From contig JAISHO010000037.1 of NCBI GenBank assembly GCA_031262485.1, positions 123,166-187,165 on the forward strand: a stretch of 64,000 bases of DNA, in the 5' to 3' direction. Below, in pieces: positions 1 to 64,000 of the stretch. The notes below the pieces were generated by a model. It was not told the DNA's origin and did no database searches. It saw only the letters and a program-made list of their open reading frames with translations. A program made the translations under genes and the position numbers. This stretch comes from Propionibacteriaceae bacterium. Lineage in GTDB: Bacteria; Actinomycetota; Actinomycetes; Propionibacteriales; Propionibacteriaceae. How positions within the stretch are numbered: the stretch's first letter is position 1; every line of letters begins with the position of its first letter.

Positions 1-351
1 GTCGACGCGCACTGTGATGATCTCCATCGCCGTGCGCGCCCGGACGGCCTCGACCTCGAGGACGGCGAGGATACGGTCTCCGGCCTGGAGGGGGGCGTTG
101 AATTCGAAACGTTGATCGCCATGAATCGTTCGTGACAAGGCGATATCCGCCTCCGCGTCGGCGAAGAACAATTCCCAGGCTTGAGCGGCGATCACCGCCG
201 CCATCGTCGGCGGAGCGATCGGGTTCGGTTCGTTCTCCTCACCGGGCAGGCAGCCCAAGGCCCGGGAGAACTCGGTGATTTTCGCTTGGCTCACCTCATA
301 GGGATAGGCCAAGCGGTAGCGCCTTCCGACAAAGGACGAGGAGATCGACAT
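1..351 (-). CDS. MaoC-like (R)-hydratase / HadA-type dehydratase subunit; C-terminal part cut by window edge
   Basis: Own minus-strand translation from ATG (351-349): MSISSSFVGRRYRLAYPYEVSQAKITEFSRALG...TIHGDQRFEFNAPLQAGDRI. It stays open to position 1, so it is absent from the ORF track. It lies directly downstream of rpmG, as in the actinobacterial rpmG-MaoC/hadA arrangement. Confidence 0.6.
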   Translation of the reverse strand, partial: MSISSSFVGRRYRLAYPYEVSQAKITEFSRALGCLPGEENEPNPIAPPTMAAVIAAQAWELFFADAEADIALSRTIHGDQRFEFNAPLQAGDRILAVLEVEAVRARTAMEIITVRVD

Positions 352-411
352 GGTCACCACCTCATGACGCTCAGCGCACCACTGCGACAGCGGTCAACGG
401 CGCCGATGCGA

Positions 412-582
412 TCAGCGGGTCTCGCGGTGCGGCTGGTGCTTCTTGCAGTTCGGGCAGAACTTCTTGAGCTCGAGACGATCCGGATCGTTACGACGGTTCT
501 TCTTCGTGATGTAGTTACGCCACTTGCATTGGGTGCAGGCCATCGTGATCTTGGGCCGGATATCGCCCGCCTTCTTCGCCAT
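412..582 (-). CDS. rpmG: 50S ribosomal protein L33
   Basis: Own translation (56 aa, below the ORF-track size cutoff): [56 protein letters not shown]. It has the CxxC...CxxC zinc-ribbon typical of L33. The overlapping track ORFs 181-600(+) and 354-614(-) are Arg-rich shadows. Confidence 0.95.
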
Positions 583-617
583 CGCCGTTCCTTAGTGTAA
601 TCGTCTCGAACCACCGG

Positions 618-691
618 TAGCGGGAGCGGGACTTGAACCCGCGACCTAGCGATTATGAGCCGCTCGCTCTAACCGTCTGAGCTATCCCGCC
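618..691 (-). tRNA. tRNA-Met (anticodon CAT), elongator type
   Basis: Minus strand reads GGCGGGATAGCTCAGACGGTTAGAGCG...CTCATAA (anticodon loop)...GGTCGCGGGTTCAAGTCCCGCTCCCGCTA. D-arm, T-arm GGTTCAAGTCC and a 7-bp acceptor stem fold by eye. The anticodon stem lacks the three G-C pairs of an initiator tRNA. Confidence 0.9.
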
Positions 692-715
692 TGGCACCTA
701 CCAGTGAGGTGACCG

Positions 716-788
716 AGCCCCCATGCGGAATCGAACCGCAGACCTTCTCCTTACCATGGAGACGCTCTACCGACTGAGCTATAGGGGC
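716..788 (-). tRNA. tRNA-Thr (anticodon GGT)
   Basis: Minus strand reads GCCCCTATAGCTCAGTCGGTAGAGCGTCTCCATGGTAAGGAGAAGGTCTGCGGTTCGATTCCGCATGGGGGCT. The anticodon stem is TCTCC/GGAGA and the loop ATGGTAA gives GGT. The T-loop GGTTCGATTCC is canonical. Confidence 0.9.
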
Positions 789-891
789 GCAACCCGTCGT
801 ACTCTACACAGCTTGGCCTAATCCGGCCACATGGCCGAACCGGCGCGCCCGGAACGAACCGAACGGCTGCGATGAGACGACGACGGACAGA

Positions 892-976
892 TGGTGGTGG
901 GTGTTGGATTTGAACCAACGTAGGCGATGCCGACGGTTTTACAGACCGTTCCCTTTGGCCACTCGGGCAACCCACC
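892..976 (-). tRNA. tRNA-Tyr (anticodon GTA), long variable arm, CCA encoded
   Basis: Minus strand reads GGTGGGTTGCCCGAGTGGCCAAAGGGAACGGTCTGTAAAACCGTCGGCATCGCCTACGTTGGTTCAAATCCAACACCCACCACCA. The anticodon loop CTGTAAA gives GTA. The Tyr-Thr-Met-rpmG order is as in other actinobacteria. Confidence 0.9.
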
Positions 977-998
977 AGAGACCTCTGTCCAGCGAGAA

Positions 999-1028
999 AC
1001 CATAGCAGGACTTCCATAGCCAGTTCAA
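999..1028 (-). promoter_or_regulatory. Candidate sigma-70-type promoter for the tRNA-Tyr/Thr/Met cluster
   Basis: Minus strand has TTGAAC (1028-1023), an 18-nt spacer, then TATGGT (1004-999). The -10 fits the actinobacterial TAnnnT pattern and ends about 22 nt upstream of the tRNA-Tyr 5' end. Confidence 0.3.
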
Positions 1029-1126
1029 GCCCGCCTCCCCGCGGCCAGTTCGCCTCGTGGCAGCGTCCCGCGAGCCGACGCGATCCGGCACAATGGTGGT
1101 CTCATCCGACTGCTGAGAGGCTCATC

Positions 1127-1963
1127 GTGACCGCAGCGACGAAGCGCATCGTCACCTTCAACGTCAATGGCATCCGGGCGGCCGACCGCCGTGGTTTCCG
1201 TGACTGGCTGGCCGGCGCCGCCCCCGACGTCCTCGCCCTCCAGGAGGTCCGCTGCCCGGTCGCGCAGTTGCCCGAGGGCGTCTTCGGCGACTACCACGTG
1301 GCCTACGATCCGGGCGAGTTGGCCGGGCGCAACGGGGTCGCCCTTCTCTCGCGCGTCGAGCCCGAAGCCGTCCGCGTCGGATTGCCTGACGACGAGGAGT
1401 TCGCCCACGAGGGGCGTTACATCGAAGCCGATTACGATCTCGACGGCGTTCCTGTCACCCTCGCCTCGCTCTACCTGCCCAAGGGCGCCGTCCCCGGAGA
1501 GACCGACGCGTCGACCGCCAAATTCGAGCGCAAGATGCGCTTCTGCGCCACCCTGGGACGCCATCTCGCCACCGCGTCCGCCGCCGCCGCGGCGACGGGC
1601 CGGGCCTACAGCGTCGTCGGGGATTTCAACATCGCCCGCACCCCCTTCGACCTCTACAACAACCATTCGAAGAAACCGCTCGACGGCTTCCTGCCGGAAG
1701 AACGTGAATGGTTGACCGACGCCCTCGATCTCGGCGTCGCCGACGTCGTCCGTTCCCTCCACCCCGATGAGCAAGGGCCGTATTCCTGGTGGAGTTGGCG
1801 GGGCGCCTCGTGGACGCGGAACTACGGCTGGCGCATCGACTATCACCTCGCCACCGCCGCGTTGGCCGAGCGGGCCGCCGCCGGCGACACCGACCGTCCC
1901 GACAGTTATGAGACCCGGGTCTCCGACCACGCCCCCGTCGTCGTCGACTACACCTGGCAGTGA
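1127..1963 (+). CDS. xthA: Exodeoxyribonuclease III / AP endonuclease (EEP fold)
   Basis: 278-aa ORF: RIVTFNVNGIRAA...VLALQEVR...VVGDFNIA...WRIDYHL...VSDHAPVVVDY, the typical ExoIII catalytic motifs. GTG start is preceded by GAGAGG. Confidence 0.85.
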   Translation: MTAATKRIVTFNVNGIRAADRRGFRDWLAGAAPDVLALQEVRCPVAQLPEGVFGDYHVAYDPGELAGRNGVALLSRVEPEAVRVGLPDDEEFAHEGRYIEADYDLDGVPVTLASLYLPKGAVPGETDASTAKFERKMRFCATLGRHLATASAAAAATGRAYSVVGDFNIARTPFDLYNNHSKKPLDGFLPEEREWLTDALDLGVADVVRSLHPDEQGPYSWWSWRGASWTRNYGWRIDYHLATAALAERAAAGDTDRPDSYETRVSDHAPVVVDYTWQ

Positions 1964-2020
1964 TTCCCCCGCCGGCGCCGCGCTGGTGGCGCCCGTCTCC
2001 ATCGTGGGCCCCCGGCGCGG

Positions 2021-3652
2021 TCAGGACGGGCTGACCAGACTCGCCTGTTTGCCGCGCGCGCCCCTGCGACGACGCCATTCGTTGTAGTAGACGGCCCAGG
2101 CGAAGACGCCGATGGCGGCGATGCCGAGCGCGAGGTTGCCGTTGCGCCACGCCAAGTTGATAGCCCCGTAGCACAGCAACACGATGACGACGACGACCGC
2201 CACCCGGGGGATCCTCCGCCCCGGTGGGAGCGGGAGGATGAGCGTGCCCCAGAGCACGTACCACGAGTGGAGGGCGGGGGCGCCGAAGGCGATCGCGAGC
2301 CACCCCCAGGCGAGCGCCCGGAACGGCTCACGGGGAGCGATGACGACGGCGAAGAGCACCGCCAAGCCGAAGCCCAGCGCGATGCCGAGGCCACGGAAGA
2401 ACCGGATGTAACCCCGGTGGCCTGGATCGACGACGAACTGGACGGCCTCGCCGACGAGCGTCGAAGGACTGACCGTCGTCGCCATGCCGGGCACGTCGAC
2501 CGCGTCGATCCACCCGAACCCGAGCCCGCAGGCCCACGAGACGAGAACGAACGTCGCGACCGCCACGGCGAGGCTGACGACCGCCCAGCCGGCCGCCGCG
2601 AAGACGAGACGCCAGGGGGCGATCCGGAAGAAATCGCCGGCCGCCTTGACGATCGCGGCCACGCGGGCACTCCCCTGCTTCCGGGCGGAGCGGGCGAGGA
2701 GACGGGGATCGGGCCAGGTCCCGATCGGGCGGGCGACGAGGGGAAGGATGTAGGCGGCTAGGAAGGCGGGCTGTTTGATGGCGGCGGCGATCCCGACGAC
2801 GACGGCGGCAAGCGGCCAAGCGCCGGGGCGGCAGGCCAACCAGAGGGCGGCGACGACGAGCCCCATCATGAGGGCGTCGTTGTGCGCGCCTCCGACGAAA
2901 TCGATGACGAGCAGGGGATTGAGGCAGGCGAACCAGGCGACCGGGCGCGGGTCATAGCCCAACCGACGGGTGATCCTCGGCAGAAGGGCGACGATGAGAG
3001 CGACCCCGATGAGAGCGGGGATGCGCATGAGGAGGGCGGCGGTCATCGGATGGAACCCGGACAGGTCGACGAGTCCATGTTGGATCTGGAGGCTGAGAGG
3101 CCCATAGGGAGCTGGGGTATAACGCCACACCCACGCCACGAGATCGGCGAAAGCCCCCGGCAACGCGCCCGGGCCGGCCTCGTAGGGGTTGATCCCGTTG
3201 TGAATGAGCCACCCCTGGGCGCCGTAAGAGTAGGCGTCGTGGCTGAAGATCGGCGGGGCGGGGAGAAAAGGCACCGACCAGATCGCGAGGATAGCCGGGG
3301 CGGTGACCTCGTCGCTGATCGAGCGGCGCAGGCGGAACCATCCGTCGACGAGGCACCAGATGCCGGCGATGACAATGAGCGTTCCGACGAACTTCGCCGC
3401 GGTGCCATCGAAGTGGATCGCCCGTAACGGCTCCCACAAGGGAGAAGCCTGGGGCAAGTAAGCCGGGGTGAAGGAGCCGAGAGCGATCGCGAACGTCCCG
3501 GCGAAGCCTTGGCGAACCGGACCGAGCGCCCATGCGGCCCCCACCTCGGCGGGGAAACGGCGCCATCGCCTCAGCGCGGAGGATTCGAGCGCGGAGGAAG
3601 AACCGGACACGCCTGACGACGAGTCCGGGCCGGAGGCGGGAGGGTCGCCCAT
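2021..3652 (-). CDS. Polytopic GT-C-type membrane glycosyltransferase, MptA/MptB/DUF2029 (GT87)-like polyprenol-phosphate-mannose mannosyltransferase candidate
   Basis: 543 aa with more than 10 hydrophobic helices. The first extracytoplasmic loop, FSHDAYSYGAQGWLIHNGINPY, resembles the S-x-D-x-Y-x-Y loop of mycobacterial GT87/DUF2029 enzymes (family recalled from memory). Exact start is uncertain. Confidence 0.5.
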   Translation of the reverse strand: MGDPPASGPDSSSGVSGSSSALESSALRRWRRFPAEVGAAWALGPVRQGFAGTFAIALGSFTPAYLPQASPLWEPLRAIHFDGTAAKFVGTLIVIAGIWCLVDGWFRLRRSISDEVTAPAILAIWSVPFLPAPPIFSHDAYSYGAQGWLIHNGINPYEAGPGALPGAFADLVAWVWRYTPAPYGPLSLQIQHGLVDLSGFHPMTAALLMRIPALIGVALIVALLPRITRRLGYDPRPVAWFACLNPLLVIDFVGGAHNDALMMGLVVAALWLACRPGAWPLAAVVVGIAAAIKQPAFLAAYILPLVARPIGTWPDPRLLARSARKQGSARVAAIVKAAGDFFRIAPWRLVFAAAGWAVVSLAVAVATFVLVSWACGLGFGWIDAVDVPGMATTVSPSTLVGEAVQFVVDPGHRGYIRFFRGLGIALGFGLAVLFAVVIAPREPFRALAWGWLAIAFGAPALHSWYVLWGTLILPLPPGRRIPRVAVVVVIVLLCYGAINLAWRNGNLALGIAAIGVFAWAVYYNEWRRRRGARGKQASLVSPS

Positions 3653-3811
3653 GCATCGGCCTTCCTGAGGATTGCGAAAACCCGACGCCGCGGACCGCTC
3701 GGCCGGGGCGAGGCTTCAGAACAACTTTACCGATGAACCCTCGAATCCGACGATTTCCCACTCGTCGTCATCGTCGATTGGATTAGGCTTAATGGGTTGA
3801 AGGGAGCCCCC

Positions 3812-5707
3812 GTGGTCGACGTCGTCACTCTTGATCGCATCATCATCCGTTTCGCCGGGGATTCCGGCGACGGCATGCAATTGACCGGCGACCGTTTCAC
3901 CGCTGAGACCGCCCATCAGGGCAATGATTTGGCCACCCTGCCGAGCTATCCGGCTGAGATCCGCGCCCCTCAGGGGACGGTGCCGGGAGTGTCGAGCTTC
4001 CAGATCCAGTTCGCCGATCATGACATCTCCACCCCGGGCGATCGGCCCGACGTCCTCGTCGCCATGAACCCGGCCGCCCTCAAGGCCCATCTGCCCGACC
4101 TCGCCGACGGCGGGATCATCGTCGTCGACGCCGGCGAGTTCACCTCCCGGGCACTCACGAAGGCCGGGTACTCTTCCGATCCCTTGACCGACGGGTCGCT
4201 TCAGGGGCGCGCTGTCGTGGCGCCCGACCTGACCGCCTTGACGGTGGCGGCTGTCGCGGATCTCGGCGTCACTCGCAAGGAGGCGACACGCTCGAAAAAC
4301 ATGTTCGCCTTGGGCCTCGTCACCTGGCTGTACAGCCGCCCGACGGCGCCGACCGAGGATTACCTGACACGCCGTTTCGCCCAACAGCCCGCCGTGCGTG
4401 ACGCCAACCTGGCAGCTTTCCGAGCCGGGCACGCTTTCGGCGAGACGAGCGAGTTGTTCGCCCATCGCTACGAGATCGCGGCCGCGCCGATGCCACCGGG
4501 CGTCTATCGTCACATCAACGGCAACCAAGCGATGGCTTACGGGCTCATGACGGGCGCTCATCTGGCCGGACTCGGGCTCGTCTGCGGCACCTATCCGATC
4601 ACCCCGGCCTCCGACATCCTCCACGAGTTGGCCCGCCATAAGAACCATGGGGTGACGACCGTCCAGGCCGAGGACGAGATCGCCGGGGTGGGCGTCGCGC
4701 TCGGCGCCTCCTTCGCCGGCGCCCTCGGGGTGACGACGACGTCGGGGCCCGGGCTGGCGTTGAAGACGGAGACGATCAATCTCGCCGTCATGACGGAACT
4801 CCCTCTCGTCGTCGTCGACGTCCAGCGGGCCGGCCCCTCGACGGGGTTGCCGACGAAGACGGAGCAGGCCGACCTCTTCGCCGCTCTCGTCGGGCGTCCG
4901 GGCGAATCACCGGTGCCGGTGTTGGCCCCGGGAACCCCAGCGGAATGCTTCGACGTCGCCGTCGAGGCCTGCCGCATCGCCGTCACCTATCGCACTCCGG
5001 TCATCGTCTTGTCCGACGGCTACCTCGGCAATGGCGCGGAGCCGTGGCAGGTGCCGCGGGTCGAGGACATGGCGCCGATCGACCCGGCTTTCGAGACGGA
5101 GCCCAACGGCGTCTCGGCCTCAGGCGCGCCGCGCCATCTGCCTTACCGGCGTGATCCGCAGACACTGGCCCGGGCCTGGGCCGTCCCGGGGACCCCGGGA
5201 CTCGAGCACCGGATCGGCGGCTTGGAGAAATCCGAATCGGGGGCGATCTCCTACGATCCCGACAACCACGAGACGATGGTGCGGGTGCGGGCGGCCAAGA
5301 TCGCGGGCGTCCCGGTGGCCGATCTCACCGTCGACGATCCCAGCGGCCGAGCCGACGTCCTCGTGCTCGGATGGGGATCGACGGCCGGGCCGATCCGAGC
5401 CGGGGCCGACCTGCTTCGTCAGGGCGGACACGAGGTCGCCACCGCCCACCTGCGCCACCTCAACCCGCTGCCCGCCAACCTGGCCGAGGTGCTCGAACGT
5501 TACGACCGCGTCGTCGTCCCCGAACTCAACCTCGGGCAATTGGCCTTGACATTGAGAGCCGTCTTCTCAGCCCGCGTGACGAGCCTCAGCCAGGTGCGCG
5601 GCATGCCTCTGACAGCGCACGACGTCGCTGACTTCGTGGCCAACCTCGAGATGGAATCCGACTCCTCGCCCCACGAGACGAGCGCGACTGGAAGGACGGC
5701 GGCATGA
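3812..5707 (+). CDS. korA: 2-oxoglutarate/2-oxoacid:ferredoxin oxidoreductase, alpha subunit
   Basis: IIIRFAGDSGDGMQLTG...YPITPASDILHEL...DVQRAGPSTGLPTKTEQADL. I prefer the GTG at 3812 (SD GAAGGGAG 5 nt upstream) over the track's TTG at 3797. The stop overlaps the korB start (ATGA). Confidence 0.9.
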   Translation: MVDVVTLDRIIIRFAGDSGDGMQLTGDRFTAETAHQGNDLATLPSYPAEIRAPQGTVPGVSSFQIQFADHDISTPGDRPDVLVAMNPAALKAHLPDLADGGIIVVDAGEFTSRALTKAGYSSDPLTDGSLQGRAVVAPDLTALTVAAVADLGVTRKEATRSKNMFALGLVTWLYSRPTAPTEDYLTRRFAQQPAVRDANLAAFRAGHAFGETSELFAHRYEIAAAPMPPGVYRHINGNQAMAYGLMTGAHLAGLGLVCGTYPITPASDILHELARHKNHGVTTVQAEDEIAGVGVALGASFAGALGVTTTSGPGLALKTETINLAVMTELPLVVVDVQRAGPSTGLPTKTEQADLFAALVGRPGESPVPVLAPGTPAECFDVAVEACRIAVTYRTPVIVLSDGYLGNGAEPWQVPRVEDMAPIDPAFETEPNGVSASGAPRHLPYRRDPQTLARAWAVPGTPGLEHRIGGLEKSESGAISYDPDNHETMVRVRAAKIAGVPVADLTVDDPSGRADVLVLGWGSTAGPIRAGADLLRQGGHEVATAHLRHLNPLPANLAEVLERYDRVVVPELNLGQLALTLRAVFSARVTSLSQVRGMPLTAHDVADFVANLEMESDSSPHETSATGRTAA

Positions 5708-6771
5708 CGACCACGACCTCTCCCCTGCCCGACGGCCTCGCTGGGCTGCCCCTGGCCACGACGAGTTCCGCCCGAGGCGATTTCGTCTCCGAAGCCGAGG
5801 TGCGCTGGTGCCCTGGCTGTGGCGATTACGCCGTCTTAGCGGCGTTCCAGAGCTTTCTGCCCAGCCTCGGCATCCCGCGTGAGAACATGGTCGTCGTCTC
5901 CGGCATCGGCTGCTCTTCGCGTTTTCCCTACTATGTCGACACCTACGGCATGCACTCGATCCACGGGCGGGCGCTGCCGATCGCGACGGGGATCGCCGTG
6001 GCCCGGCCCGATCTGACGGTCTGGGTCGTCACCGGCGACGGCGACGCCCTCTCGATCGGGGGCAACCATCTCATCCATGCGCTGCGCCGCAACGTCAACT
6101 GCACGATCCTCCTCTTCAACAACCGGATCTACGGATTGACGAAAGGGCAGTACTCCCCCACCTCGGAGCAGGGGAAGGTGACGAAATCCTCCCCGGTCGG
6201 CTCGCCCGACTACCCCTTCAACCCCGTCTCGCTGGCCTTGGGCGCGGAGGCCACCTTCGTCGCCCGGGCGATCGACAGCGATCGGGCCGGGCTGACGGAG
6301 ATTCTCCACGCCGCTGCCGCCCACCGGGGCGCCGCCCTCGTCGAGATCTATCAGAACTGCCCGATCTTCAACGATGGCGCCTACGCCACCCTCAAGGGGG
6401 CTGAATCCGGCGACCACCTCATCCGACTCGTCGACGGTGAGCCGATCATCTGGGCCCAGGGCAACCGGGGGCTGACCCGTGATCCAGTCAGCGGCGCCTT
6501 GTCACCGGTCGACGTCGCCGAAGCGGGCATCGACCACATCGTCCGCCATGACGCCACCCGGGAAGACCCCAGCCTCGCCTTCGCGCTCTCCCGGCTCAGC
6601 GACCTGACGGCCAGGATCGACCACACCCCGATCGGCATCTTCCGCCGGGTCGACCGTCCGACCTATGACGACGTCGTCCGCGAACAGGTCACCGTCGCCG
6701 GTGACCGCCAGGAAGCTGCCCGGGCGCTCCAGCAGGTGCTCGTCGGGCCCGATCCCTGGACGATCGTCTGA
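5704..6771 (+). CDS. korB: 2-oxoglutarate/2-oxoacid:ferredoxin oxidoreductase, beta (TPP-binding) subunit
   Basis: WCPGCGDY...GIGCSSRFPYY...HGRALPIATG...GDGDALSIGGNH, the TPP motif and Cys motif of KorB/OorB-type subunits. Confidence 0.9.
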   Translation: MTTTTSPLPDGLAGLPLATTSSARGDFVSEAEVRWCPGCGDYAVLAAFQSFLPSLGIPRENMVVVSGIGCSSRFPYYVDTYGMHSIHGRALPIATGIAVARPDLTVWVVTGDGDALSIGGNHLIHALRRNVNCTILLFNNRIYGLTKGQYSPTSEQGKVTKSSPVGSPDYPFNPVSLALGAEATFVARAIDSDRAGLTEILHAAAAHRGAALVEIYQNCPIFNDGAYATLKGAESGDHLIRLVDGEPIIWAQGNRGLTRDPVSGALSPVDVAEAGIDHIVRHDATREDPSLAFALSRLSDLTARIDHTPIGIFRRVDRPTYDDVVREQVTVAGDRQEAARALQQVLVGPDPWTIV

Positions 6772-6773
6772 GC

Positions 6774-6796
6774 GGTCGCTCGTTCGGGCAGCGATC
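6774..6796 (+). terminator. Candidate intrinsic terminator after korB
   Basis: GGTCGCT-(9 nt loop)-AGCGATC forms a 7-bp stem (one G.U) starting 3 nt after the korB stop. It is followed by CTTCTTC. Weak U-tract. Confidence 0.3.
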
Positions 6797-6880
6797 CTTC
6801 TTCGGGCCCGAGTCGTCGGATCACAAGCCGCTGGGGCGACGCCACAGGCGAACCGCCCGTCATCGCGGCGACCCTCGGTC

Positions 6881-9175
6881 TCAGCCGAAGGGGCGCCCGC
6901 TCTGAATCTCCTCGAGCCAGGCCCTCACCTGCGCCGGGTCAGAGGTGGACGCCCGGTCGGGGGGCTCATAGCGTTCACTCTCGGCCGCTTGGGCCAGCTG
7001 TCGCAGCGCGCCGGCCGCGTCCCCTGTCAGGGTGGGGGCGAGGATCTCAGTGGTGCGCCGGATCGTGTCCCCAGGTTCGACCACGCCGCGGAGCAACGCC
7101 TCCTCGCGCAAAGTCTCCCAGGCTTCGGCGGCGCTGAGAGAGCGATGACGATCCCGCCAGACGAGCGCCGCGGTGAGGGCGATCAACCCGGCGAGAAGGA
7201 CGAGGGCGACGATCCCCTTGACGGTGGCCGGAGCGAGGGAATCGTCGGCGGCGCCGATATCGGCCCCAGGAGCGGTCGTCGGCGTCACCGGCTCGGCTGT
7301 GGGAGCGAGATCGTCGATCGTGGGGACGGCCAGAGGCGACTCGCTCGGCGCGGTCGTGCCAGCGATCGGGGCGGGGGCGACGATGCTGGCTCCGGGGGTG
7401 GGTTCGAAGGGGACCCAGCCGACGCCGTCGAGATAGGCCTCGGGCCAGGCGTGAGCGTTGGCTCCCGTGACCGACGACCAGGCGACTCCGTTCTCATCGA
7501 CCTGGCTCGCGGGGATGACGAATCCGATGGTGACCCGGGTCGGGATGGCGAGGGTGCGGGCCATGATCGCCATCGTGGTGGCGTATTGGGCGCAGAACCC
7601 ACGCCGGTTCTGGAGGAAATCCCACAACTCGTCCCCGCTGCGCCCGACCGGCACCGACAGGTCGTAGACGAACTGGTTGCCGTGGAAGAAGGCCGCCAAG
7701 GTCTCGAGCTTCTCGACGTCGGTGAGAGGCTCCCGGTTCGCCGCCGCTTCATCGATCAACCCTTGGGTGAAGGCGGCGATGTCAGCCATGTGCGGGGTGT
7801 CGGGTAAGGCGAGGGCGGACTCATACCAATCCTCGTTCGATATCGCTCCTACAGGCTCTTGAGCCGATGGCACAGAAGCGGAGCTGCGGGCCTGGGGATC
7901 GGCGTGCCAGGTGACGAGGTCGTAGACGGTCCCCTGAGCCAACGGTGGGTTCTGGGTGAGGCTGTCGGAGACGGGGTGATACGACGCCGCGCTGAAGAGC
8001 GGGTCGACCTCCCCTGCCCCGTCGGCGGTCAAGAGGGTGAGGAGGCGCGGGCCCGTCGTCAGCGGGATCTGCGACTGCGACAACCCCTCGATGACGATCT
8101 CGCGCTGCGAGGTCGCCGGCCAGAGCGGGTCGGGCTGCCCGGCCGGATCGAGAGGAAGGAGGGCCAGCGGTTGCCCGGGTGCGCTCACCTGAGGGTCGAC
8201 GGCGGGGATGGCGGTCGTCGATCCCCACCAGGGGACGCCGCTGCTGTAGTCGACCGGAACCGCGTCGCCGGTCGCCTCAGGGGCGGCGGCCCAGGTGGTC
8301 CCGTCGAAGGAGTAGCGCGATTCGAGACTGAGCCGTTGCCCTCCCGGGTCGCTCGCCACCGCCGCCTCCCCCTCGAGCAGACGGGTGCGCAGGAACAGAG
8401 TGCTGGATTGCTCAAGGAGATCGGTGGAGACGTCGAGGCCGAGATCGACGTGGTTCGACTCCGTCTGCCTCCACTGCCTCATCCAGGCCTCGCCCTGCCC
8501 CCATCCGGGCAGGCTGGCGATCAGCGGCGACCCGATGGTTCCGGCCAGCAGGCTGATCGCGATGACGGCGACGCCGAGGCCGATCGGCCATTCGACCGTC
8601 GTCCGCTCCCCGCCCCAGGCCAACAGGGCGAGGAAGCAGATCACGGTGGCGGTCGCCCAACCCCAAGCGATCGGCCCGTCCAGCCCGATGACGAAGGCCC
8701 AGGGGGCGGCGACGACCAGCCCGATGAGGGCCGGTTTGGCGAGGTCGACGGCGAGGAGGAGGACGACGACCGTCGAGACGGCGAAGAGCGCCGCGATGAG
8801 GGGGACGATGACCTGAGGCCGGGTGACGGGAACGATCTCGATCTGGATGGCGGTCAAGGCCAAGGCGATGAGGTCGCCGAGATCACGCAACGACGTCGGT
8901 GTCGGCACGAGACCGACGATGGCGTTGTCTGGCGTGTACCGGGCTGTCAAAGCGATGGCCCCCGCCAACAGGCCGGAGGAGCCCGGCGCCAGACCGCCCA
9001 CCGCCGGCCCCCACCGGCGCGTGATCCACCGCACCGCTGTCACGGTGGCGGCGACGATCGCCATGAAGACGAACACCTCCGCCAACCACTGTGATCCCCC
9101 CATGAGGGTCGTCAGCCCTCCCGCAGCTGATCCGAGGGTCGCGGTCGCAAGAATCGTCGTGAGGAGTCGTCTCAT
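6881..9175 (-). CDS. Transglutaminase-domain polytopic membrane protein (TgpA/DUF3488-like)
   Basis: N-terminal multi-TM block, then the transglutaminase core FCAQYATTMAIMARTLAIPTRV...NAHAWPEAYLDGVGWVPFEPTP (Cys-His-Asp/Glu), then a C-terminal TM. I moved the start to the ATG at 9175, which overlaps the DUF58 stop (ATGA). The track's extra 32 aa would overlap DUF58. Confidence 0.85.
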   Translation of the reverse strand: MRRLLTTILATATLGSAAGGLTTLMGGSQWLAEVFVFMAIVAATVTAVRWITRRWGPAVGGLAPGSSGLLAGAIALTARYTPDNAIVGLVPTPTSLRDLGDLIALALTAIQIEIVPVTRPQVIVPLIAALFAVSTVVVLLLAVDLAKPALIGLVVAAPWAFVIGLDGPIAWGWATATVICFLALLAWGGERTTVEWPIGLGVAVIAISLLAGTIGSPLIASLPGWGQGEAWMRQWRQTESNHVDLGLDVSTDLLEQSSTLFLRTRLLEGEAAVASDPGGQRLSLESRYSFDGTTWAAAPEATGDAVPVDYSSGVPWWGSTTAIPAVDPQVSAPGQPLALLPLDPAGQPDPLWPATSQREIVIEGLSQSQIPLTTGPRLLTLLTADGAGEVDPLFSAASYHPVSDSLTQNPPLAQGTVYDLVTWHADPQARSSASVPSAQEPVGAISNEDWYESALALPDTPHMADIAAFTQGLIDEAAANREPLTDVEKLETLAAFFHGNQFVYDLSVPVGRSGDELWDFLQNRRGFCAQYATTMAIMARTLAIPTRVTIGFVIPASQVDENGVAWSSVTGANAHAWPEAYLDGVGWVPFEPTPGASIVAPAPIAGTTAPSESPLAVPTIDDLAPTAEPVTPTTAPGADIGAADDSLAPATVKGIVALVLLAGLIALTAALVWRDRHRSLSAAEAWETLREEALLRGVVEPGDTIRRTTEILAPTLTGDAAGALRQLAQAAESERYEPPDRASTSDPAQVRAWLEEIQSGRPFG

Positions 9176-10530
9176 CGGATCGCTCCGCTCATCACGGCCC
9201 GCATCTGTTCGCCCAACTGGAGAGCGGCGTCGTCCAAGGACACCGCGGACGGCACGACGATGGTCGCCCATCCGGCGTCGATGAGGGCGGCGTCGAGGAC
9301 AGGGTCGTCTCCCCCGGCGAGGACGGCCAACCCCGGCGTCGTCAGCGGGCGCACGAGCGTGCGGCCGTCATGATCGAAGAGGTCGGCTCCGATCCAGGCC
9401 GAGCGGTGGTCGTCCCCTGACGAGGTGTCGGATGAGATGGGTGAACGCGCCCCAGCGGGTCCGGCGACGACGGCGATCCGCAAGAGGGTGGGAATCTGCT
9501 CGGCGCTCCGTCCCAGCCAGACGTCATCGTCGGATCTGGGGAAGACGGAGGAATCGCCGTCGCCCGGCGCGTCTGCGGACGGTGACGGCTCGGCGAGCGC
9601 CCACGGTGTGCCCAACGCCAGCGCGACCGCCCGGTGTGAGCCGAGCGTGGCGGCGTCGAGTGTGGCCAAATGGTCGAGGTGGTCGCTCCATGGTCCTTCG
9701 ATCACCGTCGATCCGGAGTCGTCGCCGGTGGTGAGGCTGATGTGGAATCCGGCTTCGGTCAGACTGAGGCACAGCGACGCCGCCAGCGAGATCGCTTGTT
9801 CGATCTCGTCTCGCTCCGCTGTGGGGACGACGGCGAGGACGAGATGGAGGTGGGGGGTGTGGACCGGCTCCTCGGCCCGGGTGACGAGGTGGCCGCGCCG
9901 AGCCGAACTGCGCCAGTGGATGCGCCGAATGTCGTCGCCGGGGCGATAATCGCGCACGGTGGCGTCCTCCGGATGCGGCAAGGCCAACCCAGCGCTGGCA
10001 AGGGTCTCCTCGCCGCTCGTCCGCGTCATCCCGGTCAGCGGGGCGACGTGGGGCCACACCGTCACCGGATTCGGCTGTGCCACCGTCGCCTTGAGCCGCC
10101 ACAAGGCGAGCGGGCCGAGGCGGCGGCCGACGGCGGGGCCGATCTCGAAGCAGCCCCGTCGTGTCGTCTCCGCCGTCGTCGTGAGGACGACCCGTCGGCG
10201 GGCCGAGGCGGCGACGGTGCGGCGCAGCGGGATGATCGACTCCGGATAATGGTCGGTCAGCTCGGCGGTGGCCGGCCCCGCCAAACGCACGGTGACCGAT
10301 TCCCCGGCGAAGACTGACAGGGGGCGGATCTCCCGCTTGGCCGACCAGCCGGCGCCCAACCCCCCGACCGCTCCGGGGACGACGATGTCGAGGATCCACG
10401 CGATGGCGAGCACGACCCCGCCGAAGACGACGAGCGTCCACCCGGCGAGATACCCGATCGCGACGAGGAGAAAGGCAGCGAGAACGACGGCCACGCCCCG
10501 TCCCGTCGGGGCCACCGTCCGCCGTCTCAT
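9172..10530 (-). CDS. DUF58 family protein (vWA-like), MoxR partner
   Basis: Two N-terminal TM helices and the hallmark VRDYRPGDDIRRIHWRSSARRGHLVTR motif of DUF58. Confidence 0.85.
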   Translation of the reverse strand: MRRRTVAPTGRGVAVVLAAFLLVAIGYLAGWTLVVFGGVVLAIAWILDIVVPGAVGGLGAGWSAKREIRPLSVFAGESVTVRLAGPATAELTDHYPESIIPLRRTVAASARRRVVLTTTAETTRRGCFEIGPAVGRRLGPLALWRLKATVAQPNPVTVWPHVAPLTGMTRTSGEETLASAGLALPHPEDATVRDYRPGDDIRRIHWRSSARRGHLVTRAEEPVHTPHLHLVLAVVPTAERDEIEQAISLAASLCLSLTEAGFHISLTTGDDSGSTVIEGPWSDHLDHLATLDAATLGSHRAVALALGTPWALAEPSPSADAPGDGDSSVFPRSDDDVWLGRSAEQIPTLLRIAVVAGPAGARSPISSDTSSGDDHRSAWIGADLFDHDGRTLVRPLTTPGLAVLAGGDDPVLDAALIDAGWATIVVPSAVSLDDAALQLGEQMRAVMSGAIR

Positions 10531-10646
10531 CGTTCCCAGCTGGCCCGAGGGCCGAACCGTGGCGGCTCGGCGCTGCGCACAGCGGACGATCGCCGTGGGA
10601 GCGCCCTGGACATCACAGCCCTTCGTTCCATCTCAGCGCACCGGCC

Positions 10647-11630
10647 TCACCGCACCGGCACCTTCTCAAGCGCCAGACGGACGACCGTCTCCCCGGTCAG
10701 ATCGGCGTGGCGCCGGTTGAGGACGATCCGGTGCGCCCAGACCGAGGGAGCGAGACGTTGGACGTCGTCGGGGACGACGTGGTCGCGCCCGTCGAGGGCG
10801 GCCGAGGCTTTGGCGGCCCGCACCAGTTGGATCGACGCGCGCGGTGAGGCCCCGAGGGCGACTCCGGCGGTCTGCCGGGTGAAGTGGGCCAAATCGACGA
10901 CGTAACGTTTGAGGGCGGGGGCGATGTAGAGGCCCCGGATCGCCGCGATGAGCGAGCGCAGTTCGGTGGCGTCGGTCACCGGGGTGACCGCTTCGAGCGG
11001 ATCGTTCAACTCATGGCTGTCGAGCATGGCGACCTCACTGGCGGCGTCGGGGTAACCGATCGCCAGGTGGGCCATGAACCGATCCCGCTGGGCTTCCGGC
11101 AGGGGGTAGGTCCCCTCCATCTCGATCGGGTTCTGGGTCGCGATGACGATGAAGGGCCGGGGAAGCTCGTAGGTCATGCCGTCGACTGTCACCTGCCCCT
11201 CCTGCATCGCTTCGAGGAGAGCCGACTGCGTCTTCGGTGAGGCCCGGTTGACCTCGTCGCCGATGACGATGTTGGCGAAGATCGGCCCGGGTAGGAACTC
11301 GAACTCCCCCCGCTCGGCCCTGAACACATTGGCCCCGACGACATCGCTCGGCAATAAATCAGGGGTGAACTGGATCCGCCCGATCGATCCGTCGATCGAG
11401 GCGGCCAAGGCCTTGGCCAGGGTCGTCTTGCCGACGCCGGGGACGTCTTCGATGAGCACGTGGCCCTCCGCCAAGACGGCGATGACGACGAGTTCGGCAG
11501 CCGCCCGTTTGCCCTGGAGGACCTGGCTGATCCGCTCGACGACGGCGGCGCCCCGCCGACCGATCTCCTCGATGGTGGCCGGATGCGCGACCCCCGCCGC
11601 TTGAGCCTGGAACACCTGGCGCTCCTCCAT
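10647..11630 (-). CDS. moxR: MoxR-family AAA+ ATPase
   Basis: Walker A EDVPGVGKTTLAK, Walker B VIGDEVNRASPKTQSALLEAM, and ATQNPIEMEGTYPLPEAQRDRF. The start is either the ATG at 11630 (shares 1 nt with the upstream stop, TGATG) or the track's 11675. Confidence 0.9.
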   Translation of the reverse strand: MEERQVFQAQAAGVAHPATIEEIGRRGAAVVERISQVLQGKRAAAELVVIAVLAEGHVLIEDVPGVGKTTLAKALAASIDGSIGRIQFTPDLLPSDVVGANVFRAERGEFEFLPGPIFANIVIGDEVNRASPKTQSALLEAMQEGQVTVDGMTYELPRPFIVIATQNPIEMEGTYPLPEAQRDRFMAHLAIGYPDAASEVAMLDSHELNDPLEAVTPVTDATELRSLIAAIRGLYIAPALKRYVVDLAHFTRQTAGVALGASPRASIQLVRAAKASAALDGRDHVVPDDVQRLAPSVWAHRIVLNRRHADLTGETVVRLALEKVPVR

Positions 11631-12670
11631 CACGACCTCCGTCTCACCGCGGCCTGAGCCAGATACTCGAGGCACTGCTTGGCCGGCCCGTCGGGCAAGG
11701 GCGCGATCTCGGCCAACGCCTCCTGGGCCCGGCGTTCGATCTCCTCACGCACCTCGTCGATGACGGGGTGGCGCCGCATGAGATCGAGGGCTTCGGGGAG
11801 ATCCGCCGGGGCCACCGGCGCGGCCAGAAGTTCACGCAAGCGGGCGTCCTCAGCCCGGGCTTGCCGCAGCACGAGGAGCGGGGCGAGCGTGAGAACGCCT
11901 TCGCGCAGATCGGCTCCCGAGGGTTTGCCGGTGACGTCGCTCGTGATGTCGATGAGGTCGTCGGCCAGTTGGAAGGCGACGCCGACGCGTTCGCCGAACC
12001 GGGTGAGGGCTTCGAGCTGCTCGCTGGGCAGCCCCGCGGCCATGCCGCCGAAGCGGGCCGAGGTGGCGATGAGCGAGGCCGTCTTATCGGCTAGGACGGC
12101 GAGGTGATGCTCGACCGGATCGACACCCGCGGCGGGGCCGGTCAGCTCGGCGATCTGGCCCTGGACCAACCGGGCGAAGGTGCCCGCTTGATAAGAGACG
12201 TAATCGATGCCGAGGAGGGCGCCGGCCGAGGAGGCACGGGCGAAGAGGAAGTCCCCCGCCATGATCGAGAGCCGATTGTCATACTGCTTGTTAGCGCTGG
12301 GACGGCCACGCCGGACGTCGGCCTCATCCATGACGTCGTCATGGTAGAGGCTGGCGACATGCGTCAACTCGACGGTGACGGCGGCGCGGACGACGGCGAC
12401 ATCATCGGGCGGGGAACCGGCGTCGAAGCCGAGCCCGGCCGCGCCGACGACGAGGAGGGGACGAAAGCGTTTCCCACCGGCCGAAGGGATGTGCTGGGCC
12501 ATCTCGGTCACGAGGGTTGAATCGGCCTCAGCGGTGGCAAGAATCTGTTCTTCGATCTCCGCGAGCGTTTCACCGGCCCAGCTCAGAAAAGCGGTGTCGG
12601 CTGGTTCCGAGGAGAGCGGCGGGAACGACGTGGTGACCGGTGGAGGTCCATCGGGCGTCAGGATCGTCAC
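11630..12670 (-). CDS. Trans-polyprenyl diphosphate synthase (long-chain, menaquinone side chain candidate)
   Basis: First and second Asp-rich motifs, LYHDDVMDEADVRRGRPS and FQLADDLIDI. GTG start lies 20 nt after the nuoN stop. Confidence 0.85.
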   Translation of the reverse strand: MTILTPDGPPPVTTSFPPLSSEPADTAFLSWAGETLAEIEEQILATAEADSTLVTEMAQHIPSAGGKRFRPLLVVGAAGLGFDAGSPPDDVAVVRAAVTVELTHVASLYHDDVMDEADVRRGRPSANKQYDNRLSIMAGDFLFARASSAGALLGIDYVSYQAGTFARLVQGQIAELTGPAAGVDPVEHHLAVLADKTASLIATSARFGGMAAGLPSEQLEALTRFGERVGVAFQLADDLIDITSDVTGKPSGADLREGVLTLAPLLVLRQARAEDARLRELLAAPVAPADLPEALDLMRRHPVIDEVREEIERRAQEALAEIAPLPDGPAKQCLEYLAQAAVRRRS

Positions 12671-12690
12671 TCAGTAGACCTTAGCGGTTC

Positions 12691-14319
12691 TCAGCCGGCT
12701 ACGGCGTGGAGGAACTCGGCGGCCTGGGCGATGACGTTGGTGACAGGGGCGGGGGCGATACCGAGGACGAGCGTGCCGATGAGCGAGATCGCCAAGACGA
12801 TGAGCGTCATCGGCCCGGCGATCGTCACCTCGGCCTCACCCGCCGGTTCCCGGAAGAACAGGACGATGATGACGCGGAGATAGATGTAGACGGCGACGAC
12901 GGAGACGAGCACCGCGACGAGCGCCAACCACCAGTAACCCCCTTGCCAGGCCGCGGTGAAGACGGCGAATTTACCGACGAATCCAGCGGTCAGAGGGATG
13001 CCGGCGAGGCTGAGGAGGAGGATGACCATGCTGATCCCGATGACGGGATAGCGCCGGCCCAAACCAGCCCACTGCGACAGTTCTGTCGCTTCTCGCCCAT
13101 GGGCGCGCACGACCGTGACGACGGCGAAACAGCCGATCGTGGCGAAGCCGTAACCGATGAGGTAGAAGAGGATGGCGCCGACCGAGCCGAGCTGGCCGTC
13201 GGCCAGGCCCGATTGGGTCGTCGCGGCGCCGGTCACAGCGGTGAGGAGGAAGCCAGCGTGGGCGACCGACGAATAGGCCAAGAGGCGCTTGATGTCGGTT
13301 TGGACGATCGCCACCACGGTGCCGACGATCATCGTGAGGATGGCGACAGCGGCGATGACGGGCTGCCAGGTGAGCCGGGCTCCGCCGAAGCAGACGTAGA
13401 AGATGCGCAGGAGGGCGCCGGCGGCGGCGATCTTCGTGCACACCGCCATGAACGAGGTGACCGGGGTGGGAGCGCCTTGGTAGACGTCGGGCACCCAAGC
13501 GTGGAAGGGGACGGCGCCGATCTTGAAGAGCAAGCCGACGGCGATGAGGGCGACGCCGCCGATGAGGAGGCGATCCGATTCCTGCGACAAGGTCACCGCG
13601 GTGACGATGCCGTCGTAGGCGAAGCTGCCGGAGTACCCGAAGACGAGCGCGACGCCGAAGAGCAACATGGCCGAGGCGCCCGAGCCGAGCAGGAAGTATT
13701 TAAGAGCCGACTCCTGGCTGAGGAGTCGCCGGTGGCGCGCCAAGCCGCAGAGGACGTAGAGCGGGAAGGAGAGGATCTCCAACGCGACGAACATCGTCAA
13801 CAGATCATTGGCGGCGACGATGAGGAGCATCCCGGACAGGGAGAAGAGGGCCAGGGGGAAGGCCTCGGTGTGCTCGAGCCCGGCCTCGGCCGCCTCGGTC
13901 TCGGCTTTGGAGCCGGGGGTGGCGGCCGCCATCGGCGTGAACGCGGTGACGCCGCCGTGGACCCGGCGTTCGGCGAAGAGGAGGAGGGAGACGAACCCGA
14001 AGCCGAGCAGCATGGCCCACATCACCTGGGTGGCGCCGTCGTGGATGAGCGATCCCGTCACGACCTGGCCGACGGTGACCGGGTCGATGAGGGCCCGGCT
14101 GGCGATCCCCCAGTTGAGGACGAGGTTGACGAAGGCGGCGGCCAACGCGATGAGCGAGAGGGCGACCTGGATCTGGAACCTCAAGGCGCGGGGGGCGAAG
14201 GCCTCGACGAGGATGCCGACGCAGGCCGCGCCGAGCACGAAGAGGACGGGGGCGAACAGGCCGTAGTTGATGGTGGGGGCGGTGAAAGCCAGGGGGGCCA
14301 GCGGGGTCATAGGAATCAC
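12691..14319 (-). CDS. nuoN: NADH-quinone oxidoreductase subunit N
   Basis: 542-aa antiporter-like polytopic protein and the last gene of the nuo run. Its start region overlaps the nuoM stop (GTGA); an ATG 9 nt downstream is an alternative. Confidence 0.9.
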   Translation of the reverse strand: MIPMTPLAPLAFTAPTINYGLFAPVLFVLGAACVGILVEAFAPRALRFQIQVALSLIALAAAFVNLVLNWGIASRALIDPVTVGQVVTGSLIHDGATQVMWAMLLGFGFVSLLLFAERRVHGGVTAFTPMAAATPGSKAETEAAEAGLEHTEAFPLALFSLSGMLLIVAANDLLTMFVALEILSFPLYVLCGLARHRRLLSQESALKYFLLGSGASAMLLFGVALVFGYSGSFAYDGIVTAVTLSQESDRLLIGGVALIAVGLLFKIGAVPFHAWVPDVYQGAPTPVTSFMAVCTKIAAAGALLRIFYVCFGGARLTWQPVIAAVAILTMIVGTVVAIVQTDIKRLLAYSSVAHAGFLLTAVTGAATTQSGLADGQLGSVGAILFYLIGYGFATIGCFAVVTVVRAHGREATELSQWAGLGRRYPVIGISMVILLLSLAGIPLTAGFVGKFAVFTAAWQGGYWWLALVAVLVSVVAVYIYLRVIIVLFFREPAGEAEVTIAGPMTLIVLAISLIGTLVLGIAPAPVTNVIAQAAEFLHAVAG

Positions 14320-15863
14320 TCGCCTTCCTCGACGGTGTACCGGGGCGCCAGTTCATCGGCGCCGGCGTTGATCATGACCGTCTCACTCGTCGGGTTGATG
14401 AGATCGAGCGCTGGTGCCGGGAAGAACCCGAGCACTAAGAAGAGCGCGACCAGGGGGATGAGGGCGATCCGCTCCCGCCAGGTGAGGTCGGTGGTGACAT
14501 GGGCGGCCACTTCGTCCGGCACCGGGCCGGTCATGAGGCGTTGATAGAGCCACAGGATGTACAGGGCGGCCAAGACGGTGCCGAAGGTCGCGATCCCGGC
14601 GATGACTTGGTTGTGCGACCACGCGCCGGCCAGGACCATGAACTCGGAGACGAAGCTCGAGGTGCCGGGCAGGGCGAGACCGGCCAAGCCGGAGACGAGG
14701 GTGAACCCGGCCAGCACCGGGGCGATCTGGATGACGCCGCCGAAGTCGGCCACCTGGGCCGAACCGCGTCGGGCGATGAGATAGCCGATGACGAGGTAGA
14801 GGGCGCCCGTCGACAGGCCGTGGTTGACCATGTAGAAGATTGAGCCGGTCAGCGACTGCTCGGTCAGGACGAAGATGCCCAACACCATGAAGCCGAAGTG
14901 GCTGATCGAGGTGAAGGCGATGAGCCGCATGAGGTTCTTCTGCCCGATCGCGGCCAAGGCGCCGTAGACGATCGACAAGAGCGCGAGCACGAGGATGACC
15001 GGCGTGGCCCACTGCGACTGCTCGGGGAAGATCCACAGGCAGACCCGGATCATGCCGAAGGTGCCGAGCTTGTCGAGGATGCCGACCATGAGGGCGGCGC
15101 CGCCCGGGGTCGACTCCTCGGCCGCCTCGGGCAACCAAGTGTGCCCGGGCACCATGGGCGCCTTGAGGGCGAAGGCGATGAAGAAGGCGATGAAGATCGT
15201 CTTGATGAGGGGGCTGTCGGCGATCTCGGCGCGGGCCAAATCGCTGAAGAGGAAGGAAGGCGTTCCCAAAGCGTCTCCGGCCACCACTCCGGTGCCGATG
15301 ACGGCGAAGAGCATGACGAGCCCGCCGGCCAGGCCGAAGAGGAGGAACTTCGTCGCCGCGGCTCCCCGCTTGACTCCGCCCCAACCGCCGATGAGGAAGT
15401 ACATCGGGATGAGGGTGGCCTCGAAGAAGATGTAGAAGAGCAACAGGTCGAGGGAAAGGAAGCAGAACAGCGAGAACGACTCGACGAGCAGAACGAGGGC
15501 GACGAAGGCTTGGGAGCTCCAGCGCCCCGACTCCCCCATCCCGGTGCGCCATTCGGCGACGAGGACGAGCGGGACGAGCACGACGGTGAGGAGGACCATG
15601 ACGAGCGCCATGCCGCCGTCGGCGTCGCCGGAACCGGCGGCGGGAAGGCCGAGCGCGTAATGGCTACCGAGCGAGGGCAGCCACTCGATCTGGTCGAGCA
15701 TCTCCGTGCCGGATTGCCGCAGCACCGTCACGACGACGCCGAGGGCCAGCGTCGCGAGCGCGACGACGAGGCCGACCACCCGGGCCGCCCGTTGCTTCGA
15801 CAAGGCGACGAGGATCGCGCCGAGGATCGGAAGGGCCGCGAGGACCGTCAACCAGGGAAACAT
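14316..15863 (-). CDS. nuoM: NADH-quinone oxidoreductase subunit M
   Basis: 515-aa antiporter-like subunit (..HTWLPEAAEESTPGGAALM..) in the expected operon position. Confidence 0.9.
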   Translation of the reverse strand: MFPWLTVLAALPILGAILVALSKQRAARVVGLVVALATLALGVVVTVLRQSGTEMLDQIEWLPSLGSHYALGLPAAGSGDADGGMALVMVLLTVVLVPLVLVAEWRTGMGESGRWSSQAFVALVLLVESFSLFCFLSLDLLLFYIFFEATLIPMYFLIGGWGGVKRGAAATKFLLFGLAGGLVMLFAVIGTGVVAGDALGTPSFLFSDLARAEIADSPLIKTIFIAFFIAFALKAPMVPGHTWLPEAAEESTPGGAALMVGILDKLGTFGMIRVCLWIFPEQSQWATPVILVLALLSIVYGALAAIGQKNLMRLIAFTSISHFGFMVLGIFVLTEQSLTGSIFYMVNHGLSTGALYLVIGYLIARRGSAQVADFGGVIQIAPVLAGFTLVSGLAGLALPGTSSFVSEFMVLAGAWSHNQVIAGIATFGTVLAALYILWLYQRLMTGPVPDEVAAHVTTDLTWRERIALIPLVALFLVLGFFPAPALDLINPTSETVMINAGADELAPRYTVEEGE

Positions 15864-15876
15864 CGTCTCTCCCCTC

Positions 15877-17790
15877 TCAGACCAGCCGGCTCAGGGCCAG
15901 GGATAGACCGACAAGGACTGCGCCACACACCATGGTGAGGCCGTAAGTTCGCACATACCCGTTCTCGAGTAGTTTCACGCGTCCGCCGAGGGCGCCAGGC
16001 AAGCGGCCGGAGGCGTTGACCGCGCCATCGATGGCGACGTCGTCGAGGGTGGCGACCCCATTCGCCAAAGCGACGCCGGGGCGCATGAAGATGGCCTCGT
16101 TGACGGTGTCGGCGTAGAGGTCGTGGCGCCCGATCTTGGTGAGGATCGAGCCGGCCGGAGCCGTCGTGGGGATCTCCTGGCGCCCGAAGAGGTACCAGCC
16201 GAGCGCGACGCCGGCGGCGACGACGAGGAGCGTGATGATCCCGAGCACCGTGATATGCGGCAACCAGGAGGCGTGTTCGGGGGCCTCGGCTCCGACCGCG
16301 TCGGCCAACCAACCGCCGATCCAGCCGTTGAGGGCCATGCCGCCGATGAAGCTGCCGACCGCCAAGATGATGAGCGGGACGCCCATCGACAGGGGCGACT
16401 CGTGGGGATGGACGCCATCCTTCCACCGGGCTTGGCCGAGGAAGGTCATGAACATGAGGCGCGTCATGTAGAAAGCTGTCACTCCCGCGCCGATGAGGGC
16501 GAGGACGCCGAGGACGGGCTGATTGGCCCAAGCCGCCTCGATGATGTGGTCCTTGGAGTAGAACCCGGAGAAGAAGGGGAACCCGATGATGGCGAGATAG
16601 CCGACGGCGAAGGTGACGAAGGTGATCGGCATGGCCTTGCGTAGAGCGCCGAACCGCCGCATGTCGGTGTCGTCGTTCATCCCGTGCATGACCGACCCGG
16701 CCCCGAGGAACATCGTGGCCTTGAAGAAACCGTGGGTCAGCAGGTGGAAGATCGCGAAGGCGTATCCGGCCGGGCCAATGCCGGCGGCAAGGATCATGTA
16801 GCCGATCTGGCTCATCGTGGAGCCGGCCAAGACCTTCTTGATGTCGTCCTTGGCGCAGCCGATCCAAGCGCCGGCCAGGAGGGTGACGGTGCCGACGAGG
16901 GCGACGGCGATCTGGGCCGTCGGCGTCTGGGCGTAGAGCGCGTTCGACCGGACGACGAGGTAGACGCCGGCCGTCACCATGGTGGCGGCGTGGATGAGGG
17001 CGGAGACCGGAGTCGGGCCCTCCATGGCATCTAGCAACCAGGATTGCAAGGGAACCTGGGCCGACTTCCCGCAGGCGGCGAGCAGGAGGAAGAAACCGAT
17101 GAGTGTCGCCCAGTGCCCGGGGATGAGCTCGGCGCCGGCGTCGACGGCCTGGAAGTTCGTCGTGCCGAAGAGCATGAGCATCGAGAAGATCGCCATGAGC
17201 AGACCGAGGTCGCCGATCCGATTGACGACAAAGGCTTTCTTGCCAGCGGTGGCGGCGCTGGGGCGCTCCTGCCAGAAGGAGATGAGCAGGTAAGAGGCTA
17301 GACCGACGCCTTCCCACCCGATGAAGAGCACGAGATAAGAATCAGCCAAGACGAGGATGAGCATGGCCGCGATGAAGAGATTGAGGTAGGCGAAGAAACG
17401 ACGCCGATTGGGGTCGTGAGCCATGTAGCCGATCGAGTAGATGTGGATCAGCCCGCCGACGAAGGTGATGAGCAGGACGAAGAGGATCGACAACGGATCG
17501 ATGAGCAGGCCAGCCGTCAGCGTCCACGCGCCCGAGCTGATCCAGGTGAACAGCGTCAACTCGACCGCTCGTTCGGAAGGGTCGGCGCCGAGCAGGTCGG
17601 CGAAGTAGACGACCGCGAGAACGAAGGAGGCGAAGGGGGCGAGCGTGGCGATGAAGTGGCCGAAGCCGTTCGTCACCTTGCCAGCGATGAGGAGGAGGGC
17701 GGCGATCGCGGCGGGAATGGCGATGAGGAGCCACGCGAAGGCGAACGCCCCGGTGGCGGCCACCGGATCCAGGGTTTCAAGCAGAGTCAC
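15877..17790 (-). CDS. nuoL: NADH-quinone oxidoreductase subunit L
   Basis: 637 aa, with WEGVGLASYLLISFW and SAQVPLQSWLLDAMEGPTPVSALIHAATMVTAG typical of NuoL. Confidence 0.92.
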   Translation of the reverse strand: MTLLETLDPVAATGAFAFAWLLIAIPAAIAALLLIAGKVTNGFGHFIATLAPFASFVLAVVYFADLLGADPSERAVELTLFTWISSGAWTLTAGLLIDPLSILFVLLITFVGGLIHIYSIGYMAHDPNRRRFFAYLNLFIAAMLILVLADSYLVLFIGWEGVGLASYLLISFWQERPSAATAGKKAFVVNRIGDLGLLMAIFSMLMLFGTTNFQAVDAGAELIPGHWATLIGFFLLLAACGKSAQVPLQSWLLDAMEGPTPVSALIHAATMVTAGVYLVVRSNALYAQTPTAQIAVALVGTVTLLAGAWIGCAKDDIKKVLAGSTMSQIGYMILAAGIGPAGYAFAIFHLLTHGFFKATMFLGAGSVMHGMNDDTDMRRFGALRKAMPITFVTFAVGYLAIIGFPFFSGFYSKDHIIEAAWANQPVLGVLALIGAGVTAFYMTRLMFMTFLGQARWKDGVHPHESPLSMGVPLIILAVGSFIGGMALNGWIGGWLADAVGAEAPEHASWLPHITVLGIITLLVVAAGVALGWYLFGRQEIPTTAPAGSILTKIGRHDLYADTVNEAIFMRPGVALANGVATLDDVAIDGAVNASGRLPGALGGRVKLLENGYVRTYGLTMVCGAVLVGLSLALSRLV

Positions 17791-17801
17791 TGTCAGCTCC
17801 C

Positions 17802-18098
17802 TCAGTGCTTCATGGCGGTGAGGTTGTCGACCGAGGTCGAGCGGCGGGAACGGTAGATCATGAGGATGATCGAGAGGCCGACGACGACCTCAGCGGCGGC
17901 CACCACCATGACGAAGAAGGCCGCGACTTGGCCGTCGAGGATGCCGTGGACCTGACTCATCGAGATGAAGACGAGGTTGCAGGCGTTGAGCATGAGCTCG
18001 ACCGACATGAAGATGACGAGAGCGTTGCGGCGGATGAGGAAACCGACGAGCCCGATGGTGAAGAGGATCGCCGCGAGGACGATGTACGGATCATTCAT
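17802..18098 (-). CDS. nuoK: NADH-quinone oxidoreductase subunit K
   Basis: The true product is the C-terminal 98 aa of track ORF 17802-18566: [39 protein letters not shown]... The ATG at 18098 overlaps the nuoJ end by 8 nt. The upstream part of the track ORF is an out-of-frame read through nuoJ. Confidence 0.9.
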
Positions 18099-19002
18099 GG
18101 TCGTCTCCTTCCTTCTCGGCGGGATTCGAGAGACCCGGGTGGTCGTGGCCCCGTTCGACGGCGGGGATCTGATCGGCGTCGATCTCGCCCGGCCCACCGG
18201 CGATCGCGGCGACGGCCTCGGCGTGAGGGGCCGACAGCTCCTCGGCGCTGGGGATCGAGACCCGCTCCTCGATGATGGCGGAGACGGAGTCGGGGGCGAC
18301 CGTGCCGTCGGGCAGAAGGGCGGGGGTGGCGATGGAGTTGTGACGGGCGAACACACCGGAGTTGGGCAGGGCGCCGGGGTGGCGGCCGGAGGCGGCGTAA
18401 GCCTGCATCCGGCGCTCGGCCATCGCCGTCTGGTCGAGCTTGGGCTTGAGCCGGGTGGGATGAGCCAAGACCATGGCGGCGACGGCGGCGGAGATGAGGA
18501 GCGCGGCGGTCGCCTCGAAAGCGATGACGTAACGCTGGAAGACCAACTCGGCCAAACCTTGGACATTGCCGGAGGCGTTGGCTTCCTCGAGCCCGACCGG
18601 CTCGGTCGTGACCGCGTTGCCGACGGCCAGGACGAGCAGAGCGATCGTGCCGAGCCCGGCGACGGTGACGGCGATGCGATGGCCCTTGAGAGTCTCTGTC
18701 ACTGAATCATGCGTGTCGACGCCGACGAGCATGACGACGAAGAGGAAGAGCATGAGGACGGCGCCGGTATAGACGATGATCTGAACGGCGAAGAGGAAGG
18801 GCGCGTTGAGGCTGGCGTAGAGAACGGCCAGCGACACCATGACGAGCGCGAGGGAAAGCGCCGAGTAGATCGGCTTCTGGAAGAAGACGACGCCGAGGGC
18901 TCCGGCGATGGCGAAGACGGCGCAGATCCAAAAGGTGATGCTCGTGAGCAGACCAGGGGGGAAGATGCCGCCCTCCAAGGGGATGAGGGTGAGGAGGGTC
19001 AT
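18091..19002 (-). CDS. nuoJ: NADH-quinone oxidoreductase subunit J (long C-terminal tail)
   Basis: [16 protein letters not shown]... with 5 TM helices. The ATG at 19002 overlaps the nuoI stop (ATGA). Confidence 0.88.
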
Positions 19003-19550
19003 GCCGCGGCTCCCTTCGTCCAAGTCCGGTTGTCGGACTGGCCCTCATCCGGCAGCCCCAGGAAGTAATCCTGTTCGCTGTCGCCGAGGCGGCGGGGATG
19101 GGGCGGCTCCTCCATCTCGGCGCGCAGCGGCGCGAGGAGCTCTTCCTTGGTGTAGATGAGTTTGGCTCGCGAATCGTTGGCCAGTTTGAACTCGTTCGTC
19201 ATCGTCAGCGCTCGCGTCGGGCAGGCTTCGATGCACATGCCGCAGAAGATGCAGCGCAGGTAGTTGATCTCGTAGATCTTGCCGTAGCGCTCACCGGGCG
19301 AGTAACGCTCTTCATCGGTGTTGGCTCCCGCTTCGACGTAGATGGCGTCGGCCGGGCAGGCCCAGGCGCACAACTCACAACCGACGCATTTCTCTAAGCC
19401 GTCCGGCCAGCGGTTGAGCTGATGACGGCCATGGAAACGAGGCTGGGTGACCTTCTCCTTGCCCTTCTGGGGGTAGCCCTGCGTGAAGGGCTTGCGAAAC
19501 ATCGTCGCGAAGGTGATGCTGAAGCCTTTCCAGGCGTCGAAGATGCCCAT
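18999..19550 (-). CDS. nuoI: NADH-quinone oxidoreductase subunit I (2x[4Fe-4S])
   Basis: Two ferredoxin motifs, [12 protein letters not shown] and [12 protein letters not shown]. Confidence 0.95.
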
Positions 19551-19552
19551 AC

Positions 19553-20965
19553 TCAGGCTCCTTCCTTGTCCGGATCATGTCCGGACACTGTCAGGGCTCC
19601 CTCGGAGGCCTCGCCCCCGACTGGGGCGACGACGACATCCGCCAGTTCGGGCACGATCTGGCCCGGCATCGGCGGCACCGGGTACCCCCCGGCGTAGGGG
19701 TCGAAGACACCGGGCTCGATCGTCGGCACCCGGGAGACTTCGGATCTGACCTCTTCCTCCTCGCCTCCGACGAACAGCAAGATGATGAGGGCGGCGAGGG
19801 CGACGACTCCGGCGACGATGAGGACGGTCGGGGTCAGCCAGCCCTGGTCGCGGCCCGTTTGAACGAGGGCGATGAGGACGATCCAAGCCAGGTTGATCGG
19901 CAACAGCCAACGCCAGCCCAGATTCATGAACTGGTCGTAGCGGAAACGAGGAAGGGTTCCGCGCAACCAGACGAAGACGAAGATGAGCAGGAGGACCTTG
20001 ATGAGGAACCAGACCGGCGAGAACCAGCCGTGGTTGAGGACGTCGATGACGGGGCTGAAGAATCCGCGGTCGAGGATCGAGCCGTCGTTGAGCGGCCAGG
20101 GGGCGTGGTAACCGCCGAGGAAAAGCGTGGTCGCGATGCCGGAGACCGTCGCCATGTTGATGTACTCGGCGAGGAAGTAGATGGCGTAACGGAAACCGGA
20201 ATAGTCGGTGATGTAGCCGGAGACGAGTTCCTGCTCGCATTCGACGAGGTCGAAGGGGGCGCGGTTGGTCTCGGCCACCATCGAGATGCCGTAGATGAAG
20301 AAGCTGGGGAACAGCAGGAGGGCGTACCAGCCGGGCAAGCCGAGAACCGGCAGGATGCCGAGCGGTTGGGTTTGCGCCTCGACGATGTCGTGGGTCGACA
20401 TCGATCCGGTGTAAAGGAAGACGGCGACGAGGGAGAGCCCCATGGCGATCTCGTACGAGATCATCTGGGCGGTCGAACGGATCGAGCCGAGCAGCGAGTA
20501 TTCGGAGGTCGAGCTCCACCCGGCCAAGACGATGCCGTAGATCCCGATCGAGGCGATCGACAGGACGAAGAGAACGCCCATCGGCAAGTCGGTCAGCTGG
20601 AGGTGGGTCGTGTGCCCGAAGACGGTCACCTGACCGCCGATCGGCATGACCGACCAGGCGGTGAAGGCGGCGGTGCCGGTGAGGAAGGGGGCGATGTTGA
20701 ACAGCCACTTATCCGTGCCATGGGGCCGGAAATCCTCTTTGATGAGGCACTTCATGCCATCGCCGAGGGCCTGGCCGAGGCCGAAGGGGCCGTTCATGAT
20801 GGGGCCGAGACGGTGCTGCATCTTGCCGACGACGCGCCGCTCGTACCAGACGTTGAAGATCGTGAAAGTCAACAGGAAGACGAAGACGATGACGACCTTG
20901 ATGAGGACGAGCCACCAAGGATCTTGGCCGAAGATGGCCGATTCCAGCGGTGCGATCGGGCTCAC
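19553..20965 (-). CDS. nuoH: NADH-quinone oxidoreductase subunit H (extended acidic/Pro-rich C-terminus)
   Basis: [34 protein letters not shown] and [20 protein letters not shown] are the NuoH/ND1 signatures. The GTG start overlaps the nuoG stop (GTGA). Confidence 0.93.
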
Positions 20966-23544
20966 GACTGATCACCTGCCTTCGTGTCGTGATCGGGAAT
21001 CCATCCAGACGGCGAATCGGCCGGATGGGGACTGGCCGGGGAGGCGGGCGCCTCGGCCGAAGTGTTCGAAGAATCGTCCGTGATGACGGCCGTCTCAGCT
21101 GCCTCAGCGACCTCTGGGACGCTCTGCTCCGGTGATGGCGCAGTGGTGGGGGCCGGGGAGGCGGAGGCCGGAGAAGCGGCCTGGGCGGTGAGACGAATCT
21201 CGCCGCCGCCGATCGAGGCGATCCCTCCGAGACGGGAGCGTCGCGGGACCCAGACGACGCCGTCGGCCATCGTCGAATCGATGACGAGCGGGAGGTCGAG
21301 CGATCCGCGATCACCGGCGACCTCGACGCGGGGGGAATCGGTCAGCCCCTGCTGGCGGGCGGTGGCGGGCGAGACCCGGGCGACGACCGGGCGGGCCGTG
21401 CCGGCCAAGGCCTCTTCACCGTCGCTATGGCGGGAGTCGTCGATCAACTCGCGCCAGCTGGCCAAGGTCAGGGTCGCCGTGGCGGAGCCGGGCTCCTGAC
21501 GAGGACCGTCAGGTCGGGCGCCGCTCCATGGCCCGAGCGCGTCGAGCGAGGCTCGGGCGCCAAGGTTGTCGCCGAAGCCGAGGTCGGCGCCCAGCTCGGT
21601 GGCCAGGGCGGACAGCACACGGATCTCCGTCATCGGGGCCCTCGATGGGGCGGCGACGGGGGCGACCGGACGCACCCGGTGCTCCCAATCGAGGAAGGAC
21701 CCGGCGATCTCCTCGAGCGGACTGACGGGCAAGACGACGTCGGCGGCGGCCGCGATATCGGAGAGCCGGTTCTCGAGGCTGACGACGAAGGGATGGGCGA
21801 GGGCGTCGAGGAAGGCGGTCGGATCGGGCATGTCACCCGCTTCGGCTCCGGAGATGAGGAGGGCGGCGAGATCGCCCCGCTCCGCGGCGGCCGCGTAATC
21901 GGCGACCTCATATCCCGGATCGGCGGGAAGCTCGCTCCCCCACGCGGCGGAGACCTGCTGGCGGGCCGCTTGATCGCCGAAGGGACGACCACCGGGCAAC
22001 AGACCGGGCAGCAAGCCGGCTTGAAGGGCGCCGATCTCGCCGGGACGGCGCGGGATCCACGCCCAGCGGGCGCCAGTCGTGGCGGCGATGTCGACGAGGG
22101 CGGTCAACGCGCCCGGCGACTCGGCCAAGCGCTCGCCGGCGAGAATGACGGTGTCGTGATCGAACTGGGGCGAGGCGGCGGTGAGGATCCGGGCCTCGTT
22201 GCCAGGGACGGTCGGAACGAGATTGGCTGACAGTTTGGCCGAACCGCGCGAGAGATAGGGCGCGATCGCCGCGACGACGAGGCCCTTCTTGCGAACCGCT
22301 TTGCGCAGACGGAGGAAGACGAGCGGTGACTCGTCTTCCGGTTCGAACCCGACGAGGACGACTTTCTTGGCCGTCTCGAGATCGGCGTAGGTGACCGTCT
22401 CGCCGAAGCGGGCTCCGGCGACGTGGGCGGCGAGGAAGGCCGTCTCCTCGGCGGAGGTGGCCCGGGATCGGAAATCGACCGAATCAGTGCCGAGGACGGC
22501 GCGGGCGAAGCGGGAGTAGGCGTAGGCCGTCTCCGTCGTGAGGCGCCCGCCTGTCAGCACTCCTACCTTGCCGGCGGCTTTCTTGAGACCCTCAGCGGCG
22601 GCTTCGAGGGCTTCCGGCCACGAGGCGACGGCGAGTTGGCCGTCGCGGCGCACGAGCGGGCGGGTGATGCGATCGTCACCCCGATTCGAGACGAAGCCGA
22701 AGCGACCGAGATCGCAGTTCCACTCCTCGTTGACCTCAGGATCGTTGCCGGCGTAACGGCGTCGGACATCGCCGTGGCGTTGATCGACGCGCAACTGGCA
22801 GCCGGCGGCGCAGTTCTCGCAGGTGGTCGTCGTCGAGACGAGGTCGAAGGGACGGGCGCTGAAGCGATAGCTCGCGTTCGTCAGCGCTCCGACTGGGCAG
22901 ATCTGGACGACGTTGCCGGAGAAGTAGGAGTCGTAAGGCTGATCCGGGTAGATGCCGACCTGCTGGACGGCGCCGCGCTCAAGCAGGTGGAGCGAGGTGT
23001 CGCCCGAGATCTGCTCGGAGAAGCGGGTGCAGCGGGCGCACAGGACGCAGCGTTCGCGGTCGAGGAGGATCTCCGAGGAGAGCGGGATCGGCTTGGGATA
23101 GGTCCGCTTGATGCCGTCGAAGCGTGATTCCCCTTGCCCGTCGGCCATCGCCTGGTTCTGCAGGGGGCACTCGCCGCCCTTGTCGCAGATCGGACAGTCG
23201 AGCGGGTGGTTGATGAGGAGCAGTTCGAGGATCTGGCGCTGGGAGTCGGTGGCCATCTGCGAGGTCGCTTGGGTCTTGACCTGCATCCCGTTGGCCGCCT
23301 CGAGCGTGCAGGACGCCTGCGGCTTCGGGAAACCGCGGCCATTGCCGGCGTCGGGCACCTCGACCATGCACTGACGGCAGGCGCCGACCGGATCGAGCAG
23401 CGGGTGGTCGCAGAACCGCGGGATGGCGATCCCGGCTTGTTCGGCCGCCCGGATGACGAGGGTCCCCTTGGGCACGGAGACCTGGACGTCGTCGACCGAC
23501 AGTGTGATGAGGTTGTCTTGCGGGGCTGGGACGGTGGCGGTCAT
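20962..23544 (-). CDS. nuoG: NADH-quinone oxidoreductase subunit G (75-kDa Fe-S subunit) with low-complexity tail
   Basis: MTATVPAPQDNLITLSVDD...IPRFCDHP...CRQCMVEV...HPLDCPICDKGGECPLQ...CVLCARCTRF. The ATG at 23544 overlaps the nuoF stop (ATGA). The track's upstream extension would overlap nuoF. Confidence 0.92.
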   Translation of the reverse strand: MTATVPAPQDNLITLSVDDVQVSVPKGTLVIRAAEQAGIAIPRFCDHPLLDPVGACRQCMVEVPDAGNGRGFPKPQASCTLEAANGMQVKTQATSQMATDSQRQILELLLINHPLDCPICDKGGECPLQNQAMADGQGESRFDGIKRTYPKPIPLSSEILLDRERCVLCARCTRFSEQISGDTSLHLLERGAVQQVGIYPDQPYDSYFSGNVVQICPVGALTNASYRFSARPFDLVSTTTTCENCAAGCQLRVDQRHGDVRRRYAGNDPEVNEEWNCDLGRFGFVSNRGDDRITRPLVRRDGQLAVASWPEALEAAAEGLKKAAGKVGVLTGGRLTTETAYAYSRFARAVLGTDSVDFRSRATSAEETAFLAAHVAGARFGETVTYADLETAKKVVLVGFEPEDESPLVFLRLRKAVRKKGLVVAAIAPYLSRGSAKLSANLVPTVPGNEARILTAASPQFDHDTVILAGERLAESPGALTALVDIAATTGARWAWIPRRPGEIGALQAGLLPGLLPGGRPFGDQAARQQVSAAWGSELPADPGYEVADYAAAAERGDLAALLISGAEAGDMPDPTAFLDALAHPFVVSLENRLSDIAAAADVVLPVSPLEEIAGSFLDWEHRVRPVAPVAAPSRAPMTEIRVLSALATELGADLGFGDNLGARASLDALGPWSGARPDGPRQEPGSATATLTLASWRELIDDSRHSDGEEALAGTARPVVARVSPATARQQGLTDSPRVEVAGDRGSLDLPLVIDSTMADGVVWVPRRSRLGGIASIGGGEIRLTAQAASPASASPAPTTAPSPEQSVPEVAEAAETAVITDDSSNTSAEAPASPASPHPADSPSGWIPDHDTKAGDQS

Positions 23545-24860
23545 GCGGCAGCTCCTTGTGGTGCGACGGCGAACAACGCGCTCTTCTCGTAGGGCAAGTG
23601 CTCCCAAGCGGGGGTGTGGTAGCCGATCTCGAACTCGTCGCGGAAATGCTTGACGGCGCTCGTGACGCAGGCGACGGCCCCTTCGGCCAGGGTGCAGAAG
23701 CTCTTGCCGGTGATGTCGTCGCAGATCGAGAGCAACTTCTCGATGTCACCCTCCTGGCCTTGGCCGGCCTCGAGTTTGGTGAGGAGTTGGACGAGCCACC
23801 AGGTGCCCTCCCGGCAGGGGGTGCACTTGCCGCAGGACTCGTGTTTGTAGAACTCGACCCAGCGCAACGTCGTGCGCACGACGGAGACCGTCTCGTCGAA
23901 GATCTGCATCGCCTTGGTGCCGAGCATGGTGCCGACGGCGGCGAGGCTCTCGAAATCCATGACGACGTCGAGGTGCTCGGCGGTCAGGATCGGGGTGGAG
24001 GAACCGCCCGGGGTGAAGAACTTCAGTTCGTGACCGGAGCGAATCCCACCGGCCAGATCGATGAGCTGACGCATCGTGATGCCCAGCGGCGCCTCGAATT
24101 GGCCGGGGTTGGCGACATGGCCCGAAAGCGAGTAGATGGTGAAGCCTTTCGACTTCTCCGTGCCCATCCCGGCGTACCAATCCTTGCCGTTGCGCAGGAT
24201 CGAGGGGACCGAGGCGATCGATTCGACGTTGTTGACGACCGTCGGCGAGGCGTAGAGGCCGGCCACGGCCGGGAAGGGCGGACGCAGCCGGGGCTGACCG
24301 CGCTTGCCTTCGAGCGAGTTGAGGAGCGCCGTCTCCTCGCCGCAGATATAGGCTCCGGCGCCGGCGTGGACGACGATGTCGAGGTCGTAGCCGGAACCGA
24401 GGATGTTCTCCCCCAGCAAACCGGCTTCATAGGCTTCCTCGACGGCCCGCTGCATCCGGCGGATCGGGTGGACGACCTCGCCGCGGATGTAGACGAAGGC
24501 GGTGTGACAGTGGATGGCGTAAGCCGAGATGATGATGCCCTCGACGAGGGTGTGGGGGCTGGCCATGAGGAGCGGGATGTCCTTGCAGGTGCCCGGCTCC
24601 GACTCGTCGCCGTTGACGACAAGGTACTTCGGGTTGGGGTTGTCCTGGGGAACGAAGCTCCACTTCGTGCCGGTCGGGAAGCCGGCGCCGCCACGGCCCC
24701 GCAGCTGCGCGTCCTTGACCTCGGTGACAACCTCTTCCGGCGTCATTGTCAAGGCTTTGCGCAGGCCCTCGTAACCGCCGTCGGAGCGGTAAGAGTCGAG
24801 CGTCCAGGAACGATCATGGCCCCAGTTGCGGGTCAGGACGGGCGACAGGAGATCAGTCAT
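23541..24860 (-). CDS. nuoF: NADH-quinone oxidoreductase subunit F (FMN/NADH site)
   Basis: GRGGAGFPTGTKWSF, ESEPGTCKD and ESCGKCTPCREGT motifs. Confidence 0.95.
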   Translation of the reverse strand: MTDLLSPVLTRNWGHDRSWTLDSYRSDGGYEGLRKALTMTPEEVVTEVKDAQLRGRGGAGFPTGTKWSFVPQDNPNPKYLVVNGDESEPGTCKDIPLLMASPHTLVEGIIISAYAIHCHTAFVYIRGEVVHPIRRMQRAVEEAYEAGLLGENILGSGYDLDIVVHAGAGAYICGEETALLNSLEGKRGQPRLRPPFPAVAGLYASPTVVNNVESIASVPSILRNGKDWYAGMGTEKSKGFTIYSLSGHVANPGQFEAPLGITMRQLIDLAGGIRSGHELKFFTPGGSSTPILTAEHLDVVMDFESLAAVGTMLGTKAMQIFDETVSVVRTTLRWVEFYKHESCGKCTPCREGTWWLVQLLTKLEAGQGQEGDIEKLLSICDDITGKSFCTLAEGAVACVTSAVKHFRDEFEIGYHTPAWEHLPYEKSALFAVAPQGAAA

Positions 24861-24865
24861 GCTGC

Positions 24866-25585
24866 TCAGTTCCTCTCATCCGGGGCGCCGGCCGTCCAAC
24901 CGCGTTCACGGGCGATCTCGACGCCTCGGAGGGACGCCTCACCGGCGGAGACGCCTTCGTCGGCCCGACCGTCGTTGAACCCCGCCAGGACTCGCTCATT
25001 GTCTTTCCACGAGGTCAGAGCGGCGCCGCGGGTCGGATGGACCTCCTTGCCGGCGGCGAGATCGTCGAGCAGGGCGATCGCCTTGTCGGGAGTCATGTTG
25101 TCCATGAACTCCCAGTTGACCATCATGACGGGGGCGAAATCACAGGCCGCGTTGCATTCGACCCGTTCGAGGGAGAAGAGACCGTCGGAGGTCGTCTCAT
25201 CCGGTTTGATGCCGAGCTTGTCCTCGACCGTCTGAAGGAGGGCGTCGCCGCCCATGACGGCGCAGAGCGCGGTGGTGCACACCCCGAGGTGGTGTTTGCC
25301 GGCGGGATGACGCTTGTACATCGTGTAGAAGGTGGCGACCCCGCTGACCTGGGCCTCGGTCAGCCCGAGGATCTCGGCGCAGACCTCGACGCCTCTGGGC
25401 GAGACCCGCCCGTCGACCGATTGGACGAGGTGGAGCATCGGCAGCAGCGCCGACGGCGGATGCGGATATCGACCGGCTAGTTGCTTGAGTTCGGCGATCG
25501 TCGTCTCGTCGATCGCGGTGGCGGTGTCGGTGGTGTCGATCCCGCCGGAGTGCTCGAAGTAGGTCTCGAATTCGTGACCGCTCAT
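24866..25585 (-). CDS. nuoE: NADH-quinone oxidoreductase subunit E ([2Fe-2S])
   Basis: [10 protein letters not shown]...[13 protein letters not shown]...[11 protein letters not shown]. The ATG at 25585 overlaps the nuoD stop (ATGA). The rest of track ORF 24866-25993 is an Arg-rich out-of-frame read through nuoD. Confidence 0.9.
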
Positions 25586-26883
25586 CGGTCGACACCTCCC
25601 AGCACCGGGTCGAGGCTGGCCAAGCCCACGACGACGTCGGACAACATGCCGCCCTCGCACAGGGTGGGCACGGATTGCAGATGGTTGAAGCCGGGATCGC
25701 GGAAATGGCACCGGTAGGGCCGGGTGCCACCATCGGAGACGAGGTGGCAACCCGATTCGCCCTTGGGCGACTCGATCGCTTGGTAGACCTGCCCGGCGGG
25801 GACTCGGAAGCCTTCTGTCACCGTCTTGAAGTGGTGGATGAGGCCTTCCATCGACTCGCCCATGATGTGCTTGACGTGAGCGAAAGAGTTTCCTTGGCCG
25901 TCGGGGCCGACGACGAGCTGGGCCGGCCAGGCGATCTTGGGATCGTCGACCATGACGGGATCTCCGGTCGTCTTCTCGAGACGTTCGTAGCACTGCTCGA
26001 TGATCTTGAGCGACTCCCAGAGCTCTTGGAGCCGGACGCGGAAACGACCGTAGGCGTCGCCGGTGTCCCAGGTGATGACGTCGAAATCGTACGTCTCATA
26101 GCCGCAATAGGGCTGGTCGCGGCGCAGATCCCAGGGGTAGCCGGTGGCCCGCAGCGGCGGGCCGGAGACGCCGAGAGCCATGCACTGGCTGAGGTTCATC
26201 GTCGCCACGCCTTGCATGCGGCCCTTGAAGATGGGGTTCTCGTTGCAGAAGCCGGCGTATTCGGGCACGTGCTTGTGCATCCACTCGATGACGGTGCGCA
26301 GCTGAGCCAGACCGTTGTCGGGAAGGTCGATCGAGACGCCGCCGGGGCGGACATACCCGTGGTTCATCCGGGTGCCGCACAGCGCCTCGAAGAAGTCGAG
26401 GATCATCTCGCGTTCACGGAAGCCGATCGTCATCATCGTCAGGGCGCCGAGTTCCATGCCGCCGGTGCCCATGGCGACGAAGTGGTTCGCCATCCGGTTG
26501 AGCTCCATGACGAGCACCCGCATGACGTTGGCCCGCTCAGGGACGGTGATGCCGAGCAGCTTCTCGACCGCCAGGCAATACGTCACCTCGTTGAACATGG
26601 GGACGATGTAATCCATCCGGGTGACGAGCGTGGAGCCCTGCGCGAAGGTGCGGTACTCCATCTGCTTCTCGATGCCGGTGTGGAGGAAGCCGATGCCGGG
26701 GCGGACCGACGTGACCGTCTCGCCGTCCATCTCGACCTCGAGGCGCAACACCCCGTGGGTCGAGGGGTGCTGGGGGCCCATGTTGATGACGAGGGTTTCA
26801 TCGCCATGGGTGCGCTGGGCTTCGACGATCTCGTCCCAGTCGCCGCCGTGGGCGACGTAGGTCGTCTCCATCGTCTCGCTCAT
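25582..26883 (-). CDS. nuoD: NADH-quinone oxidoreductase subunit D
   Basis: [10 protein letters not shown]...[23 protein letters not shown]...[15 protein letters not shown]. The ATG shares 1 nt with the nuoC stop (TGATG). Confidence 0.93.
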
Positions 26884-27575
26884 CAGTATGACCTCCGCTC
26901 GTCCGGGGGCGGGACCTGGGCGCCTTTGAACTCGATCGGAACGCCGCCGAGGGGGTAATCCTTGCGCTGCGGGTGGCCGATCCAGTCGTCCGGCATGAGG
27001 ATGCGGGTGAGGTGGGGGTGGCCGTCGAAGATGACGCCGAACATGTCCCAAGTCTCACGCTCGTGCCAATCGGCCATGGGATAGACCGACACGACCGAGG
27101 GGACGTGAGGATCGGACTCAGGGCAGGTGACCTCGAGGCGGAGACGGCGATTATGCGTCATCGAGAGAAGGTGGAGGGCGACGTGCAGCTCGCTGCCCGC
27201 CTGGTCGGGATAGTGGACGCCAGAGACGGAGACACACATCTCGAAACGCAGCCAGGCGTCGTCACGACACTGCTGGACGACTTCGAGGAGGTGCTCGCGG
27301 GGGACGTTGACCGTCATCTCGTCACGGTCGATGACGATGTTCTCGTCGGTGATGGCATCGACGAGGGATTCGAGCCGGTCGGCCACCTCGTCGAACCAGC
27401 CTCCATAGGGCCGTTGGGCCGGACCGGGGGCGTACACCGGGGTGACGAGCCCGTTATAGCCGGAGACGTCGGAAGGTCCACTCCCCCACATGCCGCGCTT
27501 GACGGTGATCGGCGCCTGGGGGGTGGAAGGGGATGTGGCGAGGGCGACGCCGCTCTCGGTGGGGGGCTGGGTCAT
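26883..27575 (-). CDS. nuoC: NADH-quinone oxidoreductase subunit C
   Basis: MTQPPTESG...[34 protein letters not shown]. The ATG at 27575 overlaps the nuoB stop (ATGA). Confidence 0.9.
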
Positions 27576-28147
27576 CGCATCAACCCCTTCTTCTCCTGAT
27601 ACGGAATCATCTCTTGCGTCGGGACGGCCTCGAGGGCGGCTTGCTCCTTGGCCTCGCGCTGTTCGGCGATGTGGACCCCGATCGGGTGGTGCATGACGGG
27701 GCCCTTCTTCAGCTTGAAGACGGCGTCGATGAGCATGTCGGGCCGCGGCGGGCACCCGGGCACGTACATGTCGACCGGGACGATGTGATCACAGCCCTGG
27801 ACGACCGCGTAGTTGTTGAACATGCCGCCGCTGGAGGCGCAGGCGCCCATCGAGATGACCCACTTGGGTTCGGGCATTTGGTCGTAGACCTGGCGCACGA
27901 CCGGGGCCATCTTATGGGAGACCCGTCCGGAGACGATCATGAGGTCAGCCTGACGCGGGGAGGCCCGGAAAACCTCTTGGCCCCACCGGCCGGCGTCGAA
28001 GCGAGGGGCGCCGAAGGCCATCATCTCGATGGCGCAACAGGCCAAGCCCATTGTGGCCGGCCAGAACGACGTCTGCCGCATCCAACCGAAGATCGCTTCG
28101 GTCGTCGTCAGTAGGACACCGGGGGGAATTTTGTCCTCGACACCCAT
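27572..28147 (-). CDS. nuoB: NADH-quinone oxidoreductase subunit B (N2 cluster)
   Basis: [10 protein letters not shown]...[13 protein letters not shown]...VPGCPPRP. Confidence 0.95.
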
Positions 28148-28161
28148 GATTCAGTTCCTCC

Positions 28162-28521
28162 TCATTCCCAGGTGAGGCCGCCGCGGCGGACGACGTAGAC
28201 GTAGGCGACAAGCACCGTGACGATGAACAAGATCATCTCGACGAGGGCGAAAATCCCCATCTGATTGAAGGAGACCGCCCAGGGATAGAGGAAGACGATC
28301 TCGATGTCGAAGATGATGAAGAGCATCGCGGTGATGTAGTACTTGACCGGAAGCCGCCCGCCGCCGACCGGTTGCGGAGTCGACTCGACGCCGCACTCGT
28401 AGGCCGAGTACTTAGCTTTGTTATGCCGGCGCGGTCCGATGACGGCGCTCAGCATGATCGCGATCGCCATGAAACCGCCCGAGAGAGCGAGTAAACCGAC
28501 GAGAGGTGCGTAGAGATTCAT
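28162..28521 (-). CDS. nuoA: NADH-quinone oxidoreductase subunit A
   Basis: 119 aa with 3 TM helices. YECGVESTP...YYITAMLFIIFDIEIVFLYPWA is the NuoA/ND3 signature. First gene of the operon. Confidence 0.93.
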   Translation of the reverse strand: MNLYAPLVGLLALSGGFMAIAIMLSAVIGPRRHNKAKYSAYECGVESTPQPVGGGRLPVKYYITAMLFIIFDIEIVFLYPWAVSFNQMGIFALVEMILFIVTVLVAYVYVVRRGGLTWE

Positions 28522-28635
28522 GGCCGTTCCTCGACTTCGAAGTCGTTCATCGTCAATCTCATCCTTCGGGGGGTCACCAGGACTTCGCCATTGATCCTAG
28601 TGGTTCGTGACAGCTTGTGACAGTGCCACAACTCC

Positions 28636-28663
28636 ATACTAGGCAAAGAGCGTGCTGTTCCAA
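28636..28663 (-). promoter_or_regulatory. Candidate nuo operon promoter
   Basis: Minus strand has TTGGAA (28663-28658), a 16-nt spacer, then TAGTAT (28641-28636), inside the 344-bp lower-GC gap upstream of nuoA. It would give a leader of about 110 nt. Confidence 0.35.
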
Positions 28664-28865
28664 AAGCGGGGGGCGCTCGGGGCGGAACACGAAGAGCTTA
28701 GCCCGGACTGGCCGTTCTGTCTTGTCAGGAGGAGGAACGTTTCCACAGCGTGGACGAAAGTCCGATCGGAAAACGTTGTCCTTACGCAAAACATCTAGCT
28801 AGTTTCCCACGGAGGCTGAGCGGCCCGCGCGAGCCGGGCGCGCCTTCAGGCCGTGAGCCGACCGA

Positions 28866-30128
28866 TCAGGGCCGATCGGCCGGAACGATCCGGGAGACGA
28901 GGTGGACGATCCGGTCAGGCAGGTCGACGGGCCGCTCGTTGGTGAGGTTGGCCATGAGCTTGTGCATGAGCCCGGCCACCCCGGGCACAGGGAGGATGTG
29001 GCGGGCGGCGATCCGCATGAGGGCGGGCTGGCCGACGACGGCGAGGAAGAGGCGCCCGAAGCAGTAGTACCCGCCCCACAGATCGGCCAGGTGACGGGGA
29101 TAGGCCTTGAGCTCGGCCTCGCCGGCTGGCGCCCTCACTCCGCGATCGAAGGCGGCGACGATGTGTTCGGCGGCGATCCGACCCGTCTCCAGTGCGGAGG
29201 AGATGCCCTCGCCGTTGAAGGGGCTGACGACTCCGGCGGCGTCGCCGACGAGCATGAGGCCGTCGCGATAGGCCGGGTGACGGTTGAACCCCATGGGCAG
29301 CGCGGCCGAGCCGATCGGCTCGAGGCGGTTCTCCTCGGTGAAACCCCAACCGGAGGGCGTGGCGGCGAGCCAGCGCTGGAGGAGATCGCGATAGGAGATC
29401 TTTCCAAAGGCCTTGGCCGTCGAGGGCAGTCCGAGGCCGACGTTGGCGACGCCGTCACCGAGCGGGAAACTCCAGGCGTATCCGGGAAGCAGGGTCGATC
29501 GCCCCGGGGCGCCGTCCCACAGCTCCAACCAGGAGTGCAGCCAGAGGTCGTCGCCGAACGGAGAGCGGAAATAGGTGCGCACCGCCACTCCCATGGGGCG
29601 GGAGGGATCGCGGTCGATGCCGGCGGCCAAGGCGAGACGGGCCGAGTTGCCGTCGGCGGCGACGACGACCGGGGCGCGGAACTGCCCGGCGTCGGTCTCC
29701 ACGCCACAGATCCGCCCCGTGTCGTCACGGAGCGGGCCGGTCACGAGCACGCCGTCACGGAACCGGGCGCCGGCGGCGACGGCGTGGCGGCGCAACACGT
29801 CGTCGAACTCCTCCCGGCGCCGGACGGCTCCATAAGAGGGGAAGGCGTCGAGTTCGGGCCAGGGCAGCTGGTAGGCCTGGGGACGGGAGGTGTGGATGAT
29901 GAGCCCCGCCGTCTTCCGCCACTGTTCGCCGTGGGTGTCGACGCCGAGGAGATCGAGTTCCCGGATCGCCCGCGGCGTCAACCCGTCGCCGCAAACCTTC
30001 GAGCGTGGGAAGGTGGATTTGTCGAGGAGGAGGACGGAACGCCCAGCGCGGGCGAGATGGATGGCGGTGGCGGAACCGGCCGGGCCGGCGCCGACGACGA
30101 TGACGTCGGTTTCGGCCTCAACCGTCAC
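28866..30128 (-). CDS. Geranylgeranyl-reductase-family FAD flavoprotein (MenJ-like menaquinone/polyprenyl reductase candidate)
   Basis: VIVVGAGPAGSATAIHLARAG...VCGDGLTPRA...LVGDAAGVVSPFNGEGISSALETG. The GTG start overlaps the trpA stop (GTGA). Confidence 0.8.
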   Translation of the reverse strand: MTVEAETDVIVVGAGPAGSATAIHLARAGRSVLLLDKSTFPRSKVCGDGLTPRAIRELDLLGVDTHGEQWRKTAGLIIHTSRPQAYQLPWPELDAFPSYGAVRRREEFDDVLRRHAVAAGARFRDGVLVTGPLRDDTGRICGVETDAGQFRAPVVVAADGNSARLALAAGIDRDPSRPMGVAVRTYFRSPFGDDLWLHSWLELWDGAPGRSTLLPGYAWSFPLGDGVANVGLGLPSTAKAFGKISYRDLLQRWLAATPSGWGFTEENRLEPIGSAALPMGFNRHPAYRDGLMLVGDAAGVVSPFNGEGISSALETGRIAAEHIVAAFDRGVRAPAGEAELKAYPRHLADLWGGYYCFGRLFLAVVGQPALMRIAARHILPVPGVAGLMHKLMANLTNERPVDLPDRIVHLVSRIVPADRP

Positions 30129-30943
30129 CGCTGCTCCCCCGCCGCGTCGGCCGGCGAGGTTTCCGCGAGCGCTGAGACCATCGCCTGCTTCATCGAGGCG
30201 GCGTAGTCACGCAGATATCCGGCGGCGTCGTCGGGGTGCTCGGCGATGATCGAGACGATCTTGCTGCCGACGATGGCGCCGTCCGCCTGCGTGGCGATGG
30301 CTCCGGCCTGATCGGGGGTGTGGACCCCGAACCCGACGGCGACCGGGGTGTCGGTGCGGGCCCGGATCGCTTCCCGAATGGCGCCGAGGTCGGTCGTGAT
30401 CTCGGAACGGGCGCCGGTGACGCCGAGCGAGGAGACGAGGTAGACGAACCCGGTCGCGTCGTCGGCGATCCGTGCGATCCGGTCGGCCGAGGTCGGCGCG
30501 ACGAGCGTGATGACGTCGATCCCGTGGGCACGGGCGGCCGGGATGATCTCGCCCTGCTCCTCGTAGGGCAGATCGGGGATGATGAGCCCGGACACCCCTG
30601 CCTCGGCGCACCGTTTCATGAAGGCGTCGTAACCGTAGTGGAAGACGGGGTTGAGGTAGGTGAGGAAGACGATCGGCGCCGTCGTCTCGGCGTGGATCGA
30701 GGCGGCCAAGCCGAAGATCTTCTCGATCGTCGCCCCGGCCGTCAAGGAGCGGACGTTGGCGGCCTGGATGACCGGCCCCTCGGCGATCGGGTCGGAGAAG
30801 GGGATGCCGATCTCGAGCAGGTCGGCGCCTCCTTCGATAAGGGCGAGAGCGTACTGCCGACTCTGCTCGATCGTCGGATCGCCCCCGGTGAGGAAGGCGA
30901 TGAAGGCGGGGCCATGGTCGAAGGCCCGGGCGATGTCACTCAT
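30125..30943 (-). CDS. trpA: Tryptophan synthase alpha chain
   Basis: [23 protein letters not shown]...[21 protein letters not shown] at 30943 with SD GGAAGGA, overlapping the trpB end by 8 nt. Confidence 0.92.
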
Positions 30944-32183
30944 GGAGATCCTTCCCGCGGTAGCGCGCGATGGCGGCGACGTCCTTGTCACCCCGGCCGG
31001 ACAGGCAGACGACGACGTTGCCTCCCGCGGGATAGGAGCCGGCCTCGGCGACGAGGTGAGCGATGGCGTGGGCTGATTCGATGGCGCAGATGATGCCTTC
31101 GGAGCGCGCCAACAGTTCGAAGGCGGAGACGGCCTGTTCGTCGGTGATGGGGACGTAGCGGGCCCGCCCGGTGTCGCGGAGCCAGGAGTGCTCCGGACCG
31201 ATGCCGGGATAGTCGAGCCCGGCCGAGATCGAATAGACGGGGGCGATCTGGCCGTCGTCGTCCTGGCAGAAATATGACTTCATGCCGTGGAAGACGCCGA
31301 CCGATCCAGCCGCCATGGTGGCCGCGTGGCGGCCCGTCTCGACGCCCTCCCCGGCGGCCTCGCATCCGACGAGGGCGACGGTGGGATCGTCGACGAAGGC
31401 GTGGAAGAGCCCGATGGCGTTCGAGCCGCCGCCGACGCAGGCGATGACGGCGTCGGGCAGCTTGCCCGTGCGAGCCCACAGTTGATCGCGCACCTCATGG
31501 CCGATGACGGCTTGGAAATCACGCACCATGACGGGGAACGGATGCGGGCCCATGACGGAGCCGAGGACGTAGAGGGTGTCGTCGACCCGACGGGTCCATT
31601 CCCGCATCGCCTCGTTGACGGCGTCCTTGAGGGTGGCGGTGCCGGAGGTGACGGGGTGGACGGTCGCGCCGAGCAATTCCATCCGGTAGACGTTGAGGGC
31701 TTGGCGGATCGTGTCCTCCTCCCCCATGAAGATCTCGCACTCGAGCCCGAGCAGGGCGGCCGCCGTGGCCGCCGCGACACCGTGTTGGCCGGCGCCGGTC
31801 TCGGCGATGATACGGGTCTTGCCCATCCGTTTGGCGAGGAGGGTTTGACCGAGCACGTTATTGATCTTGTGCGAGCCGGTGTGGTTGAGGTCTTCGCGTT
31901 TGAGCCAGATCGTCGGCCCGCCGAGTTCCTCGCTCAACCGATCGGCCCGGTAGAGCAGCGAGGGACGCCCGGCGTAGCTGAGGAGCAGGGCGTCCAACTC
32001 GGCGGCGAAGACCGGATCGGCTTTCGCCTCGGTGTACGCCCGCTCGAGGGCGAAGAGCTCGTTCATCAACGTCTCGGGGATGTAGCGCCCGCCGAAATCC
32101 CCGAACCGACCGTCCCGGGTGGGCCGAGGCGCCGAGGGCGTGGGAGTAGGTGGGCCGGCGTTCGCGGCCGGAGTGTCAGGCAT
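30936..32183 (-). CDS. trpB: Tryptophan synthase beta chain
   Basis: [15 protein letters not shown]...[14 protein letters not shown]...[13 protein letters not shown] at 32183 with SD AAGGAG 7 nt upstream, overlapping the trpC(F) end by 8 nt. Confidence 0.93.
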
Positions 32184-33606
32184 GGGGTGACTCCTTGTCG
32201 TCGTGAGGAGAGGGAGAAGGGCGCCGGGCGACGCCATGATCGCGCACCCGGGCGACGAGAGCGGCGATCTTGGCTGGATCCTTGAGGCCGTCGGTCTCGA
32301 CTCCCGAACTGGCGTCCAGCCCCCAGGCGTCCGTCTCGTCTAGGGCTCGCCCGGCGGAGGCGGCGTCGATCCCACCGGCCAGCAGATAGGGCACGGGCGC
32401 CGCGCCGATGAGGCGCCAGTCGAAAGGCTGGCCGGAGCCGGGGGCGGCGCTGTCGAGGAGGAGGTGATCGGCCGCCGTCTCCTGCGGCATCGGCTCGCGG
32501 GTGAGACGCACGGCCTTGATGACCGGCACGGTGGGGCCAAGCGTGGCTTTGAGCTGGCGGATCGTCTCATCCGTCTCATGGCCATGGAGCTGGACCCAGT
32601 CGATCCCCCCGGCCTCGACCGCTTCGACGATCGTCGCGGTGGGGGCGTCGACGAAGACGCCGACGGCCGGAACGCTGGGATGGAGGCGTTCGTGAAGATC
32701 GAGGGCGTCGTCGAGGGTGATGCGCCGCCGGCTGGGGGCGAAGACGAAGCCGGCCAAGTCGGGCCTGGTGGCGTTGACGGCGTCGATGTCGGCGATCCGG
32801 GTGAGCCCGCAGATCTTGATCTTCGCCACGTTGGCGGTCAGCCCGGCCAAGGCGGCCCGTTTGTCGGTGGCGCGCATCAACGTCTCACCGACGAGGACGG
32901 CGTCCGCCCCAGCCCGGCGCACCCGGGCGAGGTCGTCAGCGGTGGCGATGCCGCTCTCAGCCACGAGGATGACGCCGGCAGGCACGAGTGGCGCGATGGC
33001 GTCGGTCGTCGCGAGGTCGACGTCGAAGGTGCGAAGATCTCGGTTGTTGACACCGACGACCCGGGCGCCGGCCGCCAGCGCTCGGCTCATCTCCTCAGCC
33101 GAATGGGTCTCGACGAGGGCGGAGAGCCCGAGCCGGTGGGCCCGTTCGATGAAGCGGGCCAGGGTGGCGTCGTCGAGCAGGGCGACGATGAGAAGGATGG
33201 CGGCGGCGCCGAGCACCTTGGCCTCGTCGATCTGATACTCGTCGATCGTGAAATCTTTGCGCAGCACGGGCAAGGGGACCTCGGCGGCGATCTCACGCAG
33301 GTAGTCGTCGCTGCCTTGGAAGAACTCGGGTTCCGTCAACACCGAGATCGCCCTGGCCCCGGCCGCCTCGTAGTCGCGCGCGATCGCCAGGTAGGGGAAG
33401 TCGGCGGCGATCACCCCTTTGGAGGGCGAGGCCCGTTTGACCTCGGCGATGAAGGAGACCCCCGTCGCCGCCAAGGCCTGCTCGAAGGGGAATCCGGTCT
33501 CATCGGGCAGGGCCTCGGCCCGCCGCGCCATCTCCTGGGGCGAGACCGTCGCTTTGGCCGCCTCGACGCGGGGCCGGGTCCGCCCGGCGATCTTCTCGAG
33601 GATCAT
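32176..33606 (-). CDS. trpC: Bifunctional indole-3-glycerol-phosphate synthase / phosphoribosylanthranilate isomerase (fused TrpC-TrpF)
   Basis: The N-terminal half has [13 protein letters not shown]...[11 protein letters not shown]...[11 protein letters not shown]...[11 protein letters not shown] (TrpC). The C-terminal half has KIKICGLTR...[11 protein letters not shown]...WVQLHG...LLAGGI (TrpF). The ATG at 33606 overlaps the trpD stop (ATGA). The track's longer N-terminus is an out-of-frame read through trpD. Confidence 0.9.
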
Positions 33607-34682
33607 TCCGACGGCGTCTTCCCTTGTGAGAGAGCGACGAAACGGTCGAGCTGGAGACGCGCCCGCCCGCTGTCGATCATGGCTTTGGCCTGGGCGATGG
33701 CGTCGTCGAAGGTCATCGAGAGATTGGCGATGTAGATCGCGGCGGCCGAGTTGAGGATGACGGCGTCGCGCTTGGGACCGGTCTCGCCGTCGAGGATGGC
33801 GCGGGTGATCGCGGCGTTCTCCGCCGGGTCGCCGCCGAGAAGGTCGGATTTTTCGCTGCGCGTCAGGCCGAAGTCCTCCGGGGTGATGACGCGGGTGGTG
33901 AAGGCGCCATGGCGCAATTCGCACACCGTCGTCGGCGCCGACATCGAGATCTCGTCGAGGCCGTCTTGACCGTAGACGACGAGGGCGGAGCGCACCCCGA
34001 GGTTCTTGAGCACCCGGGCCAGCGGTTCGACGAGGGATTCGTCGTAGACCCCGAGCAGTTCCATCCGGGCGCCGGCCGGGTTGACGAGGGGGCCGAGGAT
34101 GTTGAAGATCGTGCGGATGCCGAGTTCGGTGCGCACCGGGGCGACGTATTTCATGGCCACGTGATAGTTCTGCGCGAAGAGGAAGCAGAGGTTGATGGTG
34201 CGCAGGATCTCCAGGCTGCGCTCCGGATCGATCGTGATGTCGACGCCGAGGGCTTCGAGGACGTCGGCGGCGCCCGACCGGCTCGTGGCGGCCCGGTTGC
34301 CGTGCTTGGCGACCGGCACGCCGGTGGCCGAGACGACGAAGGACGACGTCGTCGAGATGTTGAAGGAGTGGGCCTCGTCGCCGCCGGTGCCGACGATCTC
34401 GAGGACGTCCATGTCGTGGAGGAGACGGATGCAGTGCTTGCGCATCCCGGCGGCCGAGCCGGTGATCTCGTCGATCGTCTCTCCCTTGACGGACATGGCC
34501 GTGAGGTAGGCGGCCATCTGGATCTCCGTGGCCGTCCCGCCCATGATCTCGTCCATGACCTCTTCGGCCAGGTCGTAGCCGAGGTCCTCGTGGCGGGCGG
34601 CGCGTGAGATCGCCTCCTTGATGACCATCTTGGGTCGGGGGTGCTTCGCTGTCGTGGTGTCAGCCATGGTCGCTCCTGTCAT
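33603..34682 (-). CDS. trpD: Anthranilate phosphoribosyltransferase
   Basis: LEIVGTGGDEAHSFNISTTS...VAKHGNRAATSRSGAADVLEALG. Confidence 0.93.
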   Translation of the reverse strand: MTGATMADTTTAKHPRPKMVIKEAISRAARHEDLGYDLAEEVMDEIMGGTATEIQMAAYLTAMSVKGETIDEITGSAAGMRKHCIRLLHDMDVLEIVGTGGDEAHSFNISTTSSFVVSATGVPVAKHGNRAATSRSGAADVLEALGVDITIDPERSLEILRTINLCFLFAQNYHVAMKYVAPVRTELGIRTIFNILGPLVNPAGARMELLGVYDESLVEPLARVLKNLGVRSALVVYGQDGLDEISMSAPTTVCELRHGAFTTRVITPEDFGLTRSEKSDLLGGDPAENAAITRAILDGETGPKRDAVILNSAAAIYIANLSMTFDDAIAQAKAMIDSGRARLQLDRFVALSQGKTPSE

Positions 34683-35368
34683 GCTCGTCGCGCTGATGGG
34701 GCCGTGCTTCGCGGCCCGGGTGATGTCGTCTCCGATGATCCGGGGCGCGGGGCCGGGCTCGGGTCGGGACCCTCGATCTCAAGGAAGTTCGCGATCATGC
34801 GCGCCCCGTCGGGGGTCATGATCGACTCGGGGTGGAATTGCACGCCGAAACAGGGCGACGTCTCATGTTCGAGGGCCATGATCTCGCCATCGGCCGTCAG
34901 CCCGGTCACGCGCAGGTTCAGTGGGAACGTCGCCGCCTCGGCGGCCAAAGAATGATACCGGGCCGCTGTGACGACCGGCGGCAGGCCGACGAACAGAGGC
35001 GATTGGCCGGTCAGGGTGACCTCGGAAGGTTTGCCGTGCATGAGCTGGTGGGCGTAGCCGACGACCCCGCCGAAGGCTTCGACGATGGCTTGATGGCCGA
35101 GACAGATGCCGAGGATGGGGATGTCCGCGTGGAGACGTTGGATCGCCTCCACGCAGATGCCGGCGTCCTCGGGGCGCCCGGGGCCAGGCGAGATCACGAT
35201 GTGGGAGGGCCGCAAGGCTGCCAGGTCGTCGACGGTGAGGGCGTCGTTGCGCACGACGCGCACCTCCTCGGGCTCGCCACCCTCCCCCGCCCGTTCGAGG
35301 GCGAGCGTGCCGAGCGCCTGGGAGACGTTGTAGGTGAAGCTGTCGTAGTTGTCGATGAGGACGATCAT
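34679..35368 (-). CDS. trpG: Anthranilate synthase component II (glutamine amidotransferase)
   Basis: MIVLIDNYDSFTYN...PILGICLGHQAI...GVQFHPES, the triad GATase motifs. Overlaps at both ends are ATGA. Confidence 0.93.
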   Translation of the reverse strand: MIVLIDNYDSFTYNVSQALGTLALERAGEGGEPEEVRVVRNDALTVDDLAALRPSHIVISPGPGRPEDAGICVEAIQRLHADIPILGICLGHQAIVEAFGGVVGYAHQLMHGKPSEVTLTGQSPLFVGLPPVVTAARYHSLAAEAATFPLNLRVTGLTADGEIMALEHETSPCFGVQFHPESIMTPDGARMIANFLEIEGPDPSPAPRPGSSETTSPGPRSTAPSARRA

Positions 35369-36855
35369 GCGGACGCCTCCTCGAGAGCGGTCATGACGGC
35401 CCGGGCCTTCGCCCTCGTCTCGGCGTATTCGGCGGCCGGGACGCTGTCAGCGACGACGCCGGCGCCGGAACGGACATAGACGACGCCATCCTTCTTGAAG
35501 GCCAACCGGATGGCGATGCAGGTGTCCATCTCGCCGGTGACGCCGATATAGCCGATGGCGCCGCCGTAGACACCGCGTTTGACGCCTTCGAGTTGGTCGA
35601 TGATCTCCATCGCGCGGATTTTAGGAGCGCCGGACAAGGTCCCGGCTGGAAGCACGGAGTCGAGGATCTGGCGGGCGGTGACGCCGGGGCGGGGAACCCC
35701 GGAGACGGTCGAGCCGATGTGCATGACATGGGAGAAGTGCGAGACCGACATGTAGTCGTCGACCCGGACGGTGCCGTACTCGGCGATTCGCCCGATGTCG
35801 TTGCGCCCGAGATCGACGAGCATGCGATGCTCGGCCAATTCCTTGGGGTCGGCCAGCAGCTCGGCCTCGAGGCGGGCGTCCTCCTCCGGGGTGGAGCCAC
35901 GGGGGCGCGACCCGGCCAACGGGAAGGTGAGAGCGCGCCCGTCGTGGTAACGGACGAGGGTCTCCGGGGATGCCCCGGCGATCTCAAGGTCGTCGGAACT
36001 GAAGTAGAACATGTAAGGCGAGGGGTTGATCTCGCGCAGCCGTTCATAGGTGGTGAAGAGGCTGCCGGTGGCGTCGGCGTCGAGACGGTTCGAGAGCACG
36101 ACCTGGAAGATGTCGCCCTCGTGGATGAAGTGCTTGCCCTGCTCGACCATGGCGGAGAACCGCTCCTCGTCGAACATCTCCCGCCAGGGAGACGTCAAGC
36201 GGAGAGGCACGAAGTCGGCCATCTCGCCGGTGGCGATGAGGCGGGCGAGATCGGCCAGTTCGGCCCGGGCGTGATGGTAGTTCTCTTCCAGCGCGTCGGT
36301 TTTGACGAGGGCGATGAGGACGATCGTGTCGGTGGCGTGGTCGTAGGCGATGACCCGGTCGAAGAACATGAGATCGAGATCGCGGAAACCCTCGGTGTCG
36401 GCGGCGTCGAAACGCAAGGCGGGCTCGGCGTAACGGGCGTAGTCGTAGGAGATGTACCCGACGAGCCCCCCGGTGAAGGGCGGCAGCCCCGCGATGATGG
36501 GGCAGGCGTTGTCGGCGATGATGCGGTCGATGACGGCGCCGGGATCGTTCGGCTCCAAGGTGAGTTTGAGGACGCCGTCGAGGGTGAGGCGGCCGTCGGC
36601 GATCGAGACCCCGAGGACGGGCTGGTGGCCGAGGAAGGTGTACCGGCCCCGCTCGCCATCCGGCTCAGCGCTTTGAAGGATGTAGCACTGGTGGGAGAGG
36701 CGTTTGAGGACGCGGAACGTCTCCGACGGCGACCGCCCGGTGTCGGGGATCGTCATCCACACCGGCACCCGGGGATACGCGCCCGCGTAGGGGCGCAGAT
36801 CCTCCAGGGTGGCGTCGGGCAGCGGAGCGACCGCCGCCAGGTCAGCGGGCGGCAC
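35365..36855 (-). CDS. trpE: Anthranilate synthase component I
   Basis: The C-terminal ~495 aa of track ORF 35365-37815 match TrpE: ...PRVPVWMTIPDTGRSPSETFRVL...GGLVGYISYDY...LSGAPKIRAMEII...RGVYGGAIGYI. The N-terminal ~320 aa of that track ORF are an alternate-frame read through the OYE gene. The best start is the GTG at 36855, with no strong SD, so the exact start is uncertain. Confidence 0.85.
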   Translation of the reverse strand: MPPADLAAVAPLPDATLEDLRPYAGAYPRVPVWMTIPDTGRSPSETFRVLKRLSHQCYILQSAEPDGERGRYTFLGHQPVLGVSIADGRLTLDGVLKLTLEPNDPGAVIDRIIADNACPIIAGLPPFTGGLVGYISYDYARYAEPALRFDAADTEGFRDLDLMFFDRVIAYDHATDTIVLIALVKTDALEENYHHARAELADLARLIATGEMADFVPLRLTSPWREMFDEERFSAMVEQGKHFIHEGDIFQVVLSNRLDADATGSLFTTYERLREINPSPYMFYFSSDDLEIAGASPETLVRYHDGRALTFPLAGSRPRGSTPEEDARLEAELLADPKELAEHRMLVDLGRNDIGRIAEYGTVRVDDYMSVSHFSHVMHIGSTVSGVPRPGVTARQILDSVLPAGTLSGAPKIRAMEIIDQLEGVKRGVYGGAIGYIGVTGEMDTCIAIRLAFKKDGVVYVRSGAGVVADSVPAAEYAETRAKARAVMTALEEASA

Positions 36856-37906
36856 GGATATACGAGGGCGGCAGCGGCGCCTCGTCGCCGAGCGCTCGGG
36901 CGGCGTGGATCGGCCAGCCGGGGTTGCGCAAAGCTTCCCGGCCGATGAGGACGGCGTCGGCTTGGCCACAGCGGAGGATCTGCTCGGCTTGACCCGGCTC
37001 GGTGATGAGCCCGACGGCGGCGGTGGCCATGCCCGTCTCGCGGCGCACCTCGGCGGCGAAGGGGACCTGATAGCCCGGGCCGCCGTCGATCGGCACGTTG
37101 ACGTTGCCGCCGGTCGAGACGTCGATGAGGTCGACGCCGAGTTGGCCCAGTTCGGCGGCGAGTTGGACGGTGTCGTCGCCCGTCCACCCGTCGTCGGTCC
37201 AATCGGTGGCGGAAAGACGGACGAACAGCGGCTTCGACTCCGGCCAGACGCGGCGCACCGCTTCCGTCGTCTCACGCAACAGGCGGGTCCGCCCCTCGAA
37301 ATCGCCCCCGTAACCGTCAGAACGGGTGTTGGTGATCGGGGAGTAGAACTGGTGGATGAGATAGCCGTGGGCGGCGTGGATCTCGACGACGTCGATCCCG
37401 GCGGCGTCGGCGCGTTGTGCGGCGGCGGCGAAGGCCTCGGGGATACGGGAGACCTCTTCGGTGGTGAGCGCGTGCGGATCGGCCAGACCGGGGAAGGCGA
37501 CATCCGTCGGGCCGACCGGGACGAACCCGCCGTCGGCGACGCTGTGGACCCCACCGGGATAACCGGGCAATTCAGGCCAGACCGACCCCTTGCGGCCGGC
37601 ATGGGCCAACTGCACGGCCATGGTGGCGCCTTCGCCGTGGCAGAAATCGACGACCCGGCGGAATCCATCGATCTGGGCGTCGTCCCACAACCCGAGATCT
37701 TGCAGGCTGATCCGCCCCTCGGGCACGACCGCGGTGGCCTCCATGATGATGAGCCCGAACCCGTGGGTGGCGAAGGACCCGTAGTGGACGAGGTGCCAAT
37801 CGTTCGGAACGCCATCGCGGGCGGTCACGTTGAACAGGCACATCGGGGGGATCCAGACGCGGTTGCGGGCCGTCACATCACGCAAGGTCAGGGGATCGAA
37901 AAGCAT
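36842..37906 (-). CDS. Old Yellow Enzyme family NADH:flavin oxidoreductase (NamA-like)
   Basis: MLFDPLTLRDVTARNRVWIPPMC...HAGRKGS...EIHAAHGYLIHQF.SP..N.R.D.YGG. ATG at 37906 with SD GAAAGGAAG. Its stop lies inside the predicted trpE start region. Confidence 0.85.
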   Translation of the reverse strand: MLFDPLTLRDVTARNRVWIPPMCLFNVTARDGVPNDWHLVHYGSFATHGFGLIIMEATAVVPEGRISLQDLGLWDDAQIDGFRRVVDFCHGEGATMAVQLAHAGRKGSVWPELPGYPGGVHSVADGGFVPVGPTDVAFPGLADPHALTTEEVSRIPEAFAAAAQRADAAGIDVVEIHAAHGYLIHQFYSPITNTRSDGYGGDFEGRTRLLRETTEAVRRVWPESKPLFVRLSATDWTDDGWTGDDTVQLAAELGQLGVDLIDVSTGGNVNVPIDGGPGYQVPFAAEVRRETGMATAAVGLITEPGQAEQILRCGQADAVLIGREALRNPGWPIHAARALGDEAPLPPSYIRAAR

Positions 37907-37966
37907 GGTCTTCCTTTCTGTCGACACCACTCTAAAGCACGGGTAAGACAGCCATTTCAGACCGGC

Positions 37967-39649
37967 TCAGTCGCGAGTGAGGCGGCGGTGGGTCGTCCGG
38001 TGCGGGCGGGCCGCCTCGACGCCGAGCCGTTTGACCTTGTTGACCTCGTAATCGGCGAAGTTGCCCTCGAACCAGAACCAGCGGGCGGGATCCTCATCGT
38101 CGCCCTCCCAGGCGAGGATGTGGGTGGCGACCCGGTCGAGGAACCAGCGATCGTGGGAGATGACGACGCAGCAGCCCGGGAATTCGAGGAGGGCGTCCTC
38201 GAGCGACTGGAGGGTCTCGACGTCGAGGTCGTTGGTCGGCTCGTCGAGGAGGAGGACGTTGCCGCCCTGCTTGAGGGTGAGCGCGAGGTTGAGCCGGTTG
38301 CGCTCCCCGCCGGAGAGCACCCCGGAGAGCTTCTGCTGGTCAGGACCCTTGAACCCGAAGCTGGCGACGTAGGCCCGCGACGGCATCTCGAAGCTGCCGA
38401 CCTTGATGTGGTCGAGTCCGTCGGAGACGACCTCCCAGACGTTCTTCTTCGGATCGATCCCGGAGCGGCCCTGGTCGACGTAGGAGAAAGAGACGGTCGA
38501 GCCGACCTTGACTGTGCCCGAATCGGGCGTCTCCTCGCCGATGAGCATCTTGAACAGCGTCGTCTTGCCGACGCCGTTGGGCCCGATGATCCCGACGATG
38601 CCGGCGCGCGGCAAAAGGAAGGTGAGGTCGTCGATGAGGACGCGATCGCCGAAGCCCTTCGTCAGATCGTGGACGTCGATGACGTCGGAGCCGAGCCTCG
38701 GGCCGGGCGGGATGTTGATCTCGGCCAAGTCGACGGCGCGGTTCTTCTCCGCCTCGGCCGCCAACTCCTCGTAGCGGGCCAGACGGGCCCGGTTCTTGGC
38801 CTGACGGGCCTTGGGGTTGGAGCGCACCCACTCGAGCTCGCGCTCAAGGATCTTGGCCCGCTTGGCGTCCTTCTTGCCCTCGATCTGCAGGCGGGAACGT
38901 TTCGTCTCCAAATACGTCGAATAGTTGCCCTCATAAGGGTGGAGCTGGCCGCGGTCGACCTCGCAGATCCAGCCGGCCACATGGTCGAGGAAGTAGCGGT
39001 CGTGGGTGACGGCCAGGACGGCGCCGGGATAGTTCTTGAGGTGACCTTCGAGCCAACTGACCGATTCGGCGTCGAGGTGGTTGGTCGGCTCGTCGAGGAG
39101 GAGGAGGTCGGGCTGCTGGAGGAGAAGCTTGCACAACGCCACGCGGCGCCGCTCGCCGCCGGAGAGGACGTCGACGATCGCGTCCGGATCAGGGCAGCGC
39201 AAAGCGTCCATCGCCTGGTCGAGCTGGGAGTCGAGATCCCAGGCTTGGCGATGGTCGAGTTCGGTCTGCAACTCCCCCATCTCGGCCAGCAAGGCGTCGT
39301 AGTCGGCGTCTGGATCGGCCAACTCGACTGAGATCTCGTTGAAGCGGTTGAGTTTGGCCATGGTGTCGCCGACGGCCTCTTGGATATTCTCCAGCACCGT
39401 CTTGCCCTCGGTCAGCGGCGGCTCCTGGAGAAGGATGCCGACGGTCGCATCCTTGTCGCGAAGCACCTCGCCGTTGTTGGGGCGCTCCATCCCGGCCATG
39501 AGTTTGAGGAGGGTCGATTTGCCCGCCCCGTTGGGGCCGACCACGCCGATCTTGGCGTCGGGGAAGAAACTCATCGTGACGTTCTCGAAGATGACTTTCT
39601 CACCCAACGTCTTTCGGACGTTGTGCATCGACAGAATGAACTCAGCCAT
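37967..39649 (-). CDS. ettA: ABC-F translational throttle ATPase EttA
   Basis: 560 aa with two cassettes: GPNGAGKSTLLK/LSGGERRRVAL/LLLDEPTNHLD and GPNGVGKTTLFK/LSGGERNRLNL/LLLDEPTNDLD. No TM domain. Confidence 0.93.
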   Translation of the reverse strand: MAEFILSMHNVRKTLGEKVIFENVTMSFFPDAKIGVVGPNGAGKSTLLKLMAGMERPNNGEVLRDKDATVGILLQEPPLTEGKTVLENIQEAVGDTMAKLNRFNEISVELADPDADYDALLAEMGELQTELDHRQAWDLDSQLDQAMDALRCPDPDAIVDVLSGGERRRVALCKLLLQQPDLLLLDEPTNHLDAESVSWLEGHLKNYPGAVLAVTHDRYFLDHVAGWICEVDRGQLHPYEGNYSTYLETKRSRLQIEGKKDAKRAKILERELEWVRSNPKARQAKNRARLARYEELAAEAEKNRAVDLAEINIPPGPRLGSDVIDVHDLTKGFGDRVLIDDLTFLLPRAGIVGIIGPNGVGKTTLFKMLIGEETPDSGTVKVGSTVSFSYVDQGRSGIDPKKNVWEVVSDGLDHIKVGSFEMPSRAYVASFGFKGPDQQKLSGVLSGGERNRLNLALTLKQGGNVLLLDEPTNDLDVETLQSLEDALLEFPGCCVVISHDRWFLDRVATHILAWEGDDEDPARWFWFEGNFADYEVNKVKRLGVEAARPHRTTHRRLTRD

Positions 39650-39820
39650 GGTTTCCCTTCAACCGGTCAGCGGGGACGAATCGCCGCCGTGGCGGCACAC
39701 GACGGCCTATTATGCCAGCGCCCCGGGGGAAACGTGCCATGACGGCCGTCCGGGCCGGGGAGCGGACGACCGCCATGAGAGTCACAACCACAGAAGTGAT
39801 CGCACGAGAGGGCGAGGCCC

Positions 39821-40222
39821 TCAGGCGGCCTCAGCCAGGAAGGGGTCGGTCTCCTCGTCGGCGCCACGGCGGGAGGAGCGTTCGAAGACGGCGGTGCCAC
39901 GGGTGAGATCATGGCCGATCGTCGTCGCCTCGAGGACGAGGCGCTCTTGGGTCTCCTGCTGGTCGTCGATCCAGACCCGGGTGCGCAGTTTGCCCTCGAC
40001 GATGATGGGATCGCCTTTGTTGACACTGGCGGCGACGTTGTCGGCAAGACCGCGATAGCACCACACCGTCAGCCATGTCGTCTGGCCATCGCTCCAGACC
40101 CCTTCGCGTTGGACTCGCGGGGTGGAGGCGACTCGGAAATGCGCGGCGGTGTCCCCGGACCTCATGAGCCTGGTCTCGACCGCGTTGCCGACGTAACCAG
40201 TCAACGTCACTGAACTATCCAC
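39821..40222 (-). CDS. Single-stranded-DNA-binding (OB-fold) protein paralogue
   Basis: (M)DSSVTLTGYVGNAVETRLMRSGDTAAHFRVASTP...TWLTVWCYRGLADNVAASVNKGDPIIVEGKLRTR is an SSB OB-fold pattern. I prefer the GTG at 40222 (SD AAGGA 6 nt upstream) over the track start at 40345. Its position next to ettA parallels Mtb Rv2477c-Rv2478c (recalled). Confidence 0.7.
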   Translation of the reverse strand: MDSSVTLTGYVGNAVETRLMRSGDTAAHFRVASTPRVQREGVWSDGQTTWLTVWCYRGLADNVAASVNKGDPIIVEGKLRTRVWIDDQQETQERLVLEATTIGHDLTRGTAVFERSSRRGADEETDPFLAEAA

Positions 40223-40495
40223 AATGGTTCCTTTCAATCGTGAAGCCTCGGACCATGTCATACGGGAGACTCCACCCCACCCTGTGGCGCCGGTGGCCTC
40301 AGATGCGGAATAGAGGACGATCTGTGGATGAGATGACGATTTCACGGCGACTTGGGGATGGAATCCCTCACCGGAGTGAGAAGCCGGAGAGGGGAACAGG
40401 GCCCTTGCCCGGGGAAGACCAGGTCGGCCGTCTCATGCGCCCGATCCTCACAGCCGCTCGATCTGCACGGATCCTGGAGACGAAGCCGTCAGCCT

Positions 40496-40514
40496 CCGCC
40501 CTGCCCACGGGCGG
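40496..40514 (-). terminator. Weak hairpin just after the GTPase-2 stop
   Basis: CCGCCC-(7 nt)-GGGCGG, 3 nt downstream of the stop at 40518. No U-tract. Confidence 0.2.
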
Positions 40515-40517
40515 AAT

Positions 40518-42128
40518 TCAGCGCAGGTCGCGGACGATGCCGAGCGCCTCGTCGTGGCGGCGCAACTCGGCGTTGACCGGCTCGATGACGTTGTCGACGG
40601 CGACTTTCTCGACCGCTTTCGACAAGGTCCGCTCGGTCATGGCCCGGCGCAGACGAGCGCCGGCTTTGACGCCGAGGCGGGACAGGCCGGCGATGATGAA
40701 GCCGATGAGGACGCCGCCGAGGGCGAGGATCGTCGGCAAGGGGATATTGCCGACCTTGAAGACGGGCAGTTCCGGCAACCCGAGGTAGGACTCGGCGATG
40801 GCGTTGAACCCGAGCCAGAGCAAGGAGGCGACGGTGGCGATGAGGACGAGCCATTGCAAGACACGGATGAACGTCCACCACCCGCTCTTGGCGGTGACAT
40901 CGATGTCGGTGGCGGCGACCGCTTGATCGAGCCGGTCGGGCAAATTGGTGGCACGATCCTCGAGCGCTTTGGCGATGGTGTCACGCCAGCCGCGGGGAAC
41001 CTTGGCCCCCGCGTCGGTGGCGACCGATCGCAGGGCTTGGTCGACCCGGGCCTGAGCGGCGGCCGAGGTCGTCGCCGGAAGGGCCGAGCGGGTCAGGGCG
41101 GTCGGGGCGATCTCCTTCGATTTGGCGGCGCCGAAGAGCTCGTCCAAACGAAGACGTTTGAGGGGGTCTTGGCGCAGTTTCCCGAGCCAGCTGAGGACGG
41201 GCCAGCCGGTGGCGATGGCGCCACGGCGGCGCCAGGAATCCTCGACCGCCTTGCCGATCGTCTCGACCCCGGCGACCTGGTCGAGGGAGCTGACGAGCTC
41301 TCCGGTGTGAGAGCGCGACACCGTCCCGGCTGGATCGCTGGCCAGGGTGGGGGCGAAGTCGGAGACGACGTCGACGACGTCGGCGTGCAGCCGACGGGCG
41401 GCGGCTTGCTTGGCGGTCGCCAACTGGCCGACCGCGTCGCGGAGCCGGTCGACGCCGTCACCGGTGAGGGCGGAGACGTCGAAGACACGGGGATCGGCGA
41501 TGCCGTCGCGATGCAGCAGATCGATGAGGTCGCGGTGGATGAGGGAGGTCTGCTCGGGGCCGACCCGATCGATCTGGTTGAGAGCGAAGAGCATGACGTC
41601 GCTGTGGCCGGCCAGGGGGGCGAGATAGCGCTCGTGGAGCACCTGATCGGCGTACTTCTGGGGGTCGAGCACCCAGATGAAAGCGTCGACGACTTCGACG
41701 AGCCGATCGACCTCGGCCCGGTTCGAGGTGACGATGGAATCGTGGTCGGCCAAATCGAGGAGGACGAGGCCGGCCATATCGTCGCCCGCCTCGGCGACGT
41801 GGCGACGGGAGATCTGCAGCCAATCGAGCAGAGCGCTGGTGTCGCGGTCGCCGAAAGTGACGGCCAGCGGCTGAGTCGTCATCGGGCGCTGCACCCCGGC
41901 GGCGGCCAGATCGGTGCGCGACAAGGCGTTGAAGAGGCTGGATTTCCCCGAGCCGGTGGCCCCGGCCAAGGCGACGACGGTGATGTCTCCGGCCAAGGAT
42001 TGGCGTCGGTCGATCCGGGTGAGAAGGTGATCGGCGCGGGCGGCCGTCTCCGCCGGAACCCGGCCCCGGGTCAGATCGAGGAGCCGGGTGAGCCGAGCGA
42101 TGTCGTCTGTGAGGTTCACCTCGGCCAT
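40518..42128 (-). CDS. Membrane-anchored dynamin-like / HSR1-type P-loop GTPase (second of a tandem pair)
   Basis: P-loop ALAGATGSGKSSLFNAL, NQID (G4-like), and two C-terminal TM helices (WWTFIRVLQWLVLIATVASLLWLGF and IPLPTILALGGVLIGFIIAGL). The start is 1 nt after the upstream stop. Confidence 0.7.
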   Translation of the reverse strand: MAEVNLTDDIARLTRLLDLTRGRVPAETAARADHLLTRIDRRQSLAGDITVVALAGATGSGKSSLFNALSRTDLAAAGVQRPMTTQPLAVTFGDRDTSALLDWLQISRRHVAEAGDDMAGLVLLDLADHDSIVTSNRAEVDRLVEVVDAFIWVLDPQKYADQVLHERYLAPLAGHSDVMLFALNQIDRVGPEQTSLIHRDLIDLLHRDGIADPRVFDVSALTGDGVDRLRDAVGQLATAKQAAARRLHADVVDVVSDFAPTLASDPAGTVSRSHTGELVSSLDQVAGVETIGKAVEDSWRRRGAIATGWPVLSWLGKLRQDPLKRLRLDELFGAAKSKEIAPTALTRSALPATTSAAAQARVDQALRSVATDAGAKVPRGWRDTIAKALEDRATNLPDRLDQAVAATDIDVTAKSGWWTFIRVLQWLVLIATVASLLWLGFNAIAESYLGLPELPVFKVGNIPLPTILALGGVLIGFIIAGLSRLGVKAGARLRRAMTERTLSKAVEKVAVDNVIEPVNAELRRHDEALGIVRDLR

Positions 42129-42129
42129 G

Positions 42130-44346
42130 TCACCACTCCTTCACCGGCTCATCCGTTCCCTCATCCCCCGTCGTCACCGCGTTCCCGCTCAGTTCTGGTG
42201 AGGCGCCCTCGCCGGGCTTCCTCGCATCAACGTTCCTGATCTCGATGTCGTCGCTCGTCGCCGCTTCGCTCGCCGCCGCGCTCTCGGCGGCGTCACGACC
42301 CCCCGACCAGCCGGTTCCCTCCGGAGAGGATTCCCCAGGCTCCTCGAGGGAGACGAACGGTTCATCTCCCCCCAGCGAGTCCGCCTCGCCAGGTGTCGAT
42401 CCGTCGACAGGTTCTCTCTTATCACCCGAGCCGACCGGCTTCTCCCCCGGCAGGGCCGGAGTCGCGGTCGGCGGCAGGTGAGTGCTGTCGACGATCGTCT
42501 CGAGACCGGGAGTCGCCGCGACCGGCAGACCGAGCCGGGTGACTTCGTCGCTGCGCACGGCGTCGATGTCGGCGGCGCAGTCGAGGATCGTGGCCGGATC
42601 GACCTCCTCGGGGGCGACACGGTCGAGGGTGCGGGAGAAGAGATAATCGCGTTGCCCGATGACGACGGCGTCGATCCGGCGATGGAGCTTCTCGGTCGCC
42701 TCGCGCGTGAGGCGACGGATCGCCTCGTCGCCGAAGATGAGCTCGAGCATCTTCTGGGCCACGACGGCGGTTCCGCCGGCGACTCCGATCTCGGCGCCGG
42801 CCAGCCCGCCGGTGTGAGCGAAGACGACGAGCATGAGGGCGACCCCGACGGCGTTGACGCCGAGAGCGGCGACCCTGGCTTGAGTCCGTTTGCCGGAACC
42901 GGCCGTCGAGACGAGTTCCATGACGTCGGATTGCCACTGGCGGATCGCGTTGTCGACCTGGGACGCATAATCGCTGGAGACCCGGGAAGGATCCCCTCCG
43001 GCCTGCTCGAGGAGGTGACGCCCGGCCGGATCGGCCTCCCAGATCTGCGTCACCCGGGCCACTCCCCGCTCGCCGGCCTCCAAGACGAGGGTCTCGAGTT
43101 CGGATTGGACGGCGACGGTGACCTCGGAAGCGGCCTTGGGCTCGCCCCGCAGCACCCGCCCGATGCGATCGCGCAGCCTCCCGATGCGGCTCTCGAGGTT
43201 GCGCATGAAAGCCCCGGCTCCGACGTAATCCTGCCAGCGCAGCAACACTTCCCCGCGCAGCAGAGTGCCGTCGTTCGTCTTGTTCTCCAAGGTCGTCACG
43301 ATGTCGGCGAAGATCGCTTCGGCGTCGTCGCGCAGTTGAGCCAATGTGTTGTTTTGATGCTCGATGGCGGTGGCGATCCGCGGCGCCTGGGAGGTGAGCG
43401 AGGCGATGGCCCCGTCGAGGGTCTTCATGACGATCCGAGCCCGGGTGCGTTGATCTCCGGCCAGGGCGGTGAGCCAGGCGTGGATCGGCGCCACCGCCGC
43501 CTGAGGCAGCAAGCCCGCCTCATCGACCGGGACTTCGGGCACGGCGAACAACGGTGAGCTGCCCAAGCCACGCTCGATCATCATCCCGGCTAGGTGTTTC
43601 GGCACCGGGCCCATGGCGGCGGGCGGCACCCGATCGACGACGACGGCGACGGCGGCGCTGCGCCCGACCGCGCTCGTCAGATAATCCCAGGGCACGGCGT
43701 CGGCGTAGCGGGCGGCCGAGGTGACGAAGAGCCACATGTCGGCGGCGGCCAGCAGCTGAGAGGCCAGTTTCCGGTTGGCGGAATCGACCGAGTCGATGTC
43801 GGGGGCGTCGAGGAGGGCGAGCCCGCGTGGCAGGGCCGTCGAGGCGACGGTGTGCAGATCGCGCGGATTGGAGGATTCGGTGATAGAGCGGGCCAGGCCA
43901 GGCAGGACGCGGTCGTCGCTGAACCAGGTGGAGTCGTCGGGGTGGTGGATGAGCACCGGCGCCTTCGTCGTCGGCCGGATGACCCCGGGGCGGCTGACGA
44001 CCTGGCGTAGGAGCGAGTTGACGAGGGTCGACTTCCCTGCCCCGGTCGAACCGCCGACGACGGCCAACAAGGGCGCCTCGATCGTGGCGAGGCGGGGCAG
44101 GATGTAGTCGTCGAGTTGTTTGAGGTCGTCGGTGATCTGCTCACGGATCGCGCCCGCCTCGGGGGTCGGCACGGCGAGCCGGGTGCGACGAAGGAGGCCT
44201 TGGAACTGTTCCAGCCCATCGCCCAGGGAGATCGCCATCCGAATGAACCCGCTTCCGTCGTCTCGAGGGAATCCAGCGCCGGACTCGCCGTCGCGCGGAT
44301 CGTGGCCGCCACGCTCTTTCTCACGCGCCGTGTCGAGCCTCAACAA
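42130..44346 (-). CDS. Dynamin-like / HSR1-type P-loop GTPase (first of a tandem pair) with Gly-rich hydrophobic hairpin and acidic disordered tail
   Basis: P-loop AVVGGSTGAGKSTLVNSLL, a long helical region, and a hydrophobic segment VAALGVNAVGVALMLVVFAHTGGLAGAEIGVAGGTAVVA. The last ~140 aa are Asp/Glu/Ser/Gly/Pro-rich. The start could instead be the ATG at 44238 (MAISLGDGLEQ). Confidence 0.7.
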   Translation of the reverse strand: MLRLDTAREKERGGHDPRDGESGAGFPRDDGSGFIRMAISLGDGLEQFQGLLRRTRLAVPTPEAGAIREQITDDLKQLDDYILPRLATIEAPLLAVVGGSTGAGKSTLVNSLLRQVVSRPGVIRPTTKAPVLIHHPDDSTWFSDDRVLPGLARSITESSNPRDLHTVASTALPRGLALLDAPDIDSVDSANRKLASQLLAAADMWLFVTSAARYADAVPWDYLTSAVGRSAAVAVVVDRVPPAAMGPVPKHLAGMMIERGLGSSPLFAVPEVPVDEAGLLPQAAVAPIHAWLTALAGDQRTRARIVMKTLDGAIASLTSQAPRIATAIEHQNNTLAQLRDDAEAIFADIVTTLENKTNDGTLLRGEVLLRWQDYVGAGAFMRNLESRIGRLRDRIGRVLRGEPKAASEVTVAVQSELETLVLEAGERGVARVTQIWEADPAGRHLLEQAGGDPSRVSSDYASQVDNAIRQWQSDVMELVSTAGSGKRTQARVAALGVNAVGVALMLVVFAHTGGLAGAEIGVAGGTAVVAQKMLELIFGDEAIRRLTREATEKLHRRIDAVVIGQRDYLFSRTLDRVAPEEVDPATILDCAADIDAVRSDEVTRLGLPVAATPGLETIVDSTHLPPTATPALPGEKPVGSGDKREPVDGSTPGEADSLGGDEPFVSLEEPGESSPEGTGWSGGRDAAESAAASEAATSDDIEIRNVDARKPGEGASPELSGNAVTTGDEGTDEPVKEW

Positions 44347-44439
44347 AGACTACGGCACGACGAACGCGGCACGCACGAAGGTCAGTCTATGCGCGTCGCG
44401 GCCGATCTCGCCATCGCTTTCCGTCTCTGAAACGCCGCT

Positions 44440-45855
44440 TCATGCACCGGCCGTCACCACCGGTCGCGTCTTGCGCCGCCACAGGTAGGGGCGCAATCCT
44501 GCGGCCGTCTCGAGCCCCTTGGCCGCCCGGGCCCGCCGAATGACGCCGATGAGCTCACGCTCACGTTCCCTTCCGCCATCGCCGACGACGCCGCGGGTGA
44601 CGCGGTCGCGCAGATACGCCAGTTCGGTGACGGCCTGTTGGAGGCGCCAGGTGGCGATGACGGAGCCGTACCAGGGGCTCATGAGGAGCGACCAGATGCG
44701 GTTTTTGAGCGAGGCGAACAGAGCCGGATAACGCTGCGGCAACCATCCCATGACGACGTAGTCGCCCAGCCGTTCGCGGATGAGGCGAGCTTGGCGCACA
44801 GCGGTGCGGATGACGAGGATGAGCGTGCCGATGGCGAAGGGCAAACCGAAGAGAAGGTAGACGTAGATGAGGGCGTCGCCGGAGACGATCGAGGAGATGC
44901 CGTTGAAGAGCATGTGGAGCAGGGCGGCGGCGAGGAAACCGGCCGCCGGAGCGATGACGCGCACGATCTTGGAACGGTGGCGCACGCCGACGGCGAGGCC
45001 CAGCCCGATCATGGCGGTGAAGGTCGGGTGCCCGAAGCAGGTGTAGAGGCCGCGCAACAGGACGAGTTCGCGCACGGCGGCTTGGAGATCGCCCGTCGAA
45101 GCGGTGTAAGAGCCGTAGACGATGGCGCGAGCGTAGTAGACGATGTTCTCGCTGAAGGCGAACCCGGCTCCGGCCAAGGCTCCCAGCACGACGCCGCTGA
45201 CGGCAGAGACGATGCGGTCGCGGGCGAGGAAAGCGATGATGAAGAGGATCGTCCCCTTCGAGGCCTCTTCGATGAAGGGAGCGATGTAGATGGCGGGGCG
45301 GGGGTCGCTCATGCCGGGAGCGAGCCCGAGGACGGCCATCTGCGAGGCGGCCCAGGTGTTGGCGTACAACGAGAAGCACATCGCCGCCAGACCGCCCCAG
45401 CCGAGCGCGAGCGCCCAGACGATGAGCCGCTGGGGGCGGAACCGGTCGATGAGCAGGTAGAGGATCGTCCAGAAGGCGAGGGTCGGGAGCGCGTACTTGG
45501 CCGATTGGACGAGCGCGTCGTCGTTGAGACCGGGGACGAACGAGCCGTCCTCGTAGGTCTGCGTGGCTCCGAGGTCGAAGTAGACGACAAGCCCGCAAGC
45601 GGCGTAACCAGCGAGAAGAATGAGGAAGATCCAGGTCCACTTGCTGTGGACGACGAGACGGGCGAGAAGCGCGAGGACCTGGCGGAATTTCATCCCCTTG
45701 AGGGTGACGGGCAGATCGTCGCTCACTGGCACGCCATGCCACCGGCGGGCATGGATGAGGGCTTTCTGACGCGCCGTGCGGGTCGGCCACAGCCAGGCGC
45801 GCACGGCAGCGGCCTTCTTCCCCCGAACCGGGGCCTCCCCCTGGGCGACGCTCAC
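44440..45855 (-). CDS. prsW: PrsW-family intramembrane metalloprotease
   Basis: Polytopic, with APFIEEASKG (EExxK) and ALLHMLFNG motifs characteristic of PrsW-type proteases. Confidence 0.75.
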   Translation of the reverse strand: MSVAQGEAPVRGKKAAAVRAWLWPTRTARQKALIHARRWHGVPVSDDLPVTLKGMKFRQVLALLARLVVHSKWTWIFLILLAGYAACGLVVYFDLGATQTYEDGSFVPGLNDDALVQSAKYALPTLAFWTILYLLIDRFRPQRLIVWALALGWGGLAAMCFSLYANTWAASQMAVLGLAPGMSDPRPAIYIAPFIEEASKGTILFIIAFLARDRIVSAVSGVVLGALAGAGFAFSENIVYYARAIVYGSYTASTGDLQAAVRELVLLRGLYTCFGHPTFTAMIGLGLAVGVRHRSKIVRVIAPAAGFLAAALLHMLFNGISSIVSGDALIYVYLLFGLPFAIGTLILVIRTAVRQARLIRERLGDYVVMGWLPQRYPALFASLKNRIWSLLMSPWYGSVIATWRLQQAVTELAYLRDRVTRGVVGDGGRERERELIGVIRRARAAKGLETAAGLRPYLWRRKTRPVVTAGA

Positions 45856-45859
45856 CGTC

Positions 45860-46480
45860 TCAGGATAGCCCGGGCGAGGTGGCCGAGAAATCGCCCGAAT
45901 AAAGAGCCGCTGTCTTCGCGAGGAGCGACTTGCGCGGACCCGGAGGGTCGACGAAGAGGGTCTGGCGGTAATAGCGCAGTTCGTCGATCGATTCCTGGAT
46001 GTCGGCCAGGGCGCGATGCCCGCCCTTCTTGCTGGGCGCGTTATAAGCGATCCGGGGATACCAGCGCCGGGCCAGTTCCTTGATGCTCGAGACGTCGACG
46101 TTGCGATAGTGGAGGAAGCCGTCGAACCCGGGCATGTCGCGCTGGATGAAGGCCCGGTCGGTGCCGATCGTGTTCCCAGCCAAGGGAGCTTTGCGCTCTT
46201 CGGGGACGACGCCGCGCACGTAGTCGAGGACGGCCGCCTCGGCCTCGTTGAGCGTCAACCCGTCGGGCAAGGCGTCGAGCAGCCCCGACTTCGTGTGCAT
46301 CTCGGTGACGACCTCGCTCATGTGTTCCAGCGCCTCGTCAGGCGGCTTGATGATGAGGTCAATCCCCTCCCCCACGACGTTGAGGTCCTTGTCGGTGACG
46401 AGCACGGCGATCTCGATGAGCGCGTCTCGCGTCAGATCGAGACCCGTCATCTCACAATCAGCCCAAACCAAATGTTCCAC
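45860..46480 (-). CDS. orn: Oligoribonuclease (DEDDh 3'-5' exoribonuclease)
   Basis: LVWADCEMTGLD...DALIEIAVLVTD...GNTIGTDRAFI...HRALADIQESIDELRYY. Confidence 0.92.
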   Translation of the reverse strand: MEHLVWADCEMTGLDLTRDALIEIAVLVTDKDLNVVGEGIDLIIKPPDEALEHMSEVVTEMHTKSGLLDALPDGLTLNEAEAAVLDYVRGVVPEERKAPLAGNTIGTDRAFIQRDMPGFDGFLHYRNVDVSSIKELARRWYPRIAYNAPSKKGGHRALADIQESIDELRYYRQTLFVDPPGPRKSLLAKTAALYSGDFSATSPGLS

Positions 46481-46501
46481 GGGCAGCCACTCTAACCCTT
46501 T

Positions 46502-46951
46502 TCACGCCTCGACTCGGTCGATGGCGACGAACACGCAGTTGACCTCGTCGGCGGGCTCCTCGAGCGCAAGGGTCGTCTCGACGGTCGTCTCCTCGCCGGG
46601 CCCGACGGGATCGGTCGTGAGAGCCTCGCGGGCGACGACGTTGCCGTTCGAGGCGTCGGCTAGACGCAACGCCATCTCATAGGTGACGGTGTCGTCGGTC
46701 GTGTTCGTGACGGACGCCTCGACTTTGTATTCGCCGTCTTCCCCGGTCGGCTCGCAGGTCGTGATGGCGACGTCGGCCCGGGCATCGAGATTGTTGGCGA
46801 TGTCGGACCCGGGGCCGATGACGGTGACGGGCGTCTCACTGGCCTCGGGTTGGCCGAGAGTCGTTTGGCAACCGGCCATGACGAGGGCGCCGAGACCGAT
46901 CCCGGCGGCGAGGGCGAGAGCGCGGATCCTCGCAGGGGGGCGCGTCAGCAT
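46502..46951 (-). CDS. Small secreted lipoprotein, single beta-sandwich-like domain, function unknown
   Basis: ATG at 46951 with SD GAAGGA. Signal peptide MLTRPPARIRALALAAGIGLGALVMAG/C with a lipobox Cys. The mature part is Thr/Glu/Val-rich. The track's longer start (47029) lies in AT-rich non-coding-looking sequence. Confidence 0.65.
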   Translation of the reverse strand: MLTRPPARIRALALAAGIGLGALVMAGCQTTLGQPEASETPVTVIGPGSDIANNLDARADVAITTCEPTGEDGEYKVEASVTNTTDDTVTYEMALRLADASNGNVVAREALTTDPVGPGEETTVETTLALEEPADEVNCVFVAIDRVEA

Positions 46952-47000
46952 AACCATCCTTCTTTCATTGTTTTCGACTGTGTTCCGAACTAGCAATTTG

Positions 47001-47029
47001 ATTATTTCGTTGTTTATTGATCGATCCAA
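47001..47029 (-). promoter_or_regulatory. Candidate promoter of the lipoprotein gene
   Basis: Minus strand has TTGGAT (47029-47024), a 17-nt spacer, then AATAAT (47006-47001), within a conspicuously AT-rich ~80-bp patch. Confidence 0.3.
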
Positions 47030-47099
47030 GATCCTCGTCCGCGCGCCGCTCGATCATCGGCGACGTCGTGCGGCGAGACCGAGGAACCCTTCCGGACCC

Positions 47100-47133
47100 C
47101 CGGCCACAGCGAAGTCTCCCCCGCTGTGGCCGG
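47100..47133 (-). terminator. Strong hairpin downstream of the giant adhesin gene (candidate terminator)
   Basis: CCGGCCACAGCG-(10 nt)-CGCTGTGGCCGG is a perfect 12-bp GC-rich stem, 36 nt past the stop codon. No U-tract, which is common in actinobacteria. Confidence 0.5.
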
Positions 47134-47168
47134 CGCCTAGGCTCAGTCGATATGGCCGACGCCTAGGC

Positions 47169-50100
47169 TCAGTCGCTGCGGCGGCGTCCGCGCCTGACGA
47201 GGATTCCCCCGACCGTCAGACTGGCGAGGGCGACGATGATGGTCGCCAACCCGATCGTCGTGCCGGTGTTGGGGATCCAGCCCTTCCCCGTCGTGGTCGG
47301 CGTCGTCATCGGGGAGGCGCCGTAGGTCACCGTCCGTCCGTTGTCGACGATGATGGTGATGTTCCCCCCGGTCTTGCCGGTGGGCGTCCCACCGCTTGGG
47401 GCCGGCGACGGAGTCGGAGTCGGATCGTCGTTGATGATGGGGCCGTGATGGTCCGGGTTCGGCGTCGGCGGAACGTCCGTCGTCGTCGTCACGGTCGACG
47501 GCACCGGCGGGCACTCGTTCGTGAAGGCCCGCAGCACCGGAGCATTGTCCCGGGTCAGCACAGCCTGGAGGAGACGGTCGTCGACGTCGGCCTGGGACAT
47601 GTCGCCGGTGCACGCGATCGTGTCGGGCGTGTGGGTCGTGCCGCTGGCGGTGTTCGACACCCCGCCGGCCTCGACGTCCGCGTCGGTCACCGTGTACGGC
47701 GGGGCCGAACACGTCATCGAGTCACCGGGAGCCAACTCGCCCGCCGGGCAGGTGACGGTCCCGACCATGTCGTCGCTCACCGTCAGCCCGCTCAGCGTCA
47801 CCGTGCCAGTGTTCGTGAAGACGAAGCTGTAGGTGATCGTCTCCCCGGAGTCGGCCAAGCCGTCGCCGTCCTGGTCGTCGAGGCTGGCGTTCTTGACGAA
47901 GGTGTACTTCGGGTCGGAACGCGGCGTGACGGTGTTCGATCCGGGCGGCGAGGTGATGTCGTCTCCGCCCGGGGTCTTGCCGGAGGCGGTGGCGCTGTTG
48001 GCGATCGTGCCGCGGTCGAGGTCGGCCTGGGTGACGGTGTACGGCGCGGTGCATTGCGTGCTGGCGCCGGGAGCCAGGCTGTTCACCGGGCAGGTCACCG
48101 TCACACCGGCGGCTTCGAGCGTCGGGTCGGAGACGGTGATGCCACTCATCGTGACCGCCCCGGTGTTCGCCACCGTGATGGTGTAGCGCAGCGTCTCGCC
48201 GAGGTCGGCGACGCCGTTGCCGTTGCTGTCGTCCAACGTCGAGGACTTCGAGACGGTCAGACCGGGATGGTCGTCGACGCCGGTCGTCTCGGTCGACGGC
48301 GGCGTGGGCACGTCGTCACCGCCCGGCGTCTTGCCCCGCCCGGAGGCGGTGTTGACGAGCGAACCGGAGTCGATGTCGGCCTGGGTGACGGTGTATTCCG
48401 CCGTGCAGGTCGTCGACTCGCCCGGGCCCAGCACGATCGACGGGCACGCCACCGGCGTGTTCGTCCGCGTCATCATCGGGTCGTCGACGCTCAAGGAGTT
48501 GAGCGAGACGGTGCCGGTGTTGGTGATGGTGAAGGTGTACTGGATCGTCTCTCCGGCGTCGGCCAACCCGTCGCCGTCATCATTGGTGATCGTGGCCGTC
48601 TTGACCATGGTCACGCCGTCGGTGTCGTTGGCTGGGGTCTCGACGTCGTCGGGCGGGCTCGTCACCGGCGCCGGCGGCGTGCCGCCCCCACCGGAGGGTG
48701 TCGGCGGTGTGGCCGTGGCGGTGGCCTCGTTGCGCACGACACCGGCGTCGACATCCGCCTGGGTGACGGTGTACGACGCGGTGCACTCAGCCGTGCCGCC
48801 GGGTGCGATCGAATCGGCCGGACAGGAGATCGCCACACCGGCGTCCGTGAGCTTCGCATCGTCGATACCAGGAGCGGTCAGAGTGACCATCCCAGTGTTC
48901 GTGATGGTGAAGGTGTAGTCGATCACCTCGCCCACATCAGCCAAGCTGTTGGCGTTGCCGTCCTGGAGCGAGGCGCTCTTGGCGACGGTCAAGCCGGGTG
49001 TCGAATCCGACGGGGTCGTTGTCGTGCCCGGAGGCGAGGGCGGCACATCGCTGCCGTCGGGCGTCTTGCCGGTGGCGGTCGCGCTATTGGCGACCGAGCC
49101 AGCGTCGACATCGGCCTGGGTCACCGTGTAGATGGCGGTGCAGGTCGCCGTCCGCTTGGGTTGGATCGGGCCGGCCGGGCAAGTGATCGCCACGCCGGCG
49201 GCCTCGAGCTTCGGGTCGCTGATCGCCGGAGCGGTCACCGTGACGCCGCCGTTGTTCGTGATCGTGAAGGTGTACGCGATCGTCTCCCCGGCGTCGGCCA
49301 AGCCGTCGCCGTCGAGGTCGCGCAGCGTGCCCTTCTTCTCCACCGACAGACTGGGGTTGTCGTCCGTCGTCGTCGTCGTCTCGCCCGGGGGCGAGGTGAT
49401 CGGCGTGCCCGACGGCGGCACGGCGGTGGCGGTCGCGCTGTTAGCGATCGTCCCCTTGTCGACATCCGCTTGGGTGACGGTGTACGTCGCCGTGCACTCG
49501 GAGGAGGCGCCTGGGGCCAGCTGGCCGGCCGGGCAGGTCGGCGTCACCCCGGCGGCTTTCAGCATGGCGTCGTCGACGCCGATCCGAGCCACCGTCGTCG
49601 TCCCGGTGTTCGAGATGGTGAAGGTGTAGGTGATCGTCTCCCCGGCGTCGGCCAAGCCGTCGCCGTCGAGGTCGTTGAGCGTGGCCTTCTTGACCACCGA
49701 GACCGCCGGGGTCTGGTTCGACGGCGTGTCGGTGGTGTCTGGCGGCGAGGTCGGCGGCGCCATCGGCGGGGTGATCCCGCCGGGCGGGTTCGCCGTCGCG
49801 GTGGCCTCGTTGTGAACCGTGCCCGCGTCGACGTCGGCCTGGGTGACGGTGTAGGAGGCCGTGCAGACGGCCTTGTCCCCCGGTGCGATCGGGCCAGATG
49901 GGCAGGTCGGCGTCACGCCAGCGGCGGTCAACTTGTCGTCGGACACGCTCGGCCCGCTCAGGGTGACCGACCCGGTGTTCGTGATGGTGAACGTGTAGTC
50001 GATCGTCTCCCCCACATCGGCCAGCTGGTTGAAGTTGGCGTCGTTGAGCGAGGCCGCCTTGTCGACGGTGAGCGAGGAGGTGCTGTCGCCGGGCGTCGTC

Positions 50101-53100
50101 GTCGTGCTGGGCGACGAGGGCGGCGTCGTTCCCCCGTCCGGCGTCGTGCCGGTGGCGGTCGCGCTGTTGACGACCTGTCCGGCGTCGACATCCGTCTGGG
50201 TGATGGGGTACGTCGCCGTGCAGGTGGCCTTCTCTCCGGGTGCGATCGGGTCGCTCGGGCAGGTCGGCGTCACACCGGCCAGGGCCAGCTTGGTGTCGCT
50301 GATGGCCGGGGCGGTCACGGTGACGGCGCCGGTGTTCGTGACGACGAAGGTGTAGTCGATCGTCTCACCGGCGTCGGCTAGGTCGTCGCCGTCCTTGTCG
50401 TTGAGTTTCGACGTCTTGACGACGCTGAGCGACGGGGTGTCGTCGACCGTCGTCGTGTCGGTGTCCGGCGGCGAGGTGATCGGGTCGCCCGAGGGCGGGT
50501 TGCCCGTCGCGGTGGCGACGTTCGTGACCGATCCGGAGTCGATGTCGCCTTGGGTGACGGTGTACGTCGCCGTGCATTCGATCGATCCTCCCGGCGCGAT
50601 CGGGCCCGCCGGGCAGACCGGTGTGATCCCGGCTCCGGCCAGCTTCGCGTCGTTGATCTTCGGCGAAGACATCGTGACATTGCCGATGTTGCGAACGGTG
50701 AAGGTGTAGGCGATCGTCTCCCCGGCGTCAGCCACGAGGTCGCCGTCCTGGTCGGCCAGCAGGCTCGTCTTCACCATCGTCAGCGCGCCATGGTCGTCGA
50801 CATCGGTCGTGTCGCCGTCGGTGCCCGTGCCCGGACCACCCGGTGTGGTGACCGTGGCGGTGGCGGTGTTGGCGACGACGCCGGCGTCGACCTGCTCCTG
50901 GGTGACGACGTGGACGGCTGAGCAGGTCAGCTGTTCACCTGGGGCGATCGCGGTCGCCGGGCAGGTGACGTCGACGCCCTCGGCCTTCAACATCGGGTCG
51001 CTGATGGCGGCCGCGGAGGCCGTCACCGTGCCGGAGTTGGTGATGGTGAAGGTGTAGGTGATCGACTCCCCGGCGTCGGCCAAACCGTCGCCGTCGAGGT
51101 CGTGCAGGGTGGCCGACTTCGTCAACCCGATGCCCGGGGTTTGATCCGAGGGCGTCGTCGTGTCGTCCGGCGGCGAGGTGATCGGGTCGCCGGTCGGAGG
51201 GTTCGCCGTGGCGGTGGCGCTGTTGGCGACCGATCCGGCGTCGACATCCGTCTGGGTGACGGTGTGAGCGGCGGTGCACTCGAGCGTCTTGCCCGGCGCG
51301 ATCGAGGAGACGGGGCAGGTGACCGTCGTCCCCAGCGCGGCGAGCGACGGGTCGTTGATCGTGATGCCACGCAACGTCGTCATCCCGGTGTTCTCAACGG
51401 TGAAGACGTAGCGGATCATCTCGCCCACATCCGCCTTCCCATTGCCATCGCGGTCGTCGAGTTGGGCTTGCTTGGAGACGGTGACGCCCGGGGTGTCGTC
51501 GCCCGGAGTCGTCGTCGTGCTCGTCCCCGGCGGGGTCGTCCCGCCGTTCGGCTGATCCGGGGTCGGCGGCGTCTTGGCCGTGACGGTGGCCTCGTTCTCC
51601 ACCCCTCCGGCGTCGACGTCGGCTTGGACCACCGTGTACGAGGCAGAACAGACGAGGTCGGAGCCCGGCTTGAGCGGGGTCGTCAGCTCGGGGCAGGTGA
51701 TGTCGACGCCCTTCTGAGTGAGGAACGGGTCGTCGATATGCGGCGCGGTCACCGAGACGTTGCCACTGTTGGTGACGGTGAAGGTGTAGGTGATGACGTC
51801 TCCGACATCGGCTTTCCCGTCGCCGTCGGCGTCGCCATTGGTGAGGGAGGCCGCCTTGACGAGGTCGACCTTGGGCGTGTTGTCGACGGTCGTCGTCACG
51901 GTCGACGGCGCCGGCGGCGTCGTCCCGCCGTCCGGGTGGTCCGGAGTCGGCGGCGTCTTAGCGGTGGCGGTGGCCTCGTTGAGGATCGTCCCGGCATCGA
52001 TGTCGTCTTGGGTGACGGTGTAGACGGCGGTCGCCTGAGCGGTCCCCTTCGGCGGGATCGGATCGGCCGGGAAGGTGACGGCGACGCCGGCGGCGGCCAG
52101 CTTCGGGTCGTCCACCGTTGGCGTGTTGACGGTGACATTGCCGGTGTTGGTGACGGTCAGCGTGTAGGTGATCTTCTCCCCCACGTCGGCCTTGCCGTCG
52201 CCATCGAGGTCGTCGAGCGCGGCGTCCTTGCGCAGGGTGATCGCGCTCGTCGTGTCGGTCGTCGTCGTCGTCGTGTCGGTCGCCGGCGGCACGTCGCCAG
52301 CCGGGGACTTGCCCGTGGCGGTGGCGGTGTTGGCGATCTGACCGGAGTCGACGTCTTGCTGAGTGACGGTGTACACGGCCGTGCAGGTGAGCGTCCCGCC
52401 AGGCGTGATGGCCGTCTTCGGGCAGGTCGGCGTCACCGACGGGGTGGCGGCGGCCAGCTTCGGATCGGCGATCGTCACGGCGTCGTCCCCGCCGCTGATC
52501 GTGACGGTGCCCGTGTTCGTGACGACGAAGGTGTAAGTGATGACCTCGCCGGCGTCGGCGTAGCCGTCCTTGTCGAGGTCGGCCAGGGAGGCAGTCTTCT
52601 TCAGCGTCATCGCCGGCGTGTTGTCGACGGTCACGGTGTTGTCGTCCGGTGGCGAGGTGATCTTGTTGCCATCCGGCGGGGTTCCGCTGACGGTGGCGGA
52701 GTTCGTCACCGCCCCGGCGTCGATGTCGGCCTGGGTCACCGTGTAGGTGGCGGTGCATTTCGCGGTGTCACCCGGGGCGAGCGGGCCGGTCGGGCAGGTG
52801 ATCGTCGTGTCCGCGGCCCCGAGTTTGGCGTCCTGGGCCTCGAGCAGGCGCATCGTCACCGTGCCGGTGTTCGTGACGGTGAAGGTGTAGTGGATCGTCT
52901 CGCCCTTGTCGGCCTTCTCATTGACGACGATCGTGTCGTTGAGGGTCGAGGTTTTGTCGACGCTCAACCCTGGGGTCGTGTTCGACGGGGTCGTCGTCGT
53001 GTCCGGCGGCGAGGTCGTCGTCTTACCGGTCGGATCCGTGCCGGTGGCGGTGGCGGAGTTGTTCACCGACCCGGCGTCGACGTCCGCCTGAGTGACGGTG

Positions 53101-56100
53101 TAGGTGGCGGTGCACGTGCGCGTGCCGCCCGGAACGATCGGCTCGCTCGAGCACGTGACTGTCCCGATCTTCGGGTCGTTGACGGCCGGCTTCGTCACCG
53201 TGACCGACCCGGTGTTGGTGATGAGGAAGGAGTAGTCGATCGTCTCCCCGACGTCGGCCTTCCCGGCGGTGTGGCCAGCGGCGTCGACGTCGTTGAGCGT
53301 GGCGGTCTTGTCGATCGTCAGAGAGGAGTTCGTGTCGACCGTGGTGGTGGTCGTCGTCTCGCCACTGTGCGTCGGCGGATCGCCCGCCGGGTTGTCGGCT
53401 GTGCCGGTGGCGACGTTGTGGACCTGTCCCTTGTCGACGTCGTCTTGGGTGACGGTGTACGTCGCCGTGCAGTCGGTCGACTCGTCGGGCGCCAAGGTCG
53501 TCTTCGGGCAGGTGATCGCCACGGGGTCCGGTGTGACGGCGGCCAGCATGTCATCGTCGATGACGAGATTCGTCAACGTGACAGTGCCCTTGTTGGTCGC
53601 GGTGAAGGTGTAAGCGATCGTGTCGCCGGCGTCGGCCAGACCGTCGCCGTCGGCGTCGTGGGCGAGCTTGGCGCTCTTGACGACGGTGAGGTTCGGCGTC
53701 CGGTCGGTCGGAACGTTCTTATTCGACGGCGGCGTCGTCACCGTCGTGCCGTCGGGATGGTCCGTGGTCGGAGGGGTCGTCGCCGTGCCGGTCGCCTCGT
53801 TGGCGACAGATCCGGAGTCGACGTCCGGCTGAGTGACGGTGTATGGCGTCGATGTGCACGTCATCGAGGCGCCGACGGCCAGCGTCGTCTCCGGGCACGT
53901 GATCGTCACGGCCGGCGTGGCGGCGTCCAGCTTCTCGTCGGTGATCGTCGGGTTCGACAAGGTGACCTCGCCGGTGTTGCGCAGAACGAAGCTGTAGACG
54001 ATCGTCTCTCCGACGTCGGCCAGGCCATCGTCGTCGCCGTCGGTCAAGGCGGCTTCCTTCGTCACGACGAGCCCGCCGGCGTAGTTCGAGGGCACCTCGA
54101 CATCGGTCGTCCCGCTCGGCGGCGGCACCGGATCACCACTGGGGTCGGTGCCCTGGACGGTGGCGGCGTTCTTGATCGAACCCTTGTCGACGTCGGCTTG
54201 GGTGACGGTGTACGTCGCCGTGCAGACGCGTTCCGCTCCGGGCGCGATCGTGCCGGCCGGGCAGTCGATCGGCACCGGCGTCGGCTGGACGGCGTCGAGC
54301 ATGGGGTCGTCGATGTCGAGGCCGTAGAGCGTCGTCGTGCCGGTGTTCGTGGCGGTGAAGGTGTAGGTGATCGTCTCCCCCACGTCGGCCAGGCCGTCGA
54401 CGTGGCCTTCGGCGGTGGTGTCGTTGAGCTGGGAGGTCTTGACCATCTTCAAGCCGTTGCGGCTGTCGGTCGTCGTCGTCGTCGTGTCCGTCCCGGTCGG
54501 CGGGGTCACGCCGTCAGGCGGCGTGGCTGTGGCGGTGACGGAGTTGTGAACAGACTTGGCGTCGACGTCGGCCTGGGTGACGGTGTACGTCGCCGTGCAG
54601 GTGATGGAGTCGCCGGGCGCGACGGCGCCCTTCGGGCAGTCCGGTGTCACGGCCGGGTCGGCGTTCGCCAGCAGCGGGTCGTCGAGCGTCGGGTCGGTCA
54701 GCGTCACCTCGCCGGTGTTCGTCACCGTGAAGGAGTAGTCGATCGTCTCCCCCGGGTCCGCGAGGCCGTCGCCGTCGCCGTCGTTGAGCTTCGCGGTCTT
54801 GTCGACGGTGATGGCCGGGGTCCGGTCGGTGTCGGTCGTCGTGTCGCTCGGCGGTGAGGTGATGGGGTCGCCCGAAGGCGTCGTGCCCTTGGCGGTGGCC
54901 GAGTTCTCCACCGACCCCTTGTCGACGTCGGCTTGGGTGACGGTGTACGTGGCCGTGCATTCGCGGCTGTGTCCCGGGTCAATCTGGTCGGGCGGGCATG
55001 TCACCGTCACGGCCGGATCGGCTCCGGCCAGCATCGGATCGTCGATCTGGGGCGCGGTGATGGTGACCTGGCCGGTGTTGGTGACGGTGAAGGTGTAAGC
55101 GATCGTCTCGCCGAGATCGGCCAAGTCGTTGCCGTTGCCGTCGTTGAGGGTGGCCTTCTTCGTCACCGTCAGCCCGGGCTCGTCGTTGGCGTCGGTGGTG
55201 TGGGTGTCCGGCGGCGAGGTGACGGGGTCGGGCGGGGTGTCGCTGCCTGACGGCGTCGGCGGTGTCGCCGTGGCCGTGGCGGTGTTCTCCACCTTTCCGG
55301 CGTCGATGTCGGCCTGGGTGACGGTGTAGGTCGCCGTGCAATCGAGGGTCTTCCCCGGCAGGATCGGCTCGTCGGGGCAGGTCGGGATGACGTTGGCGTC
55401 CTTGAGTTTCGCGTCGGTGATCTCCGGGGCGGTCATGGTGACATTGCCGGTGTTGGTGATGGTGAAGGTGTAGTCGATTGTCTCCCCCACGTCGGCCAAC
55501 TGGTTGGCCGTCACGGTGTCGTTGAGCGTCGCCTTCTTCTCCACCGTCAACGCCGGGGTGTTGTCCGTCGTGACGTCGTGGTTCCCCGGTGGGGAGGTGA
55601 CTTCGGCCGGCGGCGTCGTCGAGCCGGTCGGCGTCGGCGGCTGCCCGGTGGCGGTCGAGGTGTTGTGCACCGTTCCGGAGTCGACGTCCTCCTGGGTGAC
55701 GGTGTAGCCCTTGGCCGTGCAGACCATCGAGCTGTTCGGCGTCAACGTCTCCGAGGGGCAGTCGACCGTCAGGGCGGGGACGGCGTCCTGGAGTTTCTGG
55801 TCATGGCCGGTGACGTCGGTGAGGGTGACGGTGCCGGTGTTGGTGATCGTCAAGGTGTAGTCGATCAACTCCCCCACATCGGCCTTGCCGTCGCCGTCCT
55901 CATCGTGCAATTCGCCCTGCTTGAGGACGGTGAGAGCCGGCTCGACATAAGCGGGCACCTTGGCGGAGGTTTCCGGCGTCGTCGTCGTTCCGGTCGGTGT
56001 CTTCGCCGTCGCGGTCGCGGTGTTGTCAACCGAACCGGCGTCGATGTCGGCCAGGACGGTCGTGTAGAGAGCGGTGCAGGTGACGGAGCCGCCGGGAGCG

Positions 56101-59100
56101 ACATCGCCGCTCGGGCAGGATATCGCCACGCCGGCCGCGGCCAGTTTCGCGTCGTTGACGACGGGGTCGGTCAGGGTCACCTTGCCGTTGTTCGTGAAGA
56201 CGAAGGTGTAGGTGATGTTCTCACCCGCGTCAGCCAAGTTATTGCTGTTCGTGTCGACGAGACTGGGCGTCTTCGTCAACGTCGCCGAGGCGGTCGTGTC
56301 GACGGTCGTGACGGTGTCGTCCGGCGGTGTGGTGTTCGAATCCCCGCCGGGGGTCTTCGTCGTGCCCGTCGCCGAGTTCGGCACCGAGCCCTTGTTGACG
56401 TCGGCTTGGGTGATGTCGTAGCGCGCGGTGCAGGTGAGCGTCGCGCCCGGTTCGACCGGGCCGGCGCCGCAGGTGATCGGGGCCCCAGCGCTCGCGAGCA
56501 TCTCATCGGTGATGACCGGGTCGCTCAAGGTCACCTTGCCGGTGTTCGTCAAGGTGAAGGTGTAGTTGATCCGCTCGCCGGCGTCGCCCGTGCCGTTGCC
56601 GTTGGCGTCGGCCAGAGTGGCCACCTTGTCGAGGGTGGACGAAGGCGTGTCGTCGACCGGCGTCGTCGTCTTGCTCGGGTCGGAGGGCGGAGTCGTCCCG
56701 CCGTTCGGGGTCGTCGCCGTGGCCGTCGCCTCGTTGGCCACCGTGCCATTGTCGATATCGGTCTGAGTGACGGTGTAGGAGGCGGTGCATTCAGCCGTGC
56801 CACCAGGCCGGATGACGTCGCTCGGGCAGGTGATGGTGACGCCCGCGGCCGTCAACTTGGCGTCGCTCACCTGCGGCGCACGCACCGAGACGTTGCCGCT
56901 GTTCGTGACGGTGAAGGTGTAGTCGATCGTCTCACCGGCGTCCGCCAGTTGGTTGGCGGTGACCGTGTCGTTGAGCGTCGCCTTCTTGACAAGGGAGACC
57001 TCCGAGGTGGAGTCGACCGGAACGTCGGTCTGCACCAGGGGCGAGGTCACCTTCGTGCCGTCTGGGGATTTCCCGGTGGCGGTGGCGGTGTTGTGGACGG
57101 AGCCGGAGTCGACGTCGTTCTGGTTGACGACGTAGCTGGCCGTGCAGGTGATCGTCGCGCCCGGAGCCAAGGGCCCGGTCGGGCAGGTGATCGTCACCCC
57201 CGAGGAGGTGATCTTGGCGTCGTCGACCGTCGGGTCTGTGATCGTGACGGCGCCGTTGTTCGTGACCTTGAAGCTGTAGTCGATCGTCTCGCCGACGTCG
57301 GCCTTGTCATCCCCGTCACCGTCGACCAGCGACGGCGTCTTCTCGATCGCCAAGGACGGCTTGTCATTGGCTGGGGTGGTCGTCGTGGTCTCCGGCGAGG
57401 TCGGCGGTGTCACTCCGTTCGGCGGTGTCGCGGTCGCGGTCGCCGCGTTGTCGACCGAACCATGGTCGACGTCCTGCTGAGTGACGGTGTACGTCGCGGT
57501 GCAGTCGACATGCCCGGTCGGAGCGATCACGCCCGCAGGACAGGTGATCGACACCCCGGCGGCCTTGAGCTTCGCGTCGTCGATGACCGGAGCCGTCACT
57601 GACACGTTGCCCGTGTTCGTCACGGTGAAGGTGTAGTCGATCGTCTCACCCACATCAGCCAAATCGTTGACGGTGACGGTGTCGTTGAGCTCGCCCTTCT
57701 TCACCACCGTCAACGACGACGTGCGCGTCGACGTCACCGTCGCCGTCGCCTCGTTCGAGGGCACCTCCTTGTTGGAGGGATCGTAGGCGGTCGCAGTGGC
57801 CGTGTTCGTGATCGTGCCGGCGTCGACGTCGGCCTGAGTGACGGTGTAGGAGGCCGAACAGGTCACGACCGCTCCCGCCGGCTGCGTTCCCTCGGCGTTG
57901 GGGCAGGTGATCGTCGCGCCGGCCGCCTTGAGCATGCGGTCGTCGACCGCCATGCCATGGAGGCTGACGTCGCCGGTGTTCGTCACGGTGAAGGTGTACG
58001 TCACCGTCTCCCCCACATCAGCCGAACTATTGTTGTTCGCGTCGACGAGGGTGGCCTTCTTCGCCAAGGTCTGGCTCGCCTTCGTGCTGGTCGGCGTCTC
58101 CGTCGTGTCGGTGTTCGTCACCCCGGGGGTGCCGTCGGAGGAGTTGCCCTGGGCATAGGCGGTGTTCGTCACCTTGCCGGCGTCGACGTCGGCTTGGGTG
58201 ACGGTGTAGCCCGTCGCCGTGCACGTCGTCGAGGCTCCCGGAGCCAACGTCGTCAACGTGCACTTTGGCACGATGTTGGCCTCGCGCAGTTTGGCGTCGA
58301 CGATCTCGTTCGAGTAGATCGTGATCGTGCTCGTGTTCGTGACGTCGAAGGTGAAGTCGATCGTCTCGCCGACCTGGGCGACGCCATCGCCGTTCGTGTC
58401 GTTGAGATGGGCCGTCTTGACGAGGGTGCCGCCGCGAGTGACGTCGAGGTTGACGACGGCGGTGCCCGTCTGAGGCGTCGGCGGAGTGACGCCGGCGGGC
58501 GGAGTGCCCGTGGCGGTGGCGGTGTTCGTGAGGATCCCGGCGTCGATGTCGGACTGGGTGATCGTGTACGTGGCGGTGCACTCGAACTGAGCGAAGGCGG
58601 TCAGCGACGGGTGCGTGCACGACAGGTCGGGGATCTTCGGATCGGTGACGTTGACGTCGGTGAGGGTGACCGACCCGTTGTTCGTCACCGTGAGGGTGTA
58701 GGTGACCGTCTCTCCCACGTCGCCGAGGTCGTCGCCGTCGAGGTCGTTGAGCTGGCTCACCTTGGTGAAGCTGAGGCTGGCGTGCCGGTCGGTCGGCACC
58801 GAGGCGGTGTCCTGCGGCGAGGTCACCGTCGTGTTGGACGGCGAGACACCGGAAGCGGTGGCGTGGTTGACGATGGCGCCGTCGTTGATCTCCCGGGAAG
58901 GCACCGGATGGTTGGCCGTGCAGGTGACGGAGGCGCCGGGCGCCAGGTTCGCCGTGCCGCAGCTGACGGTTCCCAGTTTGTCGTCGGTGACGGAGATCGA
59001 ATGCAGCGTCTGCGAGCCGGTGTTGGTGACGAGGAAGGAGTAGGTGATCGACTCGCCGGCGTCGGCCTTGGCGTCGCCGTCGGCGTCGTTGAGGGTCGCC

Positions 59101-62100
59101 GTCTTCTCAAGGGTGAGCGAGTTGTTGCTATCGGCGGGGACGACGGTGTCGTCGGGCGGGGAGACCGGCGGAGTCACGCCGGTCGGCGGAACCGCCGTGG
59201 CGGTGGCCGAGTTCGTCACCGACCCGTTGTCGACGTCGGCTTGGGTGACGGTGTGGGTCCCGGTGCACCGGGCCGTCTTGCCCGGAGCGATCGAGGTGGC
59301 CGGGCAGGCGACGTCGGTGGCGGCCGGGTCGTCGATCGACGGCGTGTCGACGGTCACGTTGCCGGTGTTGGTGATGACGAAGGTGTAGGAGACAGTCTCG
59401 CCGAGATTGGCTTTGCCGTCGCCGTTAGCGTCGCCCAAGGAGGCCGTCTTGGCGACGGTGAGATCGGCGAGTCGGCCGGTCGGCACGTTCGCCGTCGAGG
59501 GGGTCGAGGTGACATCGCCGGTCGGCGAGGTTCCCTTCGCGGTGGCGGTGTTGGTGATGTTCGGCCCGCCGTCCATGTCGGCCTGGGTGACGATGTAGGT
59601 GGCGGTGCAGGTGATCGTCACTCCTGGCGCGATCGTCGTCGAGGGGCAGGAGACGGTTCCTGCCTTGGGGTCGGTCACCGAGACGGCCGTCAAGGTTGAG
59701 GAGCCGGAGTTGGTGACGGCGAAGGAGTAGGAGATCGTCTCGCCCGGCTGGGCCAAGGCGTCGGCGTTGGCGTCGTTGAGCTTGGCCGATTTCACGAGGC
59801 TGATCTCGGCGGTGCGGTCAGCCGGTGTCGTCGTCGTCGAAGTGTTCGAGGTGATGGCCGAGCCGTCGCTGCCCGGCCCGGTCGAGGTGCCCCCGGCCGT
59901 CGCCGTGTTGGCGACTTGACCGGCGTCAATGTCGGCTTGAGTGACGGTGTACGTGGCGGTGCACGTCGTCGAGGCGCCGGGAGCCAAGGTGGTGACGGGG
60001 CAGGTCGCGCCGGTGATCTTGGCGTCGTTGATCTTGAGCGAACTCATCGTCGTCGAACCGGTGTTCGTGACGTCGAAGGTGTAGGTGATCGTCTCCCCGC
60101 GATCGGCCTTGCCGTCGGCGTCGGAGTCGGTCAGCTTCGCCTGTTTGAGCAACGTGGCCGACTTCGTGCCAAAGATCGTCAGGGGGTAGTCCTCGACCTC
60201 GCCACCGGTCAGTTCGCCGGTCGCGGCGAGACCCGAGGAGGAACCGGGAACGATCCGGAAGCGGGCGAACGTCGGACCTGGAACCGTCGTGGAGGGCACC
60301 GCCGCCCAGGTCAAGGTGGCGCTCGTCGCCCCGGCCGCCACCGAGGCGGTGGCCCGTTCGTCGTTCTCAAAGGTTCCGTTGTGGTTGAAGTCGATCCAGC
60401 CCGAGACGGTCGCGACCGCGCCGGAGGTGTTCGTCACCGTCACGGGAATGGTGACGGGTGTGGTCTGCCGGTCGGTGATGACCGGGAAGGTTCCGACCCC
60501 CGTCTCATCATCGGTGTTGTTATTGTCGTCGCCGGAGGCGTCGGAGGAGGTCTTCGCGACCGGTTCCATGTCGATCGACGTGCCGAGCATGACGGGCGAT
60601 GTCCCTGCGGTCGTCGAGCCGCTGGCCGGTGTGAGGGCGGTGACGAGGTGAGAAGCGGAGAGGTAGCTGGCCGGTGCGTCTCCGAAGTCCAAAGCGTTGA
60701 CGCGCGGGATCTGATAATCCTCGACCTCGCCGTCGGTCGTGATCCCCGTCGGTTGGAGCGTCGTGCCGGCCGGGCCGATCCGCACCCGCATGAAGGTGTT
60801 CATCTTCGAGACGGCGTCGGAAGGCACCGTCCAGGTCAATGTGGCCGCTCCGCCCGAACATGTCGTTTGGGCAGACTTCTCCGCCACATCAAAGACGCCA
60901 TTGCCGTTCCAGTCGAGCCAGGCCGCCACCGCGCCAGCGCCGGAACAGGTGACCGAGGTCGGATACGTGTAGGTCGTCCCGGGGGCGGCGTTGAGGTAGG
61001 TGACCGGCGAGAGTCCGTCGTCGTTGTCGTCGGCGCTCGCGTTGGCGCTGTGCATGAGTGTTGTGTCGGCCGTCTCGCCGGCGCCCAACCGCATCGTCGG
61101 ATACCCCGGCGTCGCCAATGTGAAGTTGTTAAACACATTAGTTGTTACCGTGCCGGTGCCCGTGGTGTTCGCCGCTGGGACGCCGCCACTGAAGGTGCCT
61201 TGGTAAATGGCGCCGGCGTCGCCGTAGGTGGCCGGGGCGTCGCCGTAGTCGGCGCCGAGGACGGTGCCGATGGCTCCGGCGGAGGTGGCGGTGGTGCTGG
61301 ACATCGAGTTGACGAGCAGAACGGCGTCGATCGATCCATCCGCATTCGCTCCTTCGGCATAGCCGAGAGCGATCGGGCCACTGCCGGAGCACTGGGTCCC
61401 ATCGGATCGCATGTCGAGCCGATTCCCGTTGGGGTAGGTCTGAGCGACCGTCGAAGTCGTGCAGCTGGAGGGACGATATCGCTCGATGATCCGCCAGGTC
61501 ACCTTGACCCCGTTTTGAATTTGAAGACCGACGAATTCAGTCTGGGAGGGACTGGCGTTCGGGGCGTAGTTGTTCTGTTCGGCGTCGGCGAAGACCAACC
61601 CTTTGAGGGGCACTGGAGTCGTCCCATCGAGGGTGGCTTTACAATTGAAATAGATATACATCGAACCCGGGTTATACGTCTGCGTGCCGTTCGAGATGCC
61701 AGAAACCATCTGGTTCGACGTTCCGGTGCCGCCGATGTTGTAGAGATCGTCGAGGGCGTCACCGCCCCAGGTTCCAGATATATAGGTGTACGCCTTGTTG
61801 GACCCCACCGTGTCACTGGGTTGCACCTGACTGATAGAGCACGTGGTGACGAGCGAGGAGGCGCCGACTGTTTGCGTCGTCGTCGCCGTCATCCCAGCGG
61901 TGACTTCCGTGTTCGCGGCGTTGCTCCACTCCATCCAGTTGATGATCGAGCGGTATATCCCATTGCCGCCAGTGGCGTAGCGCGCGTCCGCCTCCGGCGT
62001 CGCCCAGGGGGCGATCGTGATGAAGGTGGCCGTGAGCACCGAGACGGCGGCGATCGTCGTCCACCGCTGCCAGAAACCGACATGCTTCGTCGTCAAATCC

Positions 62101-62108
62101 CGTGTCAT
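47169..62108 (-). CDS. Giant (4,979 aa) sortase-signal cell-wall-anchored surface protein: signal peptide, ~250-aa head domain, two GEVED-motif domains, 35 tandem ~120-aa Ig-like repeats (DUF11/DUF7507-like), IPNTG anchor
   Basis: Uninterrupted 14,940-nt ORF. N-terminal signal peptide ...TFITIAPWATPEADA. DYGDAP...GEVEDY occurs twice. I counted 35 repeats by their conserved ..TQ(A/x)D(V/I)D.G motif. C-terminus is WIPNTG + hydrophobic helix + RRGRRRSD. Confidence 0.88.
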   Translation of the reverse strand: MTRDLTTKHVGFWQRWTTIAAVSVLTATFITIAPWATPEADARYATGGNGIYRSIINWMEWSNAANTEVTAGMTATTTQTVGASSLVTTCSISQVQPSDTVGSNKAYTYISGTWGGDALDDLYNIGGTGTSNQMVSGISNGTQTYNPGSMYIYFNCKATLDGTTPVPLKGLVFADAEQNNYAPNASPSQTEFVGLQIQNGVKVTWRIIERYRPSSCTTSTVAQTYPNGNRLDMRSDGTQCSGSGPIALGYAEGANADGSIDAVLLVNSMSSTTATSAGAIGTVLGADYGDAPATYGDAGAIYQGTFSGGVPAANTTGTGTVTTNVFNNFTLATPGYPTMRLGAGETADTTLMHSANASADDNDDGLSPVTYLNAAPGTTYTYPTSVTCSGAGAVAAWLDWNGNGVFDVAEKSAQTTCSGGAATLTWTVPSDAVSKMNTFMRVRIGPAGTTLQPTGITTDGEVEDYQIPRVNALDFGDAPASYLSASHLVTALTPASGSTTAGTSPVMLGTSIDMEPVAKTSSDASGDDNNNTDDETGVGTFPVITDRQTTPVTIPVTVTNTSGAVATVSGWIDFNHNGTFENDERATASVAAGATSATLTWAAVPSTTVPGPTFARFRIVPGSSSGLAATGELTGGEVEDYPLTIFGTKSATLLKQAKLTDSDADGKADRGETITYTFDVTNTGSTTMSSLKINDAKITGATCPVTTLAPGASTTCTATYTVTQADIDAGQVANTATAGGTSTGPGSDGSAITSNTSTTTTPADRTAEISLVKSAKLNDANADALAQPGETISYSFAVTNSGSSTLTAVSVTDPKAGTVSCPSTTIAPGVTITCTATYIVTQADMDGGPNITNTATAKGTSPTGDVTSTPSTANVPTGRLADLTVAKTASLGDANGDGKANLGETVSYTFVITNTGNVTVDTPSIDDPAATDVACPATSIAPGKTARCTGTHTVTQADVDNGSVTNSATATAVPPTGVTPPVSPPDDTVVPADSNNSLTLEKTATLNDADGDAKADAGESITYSFLVTNTGSQTLHSISVTDDKLGTVSCGTANLAPGASVTCTANHPVPSREINDGAIVNHATASGVSPSNTTVTSPQDTASVPTDRHASLSFTKVSQLNDLDGDDLGDVGETVTYTLTVTNNGSVTLTDVNVTDPKIPDLSCTHPSLTAFAQFECTATYTITQSDIDAGILTNTATATGTPPAGVTPPTPQTGTAVVNLDVTRGGTLVKTAHLNDTNGDGVAQVGETIDFTFDVTNTSTITIYSNEIVDAKLREANIVPKCTLTTLAPGASTTCTATGYTVTQADVDAGKVTNTAYAQGNSSDGTPGVTNTDTTETPTSTKASQTLAKKATLVDANNNSSADVGETVTYTFTVTNTGDVSLHGMAVDDRMLKAAGATITCPNAEGTQPAGAVVTCSASYTVTQADVDAGTITNTATATAYDPSNKEVPSNEATATVTSTRTSSLTVVKKGELNDTVTVNDLADVGETIDYTFTVTNTGNVSVTAPVIDDAKLKAAGVSITCPAGVIAPTGHVDCTATYTVTQQDVDHGSVDNAATATATPPNGVTPPTSPETTTTTPANDKPSLAIEKTPSLVDGDGDDKADVGETIDYSFKVTNNGAVTITDPTVDDAKITSSGVTITCPTGPLAPGATITCTASYVVNQNDVDSGSVHNTATATGKSPDGTKVTSPLVQTDVPVDSTSEVSLVKKATLNDTVTANQLADAGETIDYTFTVTNSGNVSVRAPQVSDAKLTAAGVTITCPSDVIRPGGTAECTASYTVTQTDIDNGTVANEATATATTPNGGTTPPSDPSKTTTPVDDTPSSTLDKVATLADANGNGTGDAGERINYTFTLTNTGKVTLSDPVITDEMLASAGAPITCGAGPVEPGATLTCTARYDITQADVNKGSVPNSATGTTKTPGGDSNTTPPDDTVTTVDTTASATLTKTPSLVDTNSNNLADAGENITYTFVFTNNGKVTLTDPVVNDAKLAAAGVAISCPSGDVAPGGSVTCTALYTTVLADIDAGSVDNTATATAKTPTGTTTTPETSAKVPAYVEPALTVLKQGELHDEDGDGKADVGELIDYTLTITNTGTVTLTDVTGHDQKLQDAVPALTVDCPSETLTPNSSMVCTAKGYTVTQEDVDSGTVHNTSTATGQPPTPTGSTTPPAEVTSPPGNHDVTTDNTPALTVEKKATLNDTVTANQLADVGETIDYTFTITNTGNVTMTAPEITDAKLKDANVIPTCPDEPILPGKTLDCTATYTVTQADIDAGKVENTATATATPPTPSGSDTPPDPVTSPPDTHTTDANDEPGLTVTKKATLNDGNGNDLADLGETIAYTFTVTNTGQVTITAPQIDDPMLAGADPAVTVTCPPDQIDPGHSRECTATYTVTQADVDKGSVENSATAKGTTPSGDPITSPPSDTTTDTDRTPAITVDKTAKLNDGDGDGLADPGETIDYSFTVTNTGEVTLTDPTLDDPLLANADPAVTPDCPKGAVAPGDSITCTATYTVTQADVDAKSVHNSVTATATPPDGVTPPTGTDTTTTTTDSRNGLKMVKTSQLNDTTAEGHVDGLADVGETITYTFTATNTGTTTLYGLDIDDPMLDAVQPTPVPIDCPAGTIAPGAERVCTATYTVTQADVDKGSIKNAATVQGTDPSGDPVPPPSGTTDVEVPSNYAGGLVVTKEAALTDGDDDGLADVGETIVYSFVLRNTGEVTLSNPTITDEKLDAATPAVTITCPETTLAVGASMTCTSTPYTVTQPDVDSGSVANEATGTATTPPTTDHPDGTTVTTPPSNKNVPTDRTPNLTVVKSAKLAHDADGDGLADAGDTIAYTFTATNKGTVTLTNLVIDDDMLAAVTPDPVAITCPKTTLAPDESTDCTATYTVTQDDVDKGQVHNVATGTADNPAGDPPTHSGETTTTTTVDTNSSLTIDKTATLNDVDAAGHTAGKADVGETIDYSFLITNTGSVTVTKPAVNDPKIGTVTCSSEPIVPGGTRTCTATYTVTQADVDAGSVNNSATATGTDPTGKTTTSPPDTTTTPSNTTPGLSVDKTSTLNDTIVVNEKADKGETIHYTFTVTNTGTVTMRLLEAQDAKLGAADTTITCPTGPLAPGDTAKCTATYTVTQADIDAGAVTNSATVSGTPPDGNKITSPPDDNTVTVDNTPAMTLKKTASLADLDKDGYADAGEVITYTFVVTNTGTVTISGGDDAVTIADPKLAAATPSVTPTCPKTAITPGGTLTCTAVYTVTQQDVDSGQIANTATATGKSPAGDVPPATDTTTTTTDTTSAITLRKDAALDDLDGDGKADVGEKITYTLTVTNTGNVTVNTPTVDDPKLAAAGVAVTFPADPIPPKGTAQATAVYTVTQDDIDAGTILNEATATAKTPPTPDHPDGGTTPPAPSTVTTTVDNTPKVDLVKAASLTNGDADGDGKADVGDVITYTFTVTNSGNVSVTAPHIDDPFLTQKGVDITCPELTTPLKPGSDLVCSASYTVVQADVDAGGVENEATVTAKTPPTPDQPNGGTTPPGTSTTTTPGDDTPGVTVSKQAQLDDRDGNGKADVGEMIRYVFTVENTGMTTLRGITINDPSLAALGTTVTCPVSSIAPGKTLECTAAHTVTQTDVDAGSVANSATATANPPTGDPITSPPDDTTTPSDQTPGIGLTKSATLHDLDGDGLADAGESITYTFTITNSGTVTASAAAISDPMLKAEGVDVTCPATAIAPGEQLTCSAVHVVTQEQVDAGVVANTATATVTTPGGPGTGTDGDTTDVDDHGALTMVKTSLLADQDGDLVADAGETIAYTFTVRNIGNVTMSSPKINDAKLAGAGITPVCPAGPIAPGGSIECTATYTVTQGDIDSGSVTNVATATGNPPSGDPITSPPDTDTTTVDDTPSLSVVKTSKLNDKDGDDLADAGETIDYTFVVTNTGAVTVTAPAISDTKLALAGVTPTCPSDPIAPGEKATCTATYPITQTDVDAGQVVNSATATGTTPDGGTTPPSSPSTTTTPGDSTSSLTVDKAASLNDANFNQLADVGETIDYTFTITNTGSVTLSGPSVSDDKLTAAGVTPTCPSGPIAPGDKAVCTASYTVTQADVDAGTVHNEATATANPPGGITPPMAPPTSPPDTTDTPSNQTPAVSVVKKATLNDLDGDGLADAGETITYTFTISNTGTTTVARIGVDDAMLKAAGVTPTCPAGQLAPGASSECTATYTVTQADVDKGTIANSATATAVPPSGTPITSPPGETTTTTDDNPSLSVEKKGTLRDLDGDGLADAGETIAYTFTITNNGGVTVTAPAISDPKLEAAGVAITCPAGPIQPKRTATCTAIYTVTQADVDAGSVANSATATGKTPDGSDVPPSPPGTTTTPSDSTPGLTVAKSASLQDGNANSLADVGEVIDYTFTITNTGMVTLTAPGIDDAKLTDAGVAISCPADSIAPGGTAECTASYTVTQADVDAGVVRNEATATATPPTPSGGGGTPPAPVTSPPDDVETPANDTDGVTMVKTATITNDDGDGLADAGETIQYTFTITNTGTVSLNSLSVDDPMMTRTNTPVACPSIVLGPGESTTCTAEYTVTQADIDSGSLVNTASGRGKTPGGDDVPTPPSTETTGVDDHPGLTVSKSSTLDDSNGNGVADLGETLRYTITVANTGAVTMSGITVSDPTLEAAGVTVTCPVNSLAPGASTQCTAPYTVTQADLDRGTIANSATASGKTPGGDDITSPPGSNTVTPRSDPKYTFVKNASLDDQDGDGLADSGETITYSFVFTNTGTVTLSGLTVSDDMVGTVTCPAGELAPGDSMTCSAPPYTVTDADVEAGGVSNTASGTTHTPDTIACTGDMSQADVDDRLLQAVLTRDNAPVLRAFTNECPPVPSTVTTTTDVPPTPNPDHHGPIINDDPTPTPSPAPSGGTPTGKTGGNITIIVDNGRTVTYGASPMTTPTTTGKGWIPNTGTTIGLATIIVALASLTVGGILVRRGRRRSD
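47640..60179 (-). repeat. Array of 35 diverged tandem coding repeats (~355-390 bp each) inside the giant adhesin gene
   Basis: Consensus read from the protein: xLxVxK.A.LND.DGDG.AD.GETI.YTFTVTNTG.VT....V.D.KL..AGV..TCP.G.IAPG....CTATYTVTQADVDAG.V.N.ATATG..P......TSPP..TTT. Copies are diverged at the DNA level, not identical. Confidence 0.9.
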
Positions 62109-62132
62109 ATCCCGTTCCCATTCCCCCCGCCA

Positions 62133-62179
62133 CCGAAACCCCCCGGTTTCGGCCGCGCCCAGGTCTCCACACCTGGCGC
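62133..62179 (-). promoter_or_regulatory. Structured 5' leader of the giant adhesin gene (two hairpins)
   Basis: On the mRNA strand: GCGCCAGG-TGTGGAGA-CCTGG(G)CGC (62179-62155), then CCGAAACC-GGGG-GGTTTCGG (62152-62133), then GGGAACGGGAT immediately before the ATG. Confidence 0.35.
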
Positions 62180-62195
62180 ATAGCGGTTTGACATG

Positions 62196-62224
62196 ACGCT
62201 AATAAGAGAACGGAGACATGTCAA
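62196..62224 (-). promoter_or_regulatory. Candidate promoter of the giant adhesin gene
   Basis: Minus strand has TTGACA (62224-62219), a 17-nt spacer, then TAGCGT (62201-62196). The -35 is a consensus match and the -10 fits TAnnnT. The leader to the ATG at 62108 is about 80 nt. Confidence 0.45.
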
Positions 62225-62257
62225 CTTTAAAATTGCTAGTAGAAGTCTCGATCGCTC

Positions 62258-62272
62258 GTGCCTCATGGGCAC
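62258..62272. promoter_or_regulatory. 15-bp palindrome centred between the divergent promoters (candidate operator)
   Basis: GTGCC-TCATG-GGCAC lies 33 nt from the minus-strand -35 and 34 nt from the plus-strand -35. Confidence 0.35.
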
Positions 62273-62306
62273 ACCTCGAACCATCCCTTCATCCACAATT
62301 TGAAAC

Positions 62307-62336
62307 TTGACATGTTTCTATCTATGTGCGTACGGT
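62307..62336 (+). promoter_or_regulatory. Candidate promoter of the second adhesin gene
   Basis: TTGACA (62307-62312), an 18-nt spacer, then TACGGT (62331-62336). The leader to the ATG at 62419 is about 76 nt. Confidence 0.4.
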
Positions 62337-62418
62337 CGAACAAGCGATGGCGCGCCAGGCCAGGGGTGGAGTCCTGCCCGGCGACGGGGGCCGTCGCGAG
62401 GGGAACGGGATAATACTT

Positions 62419-64000
62419 ATGCGCACACGCGATCGTGGAACCACATCACCACAACGGGAAATGGCGCTCGGCGCCGCGATCTTCTTGGTCGCCTCCCTCA
62501 TCACCTTCTCGCCGCAGGCCGCGACGCCGGCCCGGGCGGATTACGCCACGGGTGGCTCCGGCATCTACAAGGGCGTCATCAACTGGATGCCCTGGGGCGG
62601 GGGGGCCTCGGGAACCGATCAGAAACTGCTTGTCAATGGCGACAGCTCGACGGTCACCCAGACGATCGGAACCTCGCAGCTCGTGACGACCTGCACCCTC
62701 GACTCCATCGGCTCAGACCACAGCACGAACACGATTTACTCTTATCGCTCCGGCGATTGGTATGGCGACGCCCTCGACAATCTCTACAACATTGGCCATG
62801 ACGGCAACACAAACGCCCTCATCGCCGGGATCTCGAATGGGACCCAGACCATCAAAAACGCCGGATCGATGTATTTCAACGTTCGCTGCAACGCGACACT
62901 CGATGGGGCAGCCATTCCCATCAAAGGTCTCGTCATCGCCGACGCCGAGCAGAACAATAACGCAGGCAGCGACACCGAATACATCGCCGCTCAACCCCTC
63001 AGCACCGAGATCAGCAAGGTGACCGCGTGGCGTCTCCTCGAGCGTTATCGCGCCACCGGATGCACGACGTCGACGAACGCCGTTCTCAACACAACTAACC
63101 AACGTGTCGATCTGAAATCGAGCGCCGAGCAGTGCAATCCTGCCAGCGTCGGCCCCGGGCCGATCGCCCTCGCCTATATGGAAGGGGTCTCGAACGCCGC
63201 CATCGTCATCAACTCGGCAAGCGGAAATGTCTCGGCCATCTCTTTCGGCACCGTCCTCGGCCTCGACTACGGCGACGCTCCCGCCACCTACGGCGACGCC
63301 GGCGCCGTGTACCAAGGCACGTTCACGGGCGGGAATCTCGCCTCCGGCACCAATGACACCTTCACGATGACGCCGGCCATCCTCAACCAACCGTCCATCC
63401 GTCTCGGCGCCGGCGTCACCGCCGACCCCGCCGCCCTCCACGACAACACCGACACCAACGACGACGGTCTGACGGCCACCGCCTCGGTCACCGCCGCCCC
63501 GGGGACGACCTACACCTACCCGACCGCAGTCACCTGTTCGGGCGAGGGATCGGCCGTGGCGGCCTGGCTCGACTGGAACGGCAACGGCGTCTTCGACGCG
63601 GGAGAGAAGTCCACACAAACCACCTGCTCGAGCAACGCCGCCACCCTCAGTTGGACGGTGCCCTCCGACGCCGTCGCCCAGCAGAACTCCTGGCTCCGGG
63701 TGCGGATCGGCCCGGCTGGGACGACGTTGGCCGCGACCGGCGCGACGACGAGCGGCGAGGTCGAGGACTACCAGCTCACCCGCGTCGAGATGACCGACTA
63801 CGGCGACGCCCCGGCCAGCTACGGCACCGCCCAGCACCTCATCACGACGATCACCTCGACCGGCGGCACGCCCGCCGGCACGGCGGGCACGACGACCCTC
63901 ATGCTAGGCTCCTCGATCGACTTGGAGGCGGCCCCGGCGACCTCGGCCGACGCCACCGGTGACGACAGCCTCAACACTGACGACGAGACCGGCGTCACCG
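62419..64000 (+). CDS. Second giant-adhesin paralogue (N-terminal 527 aa only; continues beyond window)
   Basis: Own translation (frame open to the window end, so absent from the ORF track): MRTRDRGTTSPQREMALGAAIFLVASLITFSPQAATPARA/DYATGGSGIYKGVINWMPWGG...GLDYGDAPATYGDAGAVYQGTF...AAWLDWNGNGVFDAGEKS...SGEVEDYQLTRVEMTDYGDAPASYG... It is collinear with residues ~40-560 of the 4,979-aa protein. Confidence 0.85.
   Translation, partial: MRTRDRGTTSPQREMALGAAIFLVASLITFSPQAATPARADYATGGSGIYKGVINWMPWGGGASGTDQKLLVNGDSSTVTQTIGTSQLVTTCTLDSIGSDHSTNTIYSYRSGDWYGDALDNLYNIGHDGNTNALIAGISNGTQTIKNAGSMYFNVRCNATLDGAAIPIKGLVIADAEQNNNAGSDTEYIAAQPLSTEISKVTAWRLLERYRATGCTTSTNAVLNTTNQRVDLKSSAEQCNPASVGPGPIALAYMEGVSNAAIVINSASGNVSAISFGTVLGLDYGDAPATYGDAGAVYQGTFTGGNLASGTNDTFTMTPAILNQPSIRLGAGVTADPAALHDNTDTNDDGLTATASVTAAPGTTYTYPTAVTCSGEGSAVAAWLDWNGNGVFDAGEKSTQTTCSSNAATLSWTVPSDAVAQQNSWLRVRIGPAGTTLAATGATTSGEVEDYQLTRVEMTDYGDAPASYGTAQHLITTITSTGGTPAGTAGTTTLMLGSSIDLEAAPATSADATGDDSLNTDDETGVT

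Follow-up and report, generated by a model that had tools for sequence, protein, structure and literature searches.

The window, i.e. the whole 64-kb stretch of DNA that was analysed, contains a giant gene and comes from a metagenome-assembled genome of an uncultured Propionibacteriaceae bacterium. The ORF starts with ATG, continues uninterrupted over 14.9 kb (23.3% of the window) and encodes a product of 4,979 amino acids (Table 1). At the base composition of the window approximately 0.023 stops per codon would be expected, yet 4,979 codons were open, so that a chance origin is excluded (own estimate for a chance ORF of this length, ~e^-114). The GC3 value was approximately 0.90 overall (0.80-0.93 across 500-codon blocks) and similar to that of the neighbouring genes. 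The giant ORF is one real gene, as the original prediction had held for a single 14.9-kb ORF occupying 23% of the window; its location on the minus strand had not been stated there. The product had been described as consisting of a non-repetitive head, two domains running from DYGDAP or DFGDAP to GEVEDY, 35 diverged Ig-like repeats with Thr/Pro linkers, and a Cys-containing spacer preceding IPNTG, a hydrophobic stretch and RRGRRRSD. All of these elements were recovered, and the families that had been expected (GEVED, DUF11, DUF7507 and CshA/CshB) were all four matched in HMM searches.

Table 1 Features of the giant gene and of the adjacent divergent gene (window coordinates; aa, residues of the giant protein unless stated otherwise)
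Feature	Position	Strand	Basis or remark
Giant gene, putative adhesin	47169..62108	minus	Uninterrupted ORF, ATG start, 4,979 codons + stop
Cell-wall sorting signal, aa 4945-4979, then stop	47169..47276	minus	TIGR01167
C-terminal spacer, aa 4830-4944	47277..47621	minus	Translation
Stalk, 35 tandem DUF7507 (CLIPPER_2) Ig-like domains, aa 648-4829	47622..60167	minus	Pfam
Repeat 23, aa 3287-3388	51945..52250	minus	Sole repeat without Cys pair
GEVED domain 2, aa 474-641 (DFGDAP to GEVEDY)	60186..60689	minus	Second Pfam GEVED stretch
GEVED domain 1, aa 287-465 (DYGDAP to GEVEDY)	60714..61250	minus	Pfam PF20009
CshA_NR2-like tip domain, aa 44-286	61251..61979	minus	Pfam PF18651
Start codon and Sec-type signal peptide, aa 1-43	61980..62108	minus	Read from translation
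Intergenic region, ~310 bp, AT-richer, between giant gene and paralogue	62109..62418	none	Sequence read
Divergent paralogue, ≥527 aa, cut by window end	62419..64000	plus	Translation

The signal peptide contains R3, K8 and R15 followed by a 21-residue hydrophobic stretch (WTTIAAVSVLTATFITIAPWA), and its probable cleavage site, judged from the translation, lies between ADA and RY near aa 43. The sequence YATGG at aa 44 stands right behind it; the paralogue and the homologues could be aligned from the signal-peptide region onward, and their mature proteins likewise start with (Y/F)ATGG. As the NR2-like domain begins directly after the signal peptide, a CshA-type NR1 region is absent. Pfam matched CshA_NR2 to aa 56-264 (E = 4.8e-34), and the head residues Cys90, Cys156, Cys216 and Cys240 were invariant or nearly invariant across the aligned homologues. 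A PDB search with the head as a single sequence gave no significant match; a profile from 50 head homologues matched the NR2 domain of CshA (5L2D, 3e-6) and CshB (6YZG). The predicted structure of the head had pLDDT values mostly above 85 in the NR2-like domain, and Foldseek retrieved with it the N-terminal domain of Sgo0707 (3e-5) and the V domain of SspB, which are the structural neighbours already reported for CshA_NR2 (PMC10952558). By analogy, the domain is a putative ligand-binding head; the most likely ligand, to judge from other NR2/PAD domains, is a glycan or protein polymer carried by another cell or surface.

The two GEVED domains (Pfam, E = 7.4e-29 for two stretches) are delimited by DYGDAP at aa 287 and DFGDAP at aa 474, and by GEVEDY at aa 460 and aa 636. 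GEVED 1, with its best Pfam stretch at aa 394-467, contains Cys388 and Cys417 and was modelled at high confidence. GEVED 2 is devoid of cysteines and 33% identical to GEVED1 of the paralogue; it was modelled at low confidence because it is missing from most aligned homologues.

The stalk matched DUF7507 (PF24346) in 35 stretches with E = 0 and 2,765.8 bits versus a cut-off of 27; DUF11 gave weaker matches overlapping those of DUF7507, and the NCBIfam model TIGR01451 matched 33 stalk stretches. The repeat period is 114-129 aa, with individual domains of approximately 100 aa joined by linkers of 15-25 aa that are composed of 28% T, 18% P and 13% D. Alignment of the repeats revealed one Lys, one Asp and one Asn that are invariant in 35/35 repeats, at distances of 40-44 residues from Lys to Asp and 79-90 from Lys to Asn. 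A mid-domain Cys pair, mostly 13 and in two repeats 15 residues apart, is present in 34/35 repeats; in repeat 23 the cysteines are replaced by Phe and Ala, yet the Lys/Asp/Asn triad is kept. A DxDxDG loop of the Ca-binding type was noted in 18/35 repeats and is reported as an observation, not as a claim, because it occurs in just these 18. Assignment of the repeats to Thr-Gln ester-bond domains was rejected, since the likeness (TQxDxD) is superficial and the Pfam assignment to an isopeptide family is unambiguous; the signature of ester-bond domains is HxDxxDxxQ. An enzyme annotation (thermolysin, Prc) was likewise discarded, as the respective NCBIfam matches missed their cut-offs by a wide margin and stem from shared segments of the GEVED or Ig-like type.

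The original prediction had regarded the repeat family as functionally uncharacterised, which no longer holds: in 2025 DUF7507 received the name CLIPPER_2, and its domains are predicted to be cross-linked internally by a Lys-Asn isopeptide bond with Asp as catalyst (reference triad Lys72/Asp112/Asn152, Table 1 of PMC12617251). In a related CLIPPER domain, the Lys-Asn bond was seen crystallographically and shifted the melting temperature from ~45 to ~80 °C; the CLIPPER isopeptide bond also guards against proteinase K (PMC12617251). The triad spacing of the repeats agrees with that published for DUF7507. Each of the 35 stalk domains is expected from its conserved residues to form a Lys-Asn isopeptide bond, and a disulphide should provide a second lock in 34/35 of them. 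To our knowledge, there is so far no experimental structure of a CLIPPER_2 domain. The AF2 model of a single repeat (pLDDT 96.7) is a beta-sandwich with six strands and two short helices (DSSP). The highest TM-score in the PDB was obtained with the CLIPPER domain 9IFR (0.56), but at a weak Foldseek E-value (0.19), and all Foldseek matches of the repeat to the PDB were weak (best E = 0.025). By sequence, a repeat profile yielded nothing significant in the PDB; 9IFR appeared with a short alignment (E = 2.8) that could not be confidently mapped onto the published triad numbering.

The C-terminal spacer, to which no Pfam family was matched, comprises a short segment flanked by Cys4833 and Cys4866 and a subsequent Pro/Thr-rich stretch, presumably the part that crosses the cell wall. 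The sorting signal is composed of IPNTG (aa 4945; Ile, not Leu, at the first position), 22 hydrophobic residues and RRGRRRSD, and scored 17.4 bits versus a cut-off of 15.9 with the LPXTG_anchor model TIGR01167 (NCBIfam). It is the only LPXTG-type signal in the window. No plausible sortase with a TLxTC-like motif was found among window ORFs of ≥150 aa, and the Sortase Pfam family had no match in the 30 neighbouring ORFs scanned.

The intergenic region upstream of the giant gene is presumed to harbour the promoters of both divergent genes. It contains inverted repeats (62213-62235 and 62296-62318, 87% complementary), and the purine-rich sequence GGGAACGGGA is located immediately upstream of the ATG of the giant gene. 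A scan of this region for sigma-70 consensus promoters was negative and no Rfam family was assigned to it; an intrinsic-terminator scan around the giant gene gave nothing useful. The divergent paralogue encodes a signal peptide, CshA_NR2 (1.1e-37), one GEVED domain (4.3e-17) and the beginning of a second one, and is 54% identical to the head of the giant protein over 544 aa (E = 1e-164). An exact 40-mer from the window end matched no contig. The flanking genes comprise the nuo operon and genes for EttA, SSB, PrsW and RNase T; among the neighbours for which an exact match was sought, only EttA is on record, as MDR0960366.1 (Propionibacteriaceae MAG).

With an N-terminal secretion signal, a distal domain of adhesive type and a tandem stalk, the giant protein has the features that characterise fibrillar adhesins, the class to which it had originally been assigned; the Pfam/NCBIfam architecture supports this assignment. 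We consider it probable (approximately 0.8) that the product of the gene is a fibrillar adhesin, monomeric and attached to the cell wall by a sortase. The protein would be exported via Sec, the signal peptide being cleaved near aa 43, and the mature N-terminus, a CshA_NR2-like PAD-type beta-sandwich plus two GEVED domains, would form the ligand-binding tip. The 35 CLIPPER_2 Ig-like domains would keep this tip away from the cell, at a distance that we estimate at roughly 150-250 nm. Each stalk domain would be locked by a spontaneously formed Lys-Asn bond, with the conserved Asp as catalyst, and in 34/35 cases additionally by the disulphide; both locks together would protect the stalk against proteases, heat and mechanical pulling. 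The Thr/Pro/Asp linkers would space the domains and may carry O-glycosylation. Finally, a sortase would cut IPNTG between Thr and Gly and link the Thr to peptidoglycan, with the Pro/Thr-rich spacer traversing the wall. Because every building block belongs to a described adhesin family, the protein, though large, is an ordinary representative of a known kind.

An entirely different explanation would be that the ORF arose through misassembly, its repeat array being inflated or chimeric, or that it is an unexpressed relic. The source is a metagenome-assembled genome, assembly errors classically arise in repeat arrays, and an exact look-up found no record of the giant protein in the protein collections searched. 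However, the repeats share only 51-71% pairwise DNA identity (mean 61.5%), exact internal repeats extend to 43 nt at most, TRF found no tandem array, and the similarity between repeats is independent of their distance. Repeat collapse is therefore unlikely, which largely answers the earlier concern about the repeat count. The open frame of 4,979 codons, the uniform GC3 and the functional residues kept in 35/35 repeats argue for purifying selection and not for decay or chimerism, and we regard this explanation as barely conceivable. Block duplication of repeats was also considered and dropped, as similarity showed no link to spacing. The gene could be real and its product a non-adhesive component of the envelope that serves, for example, as a long spacer or steric shield or forms a coat like an S-layer, with a head of structural or enzymatic-accessory function. 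In favour of such a role, the annotation 'COG1361 S-layer family' is attached to some DUF11/DUF7507 proteins (e.g. entry P0128 of our searches), and DUF11 is present in archaeal S-layer porins (PMC12617251). It is nevertheless quite improbable: the characterised members of the NR2-like family and the neighbouring Sgo0707 and AgI/II V domains all bind external ligands, and a single tip, a long stalk and a covalent C-terminal anchor define fibrillar adhesins, not lattice-forming S-layer proteins.

Two further readings retain the adhesive function and differ in how the protein is deployed. It could sit at the tip of a pilus, with a class C sortase encoded elsewhere cleaving IPNTG and joining the protein to a shaft pilin. 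Two pilins, the shaft pilin GBS80 and the tip pilin BcpB, indeed carry IPNTG as their sorting motif, BcpB being cleaved by the pilus sortase and not by sortase A. Among the head homologues, many resemble pilins: they measure ~950 aa and combine SpaA-type domains with an LPLTG or IPLTG signal. The IPNTG precedents are from Firmicutes, not from Actinomycetota. The class F housekeeping sortase of Propionibacterium takes LPXTG-type signals, and the sorting signal of a protein with a DUF7507 stalk is in most cases an ordinary LPxTG or LAxTG. Moreover, a cluster of shaft pilin and class C sortase was not found within the 64-kb window, where the flanking genes are housekeeping genes, and the reach of a pilus shaft is already given by the 35-domain stalk; we therefore rate a pilus-tip position as very unlikely. 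Giant gene and paralogue might, on the other hand, constitute a two-tier system in which tips diverged by 46% are presented at different fixed reaches under a shared control region. This is a speculative reading that we hold to be unlikely; as a variant of it, IPNTG might lead to attachment of the protein to a pilus or some other surface polymer instead of peptidoglycan. If the two-tier reading were true, the stalk would carry ~35 isopeptide bonds and 34 disulphides and rank with the longest single-chain stalks known to be locked covalently.

Understood as a wall-anchored monomeric adhesin, the giant protein opens no new class of system; it is a clean, extreme case of a recently defined design that combines an NR2/GEVED tip with a CLIPPER-type isopeptide stalk. 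As the array consists entirely of CLIPPER_2 domains with a fully conserved triad and diverged DNA, single repeats could be cloned unambiguously, and they would lend themselves well to studies of the structure and mechanics of CLIPPER_2 or to the engineering of protease-resistant spacers. For the organism, the locus suggests heavy investment in long-range attachment or aggregation.

The combination of an NR2 plus GEVED tip with a repeat stalk and a C-terminal cell anchor has been published and is widespread (PMC10952558). Orthologous loci were sought in GTDB genomes and metagenome contigs, where only distant GEVED or NR2 relatives and no close orthologue were found. With the stalk as query, a word-indexed protein search returned only proteins of <1,500 aa; an exhaustive protein search listed relatives of several thousand residues. 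The closest full-head relative was P0375 from a 15-billion-protein collection (≥1,855 aa), with a head 55% identical over aa 15-649. It shares NR2, two GEVED domains and DUF7507 repeats with the same Lys/Asp/Asn and Cys-pair pattern. At least 11 repeats are present, only about 11 being visible because the record ends mid-repeat at a contig end; the positional correspondence of individual repeats to those of the giant protein was weak and limited to repeats 2, 5 and 6. Actinobacterial pilin-like proteins of ~950 aa annotated as 'CshA/CshB family fibrillar adhesin-related' (Actinomyces, Schaalia, Corynebacterium, Bifidobacterium) have NR2 plus GEVED heads that are 30-42% identical, with conserved head cysteines. 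Their bodies are short and of the SpaA type with LPLTG/IPLTG signals, which suggests presentation on pili, whereas the head studied here is placed on its own 35-domain stalk.

The fibrillar adhesin B9T28_05395 of Acinetobacter silvestris (9IFR, PMC12617251) likewise begins with a CshA_NR2-like domain and combines it with a GEVED-like domain, a tandem CLIPPER-type stalk and a C-terminal anchor, and the Lys/Asp/Asn isopeptide triad is predicted in both proteins. In contrast to the giant protein, it derives from a Gram-negative bacterium, relies on an OmpA-like anchor rather than on a sortase signal, is 2,129 instead of 4,979 aa long and contains one GEVED domain instead of two. CLIPPER (DUF11) and cadherin-like domains occur together in its stalk, whereas 35 uniform CLIPPER_2 (DUF7507) domains are found here, and its disulphide is formed in a CTTC tetrapeptide of the last strand and not by a mid-domain Cys pair.

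CshA/CshB of Streptococcus gordonii (5L2D, 6YZG; PMC10952558) share the NR2-type tip, GEVED, a long repeat stalk and the sortase anchor with the giant protein. The similarity to CshA NR2 is at the profile level only (3e-6) and not seen in single-sequence searches, and the stalk repeats of the CshA type (PF19076) are not among the Pfam matches of the giant protein, which has DUF7507 instead. CshA furthermore possesses a disordered NR1 region preceding NR2, which serves the 'catch' step of its catch-clamp mechanism. In the giant protein NR1 is lacking, so that this two-step mechanism is inapplicable as described; nor does binding of fibronectin follow for an environmental actinobacterium. A tandem-domain, sortase-anchored stalk that sets the distance of the tip from the cell is also typical of the periscope proteins (SasG/Aap), in which near-identical DNA repeats permit rapid changes in length. 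The repeats of the giant gene, in contrast, reach at most 71% DNA identity and contain no long exact repeat, and the length of its stalk should therefore be genetically stable.

Translation of the giant ORF revealed one stop codon only, the terminal one. With the G+C content of the window at approximately 67%, random sequence would be interrupted by a stop once in some 44 codons; chance therefore does not account for 4,979 open codons in a row. The GC3 value was 0.90 overall and 0.80–0.93 across all 500-codon blocks, matching that of the neighbouring genes (0.80–0.90), as expected for a real high-GC actinobacterial coding sequence; plus-strand ORFs of up to 1,251 aa in the same region are antisense shadows of this frame. 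Open frame and GC3 thus confirm the single intact gene of the original prediction, in which no strand was given, and all sequence landmarks described there were found at their places in the translation (see table). The finding is real, and its interpretation as a wall-anchored protein with Ig-like repeats is supported.

Features of the giant adhesin gene, its product and the surrounding window (aa numbers refer to the giant protein)
Feature	Position	Strand	Remarks
Giant ORF	47169..62108	minus	ATG start, 4,979 aa
Sec-type leader	N-terminus
YATGG	aa 44
DYGDAP	aa 287
DFGDAP	aa 474
GEVEDY	aa 460 and 636
Repeat 23	51945-52250, aa 3287-3388	minus	sole repeat without both conserved Cys (replaced by Phe, Ala); Lys/Asp/Asn triad kept
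Cys4833 and Cys4866	C-terminal spacer
IPNTG	aa 4945		precedes a stretch of 22 hydrophobic residues, then RRGRRRSD
Paralogue	62419-64000, runs off window end	plus	signal peptide, CshA_NR2 (1.1e-37), one GEVED, second GEVED begun
Spacer between giant gene and paralogue	62109-62418		310 bp, AT-richer, directly upstream of giant gene
Inverted repeat	62213-62235 and 62296-62318		23 nt, 87% complementary, centred between the divergent adhesin genes
374-aa ORF	62713-63837	minus	no Pfam match; wholly antisense to paralogue coding region
Small lipoprotein gene	46505-46954	minus	downstream of giant gene past 214-bp gap; VMAGC lipobox
RNase T-like exonuclease gene	45860-46480
PrsW-family intramembrane protease gene	44440-45855
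Two adjacent dynamin-like/GTPase genes	40518-44346	minus	536 and 738 aa
EttA gene	37967-39649
nuo (NADH:quinone oxidoreductase) operon	12691-27755	minus
MoxR AAA gene	10647-11675
DUF58 gene	9172-10530
Transglutaminase-like gene	6881-9271
2-Oxoacid:ferredoxin oxidoreductase pair	3797-6771	plus
Polyprenyl synthase, chorismate-binding enzyme, SSB			also in window

Pfam searches of the giant protein identified 35 stretches of DUF7507 (PF24346, E = 0, 2,766 bits), CshA_NR2 (PF18651) at aa 56-264 (E 4.8e-34), and two stretches of GEVED (PF20009, E 7.4e-29); DUF11 and further Ig-like models gave weaker, overlapping matches. With the 33 stretches of the DUF11-type repeat TIGR01451 in NCBIfam, all four predicted families were recovered. 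A peptidase identity was rejected, as the weak NCBIfam matches to it lay far under the cut-offs and spanned GEVED or Ig-like segments only.

Along the stalk, 35 repeat anchors recurred every 114-129 aa, with Thr/Pro/Asp linkers between the domains. Tandem Repeats Finder detected no array in the DNA of the gene. In pairwise codon alignments, the repeats shared 61.5% DNA identity on average (51-71%), and no exact internal repeat of the DNA exceeded 43 nt. At the protein level, mean identity was 49% (33-72%) and independent of the distance between the two copies compared. To an assembler, copies this diverged are distinct from one another, which makes it unlikely that the array was collapsed or expanded.

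The repeat family had been regarded as uncharacterised, whereas a 2025 survey defined DUF7507 on AlphaFold models in which an intramolecular isopeptide bond was predicted, renamed it CLIPPER_2 and gave Lys72, Asp112 and Asn152 as the reference triad (PMC12617251). In a structure of the sister domain DUF11/CLIPPER (PDB 9IFR), a Lys715-Asn806 bond lies beside Asp748, and CLIPPER without the bonding Lys shows a drop in melting temperature from approximately 80 to 45 °C and loses its protease resistance (PMC12617251). In the aligned stalk repeats, each of the three triad positions was invariant (Lys, Asp and Asn, 35/35 each), with spacings of 40-44 from Lys to Asp and 79-90 from Lys to Asn; retention of the same key residues in every copy speaks against a chimeric array or a pseudogene in decay. 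A Cys pair was present in 34 of the 35 repeats, 13 residues apart in 32 of these and 15 apart in two; disulphides are reported for about 35% of CLIPPER_2 domains, mainly from Actinomycetota (PMC12617251). A DxDxDGxxD-like loop was found in 18 of the 35 repeats and is noted as a sequence feature, with no calcium-binding role assigned to it.

An AlphaFold2 model of repeat 30, for which the other 34 repeats served as alignment, showed a beta-sandwich with two short helices at a mean pLDDT of 96.7, in line with the Ig-like fold originally proposed for the repeats. Foldseek comparison of this model with the PDB gave weak E-values only, the top TM-score being 0.56 (probability 0.97) to 9IFR. The repeat sequence profile had no significant match in the PDB, which fits the statement that CLIPPER_2 itself is without an experimental structure (PMC12617251). 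Family membership and perfect triad conservation predict that Lys-Asn bonds form in the stalk repeats.

At the opposite end of the molecule, the NR2-like domain starts the mature protein directly past the signal peptide and leaves no place for a counterpart of NR1, the disordered region present in streptococcal CshA. When aa 1-650 were searched against 5.8 billion proteins, 252 relatives were returned, many of them named "CshA/CshB family fibrillar adhesin-related protein" by NCBI; the best was 42% identical, and the nearest came from Glutamicibacter, Brevibacterium, Ruania and Microbacterium. Four Cys in NR2 and two in the first GEVED were invariant or nearly so among the head homologues. A profile of 50 head relatives matched the NR2 domains of CshA (5L2D, 3e-6) and CshB (6YZG); neither was recovered with the head as a single sequence. 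In an AlphaFold2 model of aa 44-650, NR2 and the first GEVED were confident (most 10-residue blocks >85) and the second GEVED, a domain missing from most aligned homologues, was poorly modelled. The best PDB matches of the model were the N-terminal domain of Sgo0707 (3e-5) and the variable domains of SspB and Pas, the same structural neighbours given for CshA_NR2 by Barringer et al. 2023, who grouped them as polymer adhesin domains (PMC10952558). There, a GEVED domain nearly always follows the NR2-like domain, and repeat stalks anchored at the C-terminus carry the pair at their tip (PMC10952558). The NR2-like binding pocket is highly variable (PMC10952558); the fold therefore predicts that something is bound and names no ligand.

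The predicted sortase sorting signal is structurally complete and passed the LPXTG_anchor model TIGR01167 with 17.4 bits at a cut-off of 15.9; the C-terminal signals of stalk homologues mix LPxTG and LAxTG. A role as pilus-tip adhesin in place of direct wall anchoring would agree with the pentapeptide IPNTG, which is likewise the sorting motif of two pilins, the shaft pilin GBS80 and the Bacillus cereus tip pilin BcpB; BcpB is a substrate of the pilus sortase, whereas sortase A does not cleave it. It would also agree with head homologues of approximately 950 aa that contain SpaA-type pilin domains and mostly end in LPLTG or IPLTG. However, neither sortase nor pilin genes were found in the 64-kb window, a stalk of 35 domains makes a pilus shaft redundant, and class F sortase, the housekeeping sortase of Propionibacterium, accepts LPXTG-type signals. 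For these reasons, we consider a pilus-tip location very improbable and favour direct wall anchoring (probability roughly 0.8).

The head of the divergently transcribed paralogue was 54% identical to that of the giant protein. The inverted repeat in the shared intergenic region might be an operator; neither a match to Rfam nor a sigma-70 consensus promoter was found in this region. The 374-aa ORF is probably a high-GC antisense shadow of the paralogue and not a gene. The small lipoprotein carries an FxLYD domain (23.8 at an NCBIfam cut-off of 23) and a weak DUF7490 match. Outside the adhesin locus, the window contains housekeeping genes. EttA matched MDR0960366.1 from a Propionibacteriaceae MAG at 100% identity, and its next-best matches, at 85-90%, derive from Propionibacteriaceae and Propionicimonas MAGs. 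The nuo, MoxR/DUF58/transglutaminase and oxidoreductase surroundings place the locus in the core chromosome and not in an obvious island.

From what is known of these families, each stalk domain would form its Lys-Asn cross-link autocatalytically after folding, giving approximately 35 isopeptides and 34 disulphides in a chain that should be robust against mechanical force and proteolysis. A sortase would join Thr4948 to peptidoglycan, and the stalk would carry the tip far beyond the wall. At approximately 4 nm per Ig-like domain and linkers of 10-20 residues, its length is estimated at roughly 150-250 nm, which makes the earlier figure of well over 100 nm a reasonable estimate. The ligand expected from comparison with other PAD/NR2 domains is a polymer, either glycan or protein, carried by other cells or by particles, and binding it would serve attachment or aggregation.

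Exhaustive phmmer comparison of the head with 1.84 billion cluster representatives yielded 5,606 relatives, 956 of them at E ≤ 1e-30. The highest bit scores were those of P0361-P0364, P0400 and P0418, proteins that are 5,000-8,000 aa long and have as many as 27 GEVED stretches; in other lineages, GEVED seems to act as a stalk-building repeat itself. Over the head as a whole, the closest match was P0375, an unnamed protein of at least 1,855 aa (55% identity, aa 15-649), in which NR2, two GEVED and approximately 11 DUF7507 repeats are visible before the record ends mid-repeat at a contig end. Its repeats carry the same Lys/Asp/Asn and Cys pattern; repeat by repeat, positional correspondence with the giant protein was weak and confined to repeats 2, 5 and 6. 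Further full-head relatives bear DUF7927 or DUF11 stalks. All 120 stalk homologues listed by a word-indexed search were <1,500 aa, whereas the exhaustive search lists relatives of 2,000-8,000 aa; very long proteins seem to be missed by the former, which makes it uninformative on giant orthologues.

Each module, like the architecture as a whole, has thus been described before, and the order of domains recurs in a relative. Unusual are the scale and uniformity of 35 consecutive CLIPPER_2 domains, all predicted to be cross-linking-competent; so are the two GEVED domains in tandem, the use of IPNTG as sorting signal and the presence of a divergent paralogue. The A. silvestris adhesin combines NR2-like and GEVED-like domains and CLIPPER repeats with an OmpA-like anchor (PMC12617251); the giant protein represents a Gram-positive, all-CLIPPER_2 and very long version of the same architecture.

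Follow-up and report, generated by a model that had tools for sequence, protein, structure and literature searches.

The spacer between two head-to-head adhesin genes of a Propionibacteriaceae bacterium as the probable hinge of an ancient inverted duplication

In the known cases of divergent promoter regions with a shared operator, the dyad lies midway between the two promoters, and the regulator is usually the product of one of the two divergent genes. Another kind of symmetric centre is the short hairpin-capable repeat on which the axis of a large inverted duplication lies, the junction that fold-back or template switching would leave. Template switching at quasipalindromes has been also reported (PMC7202029) and reviewed (PMC7999016). 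Divergent promoters of the housekeeping-sigma type have been described in Propionibacterium (Cutibacterium) acnes and other Actinobacteria (PMC3848588). They carry TTG in the -35 box (GnTTnG is the -35 motif of P. acnes) and a spacing of 17-18 nt to the -10 box, which in vegetative promoters of P. acnes reads TAnnnT (PMC3848588); the divergent pairs do not overlap, face outwards and have an AT-rich intergenic core. Finally, CshA and CshB of Streptococcus gordonii are a paralogous, sortase-anchored pair of fibrillar adhesins built from NR2, GEVED and a long repeat stalk, in this order, and their genes are at distant loci (PMC10952558). In the wider group of CshA/CshB fibrillar-adhesin-related proteins, GEVED invariably comes after NR2 (PMC10952558).

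The locus considered here belongs to an uncultured Propionibacteriaceae bacterium, of the same family as P. acnes, and lies in a window of 64 kb, by which we mean the whole stretch of DNA that was analysed (Table 1). Two genes leave the spacer in opposite directions. The protein of the gene on the minus strand begins with a hydrophobic signal at its N-terminus; according to Pfam, its signal peptide is followed by CshA_NR2, GEVED and about 35 DUF7507 stalk repeats, and its C-terminus passes from an IPNTG sorting signal through a hydrophobic stretch to a basic RRGRRR tail. The visible part of the plus gene, of which the window holds only the N-terminus, has a signal peptide, CshA_NR2 and GEVED in the same order as the minus gene. 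The Pfam matches are PF18651 (1.1e-37 in the plus gene and 4.8e-34 in the minus gene) and PF20009 (4.3e-17 and 7.4e-29, respectively), and the N-terminal regions of both adhesins share 58% protein identity over 511 aligned residues. Both genes are CshA/CshB-type fibrillar-adhesin-related paralogues, in agreement with an earlier sequence-only reading of the stretch, which had described them as paralogous adhesin genes placed head-to-head. The same reading had called both genes giant, a term that suits the minus gene with its 4979 aa but goes too far for the plus gene, of which only 527 codons are within the window. The remaining window is ordinary chromosome, with the nuo and trp operons and the genes for EttA and oligoribonuclease. 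No gene for a regulator or transcription factor, a recombinase or a sortase was found among the genes of the 64-kb window.

Table 1. Coordinates of the features of the spacer and of its two flanking genes, in positions of the window; for features on the minus strand, the element is read on the reverse complement.
Feature	Position	Strand	Basis
Adhesin gene, giant fibrillar, 4979 aa	47169..62108	-	ORF, Pfam, C-terminus inspection
Paralogous adhesin gene, 5' part, 527 codons and then window edge	62419..64000	+	Translation, Pfam, 58% identity to minus gene
Spacer, probable hinge of inverted duplication	62109..62418	.	Inverted repeats, arm alignment against shuffles, axis scan
Palindrome GTGCC-TCATG-GGCAC, axis 62265.0	62258..62272	.	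Sequence, shuffles, axis scan
Island C, plus arm, CAATTTGAAACTTGACATGTTTC, AT-rich upstream element and -35	62296..62318	+	20/23 identical to minus-arm copy
Island C, minus arm, CAATTTTAAAGTTGACATGTCTC	62213..62235	-	Inverted repeat with plus-arm copy
Predicted -35 TTGACA of plus promoter	62307-62312	+	Within island C
Predicted -10 TACGGT of plus promoter, 18 nt past -35	62331..62336	+	TTGACA-N16-19-TANNNT pattern; PMC3848588 consensus
Predicted -35 TTGACA of minus promoter	62219-62224 (reverse complement)	-	Within island C
Predicted -10 TAGCGT of minus promoter, 17 nt past -35	62196..62201 (reverse complement)	-	TTGACA-N16-19-TANNNT pattern; PMC3848588 consensus
Third TTGACATG copy, between -10 and predicted start of minus promoter	62188..62195	+	Repeat search, shuffles
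Leader hairpin 1, plus gene, stem CCAGG/CCTG.., loop GGTGGAGT, -8.9 kcal/mol	62358..62379	+	Folding, inverted repeat
Leader hairpin 1, minus gene, stem GCGCCAGG/CCTGGGCGC, loop TGTGGAGA, -16.0 kcal/mol	62155..62179	-	Folding, inverted repeat
Leader hairpin 2, plus gene, GCGACGG-GGG-CCGTCGC, -12.3 kcal/mol, ends 21 nt before ATG	62381..62397	+	Folding
Leader hairpin 2, minus gene, ..CCGAAACC-GGGG-GGTTTCGG.., -23.3 kcal/mol, ends 19 nt before ATG	62128..62157	-	Folding, inverted repeat
Purine block GGGGAACGGGA, putative ribosome-binding region, plus gene	62400..62410	+	Conserved in arm alignment
Purine block GGGGAATGGGA, putative ribosome-binding region, minus gene	62116..62126	-	Conserved in arm alignment

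A sortase-anchored CshA-type adhesin gene was probably duplicated in inverted orientation long ago, in an event that would have included its promoter and leader, with the spacer as the hinge. The arm 62266-62418 and the reverse-complemented arm 62109-62265 are homologous, and an axis scan places the mirror axis at 62265.5. Three inverted-repeat pairs share one common axis (62108-62135 with 62385-62412, 62160-62177 with 62359-62376, and 62213-62235 with 62296-62318). Aligned in mirror orientation, the arms reach a score of 73, against 6.9 ± 3.9 (maximum 25) in dinucleotide shuffles, and the control alignment in the same orientation stays at the shuffle level with a score of 16. The arms are homologous all the way from the axis to the start codons, with a weak mirror similarity remaining in the central 30+30 nt around the axis (p = 0.015), and the inverted homology runs on into both coding regions, in segments of up to 234 nt (76% complementary) and of 88 nt (90%). 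The mirror-symmetric layout that had been noticed in the spacer is real.

Judged by the synonymous sites, which are close to saturation, the duplication is old: four-fold degenerate sites at identical residues are 53% identical, against the 46% expected from codon usage. With the synonymous sites in this state, hardly any similarity should be left in non-coding DNA that is free of constraint, and non-coding islands with 20/23 and 16/18 identical positions would need selection to persist. In each arm, these islands are short and split by diverged sequence and indels. They coincide with the AT-rich element and -35 box, the predicted start site, the hairpin loop and the ribosome-binding region, and we read them as probable footprints of purifying selection. 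The history that we propose is that one adhesin gene was duplicated head-to-head, in inverted orientation, along with the promoter and the 5' leader that belonged to it, after which the neutral sites would have been almost randomised and the surviving matches would mark the working parts of each copy. In the promoter, these parts would be the AT-rich element fused to a consensus -35 box (CAATTTNAAANTTGACATGT), a TANNNT 17-18 nt downstream and the CAA context of the start site; in the leader, which would have about 76-81 nt, they would be two hairpins followed by the ribosome-binding block GGGGAAYGGGA. In the outcome, two promoters of the housekeeping-sigma type would stand back-to-back without overlapping, with a distance of about 154 bp between their predicted start sites, and each would drive its own adhesin gene through a structured leader equivalent to that of the other.

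No part of the spacer is better conserved than the 23-nt block that we call island C (20/23), which contains the -35 box and an AT-rich quasi-dyad, CAAnTTnnAAnTTG. Its consensus, CAATTTNAAANTTGACATGTNTC, is present at only these two sites of the window, even when 3 mismatches are allowed. A decayed third copy at 46989-47014 is doubtful, as it has an 11-mer in common with island C but an overall identity of only about 68%; 25 other 11-mers of the spacer also recur in the window. Downstream of the two -35 boxes, the layouts TTGACA-18-TACGGT on the plus strand and TTGACA-17-TAGCGT on the minus strand were recovered where the sequence-only reading had placed them, and its distance of 82 nt between the -35 boxes and its near-equal leaders stand as well (here about 76 and 81 nt). 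The predicted start sites are near 62343 for the plus gene and near 62189 for the minus gene, and a CAA is kept at this place in both arms. The predicted back-to-back promoters are well supported because the pattern TTGACA-N16-19-TANNNT occurs only twice on both strands of the 64 kb (0.09 expected), both times here and each time facing its gene, although the two arms share ancestry and are not independent observations of a promoter. On its own, TTGACA is at chance frequency in the window. A scan of the spacer with E. coli criteria returned no promoter, since the -10 boxes match TATAAT at only 3/6 positions; both of them fit the TAnnnT of P. acnes, and the full TTGACA is present in both arms.

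Both predicted leaders fold into two hairpins, and the positions of these match between the arms. The motif of hairpin 1, GCCAGGNGTGGAGNCCTG, is identical at 16/18 positions, with the stem core CAGG/CCTG and the loop GTGGAG kept. Hairpin 2 has a G-rich loop and occupies the same place in both arms with wholly different stems (GCGACGG/CCGTCGC in the plus arm and CCGAAACC/GGTTTCGG in the minus arm); since these stems differ and yet pair in both arms, the pairing seems to have been kept while the sequence changed. GGGGAAYGGGA is found just upstream of each ATG. In comparison with shuffles, folding is better than expected for the minus leader (z = -3.2) but not for the plus leader (z = -0.73). No Rfam covariance model matched either leader at E values up to 10. 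The sole Rfam match was that of a spurious lncRNA model, inside a coding region. Two sequences do not suffice to prove an RNA structure, and a conserved two-hairpin leader is only suggested by them.

Orthologous spacers were searched for in a genome collection, a protein database, metagenome DNA and syntenic relatives, and none was found. The genome collection, which does not include this species, gave only two relatives, both distant (36-38% identity), and searches for exact copies of the giant adhesin and of the EttA protein of the window retrieved no contig; the best homologues of the N-terminal region in the protein database have 38-42% identity and none exceeds 42%, and the region upstream of the closest homologue is unrelated. 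In metagenome DNA, the combined pattern of -35 box and hairpin 1 gave 0 matches. Island C gave 62, nearly all in low-GC contigs; none of the 62 adjoins an adhesin homologue, and we treat them as chance matches. In relatives with 88-90% EttA identity, which are metagenome bins of Propionibacteriaceae, the block from EttA to oligoribonuclease is kept and ferritin is at the position of the adhesin pair. The pair looks lineage-specific, or else it has been lost from short-read assemblies.

The centre of the spacer is occupied by the palindrome GTGCC-TCATG-GGCAC, which does lie midway between the -35 boxes (33 and 34 nt away), as had been noted; its axis is half a base off the axis of the duplication, on which a CATG (62264-62267) is centred. 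The sequence-only reading had taken this geometry as a sign that one dimeric regulator could control both genes, and the symmetry does not bear this out, as the homology of the arms extends from the axis through both leaders and past the start codons into the genes themselves. An inverted duplication that took in promoter and leader is expected to give equal leaders, mirrored -35 boxes and a palindromic centre without any shared regulator, and the mirror geometry can be explained as inherited from this event. That the two adhesins would be controlled, jointly or as a switch, by a dimeric regulator bound at GTGCC-N5-GGCAC, which lies upstream of each predicted start by about 77 bp, is nevertheless a tentative possibility, and one that does not conflict with the duplication. 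The two halves of the dyad (5+5 bp) match perfectly, its centre is no more than half a base away from the mirror axis, and only 1.9% of shuffles of the central 82 bp contain an inverted repeat with 5-bp arms whose centre is displaced by at most 1 nt. The distance from the axis to island C is also exactly 30 nt in each arm despite the indels of the leaders, which could reflect a spacing constraint. On the other hand, the palindrome was singled out after inspection of the sequence, some inverted repeat with 5-bp arms is present somewhere in the central 82 bp in 37.5% of shuffles, and simulations with 13-30% residual mirror identity, a range taken from the coding and central regions, yield a centred one in 4-10% of cases. 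The palindrome is weak evidence for an operator because chance or residual homology would give one in 2-10% of cases. The window has no second exact copy of it, copies with 1 mismatch are at chance level, and the absence of regulator genes from the window adds to this. The palindrome might even be the short hairpin where a fold-back or template-switch event began.

A second reading, which we regard as rather unlikely, gives each arm its own activator. The quasi-dyad CAAnTTnnAAnTTG overlaps the -35 box of each arm, with its centre about 41 bp upstream of the predicted start, a position that fits class II activation, as is known from the CRP/FNR systems, and it might be a class II-type activator site and not a passive UP-like element. 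It is part of the best-conserved block of the spacer, and its internal dyad symmetry is apparent in half-site matches of 5/7 and 6/7. However, this dyad is imperfect, AT-rich UP-like elements account for the same conservation, the metagenome matches to the block are all attributable to chance in AT-rich genomes, and we know of no cognate factor for it.

The base composition of the region bears on a further explanation. The spacer had been described as the most AT-rich stretch of the window, and this can be kept only for its core: the whole spacer has 57% GC, and at a 100-bp scale the core (0.42) ties with 46939-47038 (0.41). The lowest GC of any 200 bp in the window is 0.495, at 62144-62343, and the core 62188-62336, with 43.6% GC, is one of its two most AT-rich stretches. 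In high-GC Actinobacteria, proteins of the Lsr2 family have a preference for AT-rich DNA, and this core (44% GC in a genome of roughly 68%) might be a nucleation site of the Lsr2 type that silences both adhesins in the absence of any sequence-specific operator. We consider this unlikely, as the same AT-richness is expected of any strong promoter region.

The least expected element of the spacer is the third copy of the octamer TTGACATG. The octamer is found at 62188-62195 (+), 62217-62224 (-) and 62307-62314 (+), as the earlier reading had it, and these are its only 3 copies in the 64-kb window (0.61 expected), all inside 127 bp of the spacer. The third copy does form the inverted repeat TTGACATG-N21-CATGTCAA with the minus -35 box and brackets the minus -10 box. 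An extra copy of the octamer in the spacer arises in 0.3-0.5% of shuffles (nominal p about 0.004). At the homologous place, the plus arm reads CGAACAAG, with only the CAA of the start site in common; since it has no counterpart in the plus arm, the third octamer is not part of a symmetric design. As the -35 box of a plus-strand promoter it was rejected, having no TANNNT 16-19 nt downstream. A methylation switch based on CATG, which is present in all three octamers and at the axis, was rejected too: CATG is not avoided in the window (observed/expected 1.07), and four CATG in 130 bp are not significant over the whole window. The third octamer could be the half-site of a one-gene repressor, a repeat perfected by template switching, or luck. 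Under the first of these options, TTGACATG-N21-CATGTCAA would be an operator of the minus promoter alone, and a bound repressor would silence the minus gene independently and lead to differential expression of the adhesins. This proposal draws on the low nominal chance of the third copy (0.003-0.005) and on the reach of the repeat, which in one promoter extends from the -35 box as far as the start site. It is decidedly doubtful, given that the centres of the half-sites are separated by 29 bp or about 2.75 helical turns, which would be an uncommon distance for a simple dimer, that the plus arm shares only CAA at this place, and that the feature was chosen after inspection of the sequence. In addition, template switching perfects imperfect inverted repeats without any function being involved (PMC7202029). 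A more elaborate proposal combines several of these elements and turns the hinge into a dedicated symmetric control module: a dimer at the axis would set both promoters, perhaps with the TTGACATG repeat silencing one gene, and the conserved two-hairpin leader, with its GTGGAG loop, G-rich loop and purine-rich ribosome-binding block, would act post-transcriptionally as a new element that is specific to adhesins and has no entry in Rfam. We give little credence to this combination.

Gene conversion offers an explanation of the similarity of the arms that dispenses with selection: occasional conversion between the inverted copies would have kept short tracts alike, and the islands would be leftover tracts and not selected regulatory elements. 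Inverted paralogues do recombine, and one coding segment of 88 nt is 90% identical. We find conversion very unlikely as the cause of the islands, however, because these are short (11-23 nt), scattered, and split by diverged sequence and indels; because they fall on the -35 box, the start site, the hairpin loop and the ribosome-binding site; and because conversion cannot yield a hairpin 2 that pairs with a different sequence in each arm. Finally, inverted repeats flank the centre as in an invertible or recombinational phase-variation switch, which is extremely improbable here, since the promoters are located within the repeats and already face outwards so that inverting a mirror-symmetric segment changes nothing, the window has no recombinase gene, and the arms are too diverged for homologous recombination.

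Under the probable inverted duplication, the comparison of two old paralogues can take the place of a comparison among species for an organism whose relatives have not been sequenced. The surviving islands would mark the strong promoter and the structured leader of a 15-kb adhesin gene, both of which are candidate expression tools for high-GC Actinobacteria, and the locus is a starting point for studying the regulation of giant adhesins. A word of caution is also in place: the mirror symmetry of head-to-head paralogues is inherited, and alone it says nothing about a shared regulator.

Among the described systems, the divergent promoters of P. acnes and other Actinobacteria (PMC3848588) are like those predicted here in having TTG in the -35 box, TAnnnT in the -10 box and a spacing of 17-18 nt, and their pairs are likewise non-overlapping and outward-facing, with an AT-rich intergenic core. 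They differ in that the promoters of this locus appear to be homologous copies of each other, with start sites that we infer and with a full TTGACA of the E. coli type, stronger than the P. acnes consensus; with the exception of TTG, the upstream part of the GnTTnG motif is unmatched. The inverted duplications attributed to fold-back or template switching share with this locus a hairpin-capable sequence with a small loop, here GTGCC-TCATG-GGCAC, that marks the axis of the large duplication; in this case, the event is apparently ancient, the junction is indistinguishable from chance or from a selected site, and the mechanism is our suggestion. With the known shared operators, the locus has in common a dyad midway between two promoters, and it departs from them in that both divergent genes encode adhesins and in that the statistical support for the dyad is marginal. 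As in CshA/CshB of S. gordonii (PMC10952558), a paralogous and sortase-anchored pair is predicted, with NR2, GEVED and a long repeat stalk in the same order. In contrast to cshA and cshB, which are at distant loci, the two genes are adjacent, head-to-head, and share a common hinge; the stalk is made of DUF7507/DUF11 repeats, and no protein found shares more than 42% identity with the N-terminal region. In sum, a new organism here shows an ordinary architecture, in which paralogues placed head-to-head carry homologous promoters, possibly with a new structured leader.

The predicted leaders of the two head-to-head adhesin genes each form two hairpins, whose positions correspond between the plus and minus arms. 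In hairpin 1, the loop GTGGAG is kept in both leaders. In hairpin 2 the loop is G-rich, and the stems, though wholly unlike between the arms, retain their pairing. A conserved GGGGAAYGGGA block lies 3' of the hairpins in both leaders, and nothing in Rfam matches them. Judging from these two copies, the two-hairpin leader could be an undescribed cis-regulatory element.

Coordinates of the features in the window
Feature	Position	Strand	Remark
Adhesin leader, plus arm	62343-62418	+	predicted; two hairpins
Adhesin leader, minus arm	62109-62189	-	predicted; two hairpins
11-mer ACTAGCAATTT, copy 1	46989-46999	+	
11-mer ACTAGCAATTT, copy 2	62230-62240	-	
88-nt coding segment	61183-61270 vs 63245-63332		inverted; 90% identical
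Small lipoprotein gene	46502-46951	-	
Two dynamin-like GTPase genes and adjoining PrsW-family protease gene	40518-44346	-	

Within the coding regions, the paralogues share an 88-nt segment whose identity far exceeds their average of ~62%. It encodes a DYGDAPATYGDAG-type motif ahead of the GEVED domain, and its high identity could reflect either strong constraint or a gene-conversion tract. The minus-strand giant adhesin (47169-62108) carries the sorting signal IPNTG instead of LPXTG; no sortase gene is found within the window. This 15-kb gene has at either end one copy of the rare, AT-rich 11-mer ACTAGCAATTT, the two being mutually inverted and falling within the window's two most AT-rich stretches. 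The 11-mer includes CTAG, a strongly avoided tetramer, and the sequence following the 46989 copy has ~68% resemblance to island C, the AT-rich element with a -35 box in each spacer arm. The recurrence may be due to chance, because 25 other spacer 11-mers recur too.

Between the oligoribonuclease and adhesin genes sits a small lipoprotein gene (lipobox LVMAGC), likely starting at an ATG near 46951 and preceded by a promoter-like site, TTGGAT-17-AATAAT, inside the AT-rich stretch 46960-47040. The EttA-to-oligoribonuclease gene order is common to the window and related Propionibacteriaceae bins (L066 1-1511; L067/L068 1-2948), which also keep the layout of the dynamin-like GTPase pair and PrsW-family protease. 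Past the oligoribonuclease, these bins have ferritin (and a KilA-N gene) where the window has the lipoprotein gene and adhesin pair, the L066 contig stopping 227 bp past ferritin. The nearest adhesin homologue (L003 5964-16163) is 38% identical, and its stalk is split over several ORFs, for which frameshifts in a long-read assembly are the probable cause. Encoded upstream of it are a HisKA_3 histidine kinase and a response regulator of the LuxR/GerE type, the latter split; adhesins of this family may usually be controlled by a two-component system.
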